NCBI GenBank assembly: GCA_021163005.1 | Contig: JAGGXP010000020.1 | Coordinates: 164-64,163, forward strand | Reading direction: 5' to 3' | DNA: 64,000 bases | From: Candidatus Aenigmatarchaeota archaeon | GTDB lineage: Archaea > Aenigmatarchaeota > Aenigmatarchaeia > QMZP01 > JAFGSV01 | Shown: piece by piece, positions 1 to 64,000 of the stretch | How positions within the stretch are numbered: position 1 is the stretch's first letter | Layout of the letters: every line of letters begins with the position of its first letter | Translations under genes and position numbers: made by a program | The notes under the pieces: model-generated | Told to the model about the DNA's origin: nothing | Seen by the model: only the letters and a program-made list of their open reading frames with translations | Database searches by the model: none

Positions 1-213
1 ACAACGAGGGAACCCTGTTCCCGATGCTTCCGCGTGAGTGGATGCAAGGGAATTTATTCCCGATGCTTCCGCTTGCGCCAAAAGCTTAACGAAAACAAGC
101 CTTTTACAGGAGCTCCGTTCCCTCCGGAACTTCACGTCCGCAAAAGCCTTGAGGGAAAAATGAATATTTACATTATAACGTGCTGTCGGGGAAATTTATC
201 CGTGCCTTCGTGT

Positions 214-332
214 CTCGGGTCAAAAGGCTGCTGAGCTTCGGATAACAGATTGCGCTGTCCGAACTCATCTTTTCCGTTAACACTTAACCATTTTACGGGA
301 GTTGAAACGTCCGCCAAAAGCTTAACGAAAAT
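214..332. repeat. Intergenic repeat module copy A (CTCGG-TCAAAAGGCTGC-GAGCTTCGGATAAC..GCGCTGTCCGAAC..TTTTCCGTTAAC..CCAAAAGCTTAACGAAAA)
   Basis: About 85-90% identical to 21960-22068 and 22218-22300. Contains the hairpin GAGCTTCGGA/TCCGAACTC at 233-266. The CCAAAAGCTTAACGAAAA motif also occurs at 78-95. Confidence 0.75.
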
Positions 333-512
333 GGTAAGAACATACCAGCGGCATCTCTTCTTTCAGGAAGCCTGTTCCGGGAAGCGCCTTATATATTGGC
401 GGCAGCCGGACTTTTCGTTAACGTTTTTGGATGTTTCTGAATGCCAATTCGGAAACAAGGGGATGCATTTCTGCGCCTTATTCCCGCAGTTTATCCTGTC
501 CAAAAAGGTTAG

Positions 513-676
513 TGCGGAGGCGAGGGTTCGAACCTCGGAACCCACTAAGGGAGCAGGTCTTGAGCTTCGACTTCACCAAGCAAGCGCTTTCAGCGCTCAA
601 GAGGCAATCTGCCGCGTTTAGCCCCCGACTGCTACGCAACAACAGCCTGCGGGTTTGACCACTTCGCTACCTCCGC
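513..676 (-). tRNA. tRNA-like gene with ~90-nt internal insertion (putative intron-containing class II-type tRNA; anticodon unresolved)
   Basis: Minus strand reads GCGGAGG-TA-GCG-AAGTGGTCAAACC-CGC ... CGAGG-TTCGAAC-CCTCG-CCTCCGC-A. The 7-bp acceptor stem is perfect, the T-arm with TTCGAAC loop is canonical, and the D-arm resembles class II (Leu/Ser) tRNAs. A CCC-TTAGT-GGG long-variable-arm-like hairpin precedes the T-arm. About 90 nt of insert carries its own stems (CTTGAGC..GCTCAAG and GCGC-TGAAA-GCGC). I could not fold a clean anticodon arm by hand. Confidence 0.4.
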
Positions 677-718
677 ATTTACAATAAGTAATACAATCAA
701 TGGTTTTAAAAGCAGCAT

Positions 719-1138
719 CTAACCGGAAAGCGACTGCAACTCTGTCTTGAGCCTGTCTATCTGATCGTATATGCTCTTGACGTAGTTTTCCACGTCGTCG
801 GGTGGTTTTATTGACGAAGACGTGTCAGGAGACGGGCCGGACTTCTGGAGTAGCTTCATATCTATTGAGGAGATTATGATGTTGACCTTGTCAAGAACCT
901 TGTTCGTGAGGCTCATGGCGGTCTTGAATTCCTTTTCAATCTCTCCCATGGCATCAAGGGCGTCCCTGAGGCCGAGTGAATAGGACCTCAGCTTCTGTAT
1001 GTCGTCGAGGAGCTCTTTGTATCTCTCGACCTTTACAAAAACAGGCGGCACCTTGGGCTTGCTTGAAGGAACAGGGAGAACAGGTTTTGTCTGTACGGCC
1101 TTCTTTATCTGGGACTCAAAATCTTCTGCCATAACCAC
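719..1138 (-). CDS. hypothetical coiled-coil protein
   Basis: 139-aa ORF with a heptad-like charged composition and a Pro/Lys-rich N-terminal segment. No recognisable catalytic motif. Confidence 0.45.
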   Translation of the reverse strand: MVMAEDFESQIKKAVQTKPVLPVPSSKPKVPPVFVKVERYKELLDDIQKLRSYSLGLRDALDAMGEIEKEFKTAMSLTNKVLDKVNIIISSIDMKLLQKSGPSPDTSSSIKPPDDVENYVKSIYDQIDRLKTELQSLSG

Positions 1139-1178
1139 TCAACCAAAAAGCTATATCTTATCTTTCGGTCCCTGATTT

Positions 1179-1937
1179 TTAAATGTTAACCGCCGGACCC
1201 CTTGAAGACCTCCACAACTCCCTGAAAAACTGCCTGTATGACAGCGCGACCTTTTCGCTTCTTATGAGCGTTATGACTGGATGCTCGGACCAGACTATGA
1301 CCGCGACCTTGCCGCCGTAGACCCATGTCGTGGAAGGCGTGTCGTAAAGCGCCTTGTTGAACCTCATTTCAGCGTTATACACTGGTTCACGGGACTTTGG
1401 CGCCCTTATCTTGTCGCTGTATATTATCTTCATGTGGATACGTGCCTGCGCACGCCTCCTGTGCCAGTTCCTCGAATACACCCTGAACATGTCCATGAAG
1501 CGTCCCTCGGCGCCGAACACGAGAAGCTCGGTACCGCTCCTGAGCACATCCTCGGCCACGGTCTTAAGGCCTTTCCTTCCCGTATATACTGTAGCCTCCT
1601 GCTTCTCCTTTGAAAGCGTCCTCTTCATCTCAAGTTCCGGAACAATCTCCTCAAGCTTTTGGCGCCTCTCCCTCAACTCCTCTTCCCTTTCCTCAAGATA
1701 GTGAAGGAACTTGCTGGGAGAAGCGGCCTCGAAATACCTGCGCTCGGCCTTCTTTATGTAGCCGACTAGCCCTTTCTCCGCAAGGCTTCTGAGCGCGTCA
1801 TATACATTGGTCCTGTTGACGCCGGAAGCCTTTGCTATCTCGCCGGCTGTCACGGAGCCCAGATCAAGCAGCGCCAGGTATATCTTGGCTTCATTTCCGG
1901 CAAGGCCGGATTCCCGTAAAATCTTTTCTACATTCAT
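1179..1937 (-). CDS. TrmB-family transcriptional regulator (N-terminal wHTH)
   Basis: N-terminus LAGNEAKIYLALLDLGSVTAGEIAKASGVNRTNVYDALRSLAEKGLV is a typical TrmB HTH. Length 252 aa. Confidence 0.65.
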   Translation of the reverse strand: MNVEKILRESGLAGNEAKIYLALLDLGSVTAGEIAKASGVNRTNVYDALRSLAEKGLVGYIKKAERRYFEAASPSKFLHYLEEREEELRERRQKLEEIVPELEMKRTLSKEKQEATVYTGRKGLKTVAEDVLRSGTELLVFGAEGRFMDMFRVYSRNWHRRRAQARIHMKIIYSDKIRAPKSREPVYNAEMRFNKALYDTPSTTWVYGGKVAVIVWSEHPVITLIRSEKVALSYRQFFRELWRSSRGPAVNI

Positions 1938-2080
1938 AGTGTTGTAATATAATATTACAACATAATTATATATAAGTACGAAGTTATCCGTTTTTTATGA
2001 ACGAAGATCATAATGTTGGAATTTTTTCAGAAAATATTTATGAAAACAAATAGAATGCGTCGGCCGGGATTCCCAGCTCT

Positions 2081-2135
2081 CTGAACCGCAGGGGGCACAT
2101 CCCCCTTCAGTTCTAAGGTGTTCCTGATTCCCCCT
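2081..2135. repeat. 55-nt structured element, identical copy at 22131-22185
   Basis: Exact 55/55 match. The sequence CTGAA-CCGCA-GGGGG-CACAT-CCCCC-TTCAG forms an extended hairpin. Confidence 0.8.
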
Positions 2136-2344
2136 TTATTTTCTTCTTCCGGGGGAAACCTGGGCACCATTCCTCTCTTCCCTTTAACGGGGAATAATGC
2201 TTTAAGGGGGCGTATAAGCGTAAGCTATCGTGGCCCCCTTGAGCCTTTGAACCCGGGTTACAGCGTTGGCAACGCCGTGTCATAACCAGACTAAACTACC
2301 GACGCGTGTGTAATGTTCTTGTATGTCAATTAATAAAAGTTTTT

Positions 2345-2644
2345 TCATCCGAATATCGCGCCGAAGCCGTCCGCGGCGCTCGATTCCTGCTTCTCGATGA
2401 TGCCGATTATATCTTTCGCTTCCTTGTCCTTCAGCTCTTTCGCCGAGTCCTTGAGAATCTCCCTCGCCTTCTTTATGGCTTCATCTTCGCCGTCGAGGAG
2501 CATGTAATATCCTTCCTTTTCCTTTTCCACCGAAGAGTTGTCCCTTATCGTTATACTCTGCCTTGAAACGAGCTCGTCGCCGTAAAGTCTGTTCTTTGCG
2601 CTGCCGTACTTCTCCTTCTCCACGAAAAACACTGCCTTCATCAA
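2345..2644 (-). CDS. hypothetical small acidic protein
   Basis: 99-aa ORF rich in K/E. No confident family assignment. Confidence 0.35.
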   Translation of the reverse strand: MMKAVFFVEKEKYGSAKNRLYGDELVSRQSITIRDNSSVEKEKEGYYMLLDGEDEAIKKAREILKDSAKELKDKEAKDIIGIIEKQESSAADGFGAIFG

Positions 2645-2666
2645 AACACCTCACTTTGAAATTAAA

Positions 2667-4070
2667 TTAGAGTATCCTGCTTTTAAAATAATCGCCGAGA
2701 AATGACGCAAGGTTTTCATTTTTCGCAGCTTCCCTTACAACGCCGGGGCCTTTGGCTATGCTGAATCCGGAAGCAATCGATTCCGCAGGATGGGAAGATA
2801 TGCCATTGGCCCTCAGTGTTTTGATGTCATGCTTAAGCATATCCCTGAGAAGGGCGCCTGCATCTGTGTACTCTCTCTTTATTTCTGCCACGAGGTTTGC
2901 GCCTTCGACCCAGATGCGTCCCTTTCCCCTGTATTTCTTTGTGAATTCATCGCTGTGCTTCTTCGAGAACGTGGGCGGGCCTGCCAGCTTTTTTATCTTC
3001 GGAAGTTTCCACACCTCCAGCTCCATGAAAATCAGGCAGCGCTTAGCATCACACCATACATCGTGCCCGAGCACCTTGAAATCAGCATCCTCCAATACCC
3101 CTTTCAGTCGTCTGGAAGTCCTCCTGAGCTGCGGATATATGACATCGTCAACAACATCCGGCCTTTTGAAAAATATGCCCAGACACTCTGTTCCCCTCTT
3201 CTCCATCATGGATGAAAGCGCCTTTGTACTGACCTGCATTCTTTTCACACGGAAATACTTCTCGTCAGGGTCTTTCAGGAACTCCCTGGCAGCTTCCTTG
3301 AATTTCTCAAAATTGGCAGGAGAAAGAGCAGCGGCGACATTCCTTTTTGAATCGACAGGGTCTATGACCACTAGCGGCTGGCCGAGGTAAATCTTCTTCA
3401 GGTCGGGCACTGTCTTGTGGTGTTTCCTGAGGTCTATGAACACCTTTCCGGCTTCCCACGTGGAAGCATCTTTTAGGAGGTTAAGAAAGCTTCTGTATCG
3501 TATTATGAGAAGCTCTGAAAGGTATCCGGAAAATCCCTCCACCCTGAGGTCCGAACCGTAGATTCCGGCTGCTTTCAGGAATATCTTGAGCAGCCTGACC
3601 TCAGAGGAAAGTTCCGGTGTGAGATTCTGCAGTATGTATTTGTTGTGATGAGGTGTTCTGTCAACTGCCGACTTTATCTTTTCCGGGTTCTTTATGTCGT
3701 AGCAGGGAACAAAATCAACATCATAGCCGCCTATCTTCGCCCTTACATAAGGATGCTCGGCGTATGCGATCTCATAGGTTCCCTCGAGCCTTTCGACTAT
3801 TTCTTTTGCAAGCGAAAGTCCCTTCTTCTCGAGCTCTGCTCTCTGGACAGTTTCCGGGAAGAGTATGAATATGTCGAATTCCTTCTTGTCCTTCAGCCAA
3901 GTATCCCTGAGATATGAACCGGCAAGCGTGTAGATGAGGCCGGCATTCTCAGTAACCTCCTTTGTTGCTCGCCGTATGCCGGCAAGAACCTTTTCGGTCT
4001 TTTTTCTGTCGTTTTCTGTGGGTGTTATGCGCCTGAGTACGCGCTGCAGAACCATAGAGGCGTCTTTCAT
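2667..4070 (-). CDS. cca: CCA-adding tRNA nucleotidyltransferase (archaeal class I)
   Basis: 467 aa. N-terminal polymerase-beta-like region follows the archaeal CCA enzyme layout (..AGSYLRDTWLKDKKEFDIFILFP..). The long C-terminal body fits cca. Confidence 0.7.
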   Translation of the reverse strand: MKDASMVLQRVLRRITPTENDRKKTEKVLAGIRRATKEVTENAGLIYTLAGSYLRDTWLKDKKEFDIFILFPETVQRAELEKKGLSLAKEIVERLEGTYEIAYAEHPYVRAKIGGYDVDFVPCYDIKNPEKIKSAVDRTPHHNKYILQNLTPELSSEVRLLKIFLKAAGIYGSDLRVEGFSGYLSELLIIRYRSFLNLLKDASTWEAGKVFIDLRKHHKTVPDLKKIYLGQPLVVIDPVDSKRNVAAALSPANFEKFKEAAREFLKDPDEKYFRVKRMQVSTKALSSMMEKRGTECLGIFFKRPDVVDDVIYPQLRRTSRRLKGVLEDADFKVLGHDVWCDAKRCLIFMELEVWKLPKIKKLAGPPTFSKKHSDEFTKKYRGKGRIWVEGANLVAEIKREYTDAGALLRDMLKHDIKTLRANGISSHPAESIASGFSIAKGPGVVREAAKNENLASFLGDYFKSRIL

Positions 4071-4140
4071 GTTTATTGTTTGGGTGTGTTGGTTAAAATG
4101 TTTGGCTCGGTTTTTTATTTAATGCAAACAAGAATTTAGT

Positions 4141-4977
4141 ATGCTCAAACTCGGAAGCGGCAAATCGCTTAACATCTCCAAATGGGTGAAGAAGGATGCA
4201 GGCGTCCTTTTTGTGTCATCGAAGGCTCCTGTGACATGCTCGCCAGAGCAAAGGATAAAGGACATAGCACATATACTGGCCTCGAAATACAGAAGGCTTC
4301 CTGTTATGGACGAGAGCGGCCAGCTCAGGGGCATCCTGTCAGGCACAGATATTTTGAAGCTTCTCGTCGGGATGACCAAAAAGAAGAGGGGCATGAGAAG
4401 CCCTGCGGACATGAAGGTAAAAGACGTCATGAATCATCATGTCGTAAACATTGACAAGAATATGAAGCTCGAAGATGTCATAGATTTCTTCAAGAAGCAC
4501 CGGAGGGGCGCGTATCCTGTGACGTACAGGAAAAAGCTCGTCGGGCTGGTCTCTGAATGGGATTTGGTAAGACAGTTGAGGGGCAATACCGGCGTCCGCG
4601 TTTCTGATGTCATGGTAAAGAAGCCCATAATAGCGCGCGAAGACTTTTCAGTTGCTGACACCGCGAAGATGTTTGCAATGGGTGGTTTCAGGAGGCTTCC
4701 TGTTGCCAAGGGAGGCATACTGATTGGTATTGTAACAGCAAGGGATATTCTCGGTTTTCTTGTCAGGAACAGGCTTCTCGGAAAGCTTCCGGAGCAGAGG
4801 CAGAACATAGGAAAAATAATTGTAAGGGAGGTTTCGGCAACCACGGCGGATGCAGACATATACGAAGCTGCAAAGGTTATGGTTTCAGAGAGGGTTGGAG
4901 GACTTCCTGTTGTGGAGGACCACGAACTCACAGGCATATTGACTGAGAGGGACATCGTGGATGTCATTGAATTCTGA
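4141..4977 (+). CDS. CBS-domain protein (tandem CBS pairs)
   Basis: Repeated CBS-like segments (..RLPVMDESGQLRGILSGTDILK.., ..RLPVAKGGILIGIVTARDIL.., ..GLPVVEDHELTGILTERDIV..). Confidence 0.7.
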   Translation: MLKLGSGKSLNISKWVKKDAGVLFVSSKAPVTCSPEQRIKDIAHILASKYRRLPVMDESGQLRGILSGTDILKLLVGMTKKKRGMRSPADMKVKDVMNHHVVNIDKNMKLEDVIDFFKKHRRGAYPVTYRKKLVGLVSEWDLVRQLRGNTGVRVSDVMVKKPIIAREDFSVADTAKMFAMGGFRRLPVAKGGILIGIVTARDILGFLVRNRLLGKLPEQRQNIGKIIVREVSATTADADIYEAAKVMVSERVGGLPVVEDHELTGILTERDIVDVIEF

Positions 4978-4989
4978 GCAGGTATTTCA

Positions 4990-5421
4990 GTGAGGGCAAG
5001 CGGCTATTATCTGAGAAAGTGTCTCAGAGACCTTGAAGGAAAACTGATAGTGGTCGAGGGACTTAAAGACAGAAAGGCTTTAAAAAGCCTTGGTGTAAAA
5101 AATATTATGCATCTTGGCGGCAGACCGCTCGCCGATTTCACCCTTCATGTTTCAAAATCATTAGTTCACAACGACGCTGAATGTGATGAAGTAGTAATAT
5201 TGACAGATTTTGATTCTAAGGGCAGGGAAATTGCGGCGAGGCTCGGTCTTCTTTTCAAGAGGCATAAAATACGAGTGAACTCACGCGTAAGGAATGAGTT
5301 TATGAGATTTGGCAAAAGCTGTATAGAAGATTTTAAGGAAGGTGATGTTTATGGCAAAGCTGGCTCCAACATCAATAAAATACGTGGTGAAAGCCACAAT
5401 AAAGGCAAAGGGCGTGATTGA
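4990..5421 (+). CDS. small Toprim-domain protein (COG1658-like)
   Basis: Motifs LIVVEGLKDRKAL and VVILTDFDSKGREIA match the Toprim E and DxD signatures. About 140 aa. Overlaps the dnaG start. Confidence 0.5.
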   Translation: MRASGYYLRKCLRDLEGKLIVVEGLKDRKALKSLGVKNIMHLGGRPLADFTLHVSKSLVHNDAECDEVVILTDFDSKGREIAARLGLLFKRHKIRVNSRVRNEFMRFGKSCIEDFKEGDVYGKAGSNINKIRGESHNKGKGRD

Positions 5422-6565
5422 AAAGCCCGATGTCATAGGAGCTGTTTTTGGTCAGACAGAGGGACTGCTTGGTTCCGAACTTAACCTGAGGGACCTGCAG
5501 GAAACAGGCCGCATAGGCAGGGTTGAAGTGAAGGTCAGGTCAAAAGGCGGGCAGTCAGAAGGTGAAATAATAATACCAAGCTCGCTTGACGCAGCTGAAA
5601 CCGCGCTGATTGCTGCAACACTGGAGACCATAGAAAGGGTCGGCCCCTGCACAGCGACAATAACTGTCGATTCTGTTGAGGATACAAGGTCCGAGAAGAG
5701 AAAATATGTTGTTGAGAAGGCAAAGGAAATACTCAAAGGCCTTGTTGACAGTGGTGTTCCTGATGCGGACGACATATCAGAGGAAATCAAGGAAGCTGTC
5801 AGAACGCATGAGATAACCTCGTTCCAGGGGCTTCCCTGCGGACCTAATGCGCTCGATTCTGAGGAGATTATAATAGTCGAGGGACGGGCTGACATCATAA
5901 ATCTGCTCAAACACGGCATAAGGAACACCATAGCCATTGAAGGCGCAAGTGTTCCTCCTGCAGTCGCAGCGCTGTCAAAGGAAAAAGAAACAACAGCATT
6001 CATGGACGGCGACCGTGGCGGAGAACTCAATCTCAAAGGGCTGCTCGAGACAGCTGACATAGATTTCGTGGCGACTGCACCAGAAGGGAAGGAAGTGGAA
6101 GAACTCACAAAGAAGGAGATATACAAGGCCCTCAGGGAGAAGGTTCCTGCAGCACAATACAAATTCAAAAACAGCATGGGAAAGACCAGCAGGTCTGCGT
6201 CATCGACAAGGTCAGATAAGCAGACATCAAGGCCGCGCTCTTCAAGAAACGAAAGGACTGTCAGGGCGCCGAGACTCAGGAAGGACCAAAAGGAAAAATT
6301 CAGGAAGATACTTTCGGAGCTGGTTGGTTCAAGGGCTGCGTGCATCTACGACTCGAAGAACCAGCTTCTGGGAAAGGTTCCTGTAAGCGAGCTTATCAAC
6401 ACATTGAGAACAATAGATAATCCCAACACAATCGTATTCGACGGCAAAGTTGACCAGAAAATAAACGGCATTGCTGTTGAAAAAGGTGTCAAGTGTCTTG
6501 TAGGCATGGAAAAGGAAGAAATACACTCACCTGTAAACATAGTGAGCAAGAACGACCTGGAGTGA
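5351..6565 (+). CDS. dnaG: archaeal DnaG-like primase (Toprim)
   Basis: N-terminus ..KPDVIGAVFGQTEGLLG.. and IIVEGRADIINLLKHGIRNTIAIEG..FMDGDRGGELN are hallmarks of archaeal DnaG. Start is ambiguous among the ATGs at 5342, 5345 and 5351. Basic low-complexity tail. Confidence 0.85.
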   Translation: MAKLAPTSIKYVVKATIKAKGVIEKPDVIGAVFGQTEGLLGSELNLRDLQETGRIGRVEVKVRSKGGQSEGEIIIPSSLDAAETALIAATLETIERVGPCTATITVDSVEDTRSEKRKYVVEKAKEILKGLVDSGVPDADDISEEIKEAVRTHEITSFQGLPCGPNALDSEEIIIVEGRADIINLLKHGIRNTIAIEGASVPPAVAALSKEKETTAFMDGDRGGELNLKGLLETADIDFVATAPEGKEVEELTKKEIYKALREKVPAAQYKFKNSMGKTSRSASSTRSDKQTSRPRSSRNERTVRAPRLRKDQKEKFRKILSELVGSRAACIYDSKNQLLGKVPVSELINTLRTIDNPNTIVFDGKVDQKINGIAVEKGVKCLVGMEKEEIHSPVNIVSKNDLE

Positions 6566-6573
6566 GTATGAAT

Positions 6574-6660
6574 ATGCCGAATCTGCGCATGGAGCGCAGC
6601 AGTAAACGGATGCCGAATCTGCGCATGGAGCGCAGCAGTAAACGGATGCCGAATCTGCGG
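6574..6660. repeat. 36-bp tandem direct repeat (2.4 copies), each unit with CTGCGC-N5-GCGCAG palindrome
   Basis: ATGCCGAATCTGCGCATGGAGCGCAGCAGTAAACGG occurs twice, followed by a partial third copy. It lies between the dnaG stop and the M24 peptidase start. Confidence 0.85.
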
Positions 6661-6696
6661 CCCGGCAGGAAGAAAACAGAAGAACTGATATCCAAG

Positions 6697-7731
6697 ATGA
6701 CCGAAATGGGATTGGATGCTCTTGTTTTTGTAAACAATGAGCCGCTTCTGGACACGAACATAGCCTACCTCACGGGCTTCAGGGGCATGCTCAACGGCGC
6801 GCTGGTGTTCACACCCGACGGCACAACACTCATAACAACAGGGCTTGATTACAGCCGCGCCGAAAAAGAGGCAGAAGCAGATGAGATTGTCAAAATTCCC
6901 TCGTCCTCTGGATTCTACAAGTTTTTAGGCAGCAAAATAAAGGGCTACAAAAAACTGGGTGTAATCAAAAACCTGTTTAGTGTTGAAATGGCTGAAAAAA
7001 TGAGGCTTAAACTCGCGGCTCTTGAAGATGTAAAACCGATAATGTCCAAGCTCAGGTCAGTAAAAACTGAAGGGGAAATAGAGGCTATACGAAAGGCCGG
7101 CAGAATCTGCAACAAAGGGCTGGACATAATTTCAGGCATGCTTGCCAGGGAGGTAACTGAGACTGAAATAGCCGCGGAGCTTGAAAGTGAACTGAAAAAA
7201 TCAGGTTCTGAGCACCTTGCATTTGAAACAATTGTCACAAGCGGGAAGAGATCCGCGCTTGTCCATCCGGCTCCCCCTGCATCGCAGAAAGCTGTTGGCC
7301 GCGGACTGGGGCTTGTCGACTTCGGCGCTGTATATGATGGTTACTCAACAGATGTAACTGTGCCATTTGCATTGGGGAAAATTAACGCAAAGGAGGAAAT
7401 ACTCATAGAAACAGTAATTTCTGTCTGGGATGAACTCAGAAATCTTCTGAAGCATGGTACAAAAACCAGCAACCTCCATGACATTTATGTGAATCATATG
7501 AAAAGGGGGGGTCTTGAAGTGAGGCACTCGCTCGGCCACGGCGTGGGAATGGACGTTCACGAATATCCGAGCCTCAGCAGCCCTGAAAGCATGCTTGAGG
7601 AAGGCATGGTTGTGGCAGTCGAACCCGGCGCCTACCTTGACGGAGTGGGTGGCTGCAGGCTTGAAAACACAATACTGATAAAAAGGAAGGGATATGAAAT
7701 GCTCACGAAATCAAAGTTAATAAGGATGTAA
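6697..7731 (+). CDS. M24-family Xaa-Pro aminopeptidase/dipeptidase
   Basis: HSLGHGVGMDVHEYP metal-binding motif and the creatinase/prolidase architecture. I placed the start at the ATG downstream of the tandem repeat rather than at the long-ORF start 6493. Confidence 0.75.
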   Translation: MTEMGLDALVFVNNEPLLDTNIAYLTGFRGMLNGALVFTPDGTTLITTGLDYSRAEKEAEADEIVKIPSSSGFYKFLGSKIKGYKKLGVIKNLFSVEMAEKMRLKLAALEDVKPIMSKLRSVKTEGEIEAIRKAGRICNKGLDIISGMLAREVTETEIAAELESELKKSGSEHLAFETIVTSGKRSALVHPAPPASQKAVGRGLGLVDFGAVYDGYSTDVTVPFALGKINAKEEILIETVISVWDELRNLLKHGTKTSNLHDIYVNHMKRGGLEVRHSLGHGVGMDVHEYPSLSSPESMLEEGMVVAVEPGAYLDGVGGCRLENTILIKRKGYEMLTKSKLIRM

Positions 7732-7758
7732 AAACAATTCTAATTATAAGGTGATTTT

Positions 7759-8790
7759 ATGTTTGATAAGCTCAAAAAACTTGTGGATGCGGATTCCATA
7801 AGCGGTTATGAAGAAAGCATACAGGATGTTCTCACGCAGATGCTGAAAAAGCATGTGGATGAAATAAGAATCGACAAAATGGGGAATGTCATAGCCAGAA
7901 AGGGCAAAGGCTCGCCGGTCATCATGTTTGCTGCGCATATGGATGAAATAGGGCTGATTGTGAAGTATATTGACAAGGAAGGGTTCATATTTTTTGACAA
8001 GATAGGGGGCTGGGATGAAAGGATACTACCTACAAAAAAGGTTCTTGTTCATGGCTCAAAGGGACCTGTTCCAGGAGTTATTGGTTCGAAGCCGCCTCAT
8101 ATACAGGACAAGGACGAATCCAAAAAGCCTGTAAAGCTGAAAGACATGTTCATAGACATCGGGGCAAAAAATGAAGATGACGTGAAAAAGGCAGGCATAT
8201 CTGTCGGAGACTTCATAACAAGACAGGGAAGTGTTGACAGGCTGCTGGGAGAAAGGGTCACAGGGCGTGGTTTTGACAACAGGGTCGGATGCCTTGTAAT
8301 GACTGAAATAGCAAAAAGGTCTGATAAATTCAAGGGCACTGCCTATTTTGTCGGAACAGTGAAAGAGGAAATAGGTCTCATAGGAGTCAGGGGCTCTGCT
8401 TTCAGTATCAATCCTGATGTGCTTGTAGCCCTTGACACAAGCATTGCGGGTGATGTCCCTGGCATAAGCAAGCCGGAGGTTCCGCTGACAATATACGACG
8501 GTCCCGCACTTGACATAAAGGATGCCATGAGCATAATACATCCAAAAGTCAAGAAATGGGTAAAGGAGACCGCCGAGAAGAACAAGATAAAGCTTCAGTT
8601 TGATGTGATGTCCGGTGGCGCTACTGATGCCTCGGTGACGCCCACAATAAGAGAAGGCATACCATCAGGTGCTCTTAATGTTCCTGTGAGGTATATTCAC
8701 ACACCGATTGAAGTGGCTGACATGAAAACTGTTGAAAATGCTGTAAAGCTTGGTGTGAAAATGCTTGAAAGTGCCCACAAATATTTCTGA
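7759..8790 (+). CDS. M42-family (TET/FrvX-like) aminopeptidase
   Basis: FAAHMDEIGLIV and the GFDNRVGC motif. SD-like AAGGTGA precedes the ATG. Confidence 0.8.
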   Translation: MFDKLKKLVDADSISGYEESIQDVLTQMLKKHVDEIRIDKMGNVIARKGKGSPVIMFAAHMDEIGLIVKYIDKEGFIFFDKIGGWDERILPTKKVLVHGSKGPVPGVIGSKPPHIQDKDESKKPVKLKDMFIDIGAKNEDDVKKAGISVGDFITRQGSVDRLLGERVTGRGFDNRVGCLVMTEIAKRSDKFKGTAYFVGTVKEEIGLIGVRGSAFSINPDVLVALDTSIAGDVPGISKPEVPLTIYDGPALDIKDAMSIIHPKVKKWVKETAEKNKIKLQFDVMSGGATDASVTPTIREGIPSGALNVPVRYIHTPIEVADMKTVENAVKLGVKMLESAHKYF

Positions 8791-8833
8791 GTATCTGTGT
8801 TAACGTTCTGTGAAACAAATGTGAAATACATTG

Positions 8834-9220
8834 TCATGGTGTCGGTTTTATTTCAGGCCTTCCGGGAACAATCTGTAGCAGTCCCCTGTGAATTTCAACA
8901 GGTCCTGTGACAGTTATTTTTCTGTTTAATGACAACACGGATGAGACATTCATTTTCTGTTCAAGCGCCCTTCTTACACTGTCCCATAACACAACATCAA
9001 TTTCACATCCGCTGTCAGATAGCGTGAAGAATATGTTACCATTGCTCTCCGAAACTGCTGAAACAGTACCTGAAACAGTCACTGTCTTTCCCATGTGCTC
9101 AGTGCTCAAATCACATACAGAAACATCTTCGGATACGGCAGCAAGCACAAAAATGTAAAGCGCTGCGAGGCTCAGAATGCTCCCTGCGATGCAGAAGATT
9201 TTCAGCTGGCGCTCCTTCAT
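8834..9220 (-). CDS. hypothetical membrane-anchored protein with OB-fold-like C-terminal domain
   Basis: TM helix followed by a beta-rich domain. The start is uncertain; the ORF track extends to 9286. Confidence 0.35.
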   Translation of the reverse strand: MKERQLKIFCIAGSILSLAALYIFVLAAVSEDVSVCDLSTEHMGKTVTVSGTVSAVSESNGNIFFTLSDSGCEIDVVLWDSVRRALEQKMNVSSVLSLNRKITVTGPVEIHRGLLQIVPGRPEIKPTP

Positions 9221-9274
9221 CGTTAGCTTTTGTCTGGAAAAGTTTATAAAACCTATCGACAAATATGTGAAACT

Positions 9275-10357
9275 ATGAATCAACATGTATTCGGAAATGA
9301 AAAATACGTGAAGTTGTTCGGATGGGAAGGCAATCCATTCGTATTCAAGATACTGCCTGACCTTTTTGTGGGTTATGAAGATGAAATGAAATCGATGATA
9401 GAAAAGATATCGGGCGGTTGCAAGTTTTCAGTCATTCTGGGGCCTACGGGCTCAGGAAAAACCACCATGATGAAGAACCTGATAACAAAAATTGCCGGCT
9501 ACGGAAGGGTGTTCTATGTCCCAAAGCCGCCCAACAGCCCGGATGGCTGGAAAAAGATTTTTACGGAAATAGTCAGACCCGGTATTTTCAGAAGGCTGTT
9601 CATGAAGCCCAATATTGACAACATAACCATTTATGAAGTTGGTGAATGGGTAAACAAGAGGTCCAAAAACAAGAGGCTTCTTCTGCTTGTTGATGAATGT
9701 CACGAATCGACTAGGGAATCACTCGAATGGCTGAGGACACTTACGGATCAGATAGACAACCTCTCTCTTGTGCTTGCAGGGCTTCCTGTGTTTGAGAAGA
9801 GGCTCATGGAAGAGCTGGAGACATTCAGGAGGAGGATAGAGAACAAGCTGGAACTCACCAATCTCAGCTCGGCTGAAACACGAGAACTGATAAAAAAGAG
9901 GATAGAATGGGTTGGCGGTGAAGATGTGAAGCCTTTCACATCAAACAGCATCCAGTACATTTATGAAAAGACGAACGGATTCCCCCGAGAGGTCCTGAGG
10001 ATATGCAGCGAACTCATACAGAACGCCATTGAGAATAACATAACCACAATAGACACAGACTTCCTTAAAGAATCTTCACACAGCCACAAGAGGGAAACCA
10101 TGGAAATGATACAGGAGCTTCCGTACAGGCAGAAGAGCATACTTGAAATACTTTCAAAAGGCGGTGAAATGACGCCCTCGCAGATAGTCGAGGAGATGGA
10201 CCCGAAGGATTACACGGACACAGGAAATGCTGTGAGGTCTGTCAACAACATACTCAGAAGGCTGCTGAAAGACAAGATTGTCGTAAGGGAAAGACGCGGC
10301 AAGGCGTATAGGTATAAGATATCCCCAAAGTTCCAGACAATGTTCGTGAATGCATAA
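9275..10357 (+). CDS. AAA+ ATPase (ExeA/TniB/ORC-like P-loop NTPase with C-terminal wHTH)
   Basis: Walker A GPTGSGKTT and Walker B LLLLVDECHE. A C-terminal KGGEMTPSQIVEEM.. winged-helix-like segment. The ORF-track start is TTG at 9230; the first in-frame ATG is at 9275. Confidence 0.55.
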   Translation: MNQHVFGNEKYVKLFGWEGNPFVFKILPDLFVGYEDEMKSMIEKISGGCKFSVILGPTGSGKTTMMKNLITKIAGYGRVFYVPKPPNSPDGWKKIFTEIVRPGIFRRLFMKPNIDNITIYEVGEWVNKRSKNKRLLLLVDECHESTRESLEWLRTLTDQIDNLSLVLAGLPVFEKRLMEELETFRRRIENKLELTNLSSAETRELIKKRIEWVGGEDVKPFTSNSIQYIYEKTNGFPREVLRICSELIQNAIENNITTIDTDFLKESSHSHKRETMEMIQELPYRQKSILEILSKGGEMTPSQIVEEMDPKDYTDTGNAVRSVNNILRRLLKDKIVVRERRGKAYRYKISPKFQTMFVNA

Positions 10358-10402
10358 ATTTTTAAATAGTCTGTATCTATATTAAGCACAAGGGGTGTCA
10401 TC

Positions 10403-10663
10403 ATGGAAGAAAGAGTAAAAAGCAAGGAACTTGTCGGTAAGATTTTAATTTCTGAAGAATCCGGAAAAAAGTTTGGCGTAGTCGGTGACATCGACTACAT
10501 CATAGAATCAGGGGAACTCATAAACCTTGTGCTTGTTGAGCCGACTCAGCACATATCTGACCTGAACCTCAGGCAGGACGACAAAAACAGGATACTTGTT
10601 CCGTTCTCTGCAGTCAAGTCAGTCGGCGACTTCATCATAGTCAGCGAGCAGGACATTGTATAA
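10403..10663 (+). CDS. PRC-barrel domain protein
   Basis: 86 aa with a PRC-barrel-like pattern (..LVGKILISEESGKKFGVVGDIDY..). Confidence 0.5.
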   Translation: MEERVKSKELVGKILISEESGKKFGVVGDIDYIIESGELINLVLVEPTQHISDLNLRQDDKNRILVPFSAVKSVGDFIIVSEQDIV

Positions 10664-11147
10664 GATTATTGGCTGCCTCGATTCTGCAGCTTTCTGTTTT
10701 AAGTGAACTTATAGCAGAATGGATGTTGCCGCTTTCACCTGAGAGTATCTTCTTCATTACGTCCCCTGCATCAAAGATATCATAAACCCCTTCGTTCAGA
10801 AGCTTCTTTTTTATCCTGTTTATTACAGGAAGCGAACATCCATATGCAGTTACAGCAGCAGCCAAGGCATCCTTTTTGTGGCGCTCCCGTTCCGAAAGTC
10901 CGAATGACCTGACTATGCGTGATTTTGTGCGTTTCGAGAAATTTTCCTGCGGGGCGTAAACCTTTGCTGAAAACGCGGCAGCAACCTTTTCCACCAGCCG
11001 TGGAGCAGGAAATACATCGGACGCTATAACCAGTGGTGTGCATTCGGATGAAAGGAATTCCAGTATGCGCTCCAGGGAAAATCCCCTCTCGCTCCTCATG
11101 CCGACAATCCTGCCATTAAGGTCAAGAATAACAACTGCTGTCTTCAC
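10641..11147 (-). CDS. RNase H-fold (YqgF/DUF460-like) putative nuclease
   Basis: N-terminus MKTAVVILDLNGRIVGM resembles RuvC/YqgF-like resolvase folds. Weak assignment. Confidence 0.35.
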   Translation of the reverse strand: MKTAVVILDLNGRIVGMRSERGFSLERILEFLSSECTPLVIASDVFPAPRLVEKVAAAFSAKVYAPQENFSKRTKSRIVRSFGLSERERHKKDALAAAVTAYGCSLPVINRIKKKLLNEGVYDIFDAGDVMKKILSGESGNIHSAISSLKTESCRIEAANNLIQCPAR

Positions 11148-11225
11148 ACCAGGGTCTATGCCGACTATGGCGTTAACTCCCAGACAAACACCTTTTTATC
11201 ATTGGTTACACAGAATTAAATGCTT

Positions 11226-12002
11226 TCAGTGCTTCACATCAATAAATGCTTCTTCTTTTGGGTAAACCACGACACCGGTCTTTGTTATCTTGTATGGATG
11301 GAGGCTCTCTGAGTGACCGCTGCCCCTCATCTTCCAGACCTGTACAGCCCGCGTGAATGATGAATCGACCCTGCTGTAATAGAGCACGACAGCAGCGTCT
11401 GAAATGAATTCAGCCATACCTTCCCTTGAAAGTCCTGTGGATCCGACAGGTATCTCCGATATTATAAACGATGTGCATCCAAGTCTTTTCAGTGTATTCA
11501 TTATGTTGAACATCATTCTTCTGTAGTTCGTCTCTTCTCTTAGATAGAACTTGAGCGCCGAGATTGAGTCTATGACCACGCGTTTCGCCTTCATCTCCCT
11601 TATCTTGCCCTCCAGGTGGGTAGCAAGATCGTCAACATGGTACGGGTCGTATTTCACAAAGCTGAACTGGCCCGTGCTCTCCAGGTGGCCCATATCCATG
11701 CCGAATTTCAGATTGTTCTTCTTTATTGATTCCGGCGATTCTTCAAGTGACAGATACACCCCGGGTTCTTTGTATTTGACGACGCCTGTATAAAGGAACT
11801 GTGATGAAAGTATGGTCTTTCCAGTTCCGGCTGTTCCTGCTATCAGAACCGTGCTCCCGCGTGGTATGCCGCCGTTAAGTATGTCATCAAAACCCGGTAT
11901 GCCTGTGTTGACCCTGTCAGAAGCAACGGATGATGCTGGTTTATTTTTCAGGCTCACTACCTTTGTGATGTCGATTATGTTTGAATCTTTCATGGAAACC
12001 AT
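11226..12002 (-). CDS. KaiC/RecA-superfamily ATPase (ArlH/FlaH-like candidate)
   Basis: Walker A GTAGTGKT and the KaiC-domain layout. 258 aa. Confidence 0.6.
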   Translation of the reverse strand: MVSMKDSNIIDITKVVSLKNKPASSVASDRVNTGIPGFDDILNGGIPRGSTVLIAGTAGTGKTILSSQFLYTGVVKYKEPGVYLSLEESPESIKKNNLKFGMDMGHLESTGQFSFVKYDPYHVDDLATHLEGKIREMKAKRVVIDSISALKFYLREETNYRRMMFNIMNTLKRLGCTSFIISEIPVGSTGLSREGMAEFISDAAVVLYYSRVDSSFTRAVQVWKMRGSGHSESLHPYKITKTGVVVYPKEEAFIDVKH

Positions 12003-12062
12003 AATTAATTATGGGAGTGTTTAAATAAATGGGATACAAATCAGAAACGTGAAGGTGTGATT

Positions 12063-12473
12063 ATGAAATACAGGATAATAGATGACCTTACGTCAGATGT
12101 ACTTTTCAAGGCCCGGGGGAAGGATATGAAGGATGTTTTTGAAAATGCAGCACTGGCCATGTTCTCCGTGATATGCGAAGTTGAAAGGGTGAAACCGGAG
12201 AAAATGCTGGAGGTTGAGGTGCAGGCGGAAAGCGCTGACAGGCTCATGATAAACTGGCTTCAGGAGCTGATAGGACTTGTTGACACAGAATCAATGTTCT
12301 TTTCGAAGTTTGAGGTCACGGAAATAGGTGAAAAGCGTCTGAAGGCCAGAATATACGGCGAGGACATGACGCCGGAAAAGGGTGAAACAGTCGTCAAGGC
12401 CGTGACGTACTACAAATATAAATTCCAAAAGACTAAAGAAGGATACAGTGTGACAGTCAGCCTGGATATATAG
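12063..12473 (+). CDS. archease
   Basis: YRIIDDLTSDVLFKARGKDMKDVFENAALAM is typical of archease. It lies immediately upstream of rtcB. The ATG at 12063 is preceded by GAAGGTG. Confidence 0.8.
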   Translation: MKYRIIDDLTSDVLFKARGKDMKDVFENAALAMFSVICEVERVKPEKMLEVEVQAESADRLMINWLQELIGLVDTESMFFSKFEVTEIGEKRLKARIYGEDMTPEKGETVVKAVTYYKYKFQKTKEGYSVTVSLDI

Positions 12474-12481
12474 GAGATGTT

Positions 12482-13891
12482 ATGATGAAGGAAAAACTCG
12501 AAAGTGTCAATGAATTCGAATGGAGGTTGCCGAAAAGCGCCAGAAAGGAGATGAAGGTAGATGCGAGAATAATCGCCAACAGCAAAATAATGAATGCCAT
12601 AGAGGATGACGCTGTCCAGCAGCTCACCAATGTGGCATGCCTTCCGGGAGTGGTCGAACCTGTGATAGGGCTTCCGGACATGCACTGGGGTTACGGCCTT
12701 CCCATGGGAGCCGCTTCTGCATTCGACGCCAACGAGGGAATAATATCAGCCGGACTGTGTGGCTTTGACATAAACTGCGGCATAAACCTCATAAGAACCA
12801 ATCTTCCTTATGATGAAATCAAAAAGAAGCAGAAAGAGCTCGTCGAGGAGCTCTTCAGGGCAATACCCGTCGGCGTCGGCGCCAAGGGAAAGCTCAGGCT
12901 GACGAGGGACGAGCTTGAAGAGGTGCTTGTCAAGGGTATTGACTGGGCAGTTGAAAACGGCTATGCAACAAAGGACGACAAGAGGGCGACGGAAGAGAGC
13001 GGAAGGATGGATGGGGCTGACCCTTCAAAGGTCTCCGACCTCGCAAAGAAGAGGGGGCTGCCACAGCTTGGCACGCTCGGCGCGGGAAACCATTTCCTTG
13101 AAGTGCAGAGAGTGAGTGATGTCCTCGACAGCGAAACCGCGGATAAATGGGGTATAAGTGGTGAGAACCAGTCTCTCATAATGCTTCACTGCGGCTCAAG
13201 GGGCTTCGGCCATCAAATAGCAACAGACTACCTGAAGATACAGGAAGATGCTGTGAAAAAATACAGCATATGGCTGCCGGACAAGCAGCTTGCTTGTGCA
13301 CCAGTAAATTCCGACGAGGGTCAGGACTTCTTCGCAGCCATGCAAACCGCAGTCAACTATTCGTTCACCAACAGGGCTGTCATGACCAAATGGATAAGGG
13401 AAGTCTTTGAAAAGGTGTTCAGCCGCACATGGGAAGACATGGGCATGGATACCCTGTATGCCATAGCGCACAACATAGTCAAGCTTGAGGAATTCAAGAT
13501 TGACGGCAAGACGCGCAAGCTTTATGTTCACAGGAAGGGCGCAACAAGGTCGTATCCGGGCAAGCCTGTCATAATAGCCGGAAGTATGGGAACTAGTTCT
13601 TATCTTCTGCAGGGCACCGAAAACGCACTCAGGAAGACATTCGGCTCGTCAGCACACGGGGCCGGAAGGGCCATGAGCAGGCACAGCGCAATAAAGAAGT
13701 TCTGGGGCGGGAAGATAAAGGAGGAGCTTTCAGGCAAGGGGATTGAAGCAAGGAGTCCGAATCCGAAAAGCCTTGCAGAGGAGGCCCCGCTCGCCTACAA
13801 GGACGTGGAAGCTGTGGTTGATTCAGTGCACGGGGCCGATGTAAGCACGAAAGTGGCGAGGCTGGTGCCTGTATGCGTGGTCAAGGGATAG
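12482..13891 (+). CDS. rtcB: RtcB RNA-splicing ligase
   Basis: Motifs DINCGINL, HCGSRGFGHQ, HNIVKLE and SSAHGAGR. 469 aa. Confidence 0.9.
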   Translation: MMKEKLESVNEFEWRLPKSARKEMKVDARIIANSKIMNAIEDDAVQQLTNVACLPGVVEPVIGLPDMHWGYGLPMGAASAFDANEGIISAGLCGFDINCGINLIRTNLPYDEIKKKQKELVEELFRAIPVGVGAKGKLRLTRDELEEVLVKGIDWAVENGYATKDDKRATEESGRMDGADPSKVSDLAKKRGLPQLGTLGAGNHFLEVQRVSDVLDSETADKWGISGENQSLIMLHCGSRGFGHQIATDYLKIQEDAVKKYSIWLPDKQLACAPVNSDEGQDFFAAMQTAVNYSFTNRAVMTKWIREVFEKVFSRTWEDMGMDTLYAIAHNIVKLEEFKIDGKTRKLYVHRKGATRSYPGKPVIIAGSMGTSSYLLQGTENALRKTFGSSAHGAGRAMSRHSAIKKFWGGKIKEELSGKGIEARSPNPKSLAEEAPLAYKDVEAVVDSVHGADVSTKVARLVPVCVVKG

Positions 13892-13915
13892 ACCGAAAGA
13901 AATAAAGATATACAC

Positions 13916-13926
13916 TTATAATAAAT
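13916..13926 (+). promoter_or_regulatory. TATA-box-like CTTATAATAAA about 30 nt upstream of rps26e
   Basis: AT-rich octamer at the archaeal promoter distance. Confidence 0.3.
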
Positions 13927-13955
13927 GAGAATCAACATTTTAAGAGGTGAAATCA

Positions 13956-14222
13956 ATGCCGGTTAACAAAGGATACAGCAGGGGATGGAAGCATGGAAAG
14001 GAAAGGGGCAAGGAGACACTCGTGACGTGTGCATTTTGCGGCAGGAAGGTCCCGAAGTACAAGACATTCTCTGTTGTGCGTGGCTTCAGGATAACAGACC
14101 CCATGCTGAAGGAAGAACTTGGCAGGAAAGGCGGAAGGGGCGTATCGCTTATGAGCAACAAGATGTATGCCTGCCCTGGATGCGCCAGACACAGGCACAT
14201 AGTAAGAAGAAAGAAAAGGTAA
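13956..14222 (+). CDS. rps26e: 30S ribosomal protein S26e
   Basis: C-x2-C..VPKYK(T)F..C-x2-C pattern with a basic N-terminus and a RRKKR tail. SD AGGTGA lies 7 nt upstream of the ATG at 13956. Confidence 0.7.
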   Translation: MPVNKGYSRGWKHGKERGKETLVTCAFCGRKVPKYKTFSVVRGFRITDPMLKEELGRKGGRGVSLMSNKMYACPGCARHRHIVRRKKR

Positions 14223-14226
14223 ACGC

Positions 14227-15915
14227 ATGAAATTGTGGAGACTGGATTTCCTTAAGGGACTCGGGGAGCTTCTCAGGAAAGAAAAGGCAGCAGCCCATCC
14301 CAATTTCTATATCAGGGAGCCGGCATATTTGTTCAGCCTGCCTGTATCAAAGGACGTCAGGAAAGTTGATATAAGATATCCGCTTCTCGAACCGCTTGCA
14401 TCGGCCCACATAAAGTGGGACCCTGTAAAGAAGACGCTCATTTACCATGTTTCTGAACCGAAGCTCTCGAAGGCCGACAGGGAACTCATAGAGAAAGTCA
14501 AGACTGACATAACAGAGCTCATAGACGTCGAGCTGACAGCACTGAATGACAAGGGAAAGACGCTCGACTATATACAGGAAAAAGTAAGCAAGGTGCTTGA
14601 GGAAGAAAACATCAGGCCTGATTCGAAGAGCTACATAAAACTCATGTATTACATCTACCGGGATTTTGTGGGCCTCAATGAGATAGAGCCGCTGATGCAC
14701 GACCCTTACATAGAGGACATAGGCTGCGACGGCTTAAACAGCCCCATTTACGTTGTTCACAAAATCTTCGGCTCTGTTGAAACAAACATAAGATACACCA
14801 ACATGGATAATCTGAACAACTTTGTTGTAAAGCTTGCCGAGAGATGCGGCCGGTACATATCATATGCAAGACCGCTGCTTGACGGCTCGCTGCCTGACGG
14901 CTCAAGGATACAGGCGTCGCTTGCAAAGGACGTTACAACAAGAGGTCCTACGTTCTCAATAAGAAGGTTCAGGAAATTCCCGCTGTCGCCTGTGGAACTC
15001 ATGAATCTTGGAACGGCTGATTCTGATGTCATGTCGTATCTCTGGCTTGTCATGCAGTCGGGTGTCTCTATGCTGGCATGCGGCGGTGTGAGCACGGGAA
15101 AGACCAGCCTCCTCAATGCAATAACTCTTTTCATCCCCCCTGGCTCAAAAATTGTTTCAATTGAGGATACACGCGAGCTCAACCTGCCGCATGAAAACTG
15201 GATACCATCTGTTTCAAGAACAGGCTTCGGCGTCCCTGACTCCACGGGAAAAAGATACGGAGAGGTAACACTTTTCGAGATTCTGAAGGAGTCATTCAGG
15301 CAGAACCCCGATTATGTGATAGTAGGCGAGGTAAGGGGCAAGGAGGCATATGTAATGTTCCAGGGCATGGCTTCCGGACACCCGAGCATAGGGACAATAC
15401 ACGCCGGATCTGTCGATGATGTTATCAAAAGACTGGAGACTCCACCAATATCCATATCGCCCAGCCTCGTGGAATCACTTGACCTGCTCATAGTAATGGT
15501 AAAGTCAAAAGAGCGAGGCGAGTCCGCGCGAAGGATCAAGGAAGTGGTAGAGATACAATCTGTGGACATCGAGACAGGCAAGGCAAAGACGCTTAAAAGT
15601 TTTATGTGGGACCCTGCGACTGACAAGTTTCAGAGCAATATCACGGAATCCGAGCTTCTAAGAAAGATATCCTTTGACAAGGGACTCACATACCAGAAAA
15701 TAACAGAGGAGCTCAAGAACAGAAAAAGGGTGCTCGAATGGATGCAGCGCCACGGCGTGACCAACTACGGAAGCGTTGCAGAGTTCATTTACATGTACTA
15801 CAAGGACCCGAAGGTTCTCATGAAATGGGTGGAGAAGGACGTGCACCCCTTTGAGGCAAAAAGCAAGTCAAAGAAACTGCGGGGGTTCGTGACAAAACTA
15901 AAATCTCTTGAATGA
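14227..15915 (+). CDS. type IV filament (archaellum/pilus) secretion ATPase, FlaI/ArlI/PilB-like
   Basis: Walker A GGVSTGKTS followed by IVSIEDTRELNL, and the VirB11/GspE-family layout. 562 aa. Confidence 0.85.
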   Translation: MKLWRLDFLKGLGELLRKEKAAAHPNFYIREPAYLFSLPVSKDVRKVDIRYPLLEPLASAHIKWDPVKKTLIYHVSEPKLSKADRELIEKVKTDITELIDVELTALNDKGKTLDYIQEKVSKVLEEENIRPDSKSYIKLMYYIYRDFVGLNEIEPLMHDPYIEDIGCDGLNSPIYVVHKIFGSVETNIRYTNMDNLNNFVVKLAERCGRYISYARPLLDGSLPDGSRIQASLAKDVTTRGPTFSIRRFRKFPLSPVELMNLGTADSDVMSYLWLVMQSGVSMLACGGVSTGKTSLLNAITLFIPPGSKIVSIEDTRELNLPHENWIPSVSRTGFGVPDSTGKRYGEVTLFEILKESFRQNPDYVIVGEVRGKEAYVMFQGMASGHPSIGTIHAGSVDDVIKRLETPPISISPSLVESLDLLIVMVKSKERGESARRIKEVVEIQSVDIETGKAKTLKSFMWDPATDKFQSNITESELLRKISFDKGLTYQKITEELKNRKRVLEWMQRHGVTNYGSVAEFIYMYYKDPKVLMKWVEKDVHPFEAKSKSKKLRGFVTKLKSLE

Positions 15916-15918
15916 AAC

Positions 15919-16368
15919 TCAAATGCCTGTTATGTCATAAGCCCTTATGAGGTCGTAAGCACCCTGACATTCAACTGACCTTATTTCCATGAAATCAATA
16001 TCATGGGCATTCGTAATGCTTATGTTGTCAAGTATATAGGTCTCGAATGAGTTCGCATCAAGTGTGCCTTTGACATCCCAAGTTTGCGGCATGGGCGGAC
16101 CGTTGTCGTCGTATGTGAGCTGCGCCTGGAAGTCCCTCAGAGGGACAGTTCCCGCATTGTAGAGCATTATGCTCATGTTCTCGGTGGCGCTGTCATAAAC
16201 AGCCTTCTTGATAACCAGATTGGCACGAACGCATTTCTCAAGCATGCTTCTTTGCTCAGTTGCGAAGCGCGTCGCCCATCCTGCCAGAATACCAGCAACA
16301 ATCATCGTGAACGCTATAAGCATTATAACTGCAACGAGAGGTGAGATACCTTTTTGTTTTCTTGTCAT
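15919..16368 (-). CDS. pilin/flagellin-like protein with class III signal peptide
   Basis: N-terminus MTRKQKGISPLVAVIMLIAFTMIVAGILA. Confidence 0.7.
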   Translation of the reverse strand: MTRKQKGISPLVAVIMLIAFTMIVAGILAGWATRFATEQRSMLEKCVRANLVIKKAVYDSATENMSIMLYNAGTVPLRDFQAQLTYDDNGPPMPQTWDVKGTLDANSFETYILDNISITNAHDIDFMEIRSVECQGAYDLIRAYDITGI

Positions 16369-16402
16369 TTCTTCCCCATTTACTTATTGAACAAAGTTCC
16401 TT

Positions 16403-16855
16403 TTAAATATTTACAACTTTTATAGGTTCCGGTGAATACTCTGGGCATGATTCCGATATTACTGTCACTGTGCTTATCTCTGTTATGTTTGTGCTCGTTA
16501 TGTTTTGGTCTGTGAAATTTGTCTTTATGAGCTGCGTCCTGCCGGGCTGCAGCACGTAGCTGTCATCAGGCGATGTGGCCGTAAGTGCATCATAAACTGT
16601 TCCGTTGTAAACCTCGAACGTGAAATTTGAGATGCCGCTTTGGCCTGTGTTCTTAAGCTTCACTGCCAGATATCCGCTGCTTTCATTCACCTGCGCCTCT
16701 GATATTACATACATGGTTGTAAGTGCGCATGTGCTCTGCTGCGAATTCTGGTGTATGAAGGAGCTCAGCCATGAAGAAACAAGGCCGCCCAGCATGACGG
16801 CAATGCCTATGAGCAGAACAACCGCCACGACCGGTGATATGCCTTTTTTCGTCAT
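16403..16855 (-). CDS. pilin/flagellin-like protein with class III signal peptide
   Basis: N-terminus MTKKGISPVVAVVLLIGIAVMLGGLV. It is a paralog of the adjacent gene. Confidence 0.7.
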   Translation of the reverse strand: MTKKGISPVVAVVLLIGIAVMLGGLVSSWLSSFIHQNSQQSTCALTTMYVISEAQVNESSGYLAVKLKNTGQSGISNFTFEVYNGTVYDALTATSPDDSYVLQPGRTQLIKTNFTDQNITSTNITEISTVTVISESCPEYSPEPIKVVNI

Positions 16856-16889
16856 GTTATAAACTTTGGCATTTCTGCTTAAATATCGC

Positions 16890-17753
16890 TCAGAAGAAGC
16901 TGAACTGGACGTGTGATGCTATGGAGAATATGCTGTATCCTATGACTATAAGAACTATGGAATGCTTTATGCCGGCTATCACGGAACCTTCGGCCATCTT
17001 GCCTGTGGCGAGACCGGCGAAGAATCCCTGAATTATTATGAAGTTGATGAAAAGCTCAGGCGGGAACATCTCAGGGACTGCGCCGCCCGTCATGGTCGGC
17101 AGGCCCGTGACACCTGTCTGTGGCGTAAGAGCAGGTATAAGGAAGCTCTGCAGTATGACAAGTATGAAAATGAAAACGAAGTATATCAGATAGGACGTGA
17201 GTATCTGCGACTGAACCGATACGGACCTCTCGGCCTTTATCTTGTTTATCTCCATCAGGCTCTCGCCGACGGCTCTGAGTGTGTCCGATATCTTTCCTCC
17301 GACCTTGTATGTCTCTATTATGGTCGTTATGGCCCTTCTGACAGGAAGCGAGTCAACACTCTCGGAAAACATCCTTAAAGCGTCCCTGAAAGGGACACCC
17401 CAGTCCACCTGTGAAGAAAGTTTATTTATGTTCTGCGTGAGAAAACCGTAGTCTTTTCTGGAGCAGTATTTGAGCGCCATGGGCAAGGTCATGCCGGAAT
17501 CGATGGTCTCTGTGAAGTCTGATATGAATATGCTGAACTCCTTTTCAACCTCCTTGTTGAGCGTGTAGTGATTGTAAAATACAAGAACAGGAGGGACTAT
17601 TGCTATCAGAGCGCCGAGCAGGTTTATCATCGGTCCGACAAGACTGAAAATCTCTTCCGGCAGCAGAGACGGCAGAAGTAATATGTTAACGGCTATTATA
17701 AGCGACCCTGCCAAGACGCTTATCATCTCTACTACATATTTCTTCAGTTCCAT
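16890..17753 (-). CDS. FlaJ/TadC-like polytopic membrane platform protein (C-terminal half)
   Basis: T2SS-F-like TM layout. The ATG follows the TAG of the upstream half directly, in the same frame. Confidence 0.6.
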   Translation of the reverse strand: MELKKYVVEMISVLAGSLIIAVNILLLPSLLPEEIFSLVGPMINLLGALIAIVPPVLVFYNHYTLNKEVEKEFSIFISDFTETIDSGMTLPMALKYCSRKDYGFLTQNINKLSSQVDWGVPFRDALRMFSESVDSLPVRRAITTIIETYKVGGKISDTLRAVGESLMEINKIKAERSVSVQSQILTSYLIYFVFIFILVILQSFLIPALTPQTGVTGLPTMTGGAVPEMFPPELFINFIIIQGFFAGLATGKMAEGSVIAGIKHSIVLIVIGYSIFSIASHVQFSFF

Positions 17754-18686
17754 CTACACACCCGGATAAGTTATATGAATGAAAGCCAGAAAGCCTATAT
17801 TCATCAGCGGCAGCACGAGCCATGTCATTATTGTGACTATCTCTGACGTGCTGAATCCCATCACATCGCCGCCTATTATGCTCATGGTGGCGAGTGTTGA
17901 AAGAAGGAACAGGGGGGCAGCGACAAGCAAGGCCGTGTATATATCCGCGTATGTGGACAGCGTCTTCAGGTATTTCTCCCTCTTTATCCTGTAGTCGAAA
18001 AGCGCCTTGTCCGACATCTCCTTCAGGTATGCCGAAAGGTTGCCTCCGGTCTCTATTGTGGAGCTTATGCCGAGAAGCACCTCCCTCAGCTCTTTTGAAG
18101 GTGTCTGTGACGCGACTGTCTTCATGGCGGCCACGCTCGATGTCCCGAAGGTCTTTATGTTCTTTACAACCATCTGGGCCTCCTTTGAAATCTCTCCGTA
18201 TTCCTTGAAGCCTGCTATCAGGCTGAACATGAACTCAGGCGGTATGCCTGAAGATGCAGTGGCGGCCATGTGGGTTATGGCGAAGGGGAGGTTGTTGTTT
18301 ATGGATGTAGCCCGGCTCTTGGCCTTCTGGATGGGATATACATAAAATATGAGGAAAGTAAATGACGCGCCAAGTATGGGTATGAAAACCAGCATGATTA
18401 TATACAAAAGCGGGAAGAATTCTACGAAGAATCCGAGTGCTATTACACCTGCAAGCGTCACTATATATGACAGTGCCGTGGTGAAGAATATGACGCTCAC
18501 CCATGTCTTCAGAAGCATGTTTATCCTCGCGCCCCTGAGATGCTGCTTAAGGGGCTCGAAGTTTTCTATGTATTTTTCAACAAGCCATCCAAAAGACACC
18601 TTAGCCAGTTTTTCATATAACGGTAGCATGCCCTTCCTTTGATTATTGGGCTTTTTTATTATTAAGCTTGGTCTGGGACAAACCAT
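17754..18686 (-). CDS. FlaJ/TadB-like polytopic membrane platform protein (N-terminal half)
   Basis: T2SS-F-like. The start is possibly the internal Met at about 18629. Confidence 0.6.
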   Translation of the reverse strand: MVCPRPSLIIKKPNNQRKGMLPLYEKLAKVSFGWLVEKYIENFEPLKQHLRGARINMLLKTWVSVIFFTTALSYIVTLAGVIALGFFVEFFPLLYIIMLVFIPILGASFTFLIFYVYPIQKAKSRATSINNNLPFAITHMAATASSGIPPEFMFSLIAGFKEYGEISKEAQMVVKNIKTFGTSSVAAMKTVASQTPSKELREVLLGISSTIETGGNLSAYLKEMSDKALFDYRIKREKYLKTLSTYADIYTALLVAAPLFLLSTLATMSIIGGDVMGFSTSEIVTIMTWLVLPLMNIGFLAFIHITYPGV

Positions 18687-18712
18687 TTAAATCTGAGCGA
18701 CATCTTTTAGAC

Positions 18713-19741
18713 ATGCTTTCTGCAGACGAACTCATAACTGAAATTTCAGGCAAGTCGGGTAAGAACCCTGACGAAATAAAAAAGATGATAAAAGATAAGC
18801 AGCGCGAGCTCTCGGATCTTGTGTCAGAGGAAGGTGCCGCTTATATAGTCGGACGGGAGCTTGGCGTGGAACTCATAAAGGACACCAAAAGGGAACTCAA
18901 GGTCGCGAACATCGTGCCTGAGATGAGAAATGTAGACATAGTGGCAAGGATAGCCAGCATATTCGAGCCCAGGGAATTTAACAAGAACGGAAAGAAGGGC
19001 ATGGTGTCCAGCATAATACTTTCAGATGAAAGCGGGACCATAAGGCTTCCGCTGTGGAACGATGAGGTTTCCCTGATAGCTTCAAACGGTCTCAAGCAGA
19101 ACGACCTGATTGAGGTCAGCGGCGCGTGGGCAAAAAAAGACACATACAGGGATGGTGTGGAGCTGAGGCTCGGAAAGAGGGGCCGCATAAAGAAACTGGA
19201 AGACGGGCCGGCGCCGGAGCCCGACCTGCCGCATTCAGAGGATTATCCTGTTCCGCCGAAAGAGGCAAAAAGGATGGACATATCCATGCTTTCGCCCGGG
19301 CTGAATGCAATAGTCAAGGGCTGCCTTCTGCAGGTCTACCGCAAGAGACCGTTCTTTGAATCGTGCTCCCAGTGCGGCGGGAGGGTTGAGGAGAAGGACG
19401 GCATCTTCACATGCAAGGAGCACGGCCAGGTGGAACCCAAGTACAACCTCCTGCTCTCGGGCGTGATTGACGACGGCACCGGCAACCTTCGTGTCGTGTT
19501 CTTCAGGGAGCAAGCTGAAAAACTGTTTGGAAAGCCAGTTGAAGAAGTGAAAGCTGAATTCACGGAAAAAGGCCAGGATGCATTCTGGGACGGATTCACG
19601 GGAATCGGGAAGGAGCTTTTGGTAGAGGGGAGGATAAAGAGCAATGAGCTTACGAAAGAGATGGAAATACTCTGCAATAACGTCGAAGAGGTCAACACGA
19701 GGGAAGAAATAAAGAGGCTTCTCAGTGAAGTCGGGCAATAG
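18713..19741 (+). CDS. replication protein A-like ssDNA-binding protein (OB folds + zinc ribbon)
   Basis: OB-fold segments and a CSQCGGRVEEKDGIFTCKEHG Zn ribbon. I placed the start at the ATG at 18713 to avoid overlap with the divergent gene. Confidence 0.65.
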   Translation: MLSADELITEISGKSGKNPDEIKKMIKDKQRELSDLVSEEGAAYIVGRELGVELIKDTKRELKVANIVPEMRNVDIVARIASIFEPREFNKNGKKGMVSSIILSDESGTIRLPLWNDEVSLIASNGLKQNDLIEVSGAWAKKDTYRDGVELRLGKRGRIKKLEDGPAPEPDLPHSEDYPVPPKEAKRMDISMLSPGLNAIVKGCLLQVYRKRPFFESCSQCGGRVEEKDGIFTCKEHGQVEPKYNLLLSGVIDDGTGNLRVVFFREQAEKLFGKPVEEVKAEFTEKGQDAFWDGFTGIGKELLVEGRIKSNELTKEMEILCNNVEEVNTREEIKRLLSEVGQ

Positions 19742-19773
19742 TTGATGGGGTCAAAAACGGCTTCACTGCAAAA

Positions 19774-19782
19774 CTTATAAAA
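19774..19782 (+). promoter_or_regulatory. TATA-box-like CTTATAAAA about 35 nt upstream of radA
   Basis: AT-rich box. A second candidate, GATATAATT, lies at 19791-19799. Confidence 0.3.
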
Positions 19783-19813
19783 CATGGATTGATATAATTG
19801 GTAAGGTTGTTTT

Positions 19814-20752
19814 ATGGCTGAGAATTCGATAGAAAACGTTTCAGGAATCGGGGAAAAGACAGCTGAAAAACTCAGGGAAGCAGGCTTTACTGACCTTATG
19901 AGCATAGCTGCTTCTTCATCAGGTGTCCTTTCTGCAGCAGCCGGCATAGGCAACGACACAGCAGCGAAGATAATAGCAGACGCGAGGGCCAAGCTCAAGA
20001 TGGGTTTTGAACCGGCTACTGAAGTTATGAAAAAAAGGCTGAAGATGGGAAGGATAACCACAGGTTCCAAAGAGCTTGACAAGATGCTGGGAGGCGGCAT
20101 AGAGACGCAGGCCATAACAGAGATGCACGGGGCGTTCGGCTCCGGAAAGTCACAAATCGCTCTCCAGCTCGCGGTGAATGTCCAGCTTCCCAAAGAAAAG
20201 GGCGGGCTTGGCGCGAAGGCGATTTTCATAGACACAGAAGGCACATTCAGGCCCGAGAGAATCAGGCAGATGGCGCAGGGAGCAGGCCTGAATCCGGAAA
20301 AAGCTCTCCAGAACATTTACGTCGCCAAGGCCTACAACAGCGACCATCAGGTAATACTTGCTGAAAAGTCGGAGGAGCTTCTGAAAAAAGGCGATGTGAA
20401 GCTTATCATCGTAGACTCCATAACATCGGCATTCAGGTCCGACTACACAGGCAGGGGCACTCTTGCTGACAGACAGCAGAAGCTTAACAGGCACCTTCAC
20501 CAGCTGCAGAAGATGGCTGATGTTTACAACGCGGCTGTCTACATAACCAACCAGGTCATGTCAAGGCCGGATATTCTTTTCGGCGATCCCACAGCACCCA
20601 TAGGCGGCCATATACTTGGCCACCAGGCGACATTCAGGGTGTACCTCAGAAAGTCAAAGGGTGACAAGAGGATAGGAAGGCTCATAGACTCGCCGTCGCT
20701 GCCCGAAGGCGAGGCAGTATTCAGGGTCACGACAGAAGGCATAAGAGATTGA
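19814..20752 (+). CDS. radA: DNA repair and recombination protein RadA
   Basis: N-terminal HhH ([16 protein letters not shown]) and Walker [10 protein letters not shown]. 312 aa. Confidence 0.9.
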
Positions 20753-20766
20753 TATTTTTCGATACC

Positions 20767-21465
20767 ATGAAACGATCAAATCCCCGTTATAAAATAAAGA
20801 TGAAAGATATTCCTGTGCATGAAAGGCCCAGAGAAAGAATAATAAACAGCGGTGTGTCTTCTCTTAACAATTCGGAACTGTTGTCTGCTATTATAGGTTT
20901 CGGCAGCGGTGATGAGGGAGTAACGGAATTGTCGAACAGAATACTGTCAAAATACAGTCTGGAAAGGCTCGCGCGAGCGAGCGTCGGTGAACTCAATGAA
21001 ATATTTGGTATAAGTGATGCCAAGGCCTGCAGGATAGTAGCTGCCATGGAATTAGGAAGGAGAGCAGCAACCCCAAAATTTGGAAAGCGCATGACTCTGG
21101 ATAATTCCTCTGACGTTGCCGGGATAGTCGTACCTGAGATGCGGAACCTCAACAAAGAAATCCTGAGAGGCATTTATTTGGATTCAAAGAAACACATAAT
21201 AAAGAACGAAGTAATATCGGTTGGCGGACTCAACACCAACAACACACACCCAAGGGATATATTCGGTCCTGCTGTCAGGGAATCTGCAGCTGCCGTCATA
21301 GTAGTGCACAATCATCCTTCAGGAGATCCGACTCCCAGCAAAGGCGACATTGATGCAACGAAGAAGATTGTCAGGGTAGGAAAAATACTTGGTATAGATC
21401 TGCTGGATCATTTAATAATCGGAAAGAATGGATACGTGAGTTTAAGGGAAGAAGGGTTCTTATGA
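20767..21465 (+). CDS. RadC-like JAB/MPN domain protein
   Basis: JAMM motif HNHPSGDPTPSKGD. Confidence 0.8.
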   Translation: MKRSNPRYKIKMKDIPVHERPRERIINSGVSSLNNSELLSAIIGFGSGDEGVTELSNRILSKYSLERLARASVGELNEIFGISDAKACRIVAAMELGRRAATPKFGKRMTLDNSSDVAGIVVPEMRNLNKEILRGIYLDSKKHIIKNEVISVGGLNTNNTHPRDIFGPAVRESAAAVIVVHNHPSGDPTPSKGDIDATKKIVRVGKILGIDLLDHLIIGKNGYVSLREEGFL

Positions 21466-21750
21466 TTGACTCTTCTTCTGAAGTTTCTTAATATCTTCAG
21501 CGAGCCTGAGGGTGCTCTTGCCAACATCTGAAAGCTCATATACGGAAACGGGTCTCCTTCCTATCCTCTCAACATTGACCTTGACGAGGCCAAACTCCTC
21601 GAATTCCTTCAGCCTCTGTGCTCTCATCTTTTCTCCTCCACAGGCAGCAGAAAGGTCCTTGAATCTCTTAGGGGCATCGGCAAGGCTCTTGAGCATTTCA
21701 CGGGAGTATTTCTTGGAAACCAGATTAAGAACGTCCTTTTTCTTTTCCAT
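21460..21750 (-). CDS. small winged-helix transcriptional regulator (HxlR/MarR-like)
   Basis: 96 aa with a wHTH pattern (..FKDLSAACGGEKMRAQRLKEFEEFGLVK..). Confidence 0.5.
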   Translation of the reverse strand: MEKKKDVLNLVSKKYSREMLKSLADAPKRFKDLSAACGGEKMRAQRLKEFEEFGLVKVNVERIGRRPVSVYELSDVGKSTLRLAEDIKKLQKKSQS

Positions 21751-21959
21751 ATATAATTAGAATCCAGAGCTCTAAACTAATCCTTTTCCTAACATAAACA
21801 GTGTAATACTTACCTGATTGTAAAGTATTTAAATGAGTATGCATCAATATTGTTATGGAACAGAACGCACTGCTTTTGAAAAAACTTGTGAAAGAGATTG
21901 CTGCCATAAGGGCAGAACTTGCCGGATTAAGGAAAGACTTGAATAAATGACTGGCAGAA

Positions 21960-22068
21960 AAGGCTTACTGAGCTTCGGATAACTGTTTGCGCTGTCCGAA
22001 CTCATCTTTTCCGTTAACGCTTAACCTTTTTACGGCAGCTTCCGCTTGCACCAAAAGCTTAACGAAAA
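21960..22068. repeat. Intergenic repeat module copy B1
   Basis: Matches 214-332. Hairpin GAGCTTCGGA/TCCGAACTC at 21970-22003. CCAAAAGCTTAACGAAAA at 22051-22068. Confidence 0.75.
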
Positions 22069-22130
22069 TGTTAAGACTTTACCACTGCGCTGCATGTCTC
22101 GGCCAGAAAGCATCCGGGCTGCATTAACAT

Positions 22131-22185
22131 CTGAACCGCAGGGGGCACATCCCCCTTCAGTTCTAAGGTGTTCCTGATTCCCCCT
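22131..22185. repeat. 55-nt structured element (second identical copy)
   Basis: Identical to 2081-2135. Confidence 0.8.
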
Positions 22186-22217
22186 GAAAATGATAGGTTA
22201 ACCACGCCTTTAATGCC

Positions 22218-22300
22218 TCGGTCAGAAAAGGCTGCCGGGCTTCGGATAACTGTTTGCGCTGTCCGAACCCGTATTTTCCGTTAACGCTTTTTGGCAGTAT
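22218..22300. repeat. Intergenic repeat module copy B2
   Basis: Hairpin at 22236-22271 with GGG/CCC replacing GAG/CTC. A GTTTCTGAATG(T/C)CAATTCGGAAAC palindrome occurs at 22408-22436 and matches 433-460. Confidence 0.7.
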
Positions 22301-22617
22301 GGACAGAAAAGGGTTAAGCGGAGAAGGGGATTTCCACACACCTTTTGCCATTTGGTTACAAGACTTCTCTTTGTTGTCAACGGATGTTTCCGTCAACGCT
22401 TTTGTCCGTTTCTGAATGTCAATTCGGAAACAAGGGAACTCATCCTGCTTGTTCCCGAAGCTTGCTTTGGCAAAAGGGTTGTATCGAACCCCTCTGAATC
22501 GGTATCTATCGGTCATCAGCACAAGCCTACCAATACCGCCTGCAGCCGATCGCCTGAACCACTCGGCCATCTCCGCTTGGTATCCTAAATTAATAGGAGG
22601 AGTTTTAAATTAATTAT

Positions 22618-23445
22618 ATGGGCAATTTCGAGAGGATATGCAGTGACATCAAATCCGTGAAGATACAGGGTGCCGAGAATGTGGCCATAGCAGGCATAAA
22701 GGCTTTAATGATTAAGAGCGATGCTGCGTCTATAAAAAAGCTTCTCTCCTTAAGGCCGACGGAGCCGGCGCTCAGGAATGCCGTCAGATTCGCTCGGAAA
22801 GACCCCAAAAACCTCGGGCCAATCGCGCTGAAGCATTTTGAGGTATCGAAGAAAAAGCTGGCTGACTACGGAGCAGAGAAGATTGAGGACGGCATGAATG
22901 TCTTTACCCACTGCCATTCATCAAGCGTAGTTGCCATACTGAAAAAGGCAAAAGAGCAGGGCAAGAAGTTTGAGGTTTACAACACAGAAACAAGGCCGCT
23001 TTTTCAGGGAAGAAAAACAGCAAAGGAGCTGTCATCCATGGGCATCAGGGTGACCCATGTTGTTGATTCCGCAGCGAGGATTGCCCTAAAAGACTGTGAC
23101 ATGTTTCTGTTCGGTGCCGATGCCATAACCAGCGAGGGGAAGGTTGTGAACAAGATAGGGACCGAGATGTTCGCAGAGGTTGCTGAAAAATACGACACAG
23201 ATGTCTATTCATGCACTGACTCGTGGAAATACGACCCCCAGACTGTGTTCGGCAAAAAGGAGCCCATTGAAATAAGGGACGCGGGGGAAGTGTGGCCCGC
23301 CGCGCCGAAAGGTGTCCGTGTCCTGAACCTCGCTTTTGAGAGAGTCAAACCCGAGCTCATAACAGCTGTAATATCTGAACTGGGGGTCCATCCGCCCACT
23401 GTCTTCGTTCAGGAAGTGAGAAGGGTCTACCCGTGGATTGAATAG
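22618..23445 (+). CDS. ribose-1,5-bisphosphate isomerase (e2b2/eIF-2B family)
   Basis: eIF-2B-like fold pattern, and its position immediately upstream of form III RuBisCO and AMP phosphorylase. AGGAGG lies about 16 nt upstream. Confidence 0.7.
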   Translation: MGNFERICSDIKSVKIQGAENVAIAGIKALMIKSDAASIKKLLSLRPTEPALRNAVRFARKDPKNLGPIALKHFEVSKKKLADYGAEKIEDGMNVFTHCHSSSVVAILKKAKEQGKKFEVYNTETRPLFQGRKTAKELSSMGIRVTHVVDSAARIALKDCDMFLFGADAITSEGKVVNKIGTEMFAEVAEKYDTDVYSCTDSWKYDPQTVFGKKEPIEIRDAGEVWPAAPKGVRVLNLAFERVKPELITAVISELGVHPPTVFVQEVRRVYPWIE

Positions 23446-23475
23446 CTTTTATTTGCAGTCCTCCAATATAGTATA

Positions 23476-24741
23476 TTGATAATTATGGGTTACATACAGA
23501 CTGGTTACAGGCCGGACAAGAACGACCTTGTCTGCGAGTTCTATATCGAGCCCGCAAAGGGCTCCACTGTAAAGAAAGCGGCGGAGCACGTGGCTTCCGA
23601 ATCCAGCACAGGCACATGGACTGACGTCGCCACAATGAAGCCGCGTATCAGGAATCTCGGCGCGAAGGTATTTGAGATAAAAGGCAAATGGGTGAAGATT
23701 GCCTATCCGTCCGAGCTGTTCGAGGGCGGCAACATGCCCCAGATATACAGCTCCATAGCCGGCAACATATTCGGAATGAAGATTGTCAGAAACCTAAGGC
23801 TCGAGTCGATGCACTGGCCGAAGAGCATAATGAAATCGTTCAGGGGTCCGATGTTCGGCATACCCGGTGTCAGGAAGCTGCTCAAGGTAAAGAACAGGCC
23901 CCTGCTGGGGACAATAGTAAAGCCGAAACTCGGCCTCAACGAGAAAGAGCATGCAAAGGTCGCTTATGATGCATGGAGAGGAGGGCTCGACATAGTCAAA
24001 GACGACGAGAACCTCTCCAGCATGAAGTTCAACCACTTTGAGAAAAGGGTAAAAGAGACATTAAAGATGAGAGACAGGGCAGAAAGGGAGACCGGAGAGA
24101 GAAAAATGTACATGCCCAACGTGACAGCCGAAAGCCGGGAAATGCTCAGAAGGGCCAGGTTCATCAGGGACAACGGCGGGGAATACATGATGGTTGACAT
24201 AGTCACAGCCGGATGGTCAGGACTTCAGACGCTGAGGGAAGAGAACCAGGACCTGAAGCTTGTCATGCATGCGCACAGGGCCGAACATGCCGCATTCACC
24301 AGGAACCCAAAACACGGCATCTCCATGCTGGTCCTGGCTGAGAGCGCGAGGCTGATAGGTGTGGACCAGATACACATAGGGACTGTTGTCGGGAAGATGG
24401 AAGGGAAAAAAGAGGACGTAATGGACACAGAGGATGAAATCGAGCATCGCATCATAAGGGAACACGGGCACGTGCTTGCCGATGACTGGGGAAGCATCAG
24501 GCCTGTTTTCGCTGTGTGCTCAGGCGGGCTCCATCCCGGACACCTGCCAAAGCTCGTTGCGATACTCGGCACCGACATCATAGCGCAGTTCGGCGGCGGC
24601 TGCCACGGTCATCCCGGAGGAACGGTTAAAGGCGCTGCAGCCATTAGGCAGGCCGCGGAGGCTGTCATGGAGGGCATTGATTTAAAGGAGGCTGGAAAAA
24701 GTAATTATGAACTCAGGGAAGCCTTGAAGAAGTGGTCATGA
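23476..24741 (+). CDS. rbcL: ribulose-1,5-bisphosphate carboxylase large subunit, form III
   Basis: GGLDIVKDDENL, KPKLGL and HAHRA motifs. 421 aa. Confidence 0.85.
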   Translation: MIIMGYIQTGYRPDKNDLVCEFYIEPAKGSTVKKAAEHVASESSTGTWTDVATMKPRIRNLGAKVFEIKGKWVKIAYPSELFEGGNMPQIYSSIAGNIFGMKIVRNLRLESMHWPKSIMKSFRGPMFGIPGVRKLLKVKNRPLLGTIVKPKLGLNEKEHAKVAYDAWRGGLDIVKDDENLSSMKFNHFEKRVKETLKMRDRAERETGERKMYMPNVTAESREMLRRARFIRDNGGEYMMVDIVTAGWSGLQTLREENQDLKLVMHAHRAEHAAFTRNPKHGISMLVLAESARLIGVDQIHIGTVVGKMEGKKEDVMDTEDEIEHRIIREHGHVLADDWGSIRPVFAVCSGGLHPGHLPKLVAILGTDIIAQFGGGCHGHPGGTVKGAAAIRQAAEAVMEGIDLKEAGKSNYELREALKKWS

Positions 24742-26282
24742 TGAAGCTTAAAGTGAAGATCCTTGGTCTTGAGGCCGAGAAGCCGGTCGTTGTAATCAAC
24801 AAATCCGATGCCGAAGAAATAGACGTGAGGCCGCTTGACAGGGTTGACATGACAACAGGCAGGAGAAAGGGGACAGCCATTGTCAATGTTGCCACGCATT
24901 TCATAAGGCCGGGTGAGATAGGGCTTTACAGCGAGATAGCTGACCACATGAAAGCCGCCAACAATGAAACCATCGATGTACTGCCTTCGAACCCGCCGTC
25001 ATCACTCATACACATAAGGGAGAAGCTTGCCGGAAAGCCGCTTGATGAGAAGGGGATGAGAAAAATCGTTGAGGATGCTGTAGCGAGGAAGCTTTCCGAC
25101 ATCGAGATGACGGCGTTCGTCACAGCCCTGTATAATCACGGCATGACGACAACGGAGGTTGCCGCTTTGTCAAAGTCCATGGCGTTCACGGGGAAGACGC
25201 TCGACCTCGGTAAAAAGGAAATATTCGACAAGCATTCAATAGGCGGCGTTCCTGGGGACAAGACATCGATGATGCTCGTTCCCATAATAGGGGCGGCAGG
25301 CCTTACAATACCGAAGACATCCAGCAGGGCCATAACGTCTCCAGCAGGAACAGCCGACAGATTTGAATGTCTTGCGCCTGTTGATCTCAAGCTTGAGGAG
25401 ATAAAGGCTGTGGTTAAAAAAGTGAATGCCTGCCTCGTCTGGGGAGGGGCAGTTGACCTTGCGCCTGCAGATGACCTTTTCATAAAAATAGAGTACCCGT
25501 TGTCGATAGACCCGCTTCTTCTGCCTTCTGTGATGTCGAAGAAGAAGGCGGTAGGCGCGAAGTATCTCGTCATAGACATACCGACCGGAGAAGGCACGAA
25601 AATCAAGAGCACCAAGGAGGCTGAGGTGCTTGCTGAAAAATTCATAGCCCTTGGAAAAAGCCTGGGTATAAAGACTGTCGGTGCCTCTACTTTCGGAGAA
25701 CAGCCAATAGGGCATGCAATAGGACCGGCTCTCGAGGCGCGGGAGGCTCTCTCGACGCTCATGGACGGCAAAGGCCCGGCAGATGTCGTGGACAAGGTAA
25801 CCAACGTTGCCGGCATGCTTCTTGACTTTAAGCTAAGGAAAGGAGGCAAGCAGGAGGCATTGAGGATTCTCAAGACAGGGAAGGCCTACAAAAAGCTCAG
25901 GGAAATAATAGAGGCGCAGGGCGGAAATCCTGACATAAAGCCGGATGACCTCGCTCTTGGCGCAAAGCGCATCGAACTGAAATCATCAGTCAGCGGTGTC
26001 GTTTCATGGATAGACAACAGAGCGATAGTCGAGGTGGCGAGGGCGGCGGGCACGCCGAAGGACAGGGGCTCCGGCATATACATACACAAAAAGATGGGTG
26101 ACAGCGTAAAGAAGGGTGACACGCTTCTAGAGATATACGCCGAGAAGGAATACAAACTTGAGAGGGCGCTGAAAATAACAAAGGAAGTCAGGGTAATGGG
26201 AATCGGCAAGAAGGTTGATATGCTTCTGGAAAAGATACCAAGGATGGTTGAGCATCCGAAATACTTCATACTGGAAAGGTAA
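24741..26282 (+). CDS. AMP phosphorylase (thymidine phosphorylase family)
   Basis: MKLKVKILGLEAEKPVVVIN N-terminus and SIGGVPGDKTSM. ATGA overlap with the rbcL stop. Confidence 0.8.
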   Translation: MKLKVKILGLEAEKPVVVINKSDAEEIDVRPLDRVDMTTGRRKGTAIVNVATHFIRPGEIGLYSEIADHMKAANNETIDVLPSNPPSSLIHIREKLAGKPLDEKGMRKIVEDAVARKLSDIEMTAFVTALYNHGMTTTEVAALSKSMAFTGKTLDLGKKEIFDKHSIGGVPGDKTSMMLVPIIGAAGLTIPKTSSRAITSPAGTADRFECLAPVDLKLEEIKAVVKKVNACLVWGGAVDLAPADDLFIKIEYPLSIDPLLLPSVMSKKKAVGAKYLVIDIPTGEGTKIKSTKEAEVLAEKFIALGKSLGIKTVGASTFGEQPIGHAIGPALEAREALSTLMDGKGPADVVDKVTNVAGMLLDFKLRKGGKQEALRILKTGKAYKKLREIIEAQGGNPDIKPDDLALGAKRIELKSSVSGVVSWIDNRAIVEVARAAGTPKDRGSGIYIHKKMGDSVKKGDTLLEIYAEKEYKLERALKITKEVRVMGIGKKVDMLLEKIPRMVEHPKYFILER

Positions 26283-26286
26283 GCTC

Positions 26287-26682
26287 ATGAAGATTGTTCT
26301 CAAGGCAGTTTTCGGCTCGATAGACAAAGACGGGAATCTGCTGTCAAGGAATGTCAAAGACAAGGATGCTGAATATCTCGCCGAGGTTCTGGACTGGACA
26401 GAGATAGACGGTGTGAGATTCGATGTAAGACCGGGGAACGGCGGGCTTCGTATAGAAATGGGAGGGGGAAAACTCTATCCTGACATCACGCTGAATTACA
26501 CGGAAAAGCTCAATGTTGTCAAGCAGATAGTTCACAAGAGCGAGGATGCAAAGTTCACGTCAAGCGTGCTGAACAAGTTCATAAGGAAATGCACGAAAAT
26601 ACTTAATGATGAGCCCTGCAACCGCGGAAAGGAAACGCCGCCGAACATCGTACTGATAAAGGATGTTGACGTCATTGAATAA
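26287..26682 (+). CDS. hypothetical protein
   Basis: 131 aa starting at the ATG at 26287. No assignment. Confidence 0.4.
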   Translation: MKIVLKAVFGSIDKDGNLLSRNVKDKDAEYLAEVLDWTEIDGVRFDVRPGNGGLRIEMGGGKLYPDITLNYTEKLNVVKQIVHKSEDAKFTSSVLNKFIRKCTKILNDEPCNRGKETPPNIVLIKDVDVIE

Positions 26683-28195
26683 GGCTTGTTCCTGTCATTT
26701 CTTTTGGCTTCTCAAGAGCCATGACATCGAGAACCGTCGGCGCTATGTCTTTCATGCCCCCGTCTGCGACAGCGGCCTTCGGGTTGCCTATTAATGTCAG
26801 CCTTACAGGATTAAGGCCATGAGACGGGTCGGGGCTGCCGTCGTCATAAACCATATGGTCGGCATTGCCGTGGTCAGCCATAAGGAAGGTGGTATATCCC
26901 CGGGAAAGTGCTTTTTTTACGATTCTTCCGATGCATTCATCAACTACCTCGCACGCCTTCACAGCAGCGCTGAAGACACCTGAATGACCCACAAGATCGG
27001 GATTGGCATAGTTGACAAGTATGAAGTCATACCTGCCTATATTTGGGAGCAGCTTTTCTGTTATCTGGTATGCAGACATTTCTGGCTTCTGGTCATATGA
27101 AGCCACCTTCGGCGAGGGTACCATTATCCTGTCTTCACCCTTGTTCGGCTCCTCAATCTGGCTGTTGAAGAAGAAGGTGACATGGGCATATTTCTCAGTT
27201 TCTGCTATTCTCAGCTGCTTCAGGTCTGCAGATGATATGACCTGCCCGAGGTTGTTCTTTACACTCTCCTGCCGGAATGCCACAGGCAGGTGCCATTTAT
27301 CATCGTACGAAGAGAAGCATACATAATGGAGCTTAACGGTTTTGGATGGCCTGACGGGGCAATAAGGCAGGGAGTTTACCATGGCTGTTATCTGCCTTGA
27401 CCTGTCGCTCCTGAAGTTGTACCATATCATTGAATCGCCATTCTCCAGTGTTGCCACAGGCTTCCCCTTCTCCTTTATTACAATGGGCCTGATGTAGTAG
27501 TCGGTCTTGTCACCCCGTTCGTATGCCGCTTTTATACCCTCTTCAGCAGAGGCGGCGCTGAATCCATTGCCCTCAGCCATCATGTCATAGAAGGCGGCAG
27601 TTCTGTCCCAGTTGCCGTCCCTGTCCATGCCGTAGTAGCGACCGGCAAGGCTGGCTATTTTTCCCGTGCCTGTCTCCTTTATCTTTTTGTTAAGCTGCCT
27701 GACAAACCTGAGCGCAGACCTTTCAGGTACATCCCTTCCGTCAAGGCATAGATGTATGAAGACGCGCCTGAAGTTCTGTTTTGCAGCAAGCTCCAGCAGG
27801 GCAAACATGTGCCTTATATCGGCGTGTATGCCCTGATCTGAAAAGAGGCCGGAAATGTGCAGATTGCTTCTGTTCCTCCTGCAGTTTTCGATAGCCTCCA
27901 AAAGCACTTTGTTCCTGAAGAATGAGCCGGATTTTATCTCCCTGTTTATGAGTTCATAGGGCTGCCAGACTATCCTGCCCGCTCCCATGGTCAGATGCCC
28001 GACCTCAGAGCCGCCCTGAACACCTTTGGGATTGCCTACATCATTGCCGGTGCATTTGATGATCGCAGTTGGATAATGCTTTGCATAATAATCATCATTC
28101 GGTGTTTTTGCCTGCAGGACGGCATTGCCCTTCCTTTTCGTGCTGTATCCCCAGCCGTCCCTTACTATCAGCAATACCCTTTTGGCCTTCTTCAC
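26672..28195 (-). CDS. gpmI: 2,3-bisphosphoglycerate-independent phosphoglycerate mutase (bacterial-type GpmI)
   Basis: [12 protein letters not shown]-terminal motif, and the metal-binding [12 protein letters not shown] and ADHGN motifs. I moved the start to the GTG at 28195, where it overlaps the enolase stop as GTGA. Confidence 0.8.
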
Positions 28196-29433
28196 TGACT
28201 GAGCACTTCCTCTATTCTCAAAAGCTGGTTGTACTTTGACAGCCTCTCGGACCTGCACGGCGCTCCGGACTTTATAATGCCGGCGCCTATGCCCACCACC
28301 AGGTCAGCTATGAAGTTGTCGCATGTCTCGCCGGACCTGTGGGAAACCATTACCTTCCATTCATTGTTCATGGCGTATTTTGCTGCTTCCATAGCTTCTG
28401 TCACGGTGCCTATCTGGTTAACCTTAAGCAGCAGGCCGTTGCAGGCGCCCATCTCAACTGCCTTCTCTATCCTCTTTATGTTCGTTACAAGAAGGTCGTC
28501 ACCTATTATAGCGACCTTTTTTCCAAGCTTCTCCGTAATATCGATGAAGCCATGCCAGTCCTCCTCCGCAAACGGGTCCTCAAGCAGTATCACCGGGTAC
28601 CTTTTCGTGAGGTCCTCGTAGAAGTCAAGCATCTCGGATGTGTCCAGCTTCCTGCCCTCAAGGTGATACGCGCCGCTTTTGTAGAAGCCTGATGCAGCAG
28701 AGTCGATGGCCAGCTCTATCTTTCCATGGTAGCCCGTCTCCTCTATGGCCTTCATGATAAGCTCCAGTGCTTCGTCGGCCTTGTCTATCGGTGGTGCGAA
28801 GCCGCCCTCGTCTCCGACATTAACGGCATTGAGTCCGTGCTTCTTCTTTATTATGCCTTTAAGCGTATGGTAGGTTTCCGCAGCCATCCTCAGCGATTCC
28901 GCAAAGGTGCTCCCAAAGGGCTGTATCATGAACTCCTGTATGTCCAGCTTGTTGCCTGCATGGGCCCCGCCGTTTATGACATTCATGGACGGGATGGGCA
29001 TCTTCAATTCCTTGTTTTCCATGAGCTTGGCAAGATACCCGAAGAGTGGCATGTCACTGCCTGCAGCAGCTGCCCTGCATACAGCCATGCTCACGCCTAG
29101 AAGGGCGTTTGCACCGAGTTTGGACTTGTTTTCGGTTCCGTCGAGCTCCCTCAGCACATCATCCAGCTCTCCCTGCTCCCTGACATCCCTGCCTGAAAGC
29201 ATCTTCGCTATGATTGTGTTTACGTTTTCCACAGCCTGCAGGACGCCCTTTCCGCCGTAGCGCTTTCCGCCGTCCCGAAGCTCCACTGCCTCATGCTTTC
29301 CTGTGCTGGCTCCGCTTGGCACAGCAGACCTGTACATGCCGTGACCGGTATGAACGTCAACCTCTACCGTCGGATTTCCCCTTGAATCAAGAATCTCTCT
29401 TGCGTGTATTTTTTTGATTTTGAATTTGTCCAC
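28192..29433 (-). CDS. eno: enolase
   Basis: [19 protein letters not shown] and other enolase signatures. GTG start. Confidence 0.9.
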
Positions 29434-29529
29434 AAAACCACCCCTTAACGTTTCCTAATACTAAATGTTGCTCGCGTGGTTTAAATGATTAAAGCCGCGG
29501 CTGAAATGAAAAAATAAAATGGTCAGGAA

Positions 29530-29976
29530 TTACTTCCTGAGCACTATGTCTATTGTAGAAACGTTCAGCTTGTTCTTGTTGTCATCCATTATTTCATCTG
29601 TGCCTATCTGAACGTCCGTTCTGGCTGACTGGATGAACCTGTTCCTAACCACTTCGGCGACATCCACGGCCCTGCTTATGCTTCGTCCCCTGGCCTTGAT
29701 GTGGATCTCGTCCATGCCGTCGGAGAACTGCGTGACCGCCGCAAGAACATAGCTCATTGTGGGCTTCTTGCCCACAAGCACTACATTTTTGCCTATCTTT
29801 TCCCGCCTGCTTTCGGGCTTCTCTTTCTGTGGGTTCTCAGGTTCAGCGGGGGTTTCTGCTGTCTGCTGGACTACTGACTCGGTTTCTGGCTTCTTTGCGT
29901 TCTCTTCGTCAGCAGGTTCTTTCTGTTCTGCCTGTTCATTGAGAACGTTGTCAAGTGCTGTCTGTTCGTCTGCCAT
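29530..29976 (-). CDS. albA: Alba chromatin protein with ~50-aa acidic N-terminal extension
   Basis: Core ..[40 protein letters not shown].. ATG at 29976. Confidence 0.75.
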
Positions 29977-30056
29977 AAAGTTACACCTCCATATCGCTGT
30001 TTATCACTGACCGCAAACGCGGTGTTAGAATCATGGTGAATCTATTTTTTAAATCT

Positions 30057-30848
30057 TCATGGCTGGTTAATTGTTGTAATTGTTATCGGCTTCATGACTG
30101 CCTTCCCATTATCATAGACGGGGAATTTCTGCTTTGTCACTGCTGTGACATTCACCACGCATCCATTTTCGCTGCTGATTATTGCGGTTTCAACTGTGCA
30201 GCAGAAGGTTTCATGCTTCTGGTTTATCTCACCGGGATTGCACGCCTCCAGCTTTGTTCTGGCAGATTCGGCAGCATCCTTCAACTGCCTGTAAAGCTCA
30301 ATGAAGGGGGCATTGACCGTTATGTTTATCAGCGAGCTTCTCTGTATTGTGATGTCCTGAGTTTGGGATATGCGCTTGACTGTGACAGGCGAATCTCCAT
30401 GTGCAACTATCCTCAGCGAGCCTCCGTTAGGGTAAATCCTCACATTCCTGTAAAACGGGATTTCAGCAGGGAACACGAATGTCCCTGTATATTCCTTTGT
30501 GTATTTTTCCATATTTTTGGTTGTCGCGTCCGCAAGGGCCTGAATAAGGACGGCCTCGCCGGTCGCGCTGTCTGCGCTTCCGTCAGACCATAGAGCATTT
30601 CCTCCAGGTATCTCTCCTGACTTTCCCAAGTCGTACATGGCCTGGTAAAGCGACAGCTTCGCAGACTCTTCGAGATAGAGCTTTGCAAGCAATGCAGAGT
30701 CGTCCATTATGTAAACTATGTTGTTTATGCGTATTTCGGTGCTGCTCTTCTGCCAGTTAGAAGCGGATTTCAGGATGAATACTCCAATGACTATGAAAAT
30801 GAGTATAAGGAACGACATGTAAATGATGTTTGCATAAGCCTTCCGCAT
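30057..30848 (-). CDS. secreted/membrane-anchored hypothetical protein (first gene... last in operon)
   Basis: N-terminal TM anchor. The start overlaps the upstream stop. Confidence 0.5.
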   Translation of the reverse strand: MRKAYANIIYMSFLILIFIVIGVFILKSASNWQKSSTEIRINNIVYIMDDSALLAKLYLEESAKLSLYQAMYDLGKSGEIPGGNALWSDGSADSATGEAVLIQALADATTKNMEKYTKEYTGTFVFPAEIPFYRNVRIYPNGGSLRIVAHGDSPVTVKRISQTQDITIQRSSLINITVNAPFIELYRQLKDAAESARTKLEACNPGEINQKHETFCCTVETAIISSENGCVVNVTAVTKQKFPVYDNGKAVMKPITITTINQP

Positions 30849-31822
30849 CAGTCAGTCACCCCCTCATTGAGGTTCCTTATGTCCTGCATGGCTGCATTCA
30901 TGCTTGACTCGCTCGGTATCATCCACTCGAAGTGCATGGCATCCTTCACTGAGTTGAAGTCGCATCCCCAGCGGAAATGATGATTCCTGAAGGCGTCTAC
31001 GACGCATTTCGGGATGTCTGTTATGCAGGTGTTCCTGCCGTTGCATTTGGGATCCTTCGGGCAGTTCGGGTTGTTGCCGGGATTGATGTCTATTGCCAGA
31101 CCGTAGGAATGCATGCTCATCACCTCTGGGTTGTTGGTATTGGGTCTGCAGCTGTATGTGCCTGCATCCCCGGCACCTGCACTTTCGTTCCAGAAGTCGT
31201 ATTTCTTTGTTTCCTCGTCCGTGCATTTCTTTATGTCTTTAACAACTTCCTCGAAGTCATCTGCTGCCAGCTTGTTGACGTACACATCCCTGCCCATGAA
31301 GTTGATGCTGACAAGGTGGTTCCTTATGTATTGGTCATCTCCCTCGGCTCTGCAGTCACCGAACAGCTTGCTCCTCTGCGAAAACGACGAGAAGTCTGTA
31401 GATATGCGGGGAATCGCGAAGGCCGCCTTTCCTGTCCTGCCCCCCGGAAGCGGTATGTCGACATACACCAGCTCCCCTGTCTCGGTGTTGCCATACTTTT
31501 TTACTTCCTTCATGGTTTCATCGTAAAGCCGTATGCCCGTGTCCATGGATGCGGCAAGTTCTTCTATGCCGCTGTCGCTGCAGCCCAGTCCTTCAATGAT
31601 GCATGAGATTATCTCGAGGTTGCTGAACGGTTCCGTCTTTGCCTTCAGCAGCGGCCCGATTTTTCCTGTGCCGTCGTTGATTGAAACAGATATGTCTGCA
31701 TGGGCCTTCAACTGCACAGCCTTTGACAGGAACGGAATGGTGTGAATAATCATCACCACTGCCAGCACTGCCAGAGACACTAATATCAGCCCCGCAAATC
31801 CTATTGAAGCCTTCTTCATCAT
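30848..31822 (-). CDS. membrane-anchored LAS/M15-family peptidase (D-Ala-D-Ala carboxypeptidase/L-Ala-D-Glu endopeptidase-like)
   Basis: N-terminal TM helix. SMHSYGLAIDIN (SxHxxGxAxD) and FRWGCDF..DAMHFEW motifs match the M15/VanY-type zinc peptidase signatures. Confidence 0.6.
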   Translation of the reverse strand: MMKKASIGFAGLILVSLAVLAVVMIIHTIPFLSKAVQLKAHADISVSINDGTGKIGPLLKAKTEPFSNLEIISCIIEGLGCSDSGIEELAASMDTGIRLYDETMKEVKKYGNTETGELVYVDIPLPGGRTGKAAFAIPRISTDFSSFSQRSKLFGDCRAEGDDQYIRNHLVSINFMGRDVYVNKLAADDFEEVVKDIKKCTDEETKKYDFWNESAGAGDAGTYSCRPNTNNPEVMSMHSYGLAIDINPGNNPNCPKDPKCNGRNTCITDIPKCVVDAFRNHHFRWGCDFNSVKDAMHFEWMIPSESSMNAAMQDIRNLNEGVTD

Positions 31823-31826
31823 GACA

Positions 31827-33278
31827 TCACCCTGAAAGAGCCTTCCTCAGCTCGCCATACCTCAGCATGACCATCTCCACGTAATTGTCGTGCTCCCTCT
31901 TTACATTATCATTGTCTGTGTCCGGGCATCCCCAGCCCACGTATCCCCTGACAGCCGCCTTCCAGCCGCTGTATTGGAGCGTTCTGAAGCATCCCTCTGC
32001 CGAATGCCCATTCTTGTAGGTGTCGTATTTTTCACTGAGCAGCTTTATGCCCTCCCTGATATTCGTTTCAGGGTCATCATAACCTCTGACGTCTTTTGAT
32101 ATCTGCATCAGCCCGCAGTATCCGTAGTCATTGCATAGGCTGCCCTGGGAAGGCTCTTGGGTGCATGATGATTCCTGCATCATTATTGACAGGGGAAGCA
32201 GCGGGTCTGGTATGCCGTATTCCTTGGAATACTCCACAATCCACGAGGCGTAATCACTGCACGAGGTGCCGCAGGAGCATCTCCTGTTTATTATGAGGCC
32301 GATCGTGTTGGCATGGTGTATCGCACTGAGAACATCCGCAGGCGTCCTGTCTGCTGGCGTGACCTCAATGCCTGCCGCGTCGCTCCATTCACTTCCGCTG
32401 CCGGAACCGCCAAAGCCTCCCCCTCCGTAATCAAAGCCGCTTGTGTATTCGGCACGTCTTTCCATGTCGATGTCCAGCTTCAGAGGGACGGCGAAATCAC
32501 CGGCGAAGCGTATGCATACCTTCTTCCCGCGGGTGCTGTCACACTCCCAGCTGCCGCTGAAAGTCTCGGTGACTATCCTTTTCAATCCTGAGTTCGGCAG
32601 TATTTCCTTTGCGCTTATCCCTGCCTCGGGCTCAATCCAGGCAAGGATGTCATCCTCGCCGTTGAAGACAGGCGTGACTATCTGTTTCTTTATGTCGTCT
32701 GCGCCCATGAGCTGATTCTGAAGCACAGAGAGGCTGCTGCAGGCAACTGGTCTGTAGTTTCCATTCACGGCAGCGGTGTCACTGCATGTGTAGCTGCTGT
32801 AGATGTCGACAGCCATGTTGTGCTCATCGAGCCTGTAGGCATGGATGACGTAATCCCTTCCACTTTCGAGTATGGTCTGCTTCTTGTCGAGCACGGGCAT
32901 TATCGGTGATTTCATCGTCAGGTAGACAGTATGTTCAACTCTTCCCTTTTTCCCGTCAAAAACCCATGTTCCTCCCGAAGGTATGGTACTTAGCTTCATG
33001 AAATTGTCGGATAGCCCGAGCGACTGCGGACCCTCCGTGGACATGGAACTCATCTTAAGGTATTCCGTCTCAGTGCCGGTGCCTGCGAATGCCGCCAGCC
33101 TGCCTGCGGCGAGGTTTGCATATTCCATCGACCGTAGCTCGTCGCTTGATGTCGCTGTGTTAATGGAGAAGGCTATAAGCGGGGCAACTACCAGTGTGAG
33201 CAGCAGCAGCAGTATGGCTATGAATATGATTGTGCCGGCGGAGAATTCTATGTCTATGTCCATCTGCCCTTTCAGCAT
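31827..33278 (-). CDS. membrane-anchored protein with C-terminal SLT lytic transglycosylase domain
   Basis: MMQESSCTQEPSQGSLCNDYGYCGLMQIS contains the catalytic E-S..GLMQ motif of family 1 SLT/GH23. N-terminal hydrophobic anchor and a Gly-rich linker GGGGFGGSGSGS. Confidence 0.65.
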   Translation of the reverse strand: MLKGQMDIDIEFSAGTIIFIAILLLLLTLVVAPLIAFSINTATSSDELRSMEYANLAAGRLAAFAGTGTETEYLKMSSMSTEGPQSLGLSDNFMKLSTIPSGGTWVFDGKKGRVEHTVYLTMKSPIMPVLDKKQTILESGRDYVIHAYRLDEHNMAVDIYSSYTCSDTAAVNGNYRPVACSSLSVLQNQLMGADDIKKQIVTPVFNGEDDILAWIEPEAGISAKEILPNSGLKRIVTETFSGSWECDSTRGKKVCIRFAGDFAVPLKLDIDMERRAEYTSGFDYGGGGFGGSGSGSEWSDAAGIEVTPADRTPADVLSAIHHANTIGLIINRRCSCGTSCSDYASWIVEYSKEYGIPDPLLPLSIMMQESSCTQEPSQGSLCNDYGYCGLMQISKDVRGYDDPETNIREGIKLLSEKYDTYKNGHSAEGCFRTLQYSGWKAAVRGYVGWGCPDTDNDNVKREHDNYVEMVMLRYGELRKALSG

Positions 33279-33706
33279 GCGTCCACCTCGGCATAAGGCA
33301 TTTCAGGCCTCTTGGTTATGCAGATAGATTGTGGTTTTGTTATGGTCTTTTCAAAGCCCCCGCTGGCGGGAAGCGTGTTTATCCTGCTCGGGCTCTTCGA
33401 GGTCTTGCCGGATATTTTGTATTCGTTTATAACATACCACCCGGCCCTCTCAATCTCATAGCCGTCCTTTTTTCCCTTCTCCTCATAGGATATGCTCAGA
33501 GATTCTACGGAGTCCAGAGCCACCGGTATGCGCACAGAGCCCGCCTCTAAAGACGAAAGCGTGTCTATGTACAGCGCCACTGTGTCGCCGAGGCTGAAGG
33601 GATTGTCTTCGCTTAACGGGCCCACAACCCTCGTTGCTATGATGAAGAAGAAAAGCGATATGATTATTGCGAATGCCACGACAACAGCCAGCCTGGATGC
33701 CTCCAT
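33272..33706 (-). CDS. small membrane-anchored hypothetical protein
   Basis: N-terminal TM. ATGA coupling with the upstream gene. Confidence 0.45.
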   Translation of the reverse strand: MEASRLAVVVAFAIIISLFFFIIATRVVGPLSEDNPFSLGDTVALYIDTLSSLEAGSVRIPVALDSVESLSISYEEKGKKDGYEIERAGWYVINEYKISGKTSKSPSRINTLPASGGFEKTITKPQSICITKRPEMPYAEVDAC

Positions 33707-34318
33707 TCAACCACCACTGCCCGTGCTTTCAGAATAAACTATGCGGCAGGTCTTGCCTTCTGGGGACGCTTTTACGTAAAGCGGATACGTGCGGCTGAAG
33801 GTTTCTCCGCCGTTTCCCGGGATGCACTCCCAGCTTCCCGTCACCACGTTCCTTTCGCAGGTCTCAATGCCCGGCTGGAGCCCTGTGAAATCGCATTTCA
33901 TTGTGAAGACCGCCGGCTCCGAGTCCCTGAGATACCTGATATCCCTATGTGCCCATGCCTCCTTGATTTTGTCTAATTTCCTCGGCAGTGCTATTATGAA
34001 CGTGCCTGCTCTGCTGTCATCGCAGGCATTTATGCAGGCGCTCGTCTTTTCCGTGCCGTATTGGTTGCATGTGAGCTTGCAGACATTGGAATCACCAGTG
34101 AAGACGATTTTGTAGACACACTGCGAATCAAGCTCCAGGTTCGCCTGAGCACGTATCCTCCCTTCAAGTGGGGCAAGCCCTTTGAGCACCTTGGACCAGC
34201 AGGGATTCGATGTCAGGAGGGACGCCTTGAAAGCGAAAACTACAATCAGAAACAGCACGAACATTATGCCAAGCACTGTTGTCATGGTTTTTACAACAGG
34301 CGCGAGTCCCTTTTGCAT
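33707..34318 (-). CDS. Cys-rich secreted protein with pilin-like N-terminus
   Basis: N-terminus MQKGLAPVV..VLGIMFVLFLIVVFAF has a KG-hydrophobic signature. About 12 Cys. Confidence 0.5.
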   Translation of the reverse strand: MQKGLAPVVKTMTTVLGIMFVLFLIVVFAFKASLLTSNPCWSKVLKGLAPLEGRIRAQANLELDSQCVYKIVFTGDSNVCKLTCNQYGTEKTSACINACDDSRAGTFIIALPRKLDKIKEAWAHRDIRYLRDSEPAVFTMKCDFTGLQPGIETCERNVVTGSWECIPGNGGETFSRTYPLYVKASPEGKTCRIVYSESTGSGG

Positions 34319-34510
34319 ATAGAATAATTGAAGGGCATGTCTTAAATGGGTTTCATCATGAGACGAATGTTGTTATCACATTGAGCACTATGATGCCTAG
34401 CACGAGCGCGAGAATTATGCCTGCTATCATGAGAAACATCGTGGGCAGTGTATCGCCTTTGTGCATAACAATAATTTGCCGGCATGGCTTTTAAATGGGA
34501 ACGAGGCGCG

Positions 34511-35158
34511 TCAGGCGCTGTACCTGCGTATCGTCATCGTGTACTGCGGCACGTTCTGCACCCACGGCCGGCAGTAGCCGCCCTCCCAGCAGTAGCAGTG
34601 GGTCGTCCTGCCGGTATCCGGCACGCATCCTATCTCCGCTATGGTGTCCTGACCGTACTGGTCCACATAGCTTGTCCTTATCAGTTTGTAGAACGCTTCT
34701 ATGCCCTCCTGCGGGGTTTCGTATTTTGCCCACTTCCCGCAGCTCTCCTGCCCCTCCTTCGCCATAATGCAGAAGAAGTTGTTGCAGTCCTCTGTTATGC
34801 CCTCGCATGTGGCCTTTCCGAGTGATGTCTCCTGCTGCGAGACTGCCACGGCAAAAGCAGGGTCTATGTCGTAACTGACGCCGTATTTGTAGAAGGCGTG
34901 GCCCTTGTATTTCAGCTTGGGGCCGCCGTTATGCATCAGGTAGTCCACTATCTGCTTCTCCGTGACCTTCGGGTAGGATGCCGAGAATACAACGCTGCCA
35001 GACGATTCGCCGTAGCTTCCTTGGTAATCGCCACCGCTGCCTGCCGCTTTGTTCACTTCAGGAGCCTTCTTGGACAGCACGGCTGTCGCCACTATTATGG
35101 CTATGACAATCGTAAAAAAGATGAAAATAGACTTTGACAGCTCAATCTGTCCCTTCAT
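34511..35158 (-). CDS. class III signal peptide (prepilin-like) protein with putative murein hydrolase-like domain
   Basis: N-terminus MKGQIELSKSIFIFFTIVIAIIVA. The FAVAVSQQETSLGK segment weakly recalls the catalytic Glu region of GH73/SLT-type hydrolases. That domain call is low confidence. Confidence 0.5.
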   Translation of the reverse strand: MKGQIELSKSIFIFFTIVIAIIVATAVLSKKAPEVNKAAGSGGDYQGSYGESSGSVVFSASYPKVTEKQIVDYLMHNGGPKLKYKGHAFYKYGVSYDIDPAFAVAVSQQETSLGKATCEGITEDCNNFFCIMAKEGQESCGKWAKYETPQEGIEAFYKLIRTSYVDQYGQDTIAEIGCVPDTGRTTHCYCWEGGYCRPWVQNVPQYTMTIRRYSA

Positions 35159-35217
35159 AATTAGTTATGGGCAGGGGCGAATAAAAAATTAAGATGGGAA
35201 ACAGCTGGATTTAGTTG

Positions 35218-35544
35218 TCACTTCTTTACTAAGCTGCATGTACAGGGTGGATAATCCTTCATTATTTCGGAACATTTATTTGAAATTGCATTTGTATTAT
35301 CGGTATTGTCTACCTTGACTGAAAACTGAGACCAGTCTGCTCCCGGAGAACCCGGGTTCAGCTGGCAGTATGTAGCGCACTTCTGCTGGCAGAGGTTTAC
35401 TTTCATCGTGTCTGTGGACCAGATGCCGAGAACGCCCATTATGTTGCCCATCTGCGTCCCGAAGATTGTCATTATGACCAGTGCTGTCACAAGAAGAACT
35501 ATGGCTATTATGACAATGGTCAGTGTGAGCGACAATCCTTTCAT
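35218..35544 (-). CDS. small pilin-like protein with class III signal peptide
   Basis: N-terminus MKGLSLTLTIVIIAIVLLVTALVIM. 108 aa with several Cys. Confidence 0.6.
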   Translation of the reverse strand: MKGLSLTLTIVIIAIVLLVTALVIMTIFGTQMGNIMGVLGIWSTDTMKVNLCQQKCATYCQLNPGSPGADWSQFSVKVDNTDNTNAISNKCSEIMKDYPPCTCSLVKK

Positions 35545-35773
35545 AGTTTATTTATGTCAAAGGGCACTTAAAAATATATTTCCCGTGAGCGTGTCCGGTC
35601 CTTCCGATAATCCACCGTCAGTTGCCGCCTATAAGCACGTCCCTCAGCGGCTTTAGTCCTGATGAGAACCATTGCATGCTGTTGGAGTTCCATGTGAGCA
35701 TTATGCTGGCTATCAAGAGTGTGGCCACGAAAAGCATCACCAGCACAATCACAGTCCTCAGCGTGAATTCCAT

Positions 35774-38263
35774 TCAACCGCCCCCTGCGTTGGGCCATTT
35801 GGTAGATAGTTCAGCACCTACTTGTAATGCACCACCGGTTGCACCAGTTGCTGCCACCAGTGCAATAGCAGTTCCGCCTGACAAAAAGCCCGCGGCTATC
35901 GTGCCTCCCACCGTCACTGCCTGCCCTGCTATATTCAGGGCTATGCTTCCTCCGGTAGGCTGTGCATAGCAGTAGTTGTCTTCCTCAACGCTTCTTTTGT
36001 CGAAATCCGTTACAATGACAGCATCAGGCATCCTGCAGTCTGTCATTGTGTATGTCTCGAATTCAATCCCTGTTCCGGTGTCCATGAATTCCAGCAGTTG
36101 GTGTATTGTGTTTCCAAACTCGGGGTTGATGATACCGCTGCTTATCCCTATCTTGTCGGGATAATAGTCTCCGTTGTTTTCAGTAAGCTCTACCCAGTAG
36201 CCGGCATGTGTACTCATTCCACTGTCAGCAGGGGAACCAAGAGCACTTATACTCCAGTTGTCGCCGTATCTGAAATTAGTGTAAACTGTATTTTTAGTCC
36301 CCATCATATCAGAATAGGTGAATGCTCTGTCATTCATATCTTCTATCATCTTGCAGATTGTGTCACTCTCTCTTTCACTCTTTTCACACCTTTCATAAAC
36401 TCCTGCATACCCAAGGCACCCGGCTCCCGGCATGAATGCGAAGTTCCTGGTTCCATCAATGTTTTTTGGGTTGTAGCTTTCAAGGTATTTTTCTCCGTCA
36501 GCAGTTATTATGCATTTTTTGTCGAAATCGTCAAATCTCAGGAATATTTTGGCATCTTTATATGTGGCCTCTGCCTCCAGATAAGCGCTCGTGTCTGTGT
36601 CGCTCTTCACGATGGGAACTTTCGTTACTCCCGAACCTGTGTCAAAAATGAGATAAGCGTCTTCCAGTGTGTGCCCAGGCCGTGTGTCGAACACCGCGTA
36701 GACGCCGTCAGAGAGCAGAACAGTGGCCCTGTTGTTCCCCACCTGCATGAACTCCGGAAGCTTACCGTCCGCGAAATCAAGGACCTCCCTGACTATCGGG
36801 TCCCTGGCAGGGTCGGCCCTGAAGCTTCCGCCGTTTGTCCTCAGGTATGTGTCCGGCTCAGTACATAACGGGTATTTGTCATTTTTAACAACGGGCTCAT
36901 TGCAGGTTATATCGCCATCTTCATTTGCATAGTATCCGCAAATCACTTCATCGCTCCTCTTCACTTTCATGCTGCTTAGGTAGCATGGAGATGCAAGAAC
37001 GAGTGTTGGTGTGGATTTTCTGAACAGGTGTCTTTTGTACCTGATTATGACCGGCACATCCTTTTCCATATTGAACTGTTCGGGCTCCTCATCCCCTGCC
37101 CGCTTAAACAGTATTGAGTTTTTGTGAGAAGTCAGCTTGCCAATCCAGCTGTCAAGCACATCAGCGGCAGAAAGGGTTGCTATAGCGCCAAGGCCAGTAA
37201 CCACTTTTCCTCCCTGCCTAAAGGCAGCCCCAGGCTTCCCAACGGCTGCCAGCAGCTTGTCCTTCATGTCTTTTTTAATTGCTTCTGCTATTTGTCTTCG
37301 TCCATTAACCTCGGCATCTTTTATGAAGTTCCTTGCTATGTATTTGTCAACAGTAGCAGATCTTTTAATCGCATTCTTTATTCCTCCCATTGCAATTTTC
37401 TCAGCCTCGCTCACTGCGGCCTTTCCGGTAATTGCTCCTATCTTTCCTATTGGAATTGCGGAAGCAGCTATTATAAGTCCGTACATCCACCATGAATCAT
37501 GGAACGTCCACGTATCCTCGCTCATGGGGAACTTCTGCCAGTATACGAGGTACTTCGGGTCGCCGTAGTAGGGTATCCAGTCCTCCGCTTCGGTAATTGT
37601 CTGTGGCAGGTTGAAGTTGTTAACAGTGCATTCCGTGCCGCCGGGAGTTTCCTCACAGGTAACATATGGCTTCATCGGAACGAGCCTCGTGCATTCACAA
37701 TCATCACGGACTGACCTGTCCGGTACAAGTAAGGGATTTCTCTTATGGTATCTCCCGCTGTATGCGATGCAGCCGGGGATTTCGCCGCATACCTTTTCGT
37801 AGTTGTTCGGATCCGTGCATTGTTCCTCGCACTCTTTGTCCGTCTTGATACCTGATTTCCTGTGTATGTAAACTTCCTCCATGAAATAGTCATTCACCAT
37901 CTGCTCCGGTGTGAGCTGGTTTATGTCTGTCGGGAGTGTTGCCTGCGACCCGTAGTAATCCTTGCAGGCAGTTTCCCCCACGCTTCCATAATACTGACTG
38001 CCCTGGGTCACGGAGTTCACTGCGCACACGAGTGCCTCCGTGGACATCTTGGCTGCTTTATAATCGTCTGACGCCGGGGTGTTGATATCTTTGCAGGCAG
38101 GTGAATCAGGCGTCACCTTGCATATGATGCTGCGCATGTTCTCATTGTCATTCACAGAAACGAAAGTCGCGAACATAGCGCCCGCTCCCACTATGAAGAT
38201 GAGCACAAGAATTATCCTCAGTGTCTGGCCCGCAGTAAACTCCATTATGCCCTTTGAAGCCAT
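35774..38263 (-). CDS. large Cys-rich secreted protein with prepilin-like N-terminus and C-terminal Gly/Ala-rich hydrophobic segment (putative filament tip/adhesin)
   Basis: N-terminus ..MASKGIMEFTAGQTLRIILVLIFIVGAGAM. More than 40 Cys. The ORF track starts at 38284; the start is uncertain. Confidence 0.55.
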   Translation of the reverse strand: MASKGIMEFTAGQTLRIILVLIFIVGAGAMFATFVSVNDNENMRSIICKVTPDSPACKDINTPASDDYKAAKMSTEALVCAVNSVTQGSQYYGSVGETACKDYYGSQATLPTDINQLTPEQMVNDYFMEEVYIHRKSGIKTDKECEEQCTDPNNYEKVCGEIPGCIAYSGRYHKRNPLLVPDRSVRDDCECTRLVPMKPYVTCEETPGGTECTVNNFNLPQTITEAEDWIPYYGDPKYLVYWQKFPMSEDTWTFHDSWWMYGLIIAASAIPIGKIGAITGKAAVSEAEKIAMGGIKNAIKRSATVDKYIARNFIKDAEVNGRRQIAEAIKKDMKDKLLAAVGKPGAAFRQGGKVVTGLGAIATLSAADVLDSWIGKLTSHKNSILFKRAGDEEPEQFNMEKDVPVIIRYKRHLFRKSTPTLVLASPCYLSSMKVKRSDEVICGYYANEDGDITCNEPVVKNDKYPLCTEPDTYLRTNGGSFRADPARDPIVREVLDFADGKLPEFMQVGNNRATVLLSDGVYAVFDTRPGHTLEDAYLIFDTGSGVTKVPIVKSDTDTSAYLEAEATYKDAKIFLRFDDFDKKCIITADGEKYLESYNPKNIDGTRNFAFMPGAGCLGYAGVYERCEKSERESDTICKMIEDMNDRAFTYSDMMGTKNTVYTNFRYGDNWSISALGSPADSGMSTHAGYWVELTENNGDYYPDKIGISSGIINPEFGNTIHQLLEFMDTGTGIEFETYTMTDCRMPDAVIVTDFDKRSVEEDNYCYAQPTGGSIALNIAGQAVTVGGTIAAGFLSGGTAIALVAATGATGGALQVGAELSTKWPNAGGG

Positions 38264-38296
38264 AATTATTATTTGAAACAGCACTTTAAATGGTTG

Positions 38297-40399
38297 TCAA
38301 GCGCCGAGAGTCTTCATGGCGCCCTCTATCATGCCGCCGAAAGCCATGCTCGAGCCTATGGCCACGAGCACGTATATAATCATGGAAACCATGAGCATCT
38401 TTCCCGCAAGGTTCCACTGCATGGCCCTGTCGTCTCCGCGGTTGACCTTCGTGACGAACATGGCTATTATGATTATGACTTCTATCAGGTAGAATCCCAC
38501 TATTATCTGGAACATGGTGGACGATATGGAGGTGGAGGAGCCGAGAAGCTTGCCGGCGTCTATGGTGAAAGTTTCCTGGAATCCCATGTCATTCAGCCGG
38601 CCGCCGAGGAAGACCAGCACCTGTATTATGACCTGCGACATCGCGACGATGAGCCCCGTCACAAGGGGTGCCATTGCGTATGCCTGGAACTGCATGCTGC
38701 TCGTGGTCTCTGACAGCAGTCCCCTCATGTATTCCTGCGTCTCCCTGACGTTCTTGAGGTACCTCGACACCGTCAGCATGGACTGCGAAGCGAACTGCAC
38801 GCCCTTCTTTGCTGTATCCGTTATGGTGCGCATGACATTCTGTATCAGCCTGCTCGGATAGAACCTGAGGGCTCCGCTCTGCGGGTCCATAAGCGCCCGC
38901 TCGAATGTCATGTTGAAGTTCCGCATGTTTCTGAGGATTATCCCGAACATGCGCGATATCTCGAGGTCCTTTACATCCTCGTTTGCCTTTTCAATGGCGA
39001 TTTCCAGGGGCGTCCCGCCGGATATGCGGTTGCCCAGCTGGAACAGCGCCAACTCGAACTCCGATTCCATTTTGTATACAGAGTCCTCGACGCGCAGGCG
39101 CTGGTAGTTGGACATGATGAAGAATATGGAAAGGCCAACTGCTGTTCCCAGGATGGGCAGTATTGACATGAGCAGCGAGAAGAACGGGTCCGGGTCTTCG
39201 ATGCGCTCGTTAGAGATGACACCGTTCTCAACCTTCTGCGGAACTATCAGGTATTCGGGATGCTCTATGAAATACAGTATGCCGGGAAGGGCTATCAGCA
39301 GGCCGATTATCAGTGCTATTGGAAGAACCGGAAGGACTATTCTGCTGTTGCCCGTCTTCAGCATGAACGTTCCCTTCGGTGGCAGGTTCGGGTGCTTCGA
39401 AACGTCAACCTTCGAGAATGTCACCGGCCTCTTGCTCAGTATGTTGTTTATAAACCATATGAGCAGAAGCGGCAGGACTATGTTGTAGCCCACTATGAAA
39501 TGTATGGGGCTGACACTGTCAGCCATGAAGATAGCAGCCATCGGCGCCATTACAGACCCGAGTATCGGCAGCACTATGCCCATCATGTGTATTACAGTGA
39601 CAGGCATCTGGAGTTCCTGGGCATAGTGCTTCATCCTGTCCCTTGTGCCGTCAAGAACGACCCTCAGTGCTTCATCAAGCGTCTTTTCTGCCTTCTCCGG
39701 CACCTGCTTCTGGGACTCCATTATCAGCCGCAGGGCCTCTGAAAACTCCTCGTTCTCCGGCTTCCATTTATTGATATAGTCCATCATGGCCTCGTTGGCA
39801 GAGTAGTAGCGGCCCATCTGTATGTCCCACAGGAGTTTCCTTATGTCCCATGCGAGAACCCCTGATATGTTCGACGATGTGAACTTCAGAGCCCCTTCCA
39901 CATTTGGAGATATGCGCATGCTCACGACCATGTAGAGTATGGCCAGAACCACCTGCGAGCTTGCCTGTATTCTCATGGACTTCATGAGGCTCTTCGGATA
40001 GTTCATGAGGTAGTATCCGACTCCGAGGCCCAGCGCAGCTGCGAGCGCTATGCCGAAGACGTTCTTGAGCACACCAAAAGCAAACAGGAAGCCTGAAGCA
40101 AACGAAAAGAAGATGACAGAAAGCAGGAAAAGGGCAACAGGCGCGTTGGGTTTTATTCTCAGTCCCGTGAAGTCTATGGCTGCCTTGAGTTCCATGCTCG
40201 TCTTTTCGTCAAAGCTTATGTCCATCAGGCTTCCGGCGAACCTCGCGAGTACCTCATACCATGTCAGCTTTACATCTGTCCTTTTCCTGAATATCCTGTA
40301 GTCGCGCGATGTGACGTCTATGGTATGCTGCGAAGGAGAAACACCCGGAGCTGCGTAACGGGCACTCCTATGTTTGTTTTTATTGCCGAAGAGTCCCAT
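38297..40399 (-). CDS. FlaJ/TadC-like polytopic membrane platform protein (enlarged, 700 aa)
   Basis: Two T2SS-F-like TM bundles with large cytoplasmic domains. Confidence 0.7.
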   Translation of the reverse strand: MGLFGNKNKHRSARYAAPGVSPSQHTIDVTSRDYRIFRKRTDVKLTWYEVLARFAGSLMDISFDEKTSMELKAAIDFTGLRIKPNAPVALFLLSVIFFSFASGFLFAFGVLKNVFGIALAAALGLGVGYYLMNYPKSLMKSMRIQASSQVVLAILYMVVSMRISPNVEGALKFTSSNISGVLAWDIRKLLWDIQMGRYYSANEAMMDYINKWKPENEEFSEALRLIMESQKQVPEKAEKTLDEALRVVLDGTRDRMKHYAQELQMPVTVIHMMGIVLPILGSVMAPMAAIFMADSVSPIHFIVGYNIVLPLLLIWFINNILSKRPVTFSKVDVSKHPNLPPKGTFMLKTGNSRIVLPVLPIALIIGLLIALPGILYFIEHPEYLIVPQKVENGVISNERIEDPDPFFSLLMSILPILGTAVGLSIFFIMSNYQRLRVEDSVYKMESEFELALFQLGNRISGGTPLEIAIEKANEDVKDLEISRMFGIILRNMRNFNMTFERALMDPQSGALRFYPSRLIQNVMRTITDTAKKGVQFASQSMLTVSRYLKNVRETQEYMRGLLSETTSSMQFQAYAMAPLVTGLIVAMSQVIIQVLVFLGGRLNDMGFQETFTIDAGKLLGSSTSISSTMFQIIVGFYLIEVIIIIAMFVTKVNRGDDRAMQWNLAGKMLMVSMIIYVLVAIGSSMAFGGMIEGAMKTLGA

Positions 40400-40440
40400 G
40401 CTAATTATTTTGTTGCCGCTGCTTTAATTTGTTGAAAGAA

Positions 40441-42687
40441 TCAGCTAATGTTCTTTTTGAACCAGTGAAGCCAGTCATCGTAAACCCTCTTGGATTCGGC
40501 GCTGCCCACTTCCTTGACAGCTGCTTCAGAGAACATGTGGAACATCGAATTCGACTTGGTGACCCATCCCGCCTCGAGCAGTTCCGGCTTCTTCAGCTTT
40601 GTGCTCATGTCGACCATGGTCTTCTTTATCCGCGCCCTCAGGTTTATGTTGTCCCAGACTGCCTGCCAGTCGCCGTGCCAGTCGCTGACATAGCTGGCTA
40701 TCCTGTTTATGGTCTCTGACTCCCCGTTTACAAGCGTGTCGGTGGGCTTCAGCGCATCCTCTTTGGCCGAGTATTCGAAAAGGTTGACAAAGCCTCCCTC
40801 CTTGTCGGGATTCTTCTCCCACTTCTTTCTGATTTCGGTTATCTCTGTCATCCTTCTGTACCTGTGCAGGCCGTCGGCGGACCTGAGTGTCTTGCATATC
40901 GGGATTATATCAGTCGCCTTGAATGATGTCATGGGAACGCCAAGATCGTTCACGACCCTGTCGAAAACACCGTATGCGGACTCGCCGTGTATGGTACCCA
41001 TGACCACATTCGAAAGCGCACCTATTCGCATAGCCTCGTAAAGTGCCTTTGCCTCAGTGGACCTGACCTCTCCGAGTACAAGCGCTGAGTCTCCCAGCCT
41101 GAGTGCTGTCCTAAGCGCCTCGTCCGAGGCTACCTCTGTCTCCACCATGGTAAGAACTGATCTCGACTTCAGCCGTTCTATGTTATAGCCGAGTTCCCTC
41201 AGCTGCTCTGTGGGAAGCTCAAGTGTGTCCTCTATTGAAACTATGCGCGTCTTCGGCAGCATCTCCACCATGAAAGCCGCCAGCATGGATGTCTTGCCGG
41301 CGCCCCTGCCCCCGGCTATGAGCATGCTGGCTGTGCCGTCTATGAAGAACGAAATCACACCCGCGGCCAGCGGTGTCAGCGCCTTGTTCTTTATGAAAAG
41401 AGGCAGCGTCCACGGCTTGTCCCTGTGCCTCCTTATGGCGAAGCCGAGGCCGTGCGGCGACAGCGACCTTGTGATTATGCAGAACCTTGCCTTTCCGCCA
41501 GGCACTGTGATGTCAGTGTCCAGGACGGGATTTGCCTCATCCAGCGGCCTTCCAGACTGCATCCTCAGACGGGTTGCCCAGGCCTCTGCATCATCCTGTG
41601 TTGGTATGAGATTCGTCCGGCATTCCTCGAACTCTGAGTGGGTAATCATTATGGGCTGAGACTCCACAGGCGAGTTTATGTATATGTCCTGGACGTTCTC
41701 GTCAGCCAAAAGAAGCTCGAGGACGCCGAGTCCGGCGGTGTATCTCGTCAGTATCACGGCGAGCTGCTCAAGCTCGTCTTTCGAGAGATACACATGCTGG
41801 TGGTCAGCCACCTCGCGTATCATGTCGCGGCCTATGTTGTAGAACACGTCCCTTATTTTCCCTGTCCTGACGAACTCCTCGCTCTTCGGCTTGTGAGTGG
41901 CCATGTACCTTCTTGCAGCATCAAGGACAGCGTATTTGTCCTCGCTCAGGACGAACTCAGGGGGAAGCACGTAATAAAAGTATTCAGCCCTGTCAGGAAG
42001 CTTGAATATCTCCACCTCTATGTCGCCGACATTGTAGCGCTTCACAGACTTGCCGTTTTCCGGAGGGGTTATCATGTACCTCGTAAGCATGAAGTTCGGT
42101 CTGACACTCGGCACGAAAATGTCCCTGTAGAGCGACCTGTCGCCGGTGTGGTATCCTGCCAGCTGGGACTTGACCATGCCTATCATGCGCGTCTCTGCCA
42201 GACGCTTCATTATGACCCCGAGGACATTCTTTATGTAATCTGAGTACAGCACCCTGGCACTGGGATGCCTCGTCTCTTTCATGCGCACGCGAAGGCGCCT
42301 TATCTCCCTTACTATCTCGACATATGCTCCTATGGGATCCCTTCTCATCAGGTTGACGACTATATTCTGCAGACGGGCGTTGAGCTCGGGGTACAGCTTT
42401 CTCTGTATGTTGTCCCTGATTTTCAGCCTCGTCATGAGCCTTTCCCTGACTATGTCCTCTATGACCCTGGCTATTTCCACGAGCATCTCGGTCTGCTCGG
42501 GGCCGTACTCGTATTCCCTGTCCTTTGTGAGAATTATGGTTTTTACATTCTTGACCTCCAGAATCCTGTCAATCACGTCAGCCATGCACTCTGCAAAGTC
42601 CTCTATGCTGGCCCCATAAATCGAACCCAAGTAGTTTATCTTGAGCTTCTGCTCATCCTCGTCATAAGTATAGTTGCCTGAAGGCAT
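40441..42687 (-). CDS. FlaI/VirB11-family secretion ATPase with long N-terminal extension (748 aa)
   Basis: Walker A GGRGAGKTS followed by IVSIEDTLELP. The N-terminal ~250 aa is extra relative to typical FlaI. Confidence 0.8.
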   Translation of the reverse strand: MPSGNYTYDEDEQKLKINYLGSIYGASIEDFAECMADVIDRILEVKNVKTIILTKDREYEYGPEQTEMLVEIARVIEDIVRERLMTRLKIRDNIQRKLYPELNARLQNIVVNLMRRDPIGAYVEIVREIRRLRVRMKETRHPSARVLYSDYIKNVLGVIMKRLAETRMIGMVKSQLAGYHTGDRSLYRDIFVPSVRPNFMLTRYMITPPENGKSVKRYNVGDIEVEIFKLPDRAEYFYYVLPPEFVLSEDKYAVLDAARRYMATHKPKSEEFVRTGKIRDVFYNIGRDMIREVADHQHVYLSKDELEQLAVILTRYTAGLGVLELLLADENVQDIYINSPVESQPIMITHSEFEECRTNLIPTQDDAEAWATRLRMQSGRPLDEANPVLDTDITVPGGKARFCIITRSLSPHGLGFAIRRHRDKPWTLPLFIKNKALTPLAAGVISFFIDGTASMLIAGGRGAGKTSMLAAFMVEMLPKTRIVSIEDTLELPTEQLRELGYNIERLKSRSVLTMVETEVASDEALRTALRLGDSALVLGEVRSTEAKALYEAMRIGALSNVVMGTIHGESAYGVFDRVVNDLGVPMTSFKATDIIPICKTLRSADGLHRYRRMTEITEIRKKWEKNPDKEGGFVNLFEYSAKEDALKPTDTLVNGESETINRIASYVSDWHGDWQAVWDNINLRARIKKTMVDMSTKLKKPELLEAGWVTKSNSMFHMFSEAAVKEVGSAESKRVYDDWLHWFKKNIS

Positions 42688-42752
42688 TAAAACACCTTGA
42701 CTGCTATTTAAACAGCTGTGTACTATTTTATATTGTGGTGCTCTAAATAAAA

Positions 42753-43154
42753 ATGACCGGAGTGTTGCCTATGCCAGTTTTCGGTGAAGACCAAAAAAAG
42801 AAGGAAGGAGGCGCTGTTCCTGTTGTCAATGAGATAGTCGGCAGGGTCAATGACAACACGAAAAGGCTCCGCCTGCTCGAACAGAGGGAGAAGCTTCTTA
42901 CAAGCCGCATAAGCTCAATGGACGAGTCGTTCGCTTCGAGAATCGACGGCATCGACAATTCCCACAAGGACATGACCAGGAAGCTCGCAGACCTTGAAAG
43001 CAAGGTGACCACAATCAACAACACTCTCAAGGAAGCCCTGAAACAGCTCCAGTTCACGGCGAAGAAAAGCGAACTAATGAAGGTCGAGGAAACCATTAAA
43101 ATACTCGAGTCAGCGCTGCCCGCGCTCACCGGAGAGGAAAGCAGCGTCAAGTAA
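42753..43154 (+). CDS. coiled-coil protein
   Basis: 133 aa, heptad-rich. Diverges from the pilus operon. Confidence 0.5.
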   Translation: MTGVLPMPVFGEDQKKKEGGAVPVVNEIVGRVNDNTKRLRLLEQREKLLTSRISSMDESFASRIDGIDNSHKDMTRKLADLESKVTTINNTLKEALKQLQFTAKKSELMKVEETIKILESALPALTGEESSVK

Positions 43155-43201
43155 AACTTTAAGTAGGCGAAAACCAAAATATAAAAAGGCTGGTACTGAT
43201 T

Positions 43202-44170
43202 ATGCTGGGATTTGGGAAAAAGAAAAACAATCCGCCCCCGTCTGCTCAAGGCGCGGGAATGGCTATTCCGACACAGAAGGTGCTAGCTCTTTCATCCCAG
43301 GGATTCTCAGAGCCGGAAATCGTCAAAAAGCTCAGGGAGGAAGGCTTTTCCCCTCTTCAGGTAGACAGGGCCATGAAGGACGCTATGCGTTCCGGTGCCG
43401 CGGCAAAGCCGGCTCCAACACCTGCTCCCCCGCAGCCGCCTGCCCCCCGGCCGCCACAGCCTCAGGCAGCTCCGGATGCAATGTCAGGACCGCCGACGCC
43501 GGAAAGTTTTTTTGCTCCACCGCCTCAAAGAGCGGCATTCCCCGATGATGACCTTGATGACATAGACGACATTGACATAGACAAAATACCGGACAAGTCC
43601 AAGCTCGGCCCGAATGCCATGATGGCTGACATAGACAAAACCATTCCTGAACCTCTTGGCCAAGAGCCGGAGCCGCTTCCCTTCGCAAAGCCGCCGCTTC
43701 CGAAAGACAAGGAAGACAGGGAAAGGGCTCTGAGAGACAGGAAGCGCAGGGAAATAGAAGAGATGACAGAGGAGATAGTCGAGGAAAAGTGGAAGGATGT
43801 CATGAGCAGGATACAGGTTCTCGAGGAAAATGTTGAAAAGCTCTCAAATGATGTGAAACATTACAGCCATGGAGCAACATCTGAGGCCGCTGCCCCTGAA
43901 ATCAAAGGGCTAAAGGACGAAATCGCAAGGCAGAAGGAGAGCATCGACGAAACCAATGCCCGCATAGATTCGCTCGAAGAGGTTGTCAAGGGTTCGCTTG
44001 CTCCGATGATAGAATCAGTAAGGAAATTCAATAAGCTGTCAAAAACTCCTCCAGCATCTCCGAATCCTCCTGCTGCATCCGTACATAAGAATGCCCCGGA
44101 AGAAAAGCCAGAACCTGAAGAGCCACCGCGCTATGCACCGAAAGGCAAAGCCGGCGCTACTTCTAAATAA
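43202..44170 (+). CDS. proline-rich/acidic/coiled-coil protein
   Basis: PAPTPAPPQPPAPRPPQPQ tract, a DDDLDDIDDIDID acidic patch, and a C-terminal coiled coil. Confidence 0.5.
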   Translation: MLGFGKKKNNPPPSAQGAGMAIPTQKVLALSSQGFSEPEIVKKLREEGFSPLQVDRAMKDAMRSGAAAKPAPTPAPPQPPAPRPPQPQAAPDAMSGPPTPESFFAPPPQRAAFPDDDLDDIDDIDIDKIPDKSKLGPNAMMADIDKTIPEPLGQEPEPLPFAKPPLPKDKEDRERALRDRKRREIEEMTEEIVEEKWKDVMSRIQVLEENVEKLSNDVKHYSHGATSEAAAPEIKGLKDEIARQKESIDETNARIDSLEEVVKGSLAPMIESVRKFNKLSKTPPASPNPPAASVHKNAPEEKPEPEEPPRYAPKGKAGATSK

Positions 44171-44192
44171 GATAAAAAAAGTAAATGAAAAA

Positions 44193-44741
44193 TTACTCGC
44201 TAGGTTTTTCGCCGCCTGAGCTGCCACCAGTGTCACTGCCACCCACGAACCAGAAGATTATCGCGATTATCACAATCACGAATATCACGGTCCACAGGTC
44301 GCTGCCGGTAAGCCAGTACGGCAGGTATGCTGAGAACAGACCTCCCTGACCAAGAATGGCCATGAGCACAAGGTAAATTACAATAAGCACTACCAAGTAC
44401 TTTATCCAGTTGTTCTTCTTATCCCCGAAAAGGTCGTGAAGGTTAATTCCAAGCAATGCGAGCACCAGCACAAGCAACAGCACAACTGTTGCGAAACCGA
44501 GCCATACGCCTGACGTTGTGGTCAGGAATGTGTAAAGCCATGGGTTGTAGCTGGAGTACAGCATCACGAAGAACGAGAGGACGATTGCGATAAGTGTGTG
44601 CACCCTCTTGCCCCCAAGGCCCTCCTTGAAAACCCACTGAAGAAGTCCGTACAGAAGTGCGAACGACAGCAGGAACGGGAACAGATACTGGAAGAATTCC
44701 ATTCTCTGCATATTCTGAACCATTGTTTCGAATAGTCCCAT
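44193..44741 (-). CDS. small polytopic membrane protein
   Basis: Four to five TM helices and a Gly/Ser tail. Confidence 0.45.
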   Translation of the reverse strand: MGLFETMVQNMQRMEFFQYLFPFLLSFALLYGLLQWVFKEGLGGKRVHTLIAIVLSFFVMLYSSYNPWLYTFLTTTSGVWLGFATVVLLLVLVLALLGINLHDLFGDKKNNWIKYLVVLIVIYLVLMAILGQGGLFSAYLPYWLTGSDLWTVIFVIVIIAIIFWFVGGSDTGGSSGGEKPSE

Positions 44742-44789
44742 AACAGATTATTAGCCGGAAATACTTATAAACTTTTGGTGATTTGCACG

Positions 44790-45116
44790 CTACTTCCTGA
44801 AAATTGCCGATACATTTATGCCTGCCAGCTTAAGCACAACGACCACCAGCAGGAAGATAACAGCGACGGCGACAGCAAGAACTGAAAGGAAACTTGCGGA
44901 ATCGGCCGCATACGGAGCGAACGGAAAGTAGAGGAGAGCTGTGACAAGCGCGGAAATCAGCAGTGAAACGAGCTGCCTGTGCGTCTGCCTTGAAATCTTC
45001 TCTTTCAGAAAGGCGAGGAGCGCGTAGAAGAGCAGTATGAAAAGCAGGAAATATGCAAGCACTGTGAAAAAGCCGTGGGCGGAAAGAAATGACACTGCTA
45101 GGCTGAATATACCCAT
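44790..45116 (-). CDS. small membrane protein
   Basis: Three TM helices. Confidence 0.4.
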   Translation of the reverse strand: MGIFSLAVSFLSAHGFFTVLAYFLLFILLFYALLAFLKEKISRQTHRQLVSLLISALVTALLYFPFAPYAADSASFLSVLAVAVAVIFLLVVVVLKLAGINVSAIFRK

Positions 45117-45125
45117 ATACTCACT

Positions 45126-45566
45126 TCATCTTGGTTCAGACTTCATCCTGTATGCTGCGAACAGTATGGCCGCCACGAAAACGACGCCGACTATCCATAA
45201 CAGTTCATTGTACTGGTAAAGGCCGAAGCCGCCGTAGGAGTTCCCCAGTCCTGCCAGAAATATCATGATGAGCGCTATGATTATGATTATCATGGTGTTG
45301 TCCTTTTCATTGCCGCTGAGGGAGCGCTTTGCAAAGCCCACCATGAAAACCAGAAGGAATATTATGGCTGCATAAGGCAGCAGGCTGTTTATGGTCTGGA
45401 GTATGTAGTAGTTGGTTATAGCGAAAAACCCGAAAACAACTGAGACTATGGCTTTGAGGGCTTTGTTCCTGAATATGCCGGATGTCTCGAGTCCGCCGTA
45501 GACAACAGCTATAACAAGTGCAAACGGCAGGAGCATTTCCATTGTAAGAAAGTCTAACATCAACAT
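45126..45566 (-). CDS. small membrane protein
   Basis: Four TM helices. Confidence 0.4.
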   Translation of the reverse strand: MLMLDFLTMEMLLPFALVIAVVYGGLETSGIFRNKALKAIVSVVFGFFAITNYYILQTINSLLPYAAIIFLLVFMVGFAKRSLSGNEKDNTMIIIIIALIMIFLAGLGNSYGGFGLYQYNELLWIVGVVFVAAILFAAYRMKSEPR

Positions 45567-45575
45567 ATGCGCACC

Positions 45576-46301
45576 TCAGTCACTTGGAGCCTTGCTCTGT
45601 ATCTCCTGCAGCCTCTTTATGGCCTTGTCAATCTTTGATTCATACTGCTTGAATTTCCCGCCGTAAGTGAGACCACCGGGACCCTTCAGTATTGCTATGT
45701 AGTCCTTTCTCAGGGAATGCAGCCTTTCGAGCAGAGTTGCCGCCATCCGCCATGCCTGCGTGTCACCTCTCTTGACAGAACTTTCAACGACCTTCAGTTC
45801 GTTTAGGGACATATCTATCTCCTTTTCAAGGTTTTTGGTTTCCCCCCTGATATCCTTGCCGACTCTCGCCAGAATGCTTCCGCCAATACCGGCTCTGCCC
45901 AGTGATTCAGCTGTCCTTGCTCTGCCATCGCCACTGCCCCTGCTTCCTACAAAAGTATGCATGAGTATCCAGAAGAAACCCAGAAGTACGATGACATAAA
46001 GCCACAGCTTGCCCAGCATCATGAAAAAGCCGTACCAGCCCTGAAGTATGATGAACGCGAAGACAGCGACTGCTATGAGTATCCTGAATTTCGTGTTCTC
46101 CCTGAATGTTCCGAGCGCCGATGATATGATGTAGACAAACAGGAGTATGAAAAGTATGGGGAAGAAAACGGCATAGAATATGCCCTCCATGGGCTTGTAG
46201 GCGTACTGCTGGAACTGCTGCATGCATTGCGAGTTGTTGTAGCACAGGAACTGCTGGAGAAGCGTGAGGACATCGGCCATAATAAAATAATGGCCAAGCA
46301 A
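45576..46301 (-). CDS. membrane protein with C-terminal coiled-coil
   Basis: Three to four TM helices, then a soluble helical tail. Confidence 0.45.
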   Translation of the reverse strand: MLGHYFIMADVLTLLQQFLCYNNSQCMQQFQQYAYKPMEGIFYAVFFPILFILLFVYIISSALGTFRENTKFRILIAVAVFAFIILQGWYGFFMMLGKLWLYVIVLLGFFWILMHTFVGSRGSGDGRARTAESLGRAGIGGSILARVGKDIRGETKNLEKEIDMSLNELKVVESSVKRGDTQAWRMAATLLERLHSLRKDYIAILKGPGGLTYGGKFKQYESKIDKAIKRLQEIQSKAPSD

Positions 46302-46322
46302 AGTTTAATAAGTTTGGATGCG

Positions 46323-47309
46323 TCACATAGAAAGGCGGAGCTGTATGGGGTTCGGAATTCCGTCGTCTCTGTACCCCGCTATGCTCTCATTTGGACCGTG
46401 TGGAATGTAGTTTCCAAGAGTCATTTTTATGCTTCTTTTCGCCTCTCTTTTGTAAATGTCCTGTCCTGCCATTCCTCCGAGCACTTTTTCTGCTGCTTTG
46501 GCCGTGGTTGTGACAGCTGTGTAGTACAGGTCCATCTTGGTGTAGTATTTCATGAACTCGTTAGCAGACGGCTTCTCGTACCTGTATACATTATCACCCG
46601 AAGATGTCTGCCCTACAAGTGTCCTTTTGCCCCTTGCGCCTATGAACGCCAGTTCTCCTTTCATATAGGCAGGCTTAAGGCTGGTTATTTCAACAAAATC
46701 TTTTTTTAGCGAGTCTTCATCTGTAAGCTCTGCATAAACATTTGCCTGTTCAGCATTCCAGTCACTATAGTCGATAGCACCATTTACCACATTTTCGTGA
46801 TTCATTGCATATTCTCTTTCGTTTCCTGAAATTCCTTCTGCTGCCTGTATAATACTGTTAATTTGCATTGGTTCATCGTCTTTTTGTATTGCGAGAACAT
46901 ATTCATTTCCGCCGTGCTCAACTGTGTAAAAGGAATCTATGGTAGTGAGACCGTCCTTCAGGTGGTAAAGAGACCAGAAGTTCTGAACAACTCTCTTCGT
47001 TCCCGGTATGTCATTTTTGAATGCGGCTTTTCCGTATTTATGTTTCTCGGCACTTAATGACGTTTTCAAACCTGATTTAAGACCGTTATACAGGCTGGCT
47101 GGAATACTATCACCCTGCGCATCAGGAAATGCTGACACTATGGATTCGCCCATCTTGTTCAGAAGCATCTTCCCCATAGCTCTGAGCCTGCCTGACGGCT
47201 GTCTGTCTTTTATGCGCTCGTCATAGAGCACTGCCTCCCTGCTCCTGTTGCCGTAGAGCAGTTCTTCCCTGCTCGTGTGGCCGTAAAGATTGTTTCTTAT
47301 GTTTCCCAT
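46323..47309 (-). CDS. hypothetical protein
   Basis: 328 aa with no known motif. Last gene of a three-gene minus-strand operon. Confidence 0.45.
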   Translation of the reverse strand: MGNIRNNLYGHTSREELLYGNRSREAVLYDERIKDRQPSGRLRAMGKMLLNKMGESIVSAFPDAQGDSIPASLYNGLKSGLKTSLSAEKHKYGKAAFKNDIPGTKRVVQNFWSLYHLKDGLTTIDSFYTVEHGGNEYVLAIQKDDEPMQINSIIQAAEGISGNEREYAMNHENVVNGAIDYSDWNAEQANVYAELTDEDSLKKDFVEITSLKPAYMKGELAFIGARGKRTLVGQTSSGDNVYRYEKPSANEFMKYYTKMDLYYTAVTTTAKAAEKVLGGMAGQDIYKREAKRSIKMTLGNYIPHGPNESIAGYRDDGIPNPIQLRLSM

Positions 47310-47321
47310 GGTTACCGCCTT

Positions 47322-47507
47322 TTAGGAATTACTCTTAAGATTCTTTAACCTGATGTCCTCTGCCTCGAGCTGATAGAGCATGCTGTTTTCTTTGTCGTTG
47401 AATGGCTTCGTGCTGTCCGAAACGAGTGAGAGCAGCCTGTCCGGATCCTTCCAGTAGGAGCCGAGCTTGTAGTTTTTGGGTTTCATACTAAGCCGCCCTC
47501 CTGGCAT
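47322..47507 (-). CDS. small hypothetical protein
   Basis: 61 aa. Start overlaps the upstream gene. Confidence 0.3.
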   Translation of the reverse strand: MPGGRLSMKPKNYKLGSYWKDPDRLLSLVSDSTKPFNDKENSMLYQLEAEDIRLKNLKSNS

Positions 47508-48189
47508 TGTTCACAGCGAATGCCACAGCCGAATCGCCCTTGTTCAGGTAGGTCTTAAGCCTTCTCACTCCGGCCTCTTCAGCCTTTGCCTCATCCACTA
47601 TTCCACCCATGTAATGACCATCGTATTCGTGGCCATCCGTCACTATTGCCTCAACGAAGTCTCCGGCGTACTTCCTTGCCTTCTCTTTTGCGCCTTCCCA
47701 GTAGCTTTTGAGATACTTTCCTGCTTTTTCAGCCAGCGTCTCGTCTATGTATGTGCCCTCATCTTCTCCTTTCTCAACAGAAGCGCCGAACACGTATTTG
47801 CCTATCTTTCCTGTCACGTATTGGAGCCAGTTCTGCTTTGCTGGCTTTGACTTTATGTAGGGCTCAAGCGTCGTTCCGACGGTGTAATCAGTGTCAATTC
47901 CTGTGTCTGCCGGTGTGTAAAAGCCGCCAGGACCACTGTAAGAGAACGTCCTTGCCCTCGCGCCCCTTGTTGCGGCTGTCTTTATCATCTTCCCGCCTGC
48001 TTTGAGCACGCCTTCAATTAGAGAACCTGTCCTTGCCCTTGCAGGATTTATCTTATCAGAGAAAAGCTCATTCTCTGCCCTCACGAGGCTGTGAGGACCG
48101 AATGACATGTCAGCCACAGAGTTAGGCCTGACGCTGACATCTCCCCAGCTTCCCTTTCCTGCAGACTTGTTTCCTGTCATCATATTCAC
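47488..48189 (-). CDS. hypothetical protein
   Basis: 233 aa, Gly/Lys-rich. Confidence 0.45.
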   Translation of the reverse strand: MNMMTGNKSAGKGSWGDVSVRPNSVADMSFGPHSLVRAENELFSDKINPARARTGSLIEGVLKAGGKMIKTAATRGARARTFSYSGPGGFYTPADTGIDTDYTVGTTLEPYIKSKPAKQNWLQYVTGKIGKYVFGASVEKGEDEGTYIDETLAEKAGKYLKSYWEGAKEKARKYAGDFVEAIVTDGHEYDGHYMGGIVDEAKAEEAGVRRLKTYLNKGDSAVAFAVNNARRAA

Positions 48190-48226
48190 CTATAATTTTA
48201 TTTCCTGTATAGTAGTTAATTTTAGT

Positions 48227-48237
48227 CTTTATAAAGG
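48227..48237 (-). promoter_or_regulatory. TATA-like CTTTATAAAGG with upstream GCGCTA-AAA-TAGCGC palindrome
   Basis: Conserved with the region upstream of the next gene (48850-48860). Confidence 0.35.
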
Positions 48238-48291
48238 TTGTGCTTGTTCGGTTGTTGTCGGTTTTGCATGAAAAATGCGCTATTTTAGCGC

Positions 48292-48828
48292 TTAGTTCAG
48301 GCTTATTTTTCCGTAGACATCTGAAATAACTGAGCTGAAAAGCTCTGCACTGTTCTTTTCTTCTGCTATTTTCAGAGCCTTTCTGATATCGTGCCTGTAA
48401 TCACCAGGACCGAATGTTTCTGTATCCACAGACAGTTTTCCTGTAGCTAAGTTGTCGGAGCTGATGTCACCGTGGATATAACCGTTGTCGTGAACCCTTT
48501 TCAGGTTGCTAAATATCTCGTTAAGGGCGCTGTAATCACCACTCTGCAAAGCTTTTCCGAATGTGATGCCTTCATTTACGTACTCCTGCTTGACGGCATT
48601 TTCGGCTATTTTCTCGGTTTCGGGGAACAGATCCGGGAACGTCCTGTAAGCATTGACAGATGCCTCTATTCTTTCATCAACATTCCAGTCATGGTGAGGG
48701 CTGTCGGCGTGCAGTTCCGGCTCGAGAACCTTGATAACGCTATCGCTATACCCGTTTTTGGCACGATATACCTTCTGGTTGTTTCCACCGATAAGCTCAA
48801 GGTTATTGTAATCATTCATAGTTTTCAC
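48292..48828 (-). CDS. mini protein-kinase-like protein (RIO/Bud32/Kdo-kinase-like catalytic loop)
   Basis: YIHGDISSDNL resembles the HxD..N kinase catalytic loop, and a downstream DTE sits where DFG would be. 178 aa. Confidence 0.4.
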   Translation of the reverse strand: MKTMNDYNNLELIGGNNQKVYRAKNGYSDSVIKVLEPELHADSPHHDWNVDERIEASVNAYRTFPDLFPETEKIAENAVKQEYVNEGITFGKALQSGDYSALNEIFSNLKRVHDNGYIHGDISSDNLATGKLSVDTETFGPGDYRHDIRKALKIAEEKNSAELFSSVISDVYGKISLN

Positions 48829-48849
48829 TTAATGATAGTTAATTTGGTG

Positions 48850-48860
48850 CTTTATAAGCC
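48850..48860 (-). promoter_or_regulatory. TATA-like CTTTATAAGCC with upstream ATGCC-N10-GGCAT palindrome
   Basis: Paralogous to 48227-48237. Confidence 0.35.
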
Positions 48861-48953
48861 TTATTAGTGTCCGCATGGTATCGGTTAACATGAAAAAAAT
48901 GCCTGTTTTTTTGGCATTTTTCTACTTTTAGAAATCGGTACCAAGAGACGCTG

Positions 48954-49685
48954 TTAAGCACCTTTGAGGAATTCCTCTTCTGTGAAGTGCATCTTTCCGG
49001 GGAGTATGAGCACAGCCGGGGGCTCAAGGGGCTTTTTCAAAAGCTCCAGCGCCTTGTCATAGAGCACCGTGCTTTTCTGTGTCCCCAGCCATGAGGCAGC
49101 TATGAAATACTTGTCGGAATCTATGAGCCCCTGCTTCTTTTTCTGCTCTATCTTCATGAGTATCTCGAGAGCCTCGCCTGTATCCATATCGACATCAAGA
49201 AGAAAGAGCGTGTGCATCCCAAGCTTCCTGTTCTGCACTGCCGCATCATAGAAAGAGGTCGGAGCGTATTCCTTTGACGGCCGGACAACCGTAACGGTCT
49301 TGCCGAAATTGTAGAGGCTCAGCCCTGTCTCGGCGACTGCCGTGAGTATTGAAGAGGAATGGATGATCTCGGTTTTGACTTTTTGCCTGCGCGCCTCCAT
49401 GAGCACGTTCAGGTGCGTGGTGGCACTGAGAGGGTCGCCCGGAACCAGAACAGCTATGTCTGTGTTTTTTCCCAGCTTCACGAGCTGTTTCACTTCCTCT
49501 TCCATGTTCCTGCGATTTATGAGCGTTATGCTCTTTTTGATGAGCCTCTCAAGCCTTTTCAGGTTCCCGGGCCAGCGGTCTGTGTACAGCTCCGCGTAAA
49601 CCTCCTTGACATTCCTGCAGGTTTCAGCGCCATGCAGCGATATGTCCAGTTCGCTTCCGATGCCAAGTCCTATGAGGTAAATCAT
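48954..49685 (-). CDS. dphB: diphthine synthase
   Basis: MIYLIGLGIG N-terminus, VLVPGDPL and TLFLLD motifs of the tetrapyrrole-methylase-family diphthine synthase. Start chosen at the internal Met. Confidence 0.75.
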   Translation of the reverse strand: MIYLIGLGIGSELDISLHGAETCRNVKEVYAELYTDRWPGNLKRLERLIKKSITLINRRNMEEEVKQLVKLGKNTDIAVLVPGDPLSATTHLNVLMEARRQKVKTEIIHSSSILTAVAETGLSLYNFGKTVTVVRPSKEYAPTSFYDAAVQNRKLGMHTLFLLDVDMDTGEALEILMKIEQKKKQGLIDSDKYFIAASWLGTQKSTVLYDKALELLKKPLEPPAVLILPGKMHFTEEEFLKGA

Positions 49686-49689
49686 GCAA

Positions 49690-50847
49690 TCACTTCGAGA
49701 ATATAATCTCCACAACATCCCCGCTTTTAAGCTCGTAGTCTGCCCCGAGCCTCCTCTTGCTCAGGTTCAGGCCGCCGATGAACTTGTCCGCCATGGTGCT
49801 GTGAACCTTTGCGGCAAGCTCTTTCATGGTTGTGCCTTTCTTCACCAGATGCACATCGGGCAGCACATTTCCCTTGCTGTCCGAAAGCCTGCTTATGCTG
49901 GCAACAGGATATACAGGAATGTATTGGAGCTTGTCGAAAACCAGTGTGTTCAGTGCCTTCTGGACGCCTGTCGAGCCGTATTTCGACAGAACATTGGCCC
50001 TGATGAATTCCAGCGCCTCATTCTGCTTTGGGCTCAGCTCGCCCTTCACAGTGAAGCTGCTGTCTCCCGGCTGGTAGTCTATGAGTCCTGCGCCGGCCGC
50101 TTCTCTAAGCGCAAGCTCGAGGTCTGCTGATGTCGGCACCATGCCCTCGTGGCTGCTCTTTAGCTGCTCATAATTCGCCTGCGCACTCTCTTTGTCTATC
50201 TTGTTCGCTGCTATTACAATGGGTTTTGACTCCTTCCTGAGAATGGTGGCGAATTCCCTGCTTTTGATGTCTGCTTTTGCAGCAGCGCGCTTTATGTCAT
50301 CCTCTGTGATGCCGAGGCCTGAGAGCTTCTCGGCCAGCAGGCGTTCCACAGGCAGCTTCTTCATCCTTGCAAGATTTTCAACCTTGTCCAAGTTGTTTTG
50401 GATGATGCCGAAAAGCCATTCGTCTATTTCTGTTTCCAGCACTTCTATATTTCTTTCAGGATCCCACGGATCCTCCTTGGGTCTTTCCCTGCCTTCGGAG
50501 TCTGTCATTCCCGAAACATCCAGAACATGGATAAGACCATCGGCCTGCCTGAGGTCGTCAAGAAACTTGTTTCCAAGGCCTTTGCCTTCATGGGCTCCCG
50601 GCACAAGCCCGGCCACATCAAGAATCTTCACGGGTATCCATCTCTTTCCGTCTACGCATTTTGAATTCTGCGGGTTGCAGGTAACGCCCAGAGATTTGCA
50701 GGGGCACTCAGTGATGACATACCCAACTGCCTGATTGGGCTCTATGGTTGTGAACGGATAGTTGGCTATCTGCACATCAGCAAGCGTGGCTGCCTTGAGC
50801 ATTGTTGATTTTCCGCTGTTCGGCAGTCCAACGAATCCCAGAAGCAT
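49690..50847 (-). CDS. ychF: Obg-family GTPase YchF/OLA1-like with C-terminal TGS domain
   Basis: G1 motif GLPNSGKST, G3 DVAGLV, and a C-terminal SGDVVEIIF TGS-like tail. Confidence 0.7.
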   Translation of the reverse strand: MLLGFVGLPNSGKSTMLKAATLADVQIANYPFTTIEPNQAVGYVITECPCKSLGVTCNPQNSKCVDGKRWIPVKILDVAGLVPGAHEGKGLGNKFLDDLRQADGLIHVLDVSGMTDSEGRERPKEDPWDPERNIEVLETEIDEWLFGIIQNNLDKVENLARMKKLPVERLLAEKLSGLGITEDDIKRAAAKADIKSREFATILRKESKPIVIAANKIDKESAQANYEQLKSSHEGMVPTSADLELALREAAGAGLIDYQPGDSSFTVKGELSPKQNEALEFIRANVLSKYGSTGVQKALNTLVFDKLQYIPVYPVASISRLSDSKGNVLPDVHLVKKGTTMKELAAKVHSTMADKFIGGLNLSKRRLGADYELKSGDVVEIIFSK

Positions 50848-50876
50848 AAACTATTCTTTTCAGCCTGATATAAAAA

Positions 50877-51701
50877 TCAGAGCGCCAGCCATTTCTTTTT
50901 CTTCAGCTGAAAATAGAGCTCTGTGAAGAACTTCAGCTCAAATGATGTTTTCAGGGAAGCTCCGAACAAGAGGGAAAAGACTGCCATATAGAACGGCGCT
51001 CCGAGCGAAGCCAGACCCATGTAATCCAGGGTTTCAAGCGCACCGGCAGATAAGCCTGACACCAAGAACATAAGAGGCGCCATGAAAATCCCGTAGATTA
51101 TGGTGCTGAGAACAGCGTCAGTGACCCATCCTGCAACAACCACCCCCGGCTTTTTCCTGAGCGCCGATGCGCTTGCTCTAAGGGCGCTGTAGAATCCTTT
51201 GTCCCCGAAAATGATTACCTGCATGGCGAACATGAAAGCAATGGATGCTATGAATGTAAAAAATATACCAATGACGGGTATTACAGACAGAAGCACCATC
51301 ACTGTGATTATGGCTACAGATGCTCCGACAAGCGAAGAGAGTCGTGAAAATGACGTTTTCCAGCTTTCCCTATAGCTGCCTGTGCTGCGGCTTAAGTGTA
51401 TGACCGCCCCTGATACGAACGGCCCGACTATCAGCGTGAACAGCAGCATGGCTGTGATGAGAATCCCCATGTTCACGATGTCCGCTGTGGTCAGGTAAGA
51501 CAGTGCCTGGGTATCTGACAAGACGGCGAATGTGCCTAATTGTGCGCTTATGCCCAGCACAAACGCATTGACTATAAGAAGCGGTATGAATGCCTTGGGA
51601 TTCACGCAGAACCTGAAGCTTCCGGAGACAATCTCCTTCCATCTGACGCTTTTCACGTCATTAAAGCATTTCCTGCACTTCTTCATCAAATCCGATGCCA
51701 T
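50877..51701 (-). CDS. polytopic membrane protein of unknown function
   Basis: About 7 TM helices. Confidence 0.45.
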   Translation of the reverse strand: MASDLMKKCRKCFNDVKSVRWKEIVSGSFRFCVNPKAFIPLLIVNAFVLGISAQLGTFAVLSDTQALSYLTTADIVNMGILITAMLLFTLIVGPFVSGAVIHLSRSTGSYRESWKTSFSRLSSLVGASVAIITVMVLLSVIPVIGIFFTFIASIAFMFAMQVIIFGDKGFYSALRASASALRKKPGVVVAGWVTDAVLSTIIYGIFMAPLMFLVSGLSAGALETLDYMGLASLGAPFYMAVFSLLFGASLKTSFELKFFTELYFQLKKKKWLAL

Positions 51702-51759
51702 AACTATTCTTGGCTTCTGCTAATATAAATTTCAGGCAGGATAGTAAATTATAAATAGA

Positions 51760-52278
51760 TTGCCGCAGAAGGTTTTTGTCATGAAAGCTCCCATATGTGA
51801 GATATGCATAAAGTCCGGAATACTATGCAAGTCATGTGAAGAGAAGCTACGGAAAGGCGAGATAAGCAAAGCAGATGTGAGGGTATCGTCCGTGCTTCTT
51901 GGTCTGTCCGGAGAAAAGAAAATGCTCAGGGATGCCACGCTGGTCAGGGTCATTGAGCTTCCCGATATGTACGTGCTTATAGCCGGGAATGGAGATGCTC
52001 CAAAGATAATAGGTGCAAATGGCCAGACCGCAAGAAGACTGGAGAAGGAGCTCGGGAAGCGCGTGATGATTGTCGAACAGGCAGGGGATATGAAAGAGTT
52101 CATGGAGAATCTCGTCAAACCTTTCAGGGTTGTTTCTGTAAGCACTGTATACAAGGACGGGCATGAAGTGCTCAGGCTTAATATAGGCAAGGGACGCGGT
52201 GCAAGGATATCGTCTGCTGATTTCAGCAGCATAGTAAAAGCCATATACGGAAAGGACGCCGAGCTTTTCAGCGAGTGA
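51760..52278 (+). CDS. Zn-ribbon + KH-domain protein (NusA-like KH)
   Basis: N-terminal CEICIK..CKSCEE Zn ribbon and a KH GxxG motif IGANGQTARRLEKELGKRV. Confidence 0.45.
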   Translation: MPQKVFVMKAPICEICIKSGILCKSCEEKLRKGEISKADVRVSSVLLGLSGEKKMLRDATLVRVIELPDMYVLIAGNGDAPKIIGANGQTARRLEKELGKRVMIVEQAGDMKEFMENLVKPFRVVSVSTVYKDGHEVLRLNIGKGRGARISSADFSSIVKAIYGKDAELFSE

Positions 52279-52283
52279 TTCTG

Positions 52284-54056
52284 ATGCAAAAGAGGATTGC
52301 CGTCATAGACAGGGAAGTCTGCAAGCCTGATGTGTGCGGCCATTTGTGCAAGCGGGTCTGCCCCATAAACAGGTCCGGCGAGGACTGCATAATCATAAGC
52401 AGTGCTGACAACAAGCCAAACATAGATGAGTCGCTGTGCATAGGATGCGGGATATGCGTAAACAAGTGCCCGACAAAGGCCATATCAGTGATAAACCTTC
52501 CCGGCGAACTCACCGAGCCGCCTGTTTACAAATACGGAAAGAACCAGTTCCAGCTCTTCAGGCTGCCTGTGCCAAAAAAGAGGATGGTTGTCAGCCTGAT
52601 AGGCCAGAACGGTGTCGGCAAATCCACTGCTGTAAAGATACTTTCCGGGAGGCTCCGTCCTAATCTCGGCGTCCCTGACAGGGATGTCCCGTTCAGTGAA
52701 ATAATGGAGCTTTTCAGGGGCTCCGAGCTCCAGAATTACTTCACAGAGCTGGAGAAGGACATCATCAGCGTGGCATACAAGCCGCAGAACATAGATGAAA
52801 TACCGAAAGTCTGGAAAGGGCCGGTATCAAAGCTTCTGGAAAAAGCAGGGGAAAGCGAACGGCTTAAGGAGATTATGCAGATACTGCTCATAGGAGACAT
52901 GCTTGACAAGGACGTGGGCAGCCTTTCAGGAGGCGAACTGCAGCTGCTCGCTGTGACGGCGACACTGATGAAGGATGCTGATTTGTATTTCTTTGACGAG
53001 CCGAGCTCCTATCTTGATGTGGAGCAGAGGCTGAGGGTCGCTGCAGCCATAAGGAGGTTGTCGAAGGAGCGCATGGTCATGGTTGTGGAGCACGACCTCG
53101 CAGTTGCCGACTACCTTGCAGATCAGGTGCACATGCTCTACGGCAAGCCCGGAGTTTTCGGGGTGATATCAAAGCCGTACGGCGTGCGCGTGGGCATAAA
53201 CACATATCTCGACGGCTATATCAGGGAGGAAAACGTGCGCTTCAGGGACGATGAGATAACATTCAGCCGGAGGGCGCCGGACAGCATGAAGACCAAGCTT
53301 TTCATGACATTCCCGCGGTTCACCAAGAAATTCGGCGGCTTTTCCGTGACAACTGAAAGCGGAAACCTTTACAGGGGGGAAATCATAGGTGTTCTCGGAC
53401 CGAATGCGACAGGCAAGAGCACTTTCATAAACATGCTTGCGGGAAAGGTCAAGCCGGACGAAGGTGAATCACCGGAAGAGCTCAGGCTCGCATACAAGCC
53501 GCAAAGGAGCATGCTCAAAAATGATGAAAAGGACTTTACAGTCAGGATGTACCTTGACAGGGAAATGTCGGACAAGTCCATGAAGCAGAGAGTGGTGCAC
53601 ATGCTTGACCTTGAAAGGCTCATGGAGAAGCGCCTCGGCGCGCTGTCAGGCGGCGAGCTGCAGAGCGTTATGATAGCGGCAACTCTTGGCAAGGATTTTG
53701 ACATACTGCTTCTTGACGAGCCCACAGCATTTCTGGATGTGGAGCAGAGGCTGAGGGTATCCAAGCTTATACGAGAGGTTGTGGAAACAAAGGATGTTGC
53801 TGCTTTTGTTGTTGACCATGACCTCCAGATGCTTGACGCCATGTCTGACAGGCTTATGATTTTCGAAGGCCAGAGGAGCGTAAAAGGACATGCACTGCCT
53901 CCCATGAACTCAAAGGAAGGCATGAACCACTTCCTCAAGAAGATAGGAATCACTTTCAGAAGGGACCCGCAGACGGGCAGGGCACGGGCGAACAAGCCCG
54001 GCTCGCAGAAGGACAGCGAACAGAAAGAAAAAGGTATCTATTATTATGCTGTGTGA
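52284..54056 (+). CDS. abcE1: ABCE1 (RNase L inhibitor-like ribosome recycling factor)
   Basis: N-terminal FeS domain (CGHLCKRVCP.., CIGCGICVNKCP) plus two ABC cassettes (GQNGVGKST, GPNATGKST, LSGGELQ). Confidence 0.9.
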   Translation: MQKRIAVIDREVCKPDVCGHLCKRVCPINRSGEDCIIISSADNKPNIDESLCIGCGICVNKCPTKAISVINLPGELTEPPVYKYGKNQFQLFRLPVPKKRMVVSLIGQNGVGKSTAVKILSGRLRPNLGVPDRDVPFSEIMELFRGSELQNYFTELEKDIISVAYKPQNIDEIPKVWKGPVSKLLEKAGESERLKEIMQILLIGDMLDKDVGSLSGGELQLLAVTATLMKDADLYFFDEPSSYLDVEQRLRVAAAIRRLSKERMVMVVEHDLAVADYLADQVHMLYGKPGVFGVISKPYGVRVGINTYLDGYIREENVRFRDDEITFSRRAPDSMKTKLFMTFPRFTKKFGGFSVTTESGNLYRGEIIGVLGPNATGKSTFINMLAGKVKPDEGESPEELRLAYKPQRSMLKNDEKDFTVRMYLDREMSDKSMKQRVVHMLDLERLMEKRLGALSGGELQSVMIAATLGKDFDILLLDEPTAFLDVEQRLRVSKLIREVVETKDVAAFVVDHDLQMLDAMSDRLMIFEGQRSVKGHALPPMNSKEGMNHFLKKIGITFRRDPQTGRARANKPGSQKDSEQKEKGIYYYAV

Positions 54057-55691
54057 TTACTTGCCCGGGCACTGCGAAGCAATCTCCGGGGCTATCTTGC
54101 CGGCGTAGACCCTGTCGAAATGCGCTGAAAAGTCGTCTGCAAGCGCCCTTGCGCGCCTGTCAAATGCTTTTTTGTCCTTCCATGTATTCCTTGGGTTCAG
54201 TATCCTGTCGGGAACACCCGGGCATGTGCGCGGCACCATAATATGAAACAGTGTGTCCTCGTCATATTCGGCGTTCTCCAACGCGCCATCAAGGGCTGCG
54301 CGCACAATGGACCTTGTGATGTTTATGTCCATTCTCTTTCCTGTGCCGTAGGGTCCCCCGCTCCATCCCGTGTTGACGAGATAGACGGAAGTTCCGTGCT
54401 TCTTCATCTTTTTCCCGAGCAGAAAAGCATATATATCAGGATTGCGGGGCATGAAAGGCTCGCCGAAGAACCGGGAGAAAGTGCTGACAGGCTTGGTTAT
54501 GCCTGTTTCGGTTCCTGCGAGCTTGCTTGTGTATCCCATGAGGAACCACAGCATTGCCTGCTGGGGTGTGAGCTTTGCAACAGGGGGGATTACACCATTG
54601 GCATCAGCTGTGAGGAAAAGTATGGTTTTTGGGTGCGCCCCGACTGGGCTCTTTTTGACATTTTTGAGGTATACGAGCGGATAGGATGCTCTTGAATTCG
54701 GCGTGTACCTGTCATCGTCAACGTCCACATGTCCCGAAGGGTAGACCATGCAGTTCTCGATTATGACGCCGTGCTTTTCATAAGGAGAGTCATGGAAAAC
54801 CGCGTCCCATATCTCAGGCTCCTTGTCCCTTCTCAGGTGTATGAGTTTTGCATAGCATCCGTTCTCGAAGTTCGCTATGCCACTCTCGCTCCAGCCGTGC
54901 TCATCGTCTCCCAGAAGCCTGCGCTCCGGGTCAGCCGAGAGTGTTGTCTTTCCTGTGCCTGACAGCCCAAGGAGCAGTGCGGTGTCGCCTGAAGGTCCCT
55001 CATTTGCTGAGCAGTGAAGCGGGAGTATGCCTTCAGCCGGAAGCATGTAGTTCATGACTGTGAACATGAGCTTCTTGACGCTGCCGGCATAAGCGGAGCC
55101 TATGATGACGCCCATGTTTCTGTCAAAATCCATGGCAACAGCTATGTCAGATGTCTTTCCGTCAGGCAGCTGCCGGAGCCTGCCATTGTACTTCCCGCTG
55201 TCCAGTTTGTCATATGGCAGGACAAGAAGCGTGAAGAGCGTCCTGGAGAATATACTTTTTCCGGCATCTTTCGGCACCGGCCTGAACATGTTGTCCGTGA
55301 ACAGAGCCGTAAGAGCACTGTCTGTGACTGTTCTGACGCGGAGTGCATAGGAAGGGTCAGCGGACAGCGCCCTGTCTGTGACATAGATTCTCTGCTTTTT
55401 GGACAGCATGCTGAGGGCATCCTCAACCAGCATGTCAAAGGTGTCCGGCTTCATGGGTATGTTGTTTGGTGAATCCCAGTCTATGTTTTTCTCGCTTTGC
55501 TTTCTGCGCACGATATACGTGTCTCTGGGGCTTCTGCCTGTTGAGTCTGCCGGCGTCCATGTGGCAAGCGCCCCGCAGGAACTGACTATGGCTTCCCTGT
55601 TTTCAACAGCGTCCCTTATCATCCCGGAGCGGGATATGTCTGCAAAAACATGCCTGTGGCTCTTGAGCAGCTCTTCAACTGTCAGTGCCAT
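54057..55691 (-). CDS. pckA: phosphoenolpyruvate carboxykinase (ATP)
   Basis: GLSGTGKTTLS kinase-1a motif and the NTGWSGGPYG motif. Confidence 0.85.
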   Translation of the reverse strand: MALTVEELLKSHRHVFADISRSGMIRDAVENREAIVSSCGALATWTPADSTGRSPRDTYIVRRKQSEKNIDWDSPNNIPMKPDTFDMLVEDALSMLSKKQRIYVTDRALSADPSYALRVRTVTDSALTALFTDNMFRPVPKDAGKSIFSRTLFTLLVLPYDKLDSGKYNGRLRQLPDGKTSDIAVAMDFDRNMGVIIGSAYAGSVKKLMFTVMNYMLPAEGILPLHCSANEGPSGDTALLLGLSGTGKTTLSADPERRLLGDDEHGWSESGIANFENGCYAKLIHLRRDKEPEIWDAVFHDSPYEKHGVIIENCMVYPSGHVDVDDDRYTPNSRASYPLVYLKNVKKSPVGAHPKTILFLTADANGVIPPVAKLTPQQAMLWFLMGYTSKLAGTETGITKPVSTFSRFFGEPFMPRNPDIYAFLLGKKMKKHGTSVYLVNTGWSGGPYGTGKRMDINITRSIVRAALDGALENAEYDEDTLFHIMVPRTCPGVPDRILNPRNTWKDKKAFDRRARALADDFSAHFDRVYAGKIAPEIASQCPGK

Positions 55692-55754
55692 AATAAGTCT
55701 ATTAGGAGTGTCTTAAAAATAAGTAGTTTTGTGTGGTGAAAAACAGGGCGAGGT

Positions 55755-56705
55755 TTACTTGTTCTGCGACTCTTCCTCTTCTTCCTTGACTTTCTCTTCG
55801 ACCTCTTCCCTGATGCCCAGCTTGTCAACAATTTCCTTGTATCTGTTCCTTATGGTTACCTCTGTGACGCCTATGGCATCTGCGACTTCCCTCTGGGTCT
55901 TCTTCTCGCCGCCAAGCACAGCAGCTATGTAAAGGGCTGCAGCAGCGACGCCTATCGGACCCTTGCCTGAGGTGACGTCATACTGGCCTGCCTCGTCAAG
56001 CACATGAACAGCCCTGACCTGGACCCTCTCTGAAAGTCCAAGAAGTGAACCGAACCTTGGGACATAATCCTGGGATTTTGCAGGAAGTATCCTCATGCCG
56101 AGTTTCCTTGCAACATACCTGTAAGTCTTGCCTATGTCGCGCCTGTTTATGCCGGAAGCCTTTGATATCTCGTCGAGTGTCCTCGGTGCGCCTTCTTCCC
56201 TGCACACAGTGTAAAGGAGCGCTGCGATTATGGATTCTGTGCTCCTTCCCCTGACCAGGCCGCCCTCGACTGCCTTTTCGTACAGCTTGGCGACTTTTTC
56301 GTGGATAGCCTGGGAAAGTCCCAGGAATGATATGAGCCTCTGGAGCTCTGAAAACGCGAAGGAAAGGTTTCTGTCCTTTGACTTTATGAGCCTCTTGTGC
56401 CATTTGGTGAGCCTGTAATACTGCGCCCTCTTCTTCGGGGCAACTTTGAAAAGCTCTCCGCGGCCCTTTCCCATTTCGGTGGTTATGCCCTGGTCGTGCT
56501 TTGTGGGTGTGAGCGGAGCGCCTGTCCTGACCCTTCTGGACCTCTGGTCCTCGTCAAACGCCCTCCACTCCTGAGTGACATCTATCATTGACTCGTCAAC
56601 AACAAGACCGCATTTCATACATACGGATTCGCCCTTGCCGGGGTCGTATTGGATGTTCTCGCTTCCGCATTCAGGGCATTTTATCTTTTTCTTTTCCTGC
56701 ACCAT
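55755..56705 (-). CDS. tfb: transcription initiation factor TFB (TFIIB)
   Basis: N-terminal Zn ribbon CPECGSENIQYD..CMKCG and two cyclin-like repeats. Confidence 0.9.
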   Translation of the reverse strand: MVQEKKKIKCPECGSENIQYDPGKGESVCMKCGLVVDESMIDVTQEWRAFDEDQRSRRVRTGAPLTPTKHDQGITTEMGKGRGELFKVAPKKRAQYYRLTKWHKRLIKSKDRNLSFAFSELQRLISFLGLSQAIHEKVAKLYEKAVEGGLVRGRSTESIIAALLYTVCREEGAPRTLDEISKASGINRRDIGKTYRYVARKLGMRILPAKSQDYVPRFGSLLGLSERVQVRAVHVLDEAGQYDVTSGKGPIGVAAAALYIAAVLGGEKKTQREVADAIGVTEVTIRNRYKEIVDKLGIREEVEEKVKEEEEESQNK

Positions 56706-56825
56706 GTTACTCCTTTCCAGTGAATATACAATAAAGTGTTATAAACTATCGGCCAATCTATTTATAAAGTTATCGGTACTTCACTATATACTTTTTTTCA
56801 GAAGATATAATGGAAACTGCTGGTT

Positions 56826-57158
56826 TTATTTTTTGGAAGCGTTTTTTACTGCGCTGAGAATTGCCTGCTTTTCATTGTCTTCAAGGACTATCCTATCATT
56901 TGCGAACAGCAGCCTGAGGTCATCCTCGTCCTGAGGAAGCATCTCCACTATAGCCACTATGTGCTTGTCCTGCAGCTTTTCGTTCTTCCTAAGCTCTTCA
57001 ACAAGCGCCTGCACATTCTTCTCCGGCAGCTTCTTGAATTTATTCAGGTAGTCCAGGGCATTCTTCTGTTCGTAGTTGAGCTCTGCATCCTTTTCCCTCT
57101 TCCTGAGGACTTTCTTCGCCTCGTATGATGTTATCAGTCTTTCATTTATTATATCCAT
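56826..57158 (-). CDS. rpoF: DNA-directed RNA polymerase subunit F (Rpo4)-like
   Basis: 110 aa, helical. The conserved gene order places it next to rpl21e. Confidence 0.5.
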   Translation of the reverse strand: MDIINERLITSYEAKKVLRKREKDAELNYEQKNALDYLNKFKKLPEKNVQALVEELRKNEKLQDKHIVAIVEMLPQDEDDLRLLFANDRIVLEDNEKQAILSAVKNASKK

Positions 57159-57166
57159 GAAATCAC

Positions 57167-57451
57167 CTAAGCTGGCATGAGGTGCTCCGGCCTGGCTATT
57201 ACGGTTTTCGCCTTTCCGCCTGTCTTTACCTCAACGAGATAGGCGTCACCTCTCCTCTCCTTTATTATACCCGAAGCTCCCTTGAACCTGAAATGAGGCA
57301 TTCCGTTGTGTGATGACGGGTTTGGCATGACCGTCACCTTGTCGTTCTCCGAGAACTGCCTGAGGTAGCTCGTGACAGTGAACTTGTCCCTGAACCCCTT
57401 CTTGAGCTTTCTTCTTGTCCCGGTCCTCAGACCCTTTGAAGATTTTACCAT
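57167..57451 (-). CDS. rpl21e: 50S ribosomal protein L21e
   Basis: MVKSSKGLRTGTRRKL.. matches the L21e N-terminus. Confidence 0.8.
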   Translation of the reverse strand: MVKSSKGLRTGTRRKLKKGFRDKFTVTSYLRQFSENDKVTVMPNPSSHNGMPHFRFKGASGIIKERRGDAYLVEVKTGGKAKTVIARPEHLMPA

Positions 57452-57455
57452 ATTA

Positions 57456-58616
57456 TCATTTCCATATCTTTGTCACATCAAGCTCTGTGACTTTGGCTTC
57501 GATGCCGAGCAGGGACGCAACAGAAGGCACTGACCTCCCGTCATCGCCGCTTACCAGTTCCTTAATGTATAACCCGGCTTCTCCTTTTATTAGTAACTCA
57601 AAGTTTTTATTATTAATCCTCTTCCATGAGAGGTCCAGCACCTTTCTTTTCCTCACTTTGTCGGCCCTTCTGTGGGCGACCCTGTTGGGTGTTCTCTGCT
57701 CCACGACAGCGCCTTTCAGCTTCCCAAGCTTCTCTATGTTCGTGACGGGCCTGCTGAATTCAACAAGAGCCCTGTAGCTCTTGTCAGGTCTCATGCCCTT
57801 GACTTTTGCTACTTCCCTGCGGGCTGTGAAAGAGAGATTCAGCACGCGCACCTTTTTGGTTTTGTTTATGGAAGCTGCCATGCTTTCAAGGTCTATGCCG
57901 CGCTTTTTTGGGTTGCCTATCTCAAGCACAAACGGCCTTCCGTCAAGGCATCTTGCATCAATGTCTTCCCTTCCGCTTGCATGCAATGAATGCGAATCGC
58001 CGCCAGTGGCTTTCATGAACGGCGCTGCTATTATGCCTTCCACTGTCTCTTCGTACTTGTCCCACTTCGTCTGGGGTATGCCGCGGACGAGCTTCATGTA
58101 TTCGCCCCTGACAAAAAGCGGCCTTATCTCAAGCTCTATCCTCTCCTTGTCGAGATTCAGAATGACGACAACATCAGGGTTGCCGAGGTCGTGATCTTTT
58201 TTGACCCTGTCATAAATGAGCTTACCAAGCTCCCTGTTGAGCTCGCTCTTTATGGATTCACAGTATTCTATGCCTATGTCCTCCCACAGCGACTCCTCCT
58301 CTGAAATAAGCCCGCTGCTCAGCTTTGTGCCCACAAGGAAGGTCGAGTATTCCAGCTTCTTCAGGAGGGATGTAGCATTGTCGGCATATTCCGGCAGCTT
58401 TGCAAATATATTGCCGCAGACAGGGCATTTCCCGCTTTTCTCCGGGACACTGAGAAAACTTCTGACTATGCGTCCCCTTTCATCATTGGTCATGCCTGTA
58501 GACACGCGCGCGAACTGTCTGCCGAGGCAGTGGTCGCAGAGGTTACCGTGCTTCAGGGCAGCCCTGGCTGTCTCAAGTATCTTCCTTTTGTTGAATTCGC
58601 TTTTTTTTCCTGCCAT
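57456..58616 (-). CDS. pus10: tRNA pseudouridine synthase Pus10
   Basis: N-terminal CDHCLGRQF Zn ribbon/THUMP-like region and the C-terminal catalytic domain pattern. Confidence 0.7.
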   Translation of the reverse strand: MAGKKSEFNKRKILETARAALKHGNLCDHCLGRQFARVSTGMTNDERGRIVRSFLSVPEKSGKCPVCGNIFAKLPEYADNATSLLKKLEYSTFLVGTKLSSGLISEEESLWEDIGIEYCESIKSELNRELGKLIYDRVKKDHDLGNPDVVVILNLDKERIELEIRPLFVRGEYMKLVRGIPQTKWDKYEETVEGIIAAPFMKATGGDSHSLHASGREDIDARCLDGRPFVLEIGNPKKRGIDLESMAASINKTKKVRVLNLSFTARREVAKVKGMRPDKSYRALVEFSRPVTNIEKLGKLKGAVVEQRTPNRVAHRRADKVRKRKVLDLSWKRINNKNFELLIKGEAGLYIKELVSGDDGRSVPSVASLLGIEAKVTELDVTKIWK

Positions 58617-58646
58617 GCTTTCACTTAAAGAAGTGCCACACGGCTT

Positions 58647-59087
58647 TTAAAGGTTCTCCGGCAGTGTGACATCATCGCCCGGGCTGAAGTCATATGCCTC
58701 TCCGGCATTCACCTCAAGCACGTACCTTGCATATGCCGGTGGTGTTATGCTGGGGCATGGCTGGAGTGGTTCGCAGGGCTGGGTGTAGCTGCTTATGTAA
58801 ACTATTTTCCCCTCTCCGCTTATCCATACAATGTCGAGAGGGAACTTCATATCCTTCATCCAGAACGAGTAGTTCCTCTCTTCGGGAAATACAAAAAGCA
58901 TGCCGGTTCCCTTTGCAAGCGACTGTACTCCCATCAGGCCTTTCTGCCTCGCTTCAGGGGTGGCTGCCAAAGTAACGTGGAAGCACTTTCCGCTTATGCA
59001 GACGTCTGTCTTCTTTTCACTTGTGCATCCTGATGTCAGCAGCAGAGCAACAAAAACCAGAATCATCCATTTCATTCTATCACTCAT
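58647..59087 (-). CDS. DUF192 (COG1430) lipoprotein
   Basis: Lipobox LLTSGC, and FPLDIVWI typical of DUF192. Confidence 0.6.
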   Translation of the reverse strand: MSDRMKWMILVFVALLLTSGCTSEKKTDVCISGKCFHVTLAATPEARQKGLMGVQSLAKGTGMLFVFPEERNYSFWMKDMKFPLDIVWISGEGKIVYISSYTQPCEPLQPCPSITPPAYARYVLEVNAGEAYDFSPGDDVTLPENL

Positions 59088-60711
59088 GCTTTGCAGCTAT
59101 GGGAATTCTGCGCCCCTGACCAAAGGCCTTGGATGTGACCTTGAGTCCCGGCGGCGCCTGCTTTCTCTTGTACTCATTCCTGTTGACAGCTTTCACGATC
59201 CAGTCAACTGTGTCTGCGTCAAAGCCCATGCGTTTTATCTCATCAGGGCTGGCGCCCTCATCGACATAGTGATGCAGTATGCCATCAAGTATGTCGTAAG
59301 GCGGCAGTGTGTCCTGGTCTTTCTGGTCAGGCCTGAGCTCAGCAGACGGCGGCTTTGTGATGGTGCTCTTTGGTATGACCGCATTGTCCCTGTTTATGTA
59401 TTCTGCAAGTCTGTAGACCATTGTCTTCGGGACATCAGATATAACAGAAAGCCCGCCGCTCATGTCACCGTAAAGGGTGCAGTAGCCGACAGCCATTTCA
59501 CTCTTGTTGCCTGTTGAAAGCACTATGTGGCCGAACTTGTTGGAAAATGCCATAAGGATGTTTCCCCTTATTCGTGCCTGTATGTTCTCCTCTGTCACGC
59601 CTGCCTTGGTGCCCCTGAAATGGGGTGAAAGCGTCTTAAGGTAGGCATCGTGTATCGCCTTTATCGGTATAACCCTGAAATCTATGCCAAGGTTTTCCGC
59701 GAGGGTCCTTGAGTCATCTACGCTTCCCGCGGAAGAGAACTTTGACGGCATTGATATGCCTGTGACGTTCTTTTTTCCGAGTGCCCTGACAGCGAGCGTG
59801 CATGTGACAGCAGAGTCTATGCCGCCTGAAAGCCCCACTACAGCCTTGCTGAAGCCGCACTTCCTGAAGTAGTCCTTTATGCCAAGAACAAGAGCTTTTT
59901 CGAGTGTCTCCATCACATCGTCTGGTCTGTACCCCGCACTTCCTGAAGCATCTGTATCTATGGTTGCGACATGTTCCTCAAAGGCCGGAAGTGCTTTCAC
60001 CAGCCGCCCTGAACTGTCAACAAAGAAACTCCTTCCGTCAAATATGATTTCATCATTTGCGCCCGTCTGGTTGACATAGACAAAAGGCACTTTGCGCCGC
60101 TTTGCATGCGTGCCTATGAGCCTGAAGCGCACCTTCTCCTTTTCAAGATGGAAGGGGGACGCGGATATGTTAATCATTAATGTTGCGCCTTTGCCGGCAA
60201 GAGCCTCAATGGGGTCAGTCGCATACTGTTTCCTGTGCCACAGCTCCGAGTCGTTCCAGGCATCCTCACATACAGAAATGCCCAGCTTCTCGCCCATGAA
60301 ATCGACAACATCTATTGACTTTGCAGGCTCAAAATACCTCGCCTCGTCAAAGACGTCGTATGTGGGCAGCAGGGACTTGTGCTGCACCATAAGCATTTTC
60401 CCGTTCTGCATCAGAACGGCTGCGTTATACAATTCCATGCCCTCGTTGCTGTTTCTAACAGGAGCGCCGAAAAGTATTCCTGTTTTCGGAAAGCGTCTGG
60501 AGAACTCGGTTATGGAGGCTACTGCTTTTTCCACCCTTCCGATGAAACCGTGCTTCTCAAGCAGGTCCCTTGGAGGGTATCCTGTTATGAACATTTCCGG
60601 AAACACTACTATATCTGACTTAGCATTTGCCTCCACCGTGTCCATGAGTTTTTTGACATTACCGCCTATGTCTCCGACAGTGGGGTTCAGCTGAGCCATG
60701 GTTATTTTCAT
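59080..60711 (-). CDS. nadE: glutamine-dependent NAD+ synthetase (CN-hydrolase + NAD synthase domains)
   Basis: Nitrilase-type N-terminal domain (VVFPEMFITGYP) and the SGGIDS PP-loop. Confidence 0.85.
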   Translation of the reverse strand: MKITMAQLNPTVGDIGGNVKKLMDTVEANAKSDIVVFPEMFITGYPPRDLLEKHGFIGRVEKAVASITEFSRRFPKTGILFGAPVRNSNEGMELYNAAVLMQNGKMLMVQHKSLLPTYDVFDEARYFEPAKSIDVVDFMGEKLGISVCEDAWNDSELWHRKQYATDPIEALAGKGATLMINISASPFHLEKEKVRFRLIGTHAKRRKVPFVYVNQTGANDEIIFDGRSFFVDSSGRLVKALPAFEEHVATIDTDASGSAGYRPDDVMETLEKALVLGIKDYFRKCGFSKAVVGLSGGIDSAVTCTLAVRALGKKNVTGISMPSKFSSAGSVDDSRTLAENLGIDFRVIPIKAIHDAYLKTLSPHFRGTKAGVTEENIQARIRGNILMAFSNKFGHIVLSTGNKSEMAVGYCTLYGDMSGGLSVISDVPKTMVYRLAEYINRDNAVIPKSTITKPPSAELRPDQKDQDTLPPYDILDGILHHYVDEGASPDEIKRMGFDADTVDWIVKAVNRNEYKRKQAPPGLKVTSKAFGQGRRIPIAAKHE

Positions 60712-60720
60712 GATTACACC

Positions 60721-62055
60721 TCAAATGCCCATACCAAGCTGCTTGGCTATCTTGGCGAACGGACCGCGTTTGAAGGCTTTTCCGCCCTTTGTCATCTTCA
60801 TTACCTTCTTTATCTGCTTGTAGGACTTCATGAGCTGGCGCACTTCGTGCTCCTTCAGGCCGGAGCCTGCAGCTATTCTTTTTATCCTGCTCGAGTTTAT
60901 CTCGTCCGGATTCTCCCTCTCTTTGGCTGTCATGGAATTGATGGCATGCTCCCATTTCTTCATCATGCCTTCCTGCGCGTCAAGGAAGCCGTCCGGGAGC
61001 TTCTTCTTTATGGCTGAAGAGCCGCCGGGAAGCATGTCAAGCATCTTGCTCATGGAGCCCATGCCCTTCATGGACTTAAGCTGCTCCCGGAAGTCCATCA
61101 TGGTAAATTTGCCTTCAAGCATGCGCTTTGCCGCTTCTTCATTAAGGCCGGCATCCTTTGCCTTCTCCATCAGACCCTCTATGTCGCCGTAGCCGATGAG
61201 CCTTCCTATGAAGCGCTTGGGGTCATAAAGCTCAAGGTCGCCTATCTTTTCTCCTGTCCCTATAAACATGACTTTTGCGCCGGCAGCCCTGCATGCAGCA
61301 AGGGCAGCACCGCCCTTGGCAGTTCCGTCCATCTTCGTGACTATTATTCCTGTTATGCCCACGAGCCTTGAGAATTCAGCCGCCTGCCTGCCTGCATCCT
61401 GTCCCATCTCCGCAGGTATGACAAGAAAAACCTCGTCCGGCTTGACAATTTTGGCGAGTTCCCTGAGTTCCTTTGCGAGCTCGCCGTCAAGGGCGTCCCT
61501 GCCGGCAGAATCGAATATCATCACACCTTCGCGGCTTTTTTTGAGGGCTTCCCTTGCCACGCCTTCGGCACCTTTCCCGTCCCTGTAGACAGTCACTTTA
61601 AGCCGGCTTCCTATCTGTTCAAGCTGCTCCTTGGCGGCTGGCCTGTGAACATCACATGCAACCAGCGCAGGCTGAAGGCCGCGTATCTGGAACCATTTAG
61701 CCAGCTTGCCTGCAGTTGTCGTCTTTCCTGAACCGAAAAGCCCTATGAGCATTATGCGCTGGTTCCTGACAGCAAGCGAGGCCTTCTCAGCGCCAAGAAA
61801 CCACACAAGTTCGTCATAAAGCGTCTTTACCAGAACCTCCTTCATGGTCATTCCTTTCGGAAGCTCTGTCTTGAGTACCGTCTTCTTTATCCTCTCTGTA
61901 AGCTCTGCAACAAGTGTTATGTCAACATCTGCGTGTATAAGCACCCTCTGAAGCTCCAGTATAAGTGATTCCACCTTTTCCTTGTCAACTAGAGAATAGC
62001 CGGTGACCTTGCTGAAAACCTTCTTTAGCGAATCGCCGAATGTGTCAAGAACCAC
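60721..62055 (-). CDS. srp54: signal recognition particle protein SRP54
   Basis: GLFGSGKTTTAGKLA, a DTAGR-like DSAGRD, and a Met-rich M domain. Confidence 0.9.
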   Translation of the reverse strand: MVLDTFGDSLKKVFSKVTGYSLVDKEKVESLILELQRVLIHADVDITLVAELTERIKKTVLKTELPKGMTMKEVLVKTLYDELVWFLGAEKASLAVRNQRIMLIGLFGSGKTTTAGKLAKWFQIRGLQPALVACDVHRPAAKEQLEQIGSRLKVTVYRDGKGAEGVAREALKKSREGVMIFDSAGRDALDGELAKELRELAKIVKPDEVFLVIPAEMGQDAGRQAAEFSRLVGITGIIVTKMDGTAKGGAALAACRAAGAKVMFIGTGEKIGDLELYDPKRFIGRLIGYGDIEGLMEKAKDAGLNEEAAKRMLEGKFTMMDFREQLKSMKGMGSMSKMLDMLPGGSSAIKKKLPDGFLDAQEGMMKKWEHAINSMTAKERENPDEINSSRIKRIAAGSGLKEHEVRQLMKSYKQIKKVMKMTKGGKAFKRGPFAKIAKQLGMGI

Positions 62056-62066
62056 GAAACCACCGC

Positions 62067-62831
62067 CTAGTTTTTGCCTTCAAGTTTGTAGGAAACCACG
62101 CCGTTTTTGGCTTCAACAGCTTCCTTCACCTTCTGGCATCTGTCTTCCAGCATCTCCCGCAGGCCCTTTATGTCCTTCCCGGAAGCCTTTAGCTGGTATT
62201 TTGGTGCTGAGATGTATTTCACCTCAACGCCGTCCTTTGCAGCGCCGAGAAGCGCCTTTTTGATGATATTAAGCCCGTCAGGCTCGTAAGAATGTATGTC
62301 GAGTATTGCCTTTATTTCATATGTCTTCTCGACAAAGTTCTTCTGCGCAATGTTTATTATCTCATCGGCCCATTTGCTGTCTATGCCCTTTTCTTTCAAC
62401 AGGCCTGGATTCTTGAGCGCAATTTCAAATGTCTTGTTCAGGGAACCGAATTTGTCCTGAAGCTCATAACCCACTTCCTCGTAAACATCATCGAGGGACT
62501 TGCCCATTTTCTTGCCAATCTGTACAAGGAACTTTTCGGCATTTCTTTCCCGTTTGAACTCCTGCAGGCGTCTGTCAGCCTGGTTCCTGTTTACGCGCTT
62601 TATGGACAGGGATATGGAATCGCCTTCAACCCTGCCTACCTTGCATACAAGGAGCTGCCTTTCCTTGACGAACTCGCGTATGTTCTTGACCCATCGTTTG
62701 GCTACCTCAGAAACATGTATCATTCCGCTTCTGTCGTACTCCAGAAGCTTCGCAAATGCGGAGTTGGGATTTATCTTGGTTATCTCACAGACGACCATCT
62801 CGTCCCGTTCCGGCATGCCGCGCTTTCTCAT
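62067..62831 (-). CDS. eif2a: translation initiation factor 2 alpha subunit
   Basis: N-terminal S1 domain (..VVCEITKINPNSAFAKLLEYD..GMIHVSEV). Confidence 0.8.
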   Translation of the reverse strand: MRKRGMPERDEMVVCEITKINPNSAFAKLLEYDRSGMIHVSEVAKRWVKNIREFVKERQLLVCKVGRVEGDSISLSIKRVNRNQADRRLQEFKRERNAEKFLVQIGKKMGKSLDDVYEEVGYELQDKFGSLNKTFEIALKNPGLLKEKGIDSKWADEIINIAQKNFVEKTYEIKAILDIHSYEPDGLNIIKKALLGAAKDGVEVKYISAPKYQLKASGKDIKGLREMLEDRCQKVKEAVEAKNGVVSYKLEGKN

Positions 62832-62878
62832 ACGATAACATAGAGAAGAGGAATATTTAAAAAGGTGCCAAAATCCGT

Positions 62879-63046
62879 TCAGCTAAGCGTCCTGACCTTT
62901 TTGGCTGTTATTTCAGCTGCGCCGCCGGTATTCTTTGCAAGCACTGCGCCGCAGACAAGGCACTTTACCTCGCCGGCAGGCTTTGAGAATATCACCTGCT
63001 CGTTCTTGCATTCTTCACATTTGACTTTTATGAATTCACCTGGCAT
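62879..63046 (-). CDS. rps27e: 30S ribosomal protein S27e (not in ORF track, 55 aa)
   Basis: My manual translation gives MPGEFIKVKCEECKNEQVIFSKPAGEVKCLVCGAVLAKNTGGAAEITAKKVRTLS, which has the C4 Zn-ribbon typical of S27e. The ATG lies 1 nt from the rpl44e stop. Confidence 0.7.
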   Translation of the reverse strand: MPGEFIKVKCEECKNEQVIFSKPAGEVKCLVCGAVLAKNTGGAAEITAKKVRTLS

Positions 63047-63047
63047 G

Positions 63048-63350
63048 TCACTTACCCTTTAATTCGAACTTTTTGACCCTGAATGTTCCCTTGCTCTTTG
63101 TGTGGCTCTTGCTGCATTCCTTGCACTTGAGCCTTATGTCTATCTTTTTGGTGGGCTTTCCGTCACCCTTCGGGTTTGGCCTTGGGAATGATCCGTATCC
63201 CCTGAGCTTGGCCTTGAACCTTCTCTGGGCCTCTGACATGGGCCTTGCCTTGCCCCTTGCCTTTCTGCTGCTTGTGCCGACTGTATGCTCGGTGTGCTTC
63301 CGGCAGTGAGGGCAGTATGTGTTCATGGTTTTCGGGTATTTCATGGTCAA
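63048..63350 (-). CDS. rpl44e: 50S ribosomal protein L44e
   Basis: ..MKYPKTMNTYCPHCRKHTEHT..CKECSK matches the C4 L44e pattern. The true start is probably the Met at 63344. Confidence 0.75.
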   Translation of the reverse strand: MTMKYPKTMNTYCPHCRKHTEHTVGTSSRKARGKARPMSEAQRRFKAKLRGYGSFPRPNPKGDGKPTKKIDIRLKCKECSKSHTKSKGTFRVKKFELKGK

Positions 63351-63423
63351 TCACGTATCTCTAATTATACTGGGTAATGTTAATAAATGTATGGTTTTTA
63401 AAGCTTGTGTATTTTCTCTTTTT

Positions 63424-63738
63424 ATGGATTACACAGGCGAGGTCGAATACGCAGGAAAGATTGTCATGAACAAGACAACTGTGAATACCGGCGTGTGCGT
63501 CGATGTCGCCTACGAGGTCCACAAAATAGTGGGACTCCCTGTTGTCATAGGTTACATCACATCAGGCGGAAAGAAAGTGATGCATGCGCTCAACGAAGAC
63601 CCGGACACAGGAAAATATTACGACATGCACCGGGCCCTTAAAGGGGAGATAGGCTCTGTCAGGATGCCTGCGGGTTCCCCGGAGGCAGGGATGTTCGAGG
63701 TGCTTTTCAGGCCGGATGACACGCCGTTCAGATATTAA
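63424..63738 (+). CDS. hypothetical protein
   Basis: 104 aa from the internal ATG. The upstream portion of the long ORF is hydrophobic and probably not translated. Confidence 0.35.
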   Translation: MDYTGEVEYAGKIVMNKTTVNTGVCVDVAYEVHKIVGLPVVIGYITSGGKKVMHALNEDPDTGKYYDMHRALKGEIGSVRMPAGSPEAGMFEVLFRPDDTPFRY

Positions 63739-63763
63739 TTAACTCACATGACAAGTGATAGTT

Positions 63764-64000
63764 ATGAGAATGCCGGAAATATTCAGGAAGCTGTCCCGCG
63801 GGCCGCAGATTGTCACCCTCAAGGACGCAGGAATCATTGCGGCGTATACAGGATTGTCCCCCGGAGACCTGGTGGTTGACGCAGGCTCCGGCTCCGGATT
63901 CCTTGCGATTTTCATGGGCAACATCGTGAGGCCTGAAGGGAGGGTCGTCTCCTACGAGGTCCGTGAGGATTTTTCAAAGATTGCCGCGCGCAATGTGAAG
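63764..64000 (+). CDS. SAM-dependent methyltransferase, TrmI (tRNA m1A)-like, 3' truncated by window end
   Basis: My translation MRMPEIFRKLSRGPQIVTLKDAGIIAAYTGLSPGDLVVDAGSGSGFL.. has a class I MTase motif I (VDAGSGSG). Confidence 0.5.
   Translation, partial: MRMPEIFRKLSRGPQIVTLKDAGIIAAYTGLSPGDLVVDAGSGSGFLAIFMGNIVRPEGRVVSYEVREDFSKIAARNVK

Follow-up and report, generated by a model that had tools for sequence, protein, structure and literature searches.

A family of hairpin repeats in tRNA introns, behind tRNA genes and at protein-gene 3' ends of an Aenigmatarchaeota archaeon

The repeat modules shared by three regions of a 64,000-nt stretch of archaeal DNA (hereafter, the window) belong to one family of hairpin elements (hereafter, E) that sits in tRNA introns, after tRNA genes and after some protein genes. 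The regions lie at 1-718 (region A), 21751-22617 (region B) and 1938-2344 (region C), and each carries a minus-strand tRNA gene with introns. An initial annotation of the window had read them as noncoding, and regions A and B as devoid of credible ORFs, which proved wrong: they hold three intron-split tRNA genes, and region B also encodes a conserved 31-codon ORF (21855-21950). The structured, dispersed repeat family that it proposed was borne out, but the regions are tRNA genes split at bulge-helix-bulge motifs, and the modules are their intron and 3'-trailer sequence. What had been termed a tRNA-like element is indeed tRNA sequence, though as a real tRNA gene in every region and not a mere resemblance. 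The relatives of the CCA-adding enzyme encoded here are Aenigmatarchaeota (DPANN) MAGs, and the gene content is archaeal. Compared contigs and loci, including metagenome contigs and relatives, are labeled L001-L028.

ARAGORN reported 0 tRNAs in the raw window because introns interrupt all three genes, which are laid out as follows.

513-676, minus strand: class II tRNA gene that carries two insertions and is most likely tRNA-Leu(CAA) (Rfam tRNA, 30.4 bits; gathering score 29)
618-654, minus strand: D-loop intron of tRNA-Leu, 37 nt, relaxed HBh' type, not in the L008 and L011 orthologues
565-607, minus strand: anticodon-arm insertion of tRNA-Leu, ~43 nt with approximate boundaries, common to L008 and L011
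2056-2305, minus strand: tRNA-Gly(GCC), with exon 1 at 2246-2305, a 176-nt T-loop 59/60 intron at 2070-2245 and exon 2 at 2056-2069
22317-22576, minus strand: tRNA-Cys(GCA), with exons at 22540-22576, 22483-22503 and 22317-22330
22504-22539 and 22331-22482, minus strand: the tRNA-Cys introns, at 37/38 (36 nt) and in the T-loop at 59/60 (152 nt)

Once the introns are removed, ARAGORN calls a 74-nt tRNA-Gly(gcc) and a 74-nt tRNA-Cys(gca). The T-arm is uninterrupted at 59/60 in the intron-less tRNA-Cys orthologues (L020, L021, L025, L027 and L028), and the predicted spliced T-arm, AGGGG-TTCGATT-CCCCT, is found exactly in L020 and L028. By these calls and the T-arms of the intron-less orthologues, the exons fit together as a canonical cloverleaf, as expected of EndA-spliced tRNA introns. 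An orthologous tRNA-Gly intron is present in L008, L009, L011 and L013, and the ARAGORN tRNA-Gly calls in L008 and L009 run on into it. In public gene calls, tRNA-Cys is covered by a 135-aa "protein".

The junctions have the expected form. Across ten genes from eight genomes, the T-loop introns show an outer helix of 5–6 bp, a central helix with 3–4 of 4 pairs and a long inner helix; tRNA-Cys has a 4/4 central helix (H) and a 6-bp outer helix, and tRNA-Gly a 4/4 central helix (H), a 5-bp outer helix and a 4-bp inner helix. All 59/60 introns and both 37/38 introns fit the hBHBh' or relaxed motif, and the D-loop intron is of the HBh' type, with a 4/4 central helix and a 4-bp inner helix but no outer one. 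For the anticodon-arm insertion of tRNA-Leu (565-607), a search for a bulge-helix-bulge register found none. Scanned strictly for bulge-helix-bulge motifs, the arrays yielded many matches at chance level and no consistent junctions on either side of the modules, so the free-standing modules are not introns themselves. Split or permuted tRNA genes were dismissed, as each locus holds all its exons contiguously and in colinear order. A gene for the ligase RtcB lies at 12482-13891 (Pfam E-value 4.8e-155), and no splicing endonuclease (EndA) was seen among the window ORFs scanned.

From its long variable arm, its A73 and the CUCAAGA kept in three orthologues, we read the isotype of the tRNA-Leu gene as probably Leu-CAA; two orthologues reach 41.6 bits (L008) and 41.9 bits (L011) with the Rfam tRNA model. 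ARAGORN offered Ala(UGC) for 513-676, a reading we rejected as the relevant stretch is not conserved among orthologues. In L008 the gene lacks both the D-loop intron and the 570-nt trailer array, which points to their recent gain.

A covariance model of E (R1) was run over 327 kb (~330 kb) of sequence. Its scores are given with the elements and modules of the window below.

394-512, minus strand: E directly 3' of the tRNA-Leu discriminator base, its first loop carrying a nested insertion (R1, 48.3 bits, E-value 2.6e-10)
433-488, minus strand: nested 56-nt module holding the palindrome 433-456 (module 3), with a homologous 52-nt copy at 22408-22459
290-331, minus strand: module 2 copy, an inverted partial E core (314-331)
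222-285, minus strand: module 1 copy, in which the 3' half of E is combined with a 38-nt hairpin (231-268) and the first part of the unit that follows
1-95, minus strand: module 2 copy with an internal duplication (18-33 and 57-72; core 78-95), in an array that passes the window edge (L005, 11850-12010)
2080-2135, minus strand: 56-nt hairpin module inside the tRNA-Gly intron, with an exact copy at 22130-22185 and a variant in L003
22369-22482, minus strand: E copy that makes up the 5' portion of the T-loop intron of tRNA-Cys and holds the nested module 22408-22459 (R1, 47.8 bits)
22257-22317, minus strand: E directly 3' of the tRNA-Cys discriminator base, which is copy 3 of module 1 (R1, 39.5 bits)
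22130-22185, minus strand: the other copy of the 56-nt module, part of the array that trails tRNA-Cys, identical to 2080-2135
22027-22068, minus strand: module 2 copy, an inverted E core (22051-22068)
21959-22022, minus strand: module 1 copy with a hairpin at 21968-22005

All five modules follow one grammar of a ~55-nt E core, nested hairpin modules and inverted half-copies. The core reads AACC(C)UUUU(U)G-stem-loop-CAAAA(A)(G)CGUURAC(G)GAAA(A)G-UAAGC. Module 1 corresponds to the 3' half of E, where a 38-nt hairpin has been inserted into the second loop; its three predicted copies were recovered (222-285, 21959-22022 and 22226-22289) at 88–89% identity. Module 2 is an inverted partial E core, found as three exact copies (78-95, 314-331 and 22051-22068) plus an inverted copy with three mismatches (412-429), and the internal duplication attributed to it, TTCCCGATGCTTCCGC, lies at 18-33 and 57-72. 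Module 3 is a 52–56-nt insertion in the first loop of E, and its palindrome was located at 433-456 and 22408-22431; the 52-nt copy at 22408-22459 holds the same loop position within a diverged E copy. The fifth module, 2080-2135 and 22130-22185, is a further hairpin module; the repeat is exact as announced, with a length of 56 nt instead of 55. These repeats are genuine and far exceed chance expectation, with 3 matches against 0.00 expected for the 30-nt core of module 1 and 4 against 0.05 for the module 2 core CCAAAAGCTTAACGAAAA. Region A is truncated by the window edge, and in L005 its array continues for about 130 nt to the rpl18e promoter. In region B, the hairpin 22235-22273 overlaps the 3' end of the trailer E, and the array runs as far as the stop codon of the 31-codon ORF, which is convergent to it.

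E can be modeled as two hairpins, P1 and P2, the first of which was covered by the covariation test. In P1, 91.7% of cells are paired, against 29–57% in slid controls, three pairs have changed on both sides, and none of 500 shuffles reached its score. The loop sequences and an 18-nt core are conserved, and the 8-nt center of the core is self-complementary throughout, by way of compensated changes (CGTTAACG, CGCTAGCG and CCTTAAGG). In folding tests the module 1 unit reached z = −4.2 for the sense and −3.0 for the antisense strand, and lone E copies were no more stable than shuffled sequence (z = −0.7 to −1.0). Strand signals from the G-U versus A-C asymmetry conflict and were left unused.

In this clade E takes four positions: T-loop 59/60 intron, 37/38 intron, after the discriminator base and after a stop codon. 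Matches to R1 were confined to tRNA-linked sites and L002/L004 in the 327 kb and revealed a new copy in the 37/38 intron of tRNA-Glu(CUC) in L024. The host tRNAs are non-homologous, namely tRNA-Cys at 59/60, tRNA-Gly at 59/60 (L011 and L013), a second class II tRNA at 59/60 (L003) and tRNA-Glu at 37/38 (L024). Nor is the family confined to introns, as copies directly follow tRNA-Cys, tRNA-Leu and the stop codons of RpoN (L001) and an 86-aa ORF (L002/L004). In this species E has expanded into nested arrays of tandem units, which occupy the space between convergent genes. With their mosaic of palindromic units, starting at a tRNA end or a stop codon, these arrays have the extragenic 3'-end layout of REP/BIME elements. 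Every full-length copy has the same sense as its host or upstream gene, and inverted ones are partial cores only. The modules also occur beyond these loci: module 1 is present in four other metagenome contigs, and its sites there include the downstream sides of an RpoN gene and a membrane-protein gene. The modules are species-level: scanning genome contigs with the module 1 core gave 0 matches, and blastn-short found no module copies among relatives at ~41–66% protein identity.

Occupancy of the same site differs among close relatives. The E intron of tRNA-Cys is present in the window, L023 and L024 and absent from L020, L021, L025, L027 and L028; E is in the trailer only in L020, in the intron only in L024 and in both in L023 and the window. 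The orthologous introns of L023 and L024 are uninserted, the trailer copies of L020 and L023 are homologous to that of the window, and L008 has an empty site where E trails tRNA-Leu. The L016 contig differs from the window by 8 substitutions, every one inside 22234-22273, a cluster that looks like a signature of gene conversion. Between L023 and L024, identity is 93% in the tRNA-Cys E intron, 80% in the adjacent e2b2 gene and 84% in the 37/38 intron.

Searches for other functions returned little. Rfam, at gathering and permissive thresholds, gave one tRNA match and nothing else, with zero matches to the SRP RNA, RNase P, C/D and H/ACA families that had been suggested as checks; no exact C box and no C/D architecture was found on either strand of any array. 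None of the tests run supported the proposal of independent small-RNA genes or regulatory cassettes. K-turns or K-loops, H/ACA RNAs (the ACA box is absent) and hidden tRNA halves in the arrays were dismissed on inspection. An origin-recognition box was also rejected: the palindrome and G-string are ORB-like, yet there are only two copies, one of them intronic.

Our preferred explanation, held with some confidence, is a lineage-specific, probably mobile repeat family of introns and trailers that is removed by tRNA processing, where we infer both transcription and mobility. Intronic copies would be cut at the bulge-helix-bulge by the splicing endonuclease and the exons joined by RtcB, and trailer copies would be lost in 3'-end processing, or transcription would stop by the T-tract. 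The family would be a non-autonomous, largely selfish sequence, spread and homogenized as DNA through gene conversion or recombination among its copies, and among tRNA genes it would persist only at sites that let its two ends fold into a bulge-helix-bulge junction. Intron copies end in 9–14-bp inverted repeats that form the inner helix of the splice junction; trailer copies do not.

Several observations sit uneasily with this explanation. No transposase, integrase or reverse transcriptase linked to the family was found among the ~18 window ORFs scanned against Pfam. Filled and empty tRNA-Cys T-loops differ by a clean insertion between 59 and 60, with no target-site duplication; the initial annotation's label of MITE-like may still serve as a description, but the duplications it named as the mark of MITEs were not there. 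With neither such duplications nor a consistent target sequence, the argument for mobility is one of distribution. The nested module is flanked by a weak AAAC/AAGC repeat only. The greater conservation of the E intron than of e2b2 and the 37/38 intron (L023/L024), with the conserved loops and 18-nt core, points to functional constraint rather than junk, and a selfish element leaves the compensated, self-complementary 8-nt core unexplained. A T4–T5 tract inside essential tRNA introns is also awkward, because oligo-T is a termination signal of archaeal transcription.

Some of these features would follow if E and its derivatives were functional RNA modules, an alternative to which we give a low probability. 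They would be co-transcribed with the tRNA or mRNA and freed by RNase Z or the splicing endonuclease, perhaps in the form of intron RNAs that are stable or circular, and would act through the conserved loops or the self-complementary core, for example in protein binding or as an aid to tRNA maturation or modification. Guide RNAs borne in an intron are known from Haloferax tRNA-Trp, and tRNA-sRNA co-transcripts from Nanoarchaeum; E resembles both in being structured RNA in a tRNA intron or just downstream, but differs in having neither C and D boxes nor an Rfam match. The covarying P1 stem and conserved loops, the intron that is more conserved than adjoining coding sequence, the sense orientation of every full copy, the stronger sense-strand fold of the module 1 unit and the compensated 8-nt core all favor function. 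Weighing against it, besides the missing Rfam family and C/D-box architecture (nor were an ACA box or K-turn seen by eye), is the absence of E at the same tRNA in close relatives (L021, L025, L027 and L028), where it is hence dispensable; copies are full of nested insertions and strain-variable, and single ones fold no better than shuffled sequence. It is rather improbable that the arrays are instead 3'-end cassettes of the REP/BIME kind, whose T- and A-tract hairpins would terminate transcription bidirectionally or protect 3' ends between convergent genes, intronic copies being accidental. The arrays do open right after the tRNA end or stop codon with CC(C)TTTT(T) and reach the convergent stop codon, a plain T-tract holds the same place in E-less orthologues, A-tracts are T-tracts on the opposite strand, and the mosaic, nested build is like that of BIMEs. 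However, E also lies inside tRNA introns, where termination would harm, and one T-tract would suffice: relatives manage with an 11–18-nt gap. An array of 350–570 nt is also hard to justify in a reduced genome. Orientation does not alternate, unlike that of REPs in BIMEs, and a non-exhaustive search saw no RAYT-like gene.

The arrays might alternatively be attL/attR scars left by repeated integration and excision of viruses or plasmids at the T-loop and the 3' end of tRNA genes, both classic crossover sites of integrases. In L003 the 16-nt 3' exon AATCCTGCCCCCCGCA is duplicated 95 nt apart, and disruption of a tRNA gene by a mobile element has been proposed for Caldiarchaeum (PMC3293823). Yet we regard this origin as very improbable, given that no integrase or other element genes were seen beside the arrays, the window has no partial tRNA duplicates, the intron sites are clean insertions without duplicated tRNA sequence, and E follows protein genes too. 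A scan of 2.9 million viral contigs with the 56-mer, the module 1 core, the 18-mer and a degenerate E core gave nothing or a few matches at chance level. As for assembly artefacts or chimeras, the same-population contigs L016-L019 do end inside the region B array, and L002 and L004 break at the tandem repeat. The arrangement nevertheless recurs in the independent assemblies L005 and L017 (the latter a different assembly), which are essentially identical to the window over regions A and C and the covered part of B, with one base just past the tRNA-Leu gene as the sole difference seen. As the introns moreover yield exact tRNA exons and bulge-helix-bulge junctions, and relatives from unrelated projects show the same architecture, the chance that the repeats are artefactual is close to negligible.

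Among known systems, the non-canonical bulge-helix-bulge intron of ARMAN-2, also a DPANN archaeon, shares with a T-loop intron here the tRNA, the 59/60 insertion point, the kind of junction and the superphylum, and the ARMAN-2 endonuclease is reported to have cleaved it in vitro. The ARMAN-2 intron is 13 nt long against 67–176 nt here, and the introns here, unlike it, are made of a common structured element and have relatives outside tRNA exons. In the Thermoproteales, intron families have "transposed" among tRNA genes (Fujishima et al. 2010, summarised in PMC4090602 and PMC3239211), a transposition that those summaries present as inferred, giving no mechanism and no copies outside introns. 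Common to both are recent, lineage-specific gain and related introns in non-homologous tRNAs at different positions; unlike those families, which are intronic in the summaries, E is also found in 3' trailers and downstream of protein genes, builds up tandem and nested arrays, has a covarying hairpin and belongs to a different phylum. In Caldiarchaeum subterraneum a 1.8-kb recombinase-encoding element is proposed to have disrupted a tRNA gene (PMC3293823). In both cases a tRNA locus is heterogeneous within the population, an intron has been gained and tRNA fragments are duplicated (compare L003), but the units described here are non-coding and measure 40–120 nt, and a recombinase was not found. 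Bacterial REP/BIME sequences and MITEs are short, non-coding hairpin units that form dispersed, strain-variable extragenic mosaics at gene 3' ends. E shares these traits and differs from them in its archaeal host, the lack of target-site duplications and of any RAYT or transposase partner seen, the single orientation of full copies and the many copies within tRNA introns, bounded by splice junctions.

More tentatively, E is possibly an archaeal counterpart of introners, a small, structured, non-autonomous mobile element moving among gene 3' ends, tRNA trailers and tRNA introns. It would turn into a bona fide intron once its ends form a bulge-helix-bulge junction with a T-loop or anticodon loop, and the tRNA-Cys series (L020, L024, L023 and the window) would then be intermediates of intron gain or loss, with L003 and its duplicated 3' exon another. 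If true, this would be the first concrete route for the origin of archaeal tRNA introns. The differing occupancy of the same tRNA among close relatives, with the signs of gene conversion, makes the pathway of gain and loss testable within one clade. Since such tRNAs are missed or mis-called by standard tools, DPANN genomes will look tRNA-poor. An element that occurs as T-loop intron, anticodon-loop intron, tRNA trailer and gene 3'-end repeat offers a handle on how archaeal tRNA introns are gained.

The window is archaeal by gene content (class I CCA-adding enzyme, RadA, ribose-1,5-bisphosphate isomerase and form III RuBisCO), and its nearest genomic relatives are Candidatus Aenigmatarchaeota MAGs. 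The repeat-bearing regions A (1-718) and B (21751-22617) and a third at 1938-2344 had been described in the initial annotation as lacking genes; in fact, intron-split tRNA genes are present on the minus strand. ARAGORN called no tRNAs in the window and Rfam called one, at 513-676, with insertions of 40 and 48 nt. Reading of the minus strand revealed two further genes with T-loops broken after position 59, for which ARAGORN, once the introns were removed, called tRNA-Gly(gcc) and tRNA-Cys(gca), 74 nt each.

Features of the window
513-676, minus strand: class II tRNA, read as tRNA-Leu(CAA)
1179-1937, minus strand: TrmB-family regulator gene, with a palindrome just upstream
Exon 1 2246-2305, intron 2070-2245 (176 nt), exon 2 2056-2069, minus strand: tRNA-Gly(GCC), T-loop intron at 59/60
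2667-4070, minus strand: CCA-adding enzyme gene, ~360 nt upstream of the intron-split tRNA-Gly, with a 99-aa ORF between
12482-13891, plus strand: RtcB, archaeal tRNA-splicing ligase (Pfam E = 4.8e-155)
Exons 22540-22576, 22483-22503 and 22317-22330, minus strand: tRNA-Cys(GCA), 36-nt intron at 37/38 (anticodon loop) and 152-nt intron at 59/60

The class II tRNA has A73 and a conserved CUCAAGA loop, from which it is read as Leu(CAA). It carries a 37-nt D-loop intron that is absent from the orthologues in two relatives (L008 and L011), and no bulge-helix-bulge parse was obtained for its ~43-nt anticodon-arm insertion. An A/T-rich box lies ~25-35 nt upstream of each of the three tRNAs. A publicly called 135-aa hypothetical protein in a strain variant (L016 22-429, equivalent to window ~22163-22570, minus strand) overlies tRNA-Cys and its intron and is almost certainly spurious, and 72-nt ARAGORN calls for tRNA-Gly in L008 and L009 extend into the intron and were rejected.

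Junctions were fitted to the standard bulge-helix-bulge geometry (per strand, a flanking helix, a 4-nt central helix and a 3-nt bulge cut after the second base). The register was validated on the canonical 37/38 intron of tRNA-Cys, whose outer helix is ATCGG/CCGAT and whose inner helix is CGGT/ACCG. All T-loop introns fit as well, i.e., those of tRNA-Gly and tRNA-Cys in the window, tRNA-Gly in L008, L009, L011 and L013, tRNA-Cys in L023 and L024, a class II tRNA in L003 and tRNA-Glu in L024. In these the outer helix (5-6 bp) is the T-stem, the inner helix is long, and the central helix pairs UUCR with YGRR (3-4 of 4 pairs). Position 59/60 is a known insertion point: ARMAN-2 pre-tRNA-Cys(GCA) carries a 13-nt intron at this point, which the ARMAN-2 endonuclease cuts in vitro (PMC3239211). 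We conclude that the three regions carry intron-split tRNA genes with proper splice junctions.

The repeats themselves were recovered largely as first reported. Module 1 occurs at 222-285, 21959-22022 and 22226-22289 (88-89% identical), module 2 at 54-95, 290-331 and 22027-22068, with its internal duplication at 18-33 and 57-72, and the palindrome-bearing block (module 3) at 412-468 and 22387-22443. The supposed 55-mer is an exact repeat (2080-2135 and 22130-22185) of 56 nt. In dinucleotide shuffles of the window, 0.00 matches were expected for the module-1 core (3 found) and 0.05 for CCAAAAGCTTAACGAAAA (4 found, one inverted). Agreement of independent assemblies rules out an assembly artefact.

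Comparison of the orthologous tRNA-Cys upstream of the e2b2 gene across eight genomes was decisive for reducing the modules to one ~55-nt element, hereafter E.

State of the orthologous tRNA-Cys
L021, L025, L027 and L028: no T-loop intron, T-arm uninterrupted; no element after the last base
L020: no T-loop intron; 55-nt element TAACCCTTTTGTACAAGTAAACGTGCAAAAGCGCTACCGGAAAATAAGC after the last base
L024: homologous element as a 72-nt T-loop intron; nothing after the last base
L023: homologous element as a 72-nt T-loop intron; 270-nt trailer array after the last base
Window: expanded T-loop intron; expanded trailer array after the last base

An alignment of eight copies of E supports a covarying helix of 9 bp, in which 91.7% of cells pair and three pairs have changes on both sides; none of 500 shuffles reached the score, and slid controls were 29-57% paired. 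A covariance model of E, run over 327 kb, matched only tRNA-linked sites and the L002/L004 loci, and turned up a single new copy, in the 37/38 intron of the tRNA-Glu(CUC) gene at L024 4890-5100. This gene has three apparent insertions (the others being a D-loop insertion without a parse and an intron at 59/60 that differs in type). Beside it lie a run of masked bases (N) and the 3' part of a further tRNA split in the T-loop.

Alignment of all 14 model matches placed the modules on E. Module 1 is its 3' half, in which an inserted 38-nt hairpin separates GGAAAAG from TAAGC; L024 and L011 have the form without the insertion (GGAAAG-TAAGC). Module 2 is a partial core, inverted. Module 3 (433-488 and 22408-22459) is inserted into the first loop, at an identical point in two copies that have otherwise diverged. 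The shared "tRNA-like element" (module 4) exists, being the tRNAs themselves, and the 56-mer, found in the Gly intron and the Cys trailer, is an additional hairpin module.

The module-1 core had no match in 185,579 species-representative genomes and was found in four metagenome contigs, so the modules are not confined to these loci. One, L003, is allelic with region A (99.5% identity over 584 nt, with rpl18e flanking). Within its positions 1-270, the array is preceded by a second, different class II tRNA (A73, possibly Leu-UAA) whose T-loop intron holds a module-1 variant with a wholly different hairpin stem (TGCGGG/CCCGCA vs TTCGGA/TCCGAA) and the same 15-nt loop length. The 16-nt 3' exon of this tRNA, AATCCTGCCCCCCGCA, is present twice, 95 nt apart, with a variant of the 56-mer before the second copy. 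The arrays of L001 and L002/L004 lie in convergent intergenic spacers and begin at stop codons: in L001 that of an RpoN gene (Pfam E = 6e-27), and in L002/L004, where two 82-nt units stand in tandem, that of an 86-aa ORF. Array B fills 366 nt between tRNA-Cys and a convergent 31-codon ORF, a gap of 11-18 nt in L025 and L028. The tRNA-Leu trailer is ~570 nt in the window's species, ~150 nt in L011 and ~40 nt, without E, in L008. Every full-length copy of E reads in the sense direction of the gene that hosts it or lies upstream. Between L016 and the window there are eight substitutions, all within 22234-22273, which is the pattern of a conversion tract. A single modular repeat family, expanded in particular lineages and polymorphic in its occupancy, is common to introns, trailers and gene 3' ends.

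Several further features were observed. The 31-codon ORF (MEQNALLLKKLVKEIAAIRAELAGLRKDLNK, 21855-21950, plus strand) inside "noncoding" region B probably encodes a real micro-protein, since homologous small ORFs occupy the same position in L025 and L028. A perfect palindrome, TGTTGTAATATTATATTACAACA (~1939-1962), just upstream of the TrmB-family regulator gene, has similar counterparts at this position in L008 and L009 and is likely the regulator's autoregulatory operator. A further palindrome, TTTAACCAATGCTTATAAAAACCATTGGTTAAA (L005 12047-12079), overlaps the rpl18e promoter just beyond the window's left edge; L008 and L011 have related sequence there with a similar GGTTAAC...GGTTAAA motif. 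A 36-nt exact tandem duplication (ATGCCGAATCTGCGCATGGAGCGCAGCAGTAAACGG twice, 6574-6645) straddles the 3' end of a Toprim-domain ORF (5342-6565), in the listed 5' part of an M24 peptidase ORF (6493-7731). LAGLIDADG inteins interrupt the T2SSE-type ATPase gene in L025 and L028 (395-3586 in L028) and the AMP phosphorylase gene in L025 (intein-bearing genes 524-3628 and 12658-15699); judged by length, neither of the corresponding genes in the window (14227-15915 and 24732-26282) contains one.

As to what the family is, several points pull towards a functional RNA. Conservation extends to the loop sequences and to an 18-nt core, and on the sense strand the fold of the module-1 unit has z = -4.2. 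L023 and L024 share 93% identity in the E intron, compared with 80% in the adjacent e2b2 gene and 84% in the 37/38 intron. The central 8 nt of the core (for example, window 22274-22281; L004 ~60-67 and ~142-149; L001 ~330) are also kept self-complementary by compensated changes between copies (CGTTAACG, CGCTAGCG and CCTTAAGG), and a fourth centre, CGTTGACG, has a U-G pair on the sense strand. The small-RNA family originally suggested was not borne out, Rfam matching no family except tRNA, and the arrays have no C/D-box architecture. A terminator or 3'-end cassette agrees with the extragenic copies but not with the intronic ones. As to MITE-like insertion, also proposed initially, filled versus empty tRNA sites showed no target-site duplications, and no copies of E or its modules were found in viral contigs.

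Multi-intron tRNAs and non-canonical introns are already known in DPANN (PMC3239211, PMC5829648), a mobile-element model exists for Caldiarchaeum (PMC3293823), and Thermoproteales are known to have families of similar introns "transposed" among tRNAs (Fujishima 2010, via PMC4090602). The present case differs in T-loop intron size and in its defined structured core, but mainly in that E also occurs away from tRNA exons, in arrays of nested and tandem copies, and alternates between intron and trailer at one orthologous tRNA.

With moderate confidence, we favor a joint reading of removal and spread. Intronic copies would be cut out by the splicing endonuclease EndA and the exons joined by RtcB, and trailer copies would be taken off by 3' processing or left untranscribed beyond the T-tract. 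The family would be a non-autonomous, mostly selfish sequence spreading through DNA-level recombination or conversion, and tRNA genes would tolerate it where the U-tract and A-tract at its ends are able to form a closed bulge-helix-bulge junction.

Follow-up and report, generated by a model that had tools for sequence, protein, structure and literature searches.

A covarying hairpin repeat at the 3' ends of genes and tRNA genes in a lineage of Aenigmarchaeota

REP, BIME and REPIN elements are imperfect extragenic palindromes of 20-40 nt, which are present in many near-identical copies, mostly at the 3' ends of genes and often between convergent genes, and which form mosaic arrays with other short modules. 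Roles in termination and in the protection of mRNA 3' ends have been proposed for them. To our knowledge, the Y1 transposases of the REP/RAYT family, the RAYTs, have been described from bacteria only. Bacterial REP families comprise sub-families with alternative complementary stem residues and with G.T pairs (PMC3733652). In archaea, MITEs and PATEs, e.g., the SM elements of Sulfolobus and the palindrome-associated elements of Haloquadratum that are related to IS200/IS605, are small non-coding inverted-repeat or palindromic repeats (PMC3119063, PMC10969869), and they show insertion polymorphism among strains as well as lineage-specific bursts. Archaeal termination needs U tracts, not hairpins, and U4 tracts, especially two close together, constitute the archaeal terminator and the binding element of aCPSF1 (PMC8716108). 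Lastly, 'transposition' of tRNA introns has been reported for the Thermoproteales (Fujishima 2010 as cited in PMC4090602), and the disruption of tRNA genes by mobile elements has also been described (Sugahara 2012, PMC3293823).

The hairpin repeat unit described here, named H1, resembles the REP/BIME elements in size, extragenic position at gene 3' ends, near-identity of its copies, mosaic arrays and possible roles, and 6/12 of its stem pairs vary in the complementary manner of the REP sub-families. It is found in a DPANN archaeon ('Candidatus Aenigmarchaeota archaeon' MAG), on a stretch of 64,000 nucleotides that is called the window in the following. Other genes of the window have housekeeping functions (CCA-adding enzyme, RadA, RtcB/archease, TFB, Pus10, SRP54, ABCE1), and an AMP-pathway trio (e2b2, form III RuBisCO, AMP phosphorylase) is also encoded. 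The features that are relevant for the repeat are listed in Table 1.

Table 1. H1 copies, accompanying repeat modules and neighbouring genes in the window
Feature	Position	Strand	Basis
H1 copy A	218..290	+	covariance model (83.7 bits), pattern match, fold
H1 copy B	21955..22027	+	covariance model (95.8 bits), sequence, fold
H1 copy C	22223..22294	+	covariance model (90.4 bits), sequence, pattern match, fold
Partial next unit, CAGTATGGA-CAGAAAAGGGTTAA	22295..22316	+	alignments, sequence
Repeat D3 (CCAAAAGCTTAACGAAAA arm)	54..95; also 290-331 and 22027-22068	+	repeat search, folds
Repeat D4, in the T-loop intron of tRNA-Gly	2080..2135	+	repeat search, fold
Repeat D4, intergenic copy between H1 copies B and C	22130..22185	+	repeat search
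Repeat D5, hairpin GTTTCTGAATGNCAATTCGGAAAC	412..468; second copy 22387-22443, in a tRNA T-loop intron	+	repeat search
Micro-ORF, 31 aa	21855..21950	+	called as a gene of 31-37 aa in L030, L032, L033, L045, L046 and L047
tRNA with two insertions (40 nt, 48 nt)	513..676	-	Rfam tRNA (30.4 bits, model positions 1-71)
tRNA-Gly(GCC) with 176-nt T-loop intron (2070-2245)	2056..2305	-	ARAGORN, fold
tRNA with 152-nt BHB-type T-loop intron (22331-22482) and anticodon-side intron	22317..22576	-	folds, splicing

A search with a 34-nt degenerate pattern gave exactly three matches in the window, i.e., 233-266, 21970-22003 and 22237-22270 (copies A, B and C), versus a chance expectation of zero matches (100 shuffles), and the three copies listed by the first-pass annotation were thus confirmed at their places. 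The interval 22236-22271, which had been given for copy C, equals the pattern match plus the outermost pair. The arms of the pattern read GAG...CTC at 21970-22003 and GGG...CCC at 22237-22270, and the sequence bears out the earlier observation that an A:T pair is replaced by G:C in copy C with both arms changed. The description has to be corrected in that the arms form an imperfect inverted repeat, and it has to be extended by a second compensated pair in copy C, which had been missed, i.e., the outermost pair (U:A to C:G). The outer helix, UGAG/CUCA in copies A and B, is CGGG/CCCG in copy C, which represents four transitions, all of them compensated. The full hairpin comprises 36 nt (232-267 in A, 21969-22004 in B, 22236-22271 in C) and folds into the outer helix of 4 bp (UGAG/CUCA), a bulged C, an inner helix of 8 bp (UUCGGAUA/UGUCCGAA) that includes one U.G pair, and a loop of 11 nt. 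All folding runs on the H1 copies resulted in this same shape, and the 36-mers were more stable than their dinucleotide-shuffled counterparts (z about -2.4 to -3.0). The H1 copies were also used to build a covariance model, which, with filters off, matched only the three known copies in the window. True copies scored at least 62 bits, versus at most 18.4 bits over 49 kb of DNA from relatives, in which the model detected no H1 copy.

The hairpin is the central part of a unit of 73-82 nt, which consists of CAGAAAAGGCTTAC, the hairpin, TCTTTTCC, an 8-bp palindrome and CTTTTT. In the alignment the unit reads CAGAAAAGG(C/G)TTAC, hairpin, (T/A)(C/A)TTTTCC, 8-bp palindrome, CTTTTT(G), and the next unit or the end of the neighbouring gene reopens with CAGAAAAGG. 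The minimum-free-energy fold of copy B contains an additional flanking helix (GAAAAG/CUUUUC), which lengthens the hairpin. U tracts are found on both sides. On the plus strand, a U4 and a U5 tract (UCUUUUCC, GCUUUUUG) follow the hairpin within 20 nt; in copy B these are T4 at 22007-22010 and T5 at 22027-22031, and in copy C T4 at 22274-22277 and T5 at 22288-22292, with the 8-bp palindrome CGTTAACG at 22279-22286 in between. On the minus strand the hairpin is followed by GCCUUUUCUG, a motif that was also found after the tRNAs and genes that abut the arrays. Likewise, GUAAGCCUUUUCUG on the minus strand is nearly equal to the sequence after the abutting tRNAs (TTAACCCTTTTCTG) and genes, e.g., an 86-aa gene ends with TAG CCCTTTTCTG and the rpoN-like gene of L017 with TAA GCCTTTTCTG. 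The partial unit that follows copy C has the sequence of the tRNA trailer TTAACCCTTTTCTG in reverse complement, and this motif opens every H1 unit. A U tract of four or more residues is thus present in the sequence just past the 3' ends of genes and tRNAs on the transcribed strand. The 8-bp palindrome varies symmetrically among the copies (CGTTAACG, CCTTAAGG, CGCTAGCG). The units are bounded by a 13-nt direct repeat, CAGAAAAGGSTTA, which is possibly part of the unit itself. Adjacent H1 copies are always direct, with a spacing of 267 nt in the window and of 82 nt in L026, where two units follow each other head to tail with an 82-nt period.

The H1 copies of the window are confined to two repeat-rich intergenic regions, region A (1-512) and region B (21951-22316). 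These regions have the further short modules D3, D4 and D5 in common, and each ends at the 3' end of a minus-strand tRNA gene, i.e., the tRNA with two insertions faces region A and the tRNA with the 152-nt intron faces region B. D3 is approximately the inverted partner of the TTTTCCGTTAACGCTT segment after H1, and the D5 copy of region A is missing from strains L041 and L042. Copy B begins 5 nt past the stop codon of the micro-ORF, which in relatives is conserved beside a HxlR-type regulator, and it would fall into the 3' UTR of this micro-ORF. Six independent loci were available for a comparison of positions (region A, region B, L031, L024, the L026 locus and L017). At every one of them a gene or tRNA encoded on the strand opposite to H1(+) abuts the array with its 3' end, via CCTTTTCTG; the units therefore lie at transcript ends, and their orientation with respect to the abutting gene is constant. 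The other side of the array is occupied by a convergent gene in three loci and by the promoter of the rpl18e ribosomal-protein operon in region A. Taken together, single units or head-to-tail arrays are placed exactly where genes end, i.e., between convergent stop codons and behind tRNAs.

The first-pass annotation had proposed that pairing-preserving covariation argues for selection on an RNA or DNA structure. For an analysis with further copies, contigs from metagenomes and strains that belong to this Aenigmarchaeota population were used. The metagenome scan yielded true H1 copies in L017, L023, L024 and L026, and strain versions of the loci were recognized as contigs encoding exactly identical neighbouring proteins. 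Altogether, about 14 module copies with 10 distinct 36-nt hairpins were recovered from six loci, all outside of ORFs; this count is based on about 100 kb of population DNA and corresponds to about one locus per 20-30 kb. In an alignment of 12 modules, 97.9% of the pair cells were paired (standard pairs) and 6/12 pairs were changed on both sides; neither the observed paired fraction nor the covariation score was reached in any of 500 shuffles. The 10 distinct hairpins gave a similar picture, with 94.2% of the cells paired, 6/12 pairs changed on both sides and 14 double-change cells, versus a pairing of only 8-43% in a slid control, in which the partners were moved by 1-3 columns. RNAalifold independently predicted the identical helix and structure. 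The proposal is thus supported by both data sets and by both controls, and the changes in the additional copies are mostly compensatory, with some copies uncompensated.

Several variants illustrate the exchanges. In L030, L033 and L035 the hairpin reads UGAG-C-UGUGCAUG...CGUGCGCA-CUCA, i.e., three pairs of the inner helix are swapped for other Watson-Crick pairs and a fourth one for a wobble pair, while the bulge, the U.G pair and the loop length are retained; the site is that of copy B, 5 nt past the micro-ORF stop. In L031, L024 and L049 one pair runs through A-U, G.U and G-C, and another one changes from U-A to G-C, and in L038 an A-U pair has become G.U. Uncompensated are the L009 hybrid (CGGG...CUCA), L055, in which the top of the inner helix is frayed, and the variants v7-v10, in which the top pair is frayed; still, all hairpin variants fold as 4 bp, a bulge and 7-8 bp. 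The number of independent covariation events is low (at least about six), because the copies are related by recombination. In addition, the covariation stems from recombining variants within one population, because the sites are empty in all of the relatives inspected, whose flanking proteins are 70-93% identical. The comparison of the two strands for the 10 hairpins resulted in 94% paired cells for the plus strand versus 85% for the minus strand; this difference is entirely due to the invariant U.G, the counterpart of which on the minus strand is C.A. The strands are equivalent for pairing when this position is left out, so that the data are compatible with a fold of either strand, and of RNA as well as of DNA. 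The bulged C, the T.G pair, the loop residues A14, G17, T20 and C24 and several stem pairs are invariant in all variants. The predicted stem is thus kept by covariation, and a covarying stem that retains its irregularities points to a structure that is read. The constancy of bulge, mismatch and loop bases suggests that a protein partner may read the folded hairpin.

Identical 36-mers are present at unlinked loci (copy A of the window, L017 and L026). Most short-read contigs, which come from several assemblers, stop inside the repeat regions, and this by itself speaks for multi-copy repeats. Contigs with 100% identical flanking proteins differ in the set and number of units. At least four haplotypes were found for the B locus, at least three for region A and at least three for the L026 locus. 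In region A, H1 and D5 are present in some contigs and absent from others, and in L024 this region is joined to another tRNA. The haplotypes are not assembly noise, because several of them were found repeatedly in independent assemblies (ENA, JGI, Logan). Over 490 nt, L009 and the window are identical except for nine changes, all of which fall into the unit. This looks like a conversion patch; an assembly chimera would be possible in principle, but is unlikely, because the junction shares only 9 nt with other copies.

Sites without units were found in related genomes. The 207-aa flanking protein was used for one syntenic site: in L057 (93% identity) the convergent stop codons touch, and in L058 (82% identity) the stops are 8 nt apart, whereas this site is filled by 225-466 nt of modules in the window lineage. 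For the site next to the HxlR-type regulator, the micro-ORF stop of L045 (72% identity) lies 22 nt from an uninterrupted tRNA, and the site is also without a unit in L046 and L047 (70% and 77% identity). Filled and empty sites thus exist among related genomes, as is typical for MITEs. The comparison of filled (L054/L049) and empty (L057/L058) sites revealed no duplicated host bases and no clean target-site duplication. The units are recent insertions or expansions that vary among strains and are restricted to one lineage.

The tRNA genes of the window are interrupted. With default settings ARAGORN called no tRNA in the window; intron-aware runs and manual splicing revealed them, and a tRNA-Gly of 74 nt was called only once the T-loop intron had been removed. 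Folds and hand analysis indicated that the T-loop insertions fit the topology of BHB introns: the T-stem is followed by a 3-nt bulge (AAU) on the 3' strand and a 4-bp helix, in which the exon (UUCG/UUCA) pairs with the 3' end of the intron (UGGA/UGGG), and then by a 3-nt bulge on the 5' strand and an intron-intron helix. In BHB motifs, cleavage occurs after the second bulge base. Application of this rule regenerated UUCGAUU in the tRNA 22576-22317, which is the T-loop of its uninterrupted ortholog in L045, and UUCAAAU in tRNA-Gly; the predicted exon junctions are 22483|22330 and 2246|2069, respectively, at position 59/60. The introns share modules with the intergenic arrays. D4 of the tRNA-Gly intron is identical to the intergenic copy at all 56/56 positions, and D5, which is part of the intron of the second tRNA, recurs intergenically in region A, where its presence varies among strains. 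The H1 variant v8 lies inside a tRNA T-loop intron of L024, antisense to the tRNA, and GCGTACTTTCCG is common to the T-loop intron of the relative L046 and to arrays of the window lineage. These shared modules link the family to the tRNA intron 'transposition' reported for archaea (PMC4090602, PMC3293823). As in the Thermoproteales, near-identical sequences are present in the introns of different tRNAs and at non-canonical positions, and as in the reported tRNA intron systems, populations are heterogeneous at tRNA loci and the BHB is kept at the exon-intron junctions. Unlike in the Thermoproteales, the modules also build intergenic arrays, H1 is mostly extragenic, the host belongs to the DPANN archaea and the introns interrupt the T-loop (59/60).

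Various known elements were considered as identities of H1 and its sister modules and were rejected. A BHB motif consists of two 3-nt bulges on opposite strands with a 4-bp helix between them; H1 contains a 4-bp helix, but with a 1-nt bulge and a 6-nt internal loop on the same strand. C/D-box sRNAs have C (RUGAUGA) and D (CUGA) boxes at their ends; AGAUGAG on the minus strand occurs in some copies only, is lost in copy C (ACGGG), and no D box is present. Integron attC sites contain R''/R' core sites (RYYYAAC...GTTRRRY) and extrahelical bases and are located between gene cassettes near intI; D3 contains GCTTAAC, but cassette ORFs and an integrase are missing and the arms have no core sites. The D5 hairpin (GGAAAC...GGGG) as an origin-recognition box was rejected, since neither an adjacent orc1/cdc6 gene nor an AT-rich unwinding element is present, and a genome-wide terminator consensus TTAACSCTTTT for protein genes received no support, since the motif is found in repeat regions only. 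Searches of Rfam at gathering and at permissive thresholds gave tRNA only (best others at most 21 bits versus thresholds of at least 45). A loop-anchored pattern had only five unrelated matches in 185,579 species genomes, three of them in one alphaproteobacterial coding gene, and the source lineage is therefore not represented in that collection. Viral contigs (two patterns), phage records and plasmid records contained no match and nothing related. A scan for bacterial-type promoters and terminators gave counts equal to shuffles; the method is blind to this hairpin because of the 11-nt loop.

The differences from the described systems are equally clear. H1 carries no GTAG/CGTC tag at the 5' foot of the stem, where the plus-strand flank is CTTAC, CTGC or CTTC, and G(T/C)A(A)G is found near H1 only 3' of the hairpin on the minus strand. 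Unlike REP/BIME elements, the copies are arranged head to tail, without inverted pairs (REPIN) or alternating orientation, the units carry A4/T4 tracts, sister modules occur as tRNA introns and the host is an archaeon (DPANN). A RAYT (Y1 transposase) gene was found neither in the 64-kb window nor in about 40 kb of further loci, which together amount to roughly 10% of the genome. H1 has the descriptive features of REP elements and lacks two defining ones, the tag and the inverted pairing, and we therefore do not assign it to the REP/RAYT family. Like MITEs and PATEs, it is a small non-coding palindromic repeat with strain insertion polymorphism and a lineage-specific burst, but with 73-82 nt its unit is far smaller, a parent IS could not be identified, no target-site duplication is visible, and the stem covaries, in contrast to the fixed terminal inverted-repeat sequences of those elements. 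With archaeal U-tract terminators and aCPSF1/FttA (PMC8716108) it shares the position directly past stop codons and tRNA 3' ends and the U4+ tracts, two of them within 20 nt on the plus strand, and with bacterial bidirectional intrinsic terminators between convergent genes the symmetry of A-tract, hairpin and T-tract. Unlike ordinary terminators, H1 is a dispersed near-identical repeat, and it has a hairpin, which archaeal termination is not known to need.

The main rival to a function at transcript ends is a selfish hairpin of single-stranded DNA, which could be the substrate of a Y1/HUH-type transposase (following the logic of RAYTs or of IS200/IS605 ends) or of another recombinase encoded elsewhere; the location at gene ends would then reflect tolerated or targeted insertion, and the protein partner could equally be the spreading machinery. 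A covarying stem with an invariant bulge, mismatch and loop bases is typical of DNA hairpins that are read by structure, filled and empty sites, identical unlinked copies and the lineage restriction point to mobility, a missing strand preference is expected for a structure at the DNA level, and REP sub-families show the same type of alternative complementary residues. Against this stand the missing transposase in about 100 kb of population DNA, the lack of a tag 5' of the stem, of an inverted-pair arrangement and of a visible target-site duplication, haplotype differences that resemble exchange or unequal crossing-over between units, and the description of RAYTs from bacteria only. We regard this explanation as possible, but rather doubtful. 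It is improbable that H1 is a neutral repeat, in which matched changes arose without selection on structure by mutation templated by the opposite arm (quasi-palindrome correction) or by gene conversion. The loop-less 8-bp palindrome also changes symmetrically, which selection on the hairpin cannot explain, L009 contains the conversion-like patch, and loop variants are common to copies B and C within a strain; but the bulged C and the T.G pair would be expected to disappear under arm-templated correction, and neither of them varies among 10 variants with differences at up to nine stem positions. Furthermore, A-U, G.U and G-C at one pair form a stepwise series, and the outer and inner helices covary independently.

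The sister modules in introns raise the question of whether H1 arose from an internal helix of this clade's T-loop BHB introns or functions as such a helix, with the arrays as deposits of intron modules and a compact fold that would present the splice sites. The v8 copy in the L024 intron, the occurrence of D4 and D5 in both contexts, the shared GCGTACTTTCCG and the minus strand of H1, which reads ..GAG-UUCGGA.. followed by the tRNA-trailer-like GTAAGCCTTTTCTG, would fit to this. Nevertheless, 3/3 window copies and most others lie outside of tRNAs, H1 forms no BHB and has both irregularities on the same strand, and the sole intronic copy is antisense to the tRNA, so that an origin from introns is quite unlikely. 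A family of stand-alone small regulatory RNA genes (riboregulators) is very improbable. The structure is conserved, the loop sequence is partly conserved and a terminator-like U tract follows each unit, but promoter-like BRE/TATA elements at a suitable distance are absent (tRNA promoters here are of the CTTTTAAAA type at about -30), no Rfam family matches, and presence and copy number vary between near-identical strains, with complete absence from relatives.

Our preferred explanation, which is held with moderate confidence on the basis of only about 14 recovered copies, is that the hairpin, as the core of a lineage-specific, fast-recombining repeat unit of Aenigmarchaeota (DPANN), belongs to a REP/BIME-like element, which with its hairpin and U4 tracts on both strands would act as a terminator or as a 3'-end protector. 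Each unit would supply a stable hairpin flanked by tracts of U4 or longer on both strands, and transcripts arriving from either side would meet archaeal U-tract termination signals, because the unit has U tracts on both strands. The transcripts would also gain a 3' hairpin that may resist 3'-5' decay. In this way convergent genes that lie close together, tRNAs and a ribosomal-protein promoter could be insulated against each other by the unit. The folded hairpin would be read by a protein, which could be either the spreading machinery or an RNA-binding factor. The arrays separate genes that overlap head-on in relatives.

Several observations speak against the terminator function. Archaeal termination requires no hairpin, close relatives manage without a spacer between the same genes, a simple terminator accounts neither for the bulge and the T.G pair nor for the conservation of loop bases, the L024 copy lies antisense in the T-loop intron of a tRNA, at which a terminator would do harm, and a strand preference is nil apart from one invariant position. 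Against the REP-like character stands that no transposase or recombinase is encoded in the 64-kb window and that no clean target-site duplication is visible; Pfam likewise gave no transposase or integrase (scans of 20 window ORFs, precomputed Pfam results for the rest).

A bolder reading, which we put forward only tentatively, is that H1, D4 and D5 might be mobile self-folding DNA units of an uncharacterised archaeal transposition or recombination system. A palindromic unit that lands in a tRNA T-loop would complete a BHB and survive as a new intron, the population might represent tRNA intron gain in progress, and the mobilising enzyme would recognise the hairpin by its structure, in which the stem covaries and the bulge and the mismatch are constant.

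Taken together, the structured palindromic units at gene 3' ends form a family that is restricted to one lineage, covaries in its stem and turns over rapidly. Dispersed REP-type palindromes are classically known from bacteria, and here a recent burst is seen in a reduced archaeal genome; we know of no description of REP-type structured palindromes in DPANN archaea. On the practical side, the units break short-read assemblies of this lineage and conceal its tRNA genes from standard finders. The gain of archaeal tRNA introns has long been unclear. Here, modules are common to intergenic arrays and to BHB-type introns in tRNA T-loops, a related genome contains an uninterrupted ortholog, and the population offers filled, empty and variant alleles with which intron gain, its mechanism and the enzyme can be tested.

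The T-loop intron of the two-intron tRNA is, as judged from sequence comparison, a recent acquisition, because the T-loop of the ortholog in the related Aenigmarchaeota genome GCA_028279705.1 (contig L045, 9650-9770) is uninterrupted and reads TTCGATT, identical to the product of the predicted splicing. The second intron of this tRNA lies on the anticodon side. The T-loop of tRNA-Gly(GCC) also carries an intron, of the bulge-helix-bulge (BHB) type. This gene was overlooked by standard ARAGORN and Rfam analysis, and only after excision of the intron was a perfect 74-nt tRNA-Gly(GCC) reported by ARAGORN. The tRNA with a long variable arm contains two insertions, one in the D-loop region (40 nt) and one in the anticodon loop (48 nt), and its score with the Rfam tRNA model was only 30.4 bits.

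Features of the window, with strand and length or other characteristics
Feature	Position	Strand	Remarks
tRNA with two introns	22317-22576	-	
T-loop intron of the two-intron tRNA	22331-22482		152 nt
tRNA-Gly(GCC), interrupted	2056-2305	-	
BHB-type T-loop intron of tRNA-Gly(GCC)	2070-2245		176 nt; position 59/60
tRNA with long variable arm and two insertions	513-676	-	
Repeat module D4	2080-2135; 22130-22185		copies 56/56 identical
Repeat module D5	412-468; 22387-22443		copies 82% identical
Micro-ORF, coiled-coil-like	21855-21950	+	31 aa
8-bp palindrome	275-282; 22012-22019; 22279-22286		equivalent position in L017, L023, L026, L030, L049, L055

The introns share repeat modules with intergenic DNA: D4 and D5 are each present in the window with one copy inside a tRNA T-loop intron and one intergenic copy. 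The intergenic D5 copy is absent from two strains (L041 and L042), and a GTTT microhomology is found at the junction. In another strain contig (L024, 1-330) a different tRNA adjoins the repeat-rich region A, and two copies of its 3' exon, AATCCTGCCCCCCGCAC, spaced by about 100 nt, enclose a D4-like module. This arrangement resembles the att-site duplication generated by an integrating element. A T-loop-interrupted tRNA was also seen in a relative that has a 70% identical HxlR-type protein (L046, 900-1010). The 3' end of its intron is CGGAAAT, and the intron contains GCGTACTTTCCG, a motif seen again in L030, L031 and L033, in the intergenic arrays that belong to the lineage of the window.

The 8-bp palindrome starts 7 nt 3' of every hairpin of the repeat unit H1. 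It is perfect in 11 of the 14 copies and varies symmetrically among them (CGTTAACG, CCTTAAGG and CGCTAGCG). A hairpin was ruled out, because the palindrome has no loop. Candidate causes of the symmetric changes are a dimeric DNA-binding protein and templated mutation.

The micro-ORF is divergent from the gene for the HxlR-type regulator, and a TTTAAAT box is located about 30 nt 5' of its ATG. It is kept in the relatives L045, L046 and L047 with lengths of 31-37 aa, and because of this conservation it is probably a genuine gene for a small protein.

Further observations concern other coding regions. Two identical copies of a 36-bp sequence, ATGCCGAATCTGCGCATGGAGCGCAGCAGTAAACGG, stand in tandem at 6574-6645, close to where the M24 peptidase gene starts, and the annotated length of this peptidase varies among strain contigs (341 vs. 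361 aa). The T2SSE ATPase at 14227-15915 comprises 562 aa and has no intein, whereas its ortholog in L045 (16031-19222, 1063 aa) contains a LAGLIDADG-domain intein. At about 30000-43000, large ORFs that have no Pfam match form a block, and scattered among them are a 748-aa T2SSE-type ATPase and domains of the M15 peptidase, SLT-like and glucosaminidase-like kinds. The block may serve this DPANN archaeon as an apparatus at the cell surface or for interaction with a host.

Follow-up and report, generated by a model that had tools for sequence, protein, structure and literature searches.

A tRNA-Leu(CAA) gene probably divided by two BHB-type introns in a DPANN archaeon

Which RNA, if any, is produced from a locus that carries recognisable parts of a tRNA and in which the anticodon arm cannot be drawn? 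This question is raised by positions 513..676 on the minus strand of the window (the whole 64-kb stretch of DNA analysed here). The original prediction listed a GCGGAGG/CCUCCGC acceptor helix, a CGAGG-UUCGAAC-CCUCG T-arm and a discriminator A in this segment. All of these are present, as is the CCC-UUAGU-GGG hairpin that was likened to a long variable arm and that covaries to CUC/GAG in orthologs. An insertion of about 90 nucleotides was also described, for which one intron, several introns or a disrupted gene were offered as explanations. With a probability of roughly 0.9, the locus is a functional class II tRNA-Leu(CAA) gene whose three exons are separated by two BHB-type introns. Comparison shows the division into exons and introns, the motifs and the sequence of the mature tRNA; cleavage and ligation we infer.

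Detection of the gene and its predicted exons

The whole gene (513..676, minus strand) specifies a 164-nt precursor body in which CCA is not encoded. The Rfam tRNA model RF00005 matches exactly this segment with 30.4 bits against a gathering score of 29 (E = 0.024 in the 64-kb window), and the alignment runs from end to end of the model (1-71), interrupted by two large insertions. Relaxing the cut-off to E <= 5 brings up no other tRNA in the 64-kb window. One-intron orthologs score 38-42 bits with the same model, and the form of the gene at one orthologous locus, L002, is not detected by it. ARAGORN reports no tRNA in the 64-kb window, nor does it find one at this locus in any of the intron-bearing orthologs run through it. 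Its intron search, which had been put forward as a way of checking the locus, returns either nothing or nonsensical tRNA-Asn or tRNA-Ala calls in which a canonical intron is forced. Such calls were discarded as uninformative for non-canonical introns.

The gene is present as a single copy in the window, and a scan with an exon-3 pattern gives one match per genome. For example, the only stretch matched in the 742-kb Aenigmatarchaeota MAG CP070804.1 is a two-intron form of the gene (L013). A gene identical to that of the window lies on metagenome contig L027, whose flanks have diverged.

Exon 1 (655..676, minus strand) would supply tRNA positions 1-21, comprising the 5' acceptor strand, U8 and A9, the D-stem 5' strand GCG and the D-loop sequence AAGUGGUCAA. 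It is colinear with the intron-less orthologs L009/L014 and with the one-intron orthologs L003/L005/L006. Exon 2 (609..617, minus strand) is the nine-nucleotide segment ACGCGGCAG, which holds position 22, the D-stem 3' strand CGC, G26 and anticodon-stem positions 27-30. This short exon supplies both the D stem and the anticodon stem in the spliced cloverleaf, and its sequence, ACGCG(G/A)CAG, is kept in 24/24 unique orthologous genes. Exon 3 (513..565, minus strand) begins with G31 and continues with the loop CUCAAGA, the strand CCUGC, the long variable arm, the T-arm, the 3' acceptor strand and A73; its anticodon, CAA, lies at 562..560 on the minus strand.

The extra sequence seen in the original prediction is therefore real, but it does not form one block: its 80 nucleotides are divided into 37 and 43 by the 9-nt exon ACGCGGCAG. 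In the D-arm that had been drawn as GCG-AAGUGGUCAAACC-CGC, the 3' CGC is a decoy inside intron 1. The true D-stem 3' strand is the CGC at 616..614 (minus strand), which closes a spliced D-loop, AAGUGGUCAAA, that is the same in three orthologs without intron 1.

Removal of both introns in silico yields an 84-nt tRNA, GCGGAGGUAGCGAAGUGGUCAAACGCGGCAGGCUCAAGACCUGCUCCCUUAGUGGGUUCCGAGGUUCGAACCCUCGCCUCCGCA, with the predicted exon order ...GUGGUCAA|ACGCGGCAG|GCUCAAGA... across the two junctions and the sequence AAGUGGUCAA|ACGCGGCAG where exon 1 meets exon 2. ARAGORN calls this spliced RNA tRNA-Leu(caa) and makes no call on the precursor. The anticodon arm that had not been visible by eye appears in the spliced sequence (GCAG|G - CUCAAGA - CCUGC), with a 7-nt loop presenting CAA. 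The spliced product also has a 7-bp acceptor stem, a 3-bp D stem, a 5-bp anticodon stem, a long variable arm and a UUCGAA T-loop. An RNAalifold consensus of 20 distinct spliced orthologs is a class II cloverleaf in which nine of the 24 pairs have changed on both sides with pairing kept. The features expected for leucine identity (the CAA anticodon, A73 as discriminator and a long variable arm) can all be read in the sequence.

Intron-less orthologs provide a direct comparison with this predicted product. The 84-nt genes at L009, L014, L020 and L025 read ...AAGUGG(C/U)CAAAUGC(A/G)GCAGGCUCAAGACCUGC... and are colinear with it base for base. Excision was tested against these four genes and against one-intron orthologs, and colinearity holds in both. 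Among the explanations first offered, more than one intron at non-canonical positions is the one borne out by the two BHB-flanked introns and by the colinear intron-less and one-intron orthologs; a single large intron and a pseudogene are both unsupported. A BHB-flanked model with a 7-nt anticodon loop, whose failure would have implied a tRNA-derived pseudogene or repeat remnant, is obtained after splicing. The suggested link to archaeal BHB-dependent processing also holds, in that both introns are BHB-flanked and the genes flanking the tRNA are archaeal, of DPANN lineage. The host is a DPANN archaeon, and its nearest named relatives carry the label Aenigmatarchaeota.

A single intron of about 81 nt would join the first GCAGGCU copy (650..644) to CAAGA... 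(562 onward), with a junction reading AAACCCGCAGGCU|CAAGA, and would leave an 83-nt tRNA; this arrangement resembles the one insertion of about 90 nucleotides first described. This product is also called tRNA-Leu(caa) by ARAGORN, and its GCG...CGC D-arm can be drawn on the genomic sequence. However, the D-stem CGC of the 83-nt product overlaps the anticodon stem, and therefore both cannot form. The AAACCCGCAGG D-arm occurs in no ortholog, and the middle exon, found in every one of the unique genes, is contiguous with exon 1 in one-intron orthologs. The BHB scan described below offers no candidate 3' site at RNA positions 113-115. A single intron is highly improbable, and the arrangement of three exons and two introns is retained in what follows.

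Splice sites, intron turnover and maturation

A rule-based BHB scan finds both splice-site pairs, 22|60 and 68|112 in RNA coordinates. Each of the two motifs consists of a 4-bp helix with two opposite 3-nt bulges that would be cut after the second bulge nucleotide. An inner helix is present (4 bp in intron 1). The outer helix, which the strict hBHBh' form demands, has only 0-1 bp for either intron, and both introns are for this reason members of the relaxed rather than the strict BHB class. Relaxed BHB motifs are documented for non-canonical introns (PMC4033280), and the intron sites catalogued in archaea include 20/21, 22/23 and 30/31 (PMC4090602).

The same scan of 164 nt lists more than 100 candidate 4-bp cores, and the motif alone therefore cannot pick splice sites without comparative data. 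Because chance alone produces many such BHB-like candidates here, the case for the two splice-site pairs rests on the orthologs and not on the motif. Another candidate, 29|56, has an 8-bp inner helix and was rejected: its excision would leave a 24-nt 'D-loop' for which ortholog support is nil. In the thermodynamic model, the conformer with both BHB motifs has a free energy of -60.1 kcal/mol versus -70.3 for the MFE structure, placing it about 10 kcal/mol above the minimum.

Intron 1 (618..654, minus strand) is the 37-nt sequence ACCCGCAGGCUGUUGUUGCGUAGCAGUCGGGGGCUAA, located at position 21/22 in the D-loop and delimited by its BHB core and by orthologs that lack it. A run of A's makes its boundary ambiguous, such that sites from 20b/21 to 22/23 are equivalent. 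The central helix pairs GGUC (G18 G19 U20 C20a; 657..660, minus strand) with GGCU at the 3' end of the intron (620..623); both bulges read AA|A, and the inner helix is CCCG/CGGG. This core pairs in 8/8 distinct orthologs through GU/GC and UG/UA/CG pair types, and double changes are seen at all four pairs of the inner helix. The covariation score of the motif is 0.50 versus 0.25 in shuffles, with 0/500 shuffles reaching 0.50, and pairing falls to 28-55% in controls in which the register is slid.

In relatives that bear the label Aenigmatarchaeota or Woesearchaeota, this gene has 0, 1, 2 or 3 introns. Shared synteny (TrmB, a 136-aa ORF, then the tRNA) accompanies orthologs in every intron state. 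The L18e gene expected from this synteny downstream of the tRNA is not found in window positions 1..512. Intron 2 occurs alone in twenty fetched loci, including L005/L008, and the D-loop intron can be present or absent between near-identical genes. The L005/L008 gene, for example, is nearly identical to that of the window and has an identical intron 2, except that intron 1 is missing and the D arm is uninterrupted (GCGAAGUGGUCAAACGCG).

At least six unrelated intron sequences occupy this one D-loop site among the orthologs. These six inserts all end with a wobble complement of GGUC and a 3-nt bulge, the complement being GGCC in L019 and GGCU in L026. The interior of intron 1 is unrelated to those of the D-loop introns of L002, L019 and L034. 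BLAST with intron 1 as query, run on the window and all 36 loci, matches only intron 1 itself and its counterpart on L027, and the idea that it is a repeated or mobile sequence was rejected for want of further copies. An origin by tandem duplication of the adjacent exon 2/intron 2 sequence was likewise discarded, as the alignment score of 10 between AAACCCGCAGGCUG and AAACGCGGCAGAUUG is reached by 4176 of 5000 shuffles.

Cyanobacterial and plastid tRNA-Leu genes host group I introns at the 34/35 site. By analogy with the group I introns of bacterial tRNA-Leu(UAA), the insertions might be self-splicing (group I or II) introns or a mobile element. Inserts of 37 and 43 nt are far too short for this, and no Rfam intron family matches even at E <= 5. 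Furthermore, neither insert is at the 34/35 site, the host is archaeal, and neither the window nor any fetched locus contains a second copy of intron 1. The probability of a self-splicing or mobile origin is close to nil.

The insertions could also be scars in a tRNA-derived pseudogene or in an insertion-inactivated gene that yields no functional tRNA. The Rfam score barely above threshold, the failure of ARAGORN on the precursor and the recent divergence in intron 1 from the nearest relative, L005, are all compatible with such decay. Loss of the gene might even be tolerated, since tRNA-Leu(UAA) could decode UUG by wobble. However, the exons are intact and form a cloverleaf with compensatory changes over the 20 distinct orthologs, and the boundaries of both insertions are BHB-compatible and covary. 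Unlike random insertions, the six unrelated D-loop inserts share the GGUC complement and the 3-nt bulge. The identical gene on L027 has been kept despite the diverged flanks, and the promoter box is conserved. In place of the broken stems, promoter loss and dispersed copies that characterise pseudogenes, the locus has intact stems, a conserved TATA box and a single copy. We consider loss of function very unlikely and continue with a working gene that contains two introns.

The promoter box is a TATA-box-like element of archaeal type, TTTTAAAA (704..711, minus strand), which precedes the mature 5' end by 28-35 nt. Most orthologous loci have a TTTTTAAA-type box about as far upstream. A T5 run at 502..506 (minus strand), 7 nt past the discriminator, is likely an archaeal termination signal, and most orthologs have T-rich trailers.

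Transcription would start from the gene's own TATA-box promoter. In the predicted precursor fold, each exon-intron boundary pair would form a 4-bp helix between two 3-nt bulges, and the archaeal splicing endonuclease, EndA, would cut after the second nucleotide of each bulge. RtcB, together with archease, would then ligate the three exons. End trimming, followed by addition of CCA by the CCA-adding enzyme, would presumably complete maturation. Candidates for several of these activities, which would act on the tRNA in trans, are encoded in the window. The gene for RtcB RNA ligase (12482..13891, plus strand) adjoins that for archease (12057..12473); these assignments come from PF01139 and PF01951, respectively, on the identical genes of L001. 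An archaeal class I CCA-adding enzyme (PF01909, PF09249, PF21133) is encoded at 2667..4070 on the minus strand. This enzyme is needed because the tRNA-Leu(CAA) gene does not encode CCA, and in no ortholog does CCA follow the discriminator. A splicing endonuclease (tRNA_int_endo) was not found among the scanned ORFs of the 64-kb window (five Pfam batches and precomputed labels).

The anticodon-stem intron and a possible guide element

Intron 2 (566..608, minus strand) is the 43-nt sequence AUUGCCUCUUGAGCGCUGAAAGCGCUUGCUUGGUGAAGUCGAA, which interrupts the 5' strand of the anticodon stem at position 30/31. Its junction is unique, and it is missing from the 84-nt orthologs L009, L014, L020 and L025, which read GCAGGCUCAAGA. 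The BHB core joins CGGC (tRNA positions 25-28; 611..614, minus strand) to GUCG near the 3' end of the intron (568..571), with bulges AG|A and AA|G. This core pairs in 15/15 distinct orthologous junctions, with GU, AU and GC all represented at one pair. The inner helix has 5 bp with a 1-nt shift, and about half of the orthologs fit only with a 1-nt register shift.

One feature of intron 2 is not explained by the BHB. The sequence UCUUGAGC (595..602, minus strand) is a perfect complement of tRNA positions 31-38 (GCUCAAGA). One nucleotide past it lies CUGA (590..593, minus strand), which may speculatively be likened to a box D', and the fifth nucleotide upstream of this element pairs with C34. 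A further element, GUGAAGU (570..576, minus strand), is, again speculatively, box C'-like. Its UGAxG is invariant in alignment A1, and it overlaps the inner and central helices of the intron 2 BHB.

Together, these elements could make intron 2 a minimal box C/D-like guide, modelled on the euryarchaeal tRNA-Trp intron, that directs 2'-O-methylation of wobble C34 in its own tRNA-Leu(CAA) by fibrillarin. The antisense UCUUGAGC, the D'-like CUGA and the C'-like UGAxG would be joined by a short hairpin closing a K-turn or K-loop. The guide would act in cis, or in trans after excision or circularisation, and splicing would follow a switch to the BHB conformer. Such a role, which would add to the two-intron explanation and not replace it, is doubtful. 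Equally tentative is the broader proposal that the 30/31 intron is a second, independent case of a tRNA intron with its own modification guide, of the single-K-turn form UCUUGAGC-N-CUGA ... UGAxG.

The complement is 8 nt of perfect Watson-Crick pairing that arises in shuffles at a frequency of about 0.003-0.007 per sequence, and the BHB model does not require it. A complement of at least 6 nt is kept in 18 of the 22 unique intron-2-bearing genes, including the divergent L019, L030, L034 and L036, whose introns have unrelated interiors apart from this complement. CUGA follows one nucleotide past the complement in 16 of these 22 genes, and another two have CCGA there; N+5 always falls on nucleotide 34. 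UGAxG near the 3' end of the intron is invariant in all junctions, even though the strand with which it pairs varies. The window gene fits the K-turn register exactly, with a C-stem of AAGC/GCUU, a 3-nt bulge (GGU), and G.A, A.G, A.U and G-C pairs.

The duplex between intron and anticodon loop appears in the unconstrained MFE fold and is stabler than the BHB conformer, which suggests two alternative states, as proposed for pre-tRNA-Trp. In Pyrococcus, C34 of tRNA-Leu(CAA) is a predicted target of C/D sRNAs (PMC7668247; PMC7994747). A guide function would also explain why intron 2 is kept in homologous form across the clade, with the D-loop intron turning over freely.

Other observations argue against a guide. 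By manual inspection of intron-2 sequences, the terminal C and D boxes are missing, with neither a C box 12 nt upstream of CUGA nor a D box 12 nt downstream of the C'-like element, such that the structure would be a half-mer at best. The guide spans 8 nt versus the usual 10-12 nt (PMC7994747). A G.A/A.G register is always available and short-spacer K-loops are possible in L018/30/36 and L034, but a C-stem in K-turn register is found in only 5 of 19 genes with guide and box (window/L005, L006, L012, L022). In L006, L012, L019 and L023, CUGA(G) simply pairs with CUCAG in a Watson-Crick hairpin. CUGA is lost in L007, L021 and L013, and complementarity is lost in L013 and L031.

Searches for related RNAs and proteins also bear on this role. 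Rfam C/D families have no match in the window at E <= 5, and no canonical C-D'-C'-D sRNA is found by pattern in 273 kb. Genes for fibrillarin, Nop5 and L7Ae are not found in the 64-kb window by Pfam batches and precomputed labels. Finally, the target of the guide search was fixed by the search pattern, and the motif shared among the orthologs may be inherited because the sequences have common ancestry.

Related systems in other archaea

Multi-intron tRNA genes with introns at non-canonical positions are well documented in Thermoproteales and are expected in DPANN archaea. The two-intron tRNA-Leu(CAA) of the window is a kind of disrupted gene already described in archaea. In the Thermoproteales Pyrobaculum, Thermofilum and Caldivirga, multi-intron tRNA genes and non-canonical BHB introns have been described (Sugahara et al. 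2008; Fujishima et al. 2010; PMC4033280, PMC4090602), with 20/21, 22/23, 30/31 and 59/60 among the sites listed (PMC4033280, PMC4090602). Short protein-spliced introns at non-canonical positions, relaxed BHB motifs, up to three introns per gene and rapid gain and loss between close relatives are features common to those genes and to the series studied here. The window host, however, is a DPANN archaeon (Aenigmatarchaeota-like) and not a crenarchaeote. In DPANN, an endonuclease of the alpha4 type with an 'L3' loop, or another, is expected, and not an (alpha-beta)2 enzyme with the crenarchaeal loop (PMC5829648).

[quoted passage not shown] 2011, PMC3239211; Kaneta et al. 2018, PMC5829648). The authors of these studies attribute the apparent gaps in DPANN tRNA sets to disrupted genes that prediction overlooks (PMC3239211, PMC5829648). 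The window gene behaves as these disrupted tRNAs do, being unseen by ARAGORN and only 1.4 bits above the Rfam threshold. It differs in source, as Aenigmarchaeota are not among the genomes analysed in those two studies. In the searchable literature, neither the intron pair 21/22 and 30/31 in tRNA-Leu(CAA) nor its series of 0 to 3 introns was found.

The closest model for a guide in intron 2 is the euryarchaeal tRNA-Trp(CCA) intron, in which a box C/D guide for Cm34 and Um39 is nested (Clouet d'Orval et al. 2001; Singh et al. 2004; via PMC4090602, PMC7994747). In both introns, a complement to the gene's own anticodon loop is followed by CUGA, with the fifth upstream nucleotide facing C34, and an RNA in which guide and target are paired cannot at the same time form the BHB. 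The tRNA-Trp(CCA) intron occupies the canonical 37/38 site, measures about 65-105 nt and contains the complete set of boxes (C, D', C', D) together with two guides. In contrast, intron 2 lies at 30/31, has 43 nt with only D'-like and C'-like elements and an 8-nt guide, and lacks a terminal K-turn; its motif is also lost in some orthologs. Stand-alone Pyrococcus C/D sRNAs share the predicted target nucleotide, C34 of tRNA-Leu(CAA) (PMC7994747; PMC7668247). They are independent genes with full boxes, unlike the candidate guide, which would reside inside an intron of its own target. If the guide reading were true, intron-encoded tRNA modification would extend beyond its single known case, tRNA-Trp.

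The window gene is a concrete example of a tRNA overlooked by routine annotation. Searches anchored on exons, as applied to this gene, would recover such disrupted tRNAs and give better figures for how complete these reduced genomes are and what they can decode. Because the D-loop intron varies between near-identical alleles and at least six unrelated introns occupy one site, the ortholog set with 0 to 3 introns forms a compact natural series on the gain, loss and replacement of archaeal tRNA introns.

Exon-intron layout of the tRNA gene

The minus strand of the window at 676..513 (GCGGAGGUAGCGAAGUGGUCAAACCCGCAGGCUGUUGUUGCGUAGCAGUCGGGGGCUAAACGCGGCAGAUUGCCUCUUGAGCGCUGAAAGCGCUUGCUUGGUGAAGUCGAAGCUCAAGACCUGCUCCCUUAGUGGGUUCCGAGGUUCGAACCCUCGCCUCCGCA) carries a tRNA-Leu(CAA) gene interrupted by two introns. 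Positions along the precursor RNA, s1 to s164, convert to window positions as 677 - s. The Rfam tRNA covariance model matches 513..676 exactly (30.4 bits, where the gathering cut-off is 29; window-wide E = 0.024), and the alignment spans the whole model but requires two large insertions. No other tRNA-like match occurs in the 64 kb with Rfam, even at E <= 5, and ARAGORN reports zero tRNAs in the 64-kb window. The acceptor stem, T-arm, discriminator and variable-arm hairpin of the original prediction are all present in the sequence. Its D-arm must be redrawn: the CGC assigned to it (s26-28) falls within intron 1, and the real 3' strand of the D-stem is s61-63.

Manual delimitation places intron 1 (37 nt, D-loop) at s23-59 (window 654..618, minus strand) and intron 2 (43 nt, anticodon stem) at s69-111 (window 608..566, minus strand), with a middle exon of 9 nt (ACGCGGCAG) between them. 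Deleting both by hand yields a complete class II tRNA-Leu(CAA) of 84 nt: GCGGAGG UA GCG AAGUGGUCAAA CGC G GCAGG CUCAAGA CCUGC UCCCUUAGUGGGUUC CGAGG UUCGAAC CCUCG CCUCCGC A. ARAGORN identifies this product as tRNA-Leu(caa); on the precursor it makes no call. A 123-aa plus-strand ORF at window 250..621 overlaps the gene in antisense and is almost certainly spurious.

Orthologous genes define the exon junctions. The gene order TrmB, 136-aa ORF, tRNA, L18e/L13/S9/S10 is kept in four relatives, with an intergenic gap of 234 to 421 bp. In three of the four, Rfam finds a tRNA with the second insertion only and a continuous D arm (GCGAAGUGGUCAAACGCG), which is the exact sequence predicted on removing s23-59. 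A degenerate exon-3 pattern, run over one genome per species and over the JGI metagenomes, added 30 loci, and 24 unique genes were extracted from all loci. The intron-less form (84 nt) is found at L009, L014, L020 and L025. Twenty loci (L003, L005-L008, L010-L012, L015-L017, L021, L022, L024, L028, L029, L031-L033 and L035) carry only the intron at tRNA position 30/31 (125-138 nt). Both the D-loop and 30/31 introns are present in the window gene and the identical L027, in L002, L013, L023, L019, L034 and L018/L030/L036 (127-225 nt). L013 is the one stretch returned by the pattern scan from CP070804.1, a 742-kb record titled as an Aenigmatarchaeota MAG chromosome. L026 (Ga0315294_10045875, ~1413..1131, minus strand) is a three-intron tRNA-Leu(CAA) of 283 nt, with introns of 18 nt in the D-loop, 70 nt at 30/31 and 111 nt in the T-loop at 59/60. 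Its T-loop intron has a perfect bulge-helix-bulge (BHB) core, with UUCG+AA in the exon and CGAA+AA in the intron.

The sequence of the intron-less genes, ...GCAAAGUGG(C/U)CAAAUGC(A/G)GCAGGCUCAAGACCUGC..., is base-for-base colinear with the predicted spliced product. Intron 2 of the window is identical to that of L005/L008, from an Aenigmatarchaeota MAG, and what separates the two genes is the 37-nt D-loop block together with one compensated variable-arm pair. The sole difference between L002 and L011 is a 59-nt D-loop block. At 30/31 the junction has a single solution, since no other cut is compatible with the nucleotides on either side of the insertion. The D-loop junction is ambiguous inside a run of A residues, and the BHB rule sets it at s22|s23 and s59|s60 (tRNA position 21/22).

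BHB motifs and intron turnover

Under the BHB rule, which follows canonical archaeal geometry, the 5' exon ends in four helix and two bulge nucleotides, and the intron does the same. A mechanical scan with this rule recovers both site pairs amid many chance candidates. The core helix of intron 1 consists of G17-U57, G18-C56, U19-G55 and C20-G54, with bulges AA|A and AA|A and an inner helix CCCG/CGGG. That of intron 2 consists of C63-G109, G64-C108, G65-U107 and C66-G106, with bulges AG|A and AA|G and a 5-bp inner helix, UUGCC/GGUGA, containing one extra unpaired A. Both introns have relaxed motifs, since the outer helix is essentially absent in each. Such motifs are documented for non-canonical introns and are tied to endonucleases of broadened specificity (PMC4033280; PMC5829648). 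The two cores can form simultaneously at the price of one D-stem pair, and this double-BHB conformer is computed at -60.1 kcal/mol, compared with -70.3 for the MFE structure.

Pairing and covariation were measured on gapless junction alignments of distinct sequences. The core helix is paired in 15/15 sequences for intron 2, where the variable core position is GU in nine, AU in four and GC in two, and in 8/8 at the intron 1 site, where variable positions hold GU/GC and UG/UA/CG. Covariation scores are 0.186 for intron 2 (shuffles, 0.118) and 0.50 for the intron 1 site (shuffles, 0.25; reached by 0/500). In register, 74% and 87.5% of cells are paired, respectively, compared with 26-51% and 28-55% when the 3' partner is slid. 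Inner helix changes occur on both sides in 4/4 pairs at the intron 1 site; the inner helix of intron 2 has two registers, each going with one state of a 1-nt indel (AUUCAUC versus AUCAUC). Ortholog junctions and BHB cores bear out the initial reading of multiple non-canonical introns with archaeal BHB processing.

Intron 2 is homologous across the whole clade, and the D-loop site holds at least six unrelated intron sequences in different lineages: 37 nt in the window, ~60 nt in L002/L013/L023 (mutually homologous), 60 nt in L019, 29 nt in L034, 18 nt in L026 and 10 nt in the L018 type. Every one ends with a wobble complement of the exon 5' helix strand plus a 3-nt bulge. The exon strand is GGUC (GGCC in L019, GGCU in L026), and the complement has four variants: GGCU, GACC, GGCC and GACU. 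Near-identical pairs (window/L005 and L002/L011) are split by intron presence or absence, which implies repeated, precise gain or loss. A tandem-duplication origin of intron 1 was tested and rejected, and no second copy of this intron occurs in the window or the fetched loci.

The 10-nt inserts of L018, L030 and L036 (AAUCGACUAA or AAUUGACUAA) represent a bulge-helix-loop type motif, because a 6-nt loop closes the helix GGUC/GACU. They are shorter than the minimum intron length of 11 nt quoted in PMC4090602. In L022 (Ga0315275_10095209, gene 2908..3045), a second tRNA 3' end (GCGGAAATCCGGCCCTCCGCA) of the L026/L032 allele type (T stem CCGGC) lies 15 nt past the complete tRNA, and looks like a replaced-3'-exon relic or an integration footprint.

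A candidate guide element in intron 2

Within intron 2, tRNA positions 31-38 have a perfect complement at s75-82 (UCUUGAGC; shuffle frequency ~0.005). This pairing with the anticodon loop is not demanded by the BHB, and a Watson-Crick complement of at least 6 nt is retained in 18 of 22 unique genes, including divergent ones whose intron interiors are otherwise unrelated. In 16/22 genes CUGA follows one nucleotide past the complement, and the fifth nucleotide upstream lies opposite C34; in box C/D targeting, the fifth nucleotide upstream faces the target (PMC7994747). A UGAxG element near the intron 3' end is invariant despite a variable pairing partner. In the window gene, an exact K-turn can be built from the CUGA and UGAxG elements, with an AAGC/GCUU hairpin closing it. 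Intron 2 might therefore be an intron-borne box C/D-like guide aimed at C34 of its own anticodon loop, although we regard this as unlikely. In Pyrococcus, C/D sRNAs are predicted to target C34 of tRNA-Leu(CAA) (PMC7668247; PMC7994747), and the tRNA-Trp intron has been described as the sole example of an intron-borne guide (PMC4090602; PMC7994747).

However, intron 2 lacks terminal C and D boxes, and its guide is only 8 nt long. A minority of orthologs keep the K-turn register, CUGA is simply Watson-Crick paired inside a hairpin in several orthologs, and the motif is lost in L007, L021, L013 and L031. Rfam gives no C/D matches in the window, no canonical C/D sRNA was found by pattern in the 273 kb scanned, and no C/D RNP genes lie in the window. 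In L006, 608..656 (plus strand) resembles sR1, an archaeal C/D box sRNA family of Rfam, but weakly (21.8 bits, where the gathering cut-off is 45; E = 0.14). This stretch contains GAUGAUGA and GUGAUGA and lies inside an annotated TrkH gene, so the match is probably due to chance.

Mature tRNA, host and neighbouring genes

The 20 distinct orthologs, once spliced, share a single class II cloverleaf fold. Double changes maintain 9/24 of its pairs: 3-70, 5-68 and 7-66 in the acceptor, 12-23 in the D stem, 27-43 in the anticodon stem, one in the variable arm and three in the T stem. Most orthologous loci have a TTTTTAAA-type box ~23-35 nt ahead of the gene (711..704 in the window), and trailers are T-rich (506..502 in the window). 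None of the orthologs encodes CCA. The window also includes genes for tRNA maturation: archease and RtcB ligase (12057..13891), the CCA-adding enzyme (2667..4070) and Pus10 (57456..58616). Genes for the splicing endonuclease, fibrillarin, Nop5 and L7Ae are absent from the 64-kb window. The cloverleaf with its compensatory changes, the conserved box, the T-rich trailers, the single scan match in CP070804.1 and the RtcB, archease and CCA-adding enzyme genes provide sequence-based evidence that the gene is functional. The exon-intron architecture, covarying BHB cores and mature sequence are established here, as is the presence of the ligase and CCA enzyme. By analogy with established archaeal tRNA splicing, the endonuclease EndA would cleave each strand behind its second bulge nucleotide, RtcB and archease would ligate the exons, and the tRNA would be completed by RNase P, 3' trimming and CCA addition.

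Archaeal flanking genes in the window (49% G+C) encode the CCA-adding enzyme (class I), a DnaG-type primase (Toprim domain), a TrmB-family regulator, RtcB and archease, RadA, TFB, form III RuBisCO with AMP phosphorylase, type IV pilus proteins and Pus10. The named homologs most similar to the TrmB-like neighbour carry the label Candidatus Aenigmarchaeota (77% identity), followed by Woesearchaeota and Nanoarchaeota (~57%), and genomes with the orthologous tRNA are labelled Aenigmatarchaeota, Woesearchaeota or uncultured archaeon. These genes, homologs and labels indicate that the host is a DPANN archaeon.

Directly upstream of the tRNA (43-nt gap) is a 139-aa ORF (719..1138, minus strand) without a Pfam match; each of the four syntenic relatives has an equivalent of conserved size (136-137 aa) at the same place. 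No L18e homolog occurs in the 512 nt downstream of the window tRNA, where the four relatives have L18e/L13/S9/S10. The window (1937..2667) also lacks the TrkH-TrkA-tRNA-Gly(GCC) block that relatives carry between the CCA-adding enzyme and TrmB genes (L005 2654..4846, L006 390..2558). Adjacent genes at 22618..26282 for an e2B2-type isomerase homolog, form III RuBisCO and AMP phosphorylase constitute the archaeal AMP pathway for nucleotide salvage, which is common among DPANN archaea. A minus-strand cluster at 30848..35158, with an M15-family D-Ala-D-Ala carboxypeptidase-like domain, a weak glucosaminidase-like domain and ORFs without Pfam matches, may encode cell-wall-degrading functions of interest for an episymbiont.

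Positions 20/21, 22/23, 30/31 and 59/60 are established non-canonical intron sites in Archaea, as are as many as three introns in one tRNA, BHB motifs of the relaxed type and fast intron turnover, foremost in Thermoproteales (PMC4090602, PMC4033280). DPANN lineages reportedly show heightened tRNA gene disruption and incompletely predicted tRNA sets (PMC5829648). Our literature search found no description of this gene or of Aenigmatarchaeota tRNA introns, which is weak evidence drawn from the searchable literature. The two-intron tRNA-Leu(CAA) is real and belongs to a kind of gene already known in Archaea; the series from zero to three introns and the possible intron-borne guide add somewhat to its interest.
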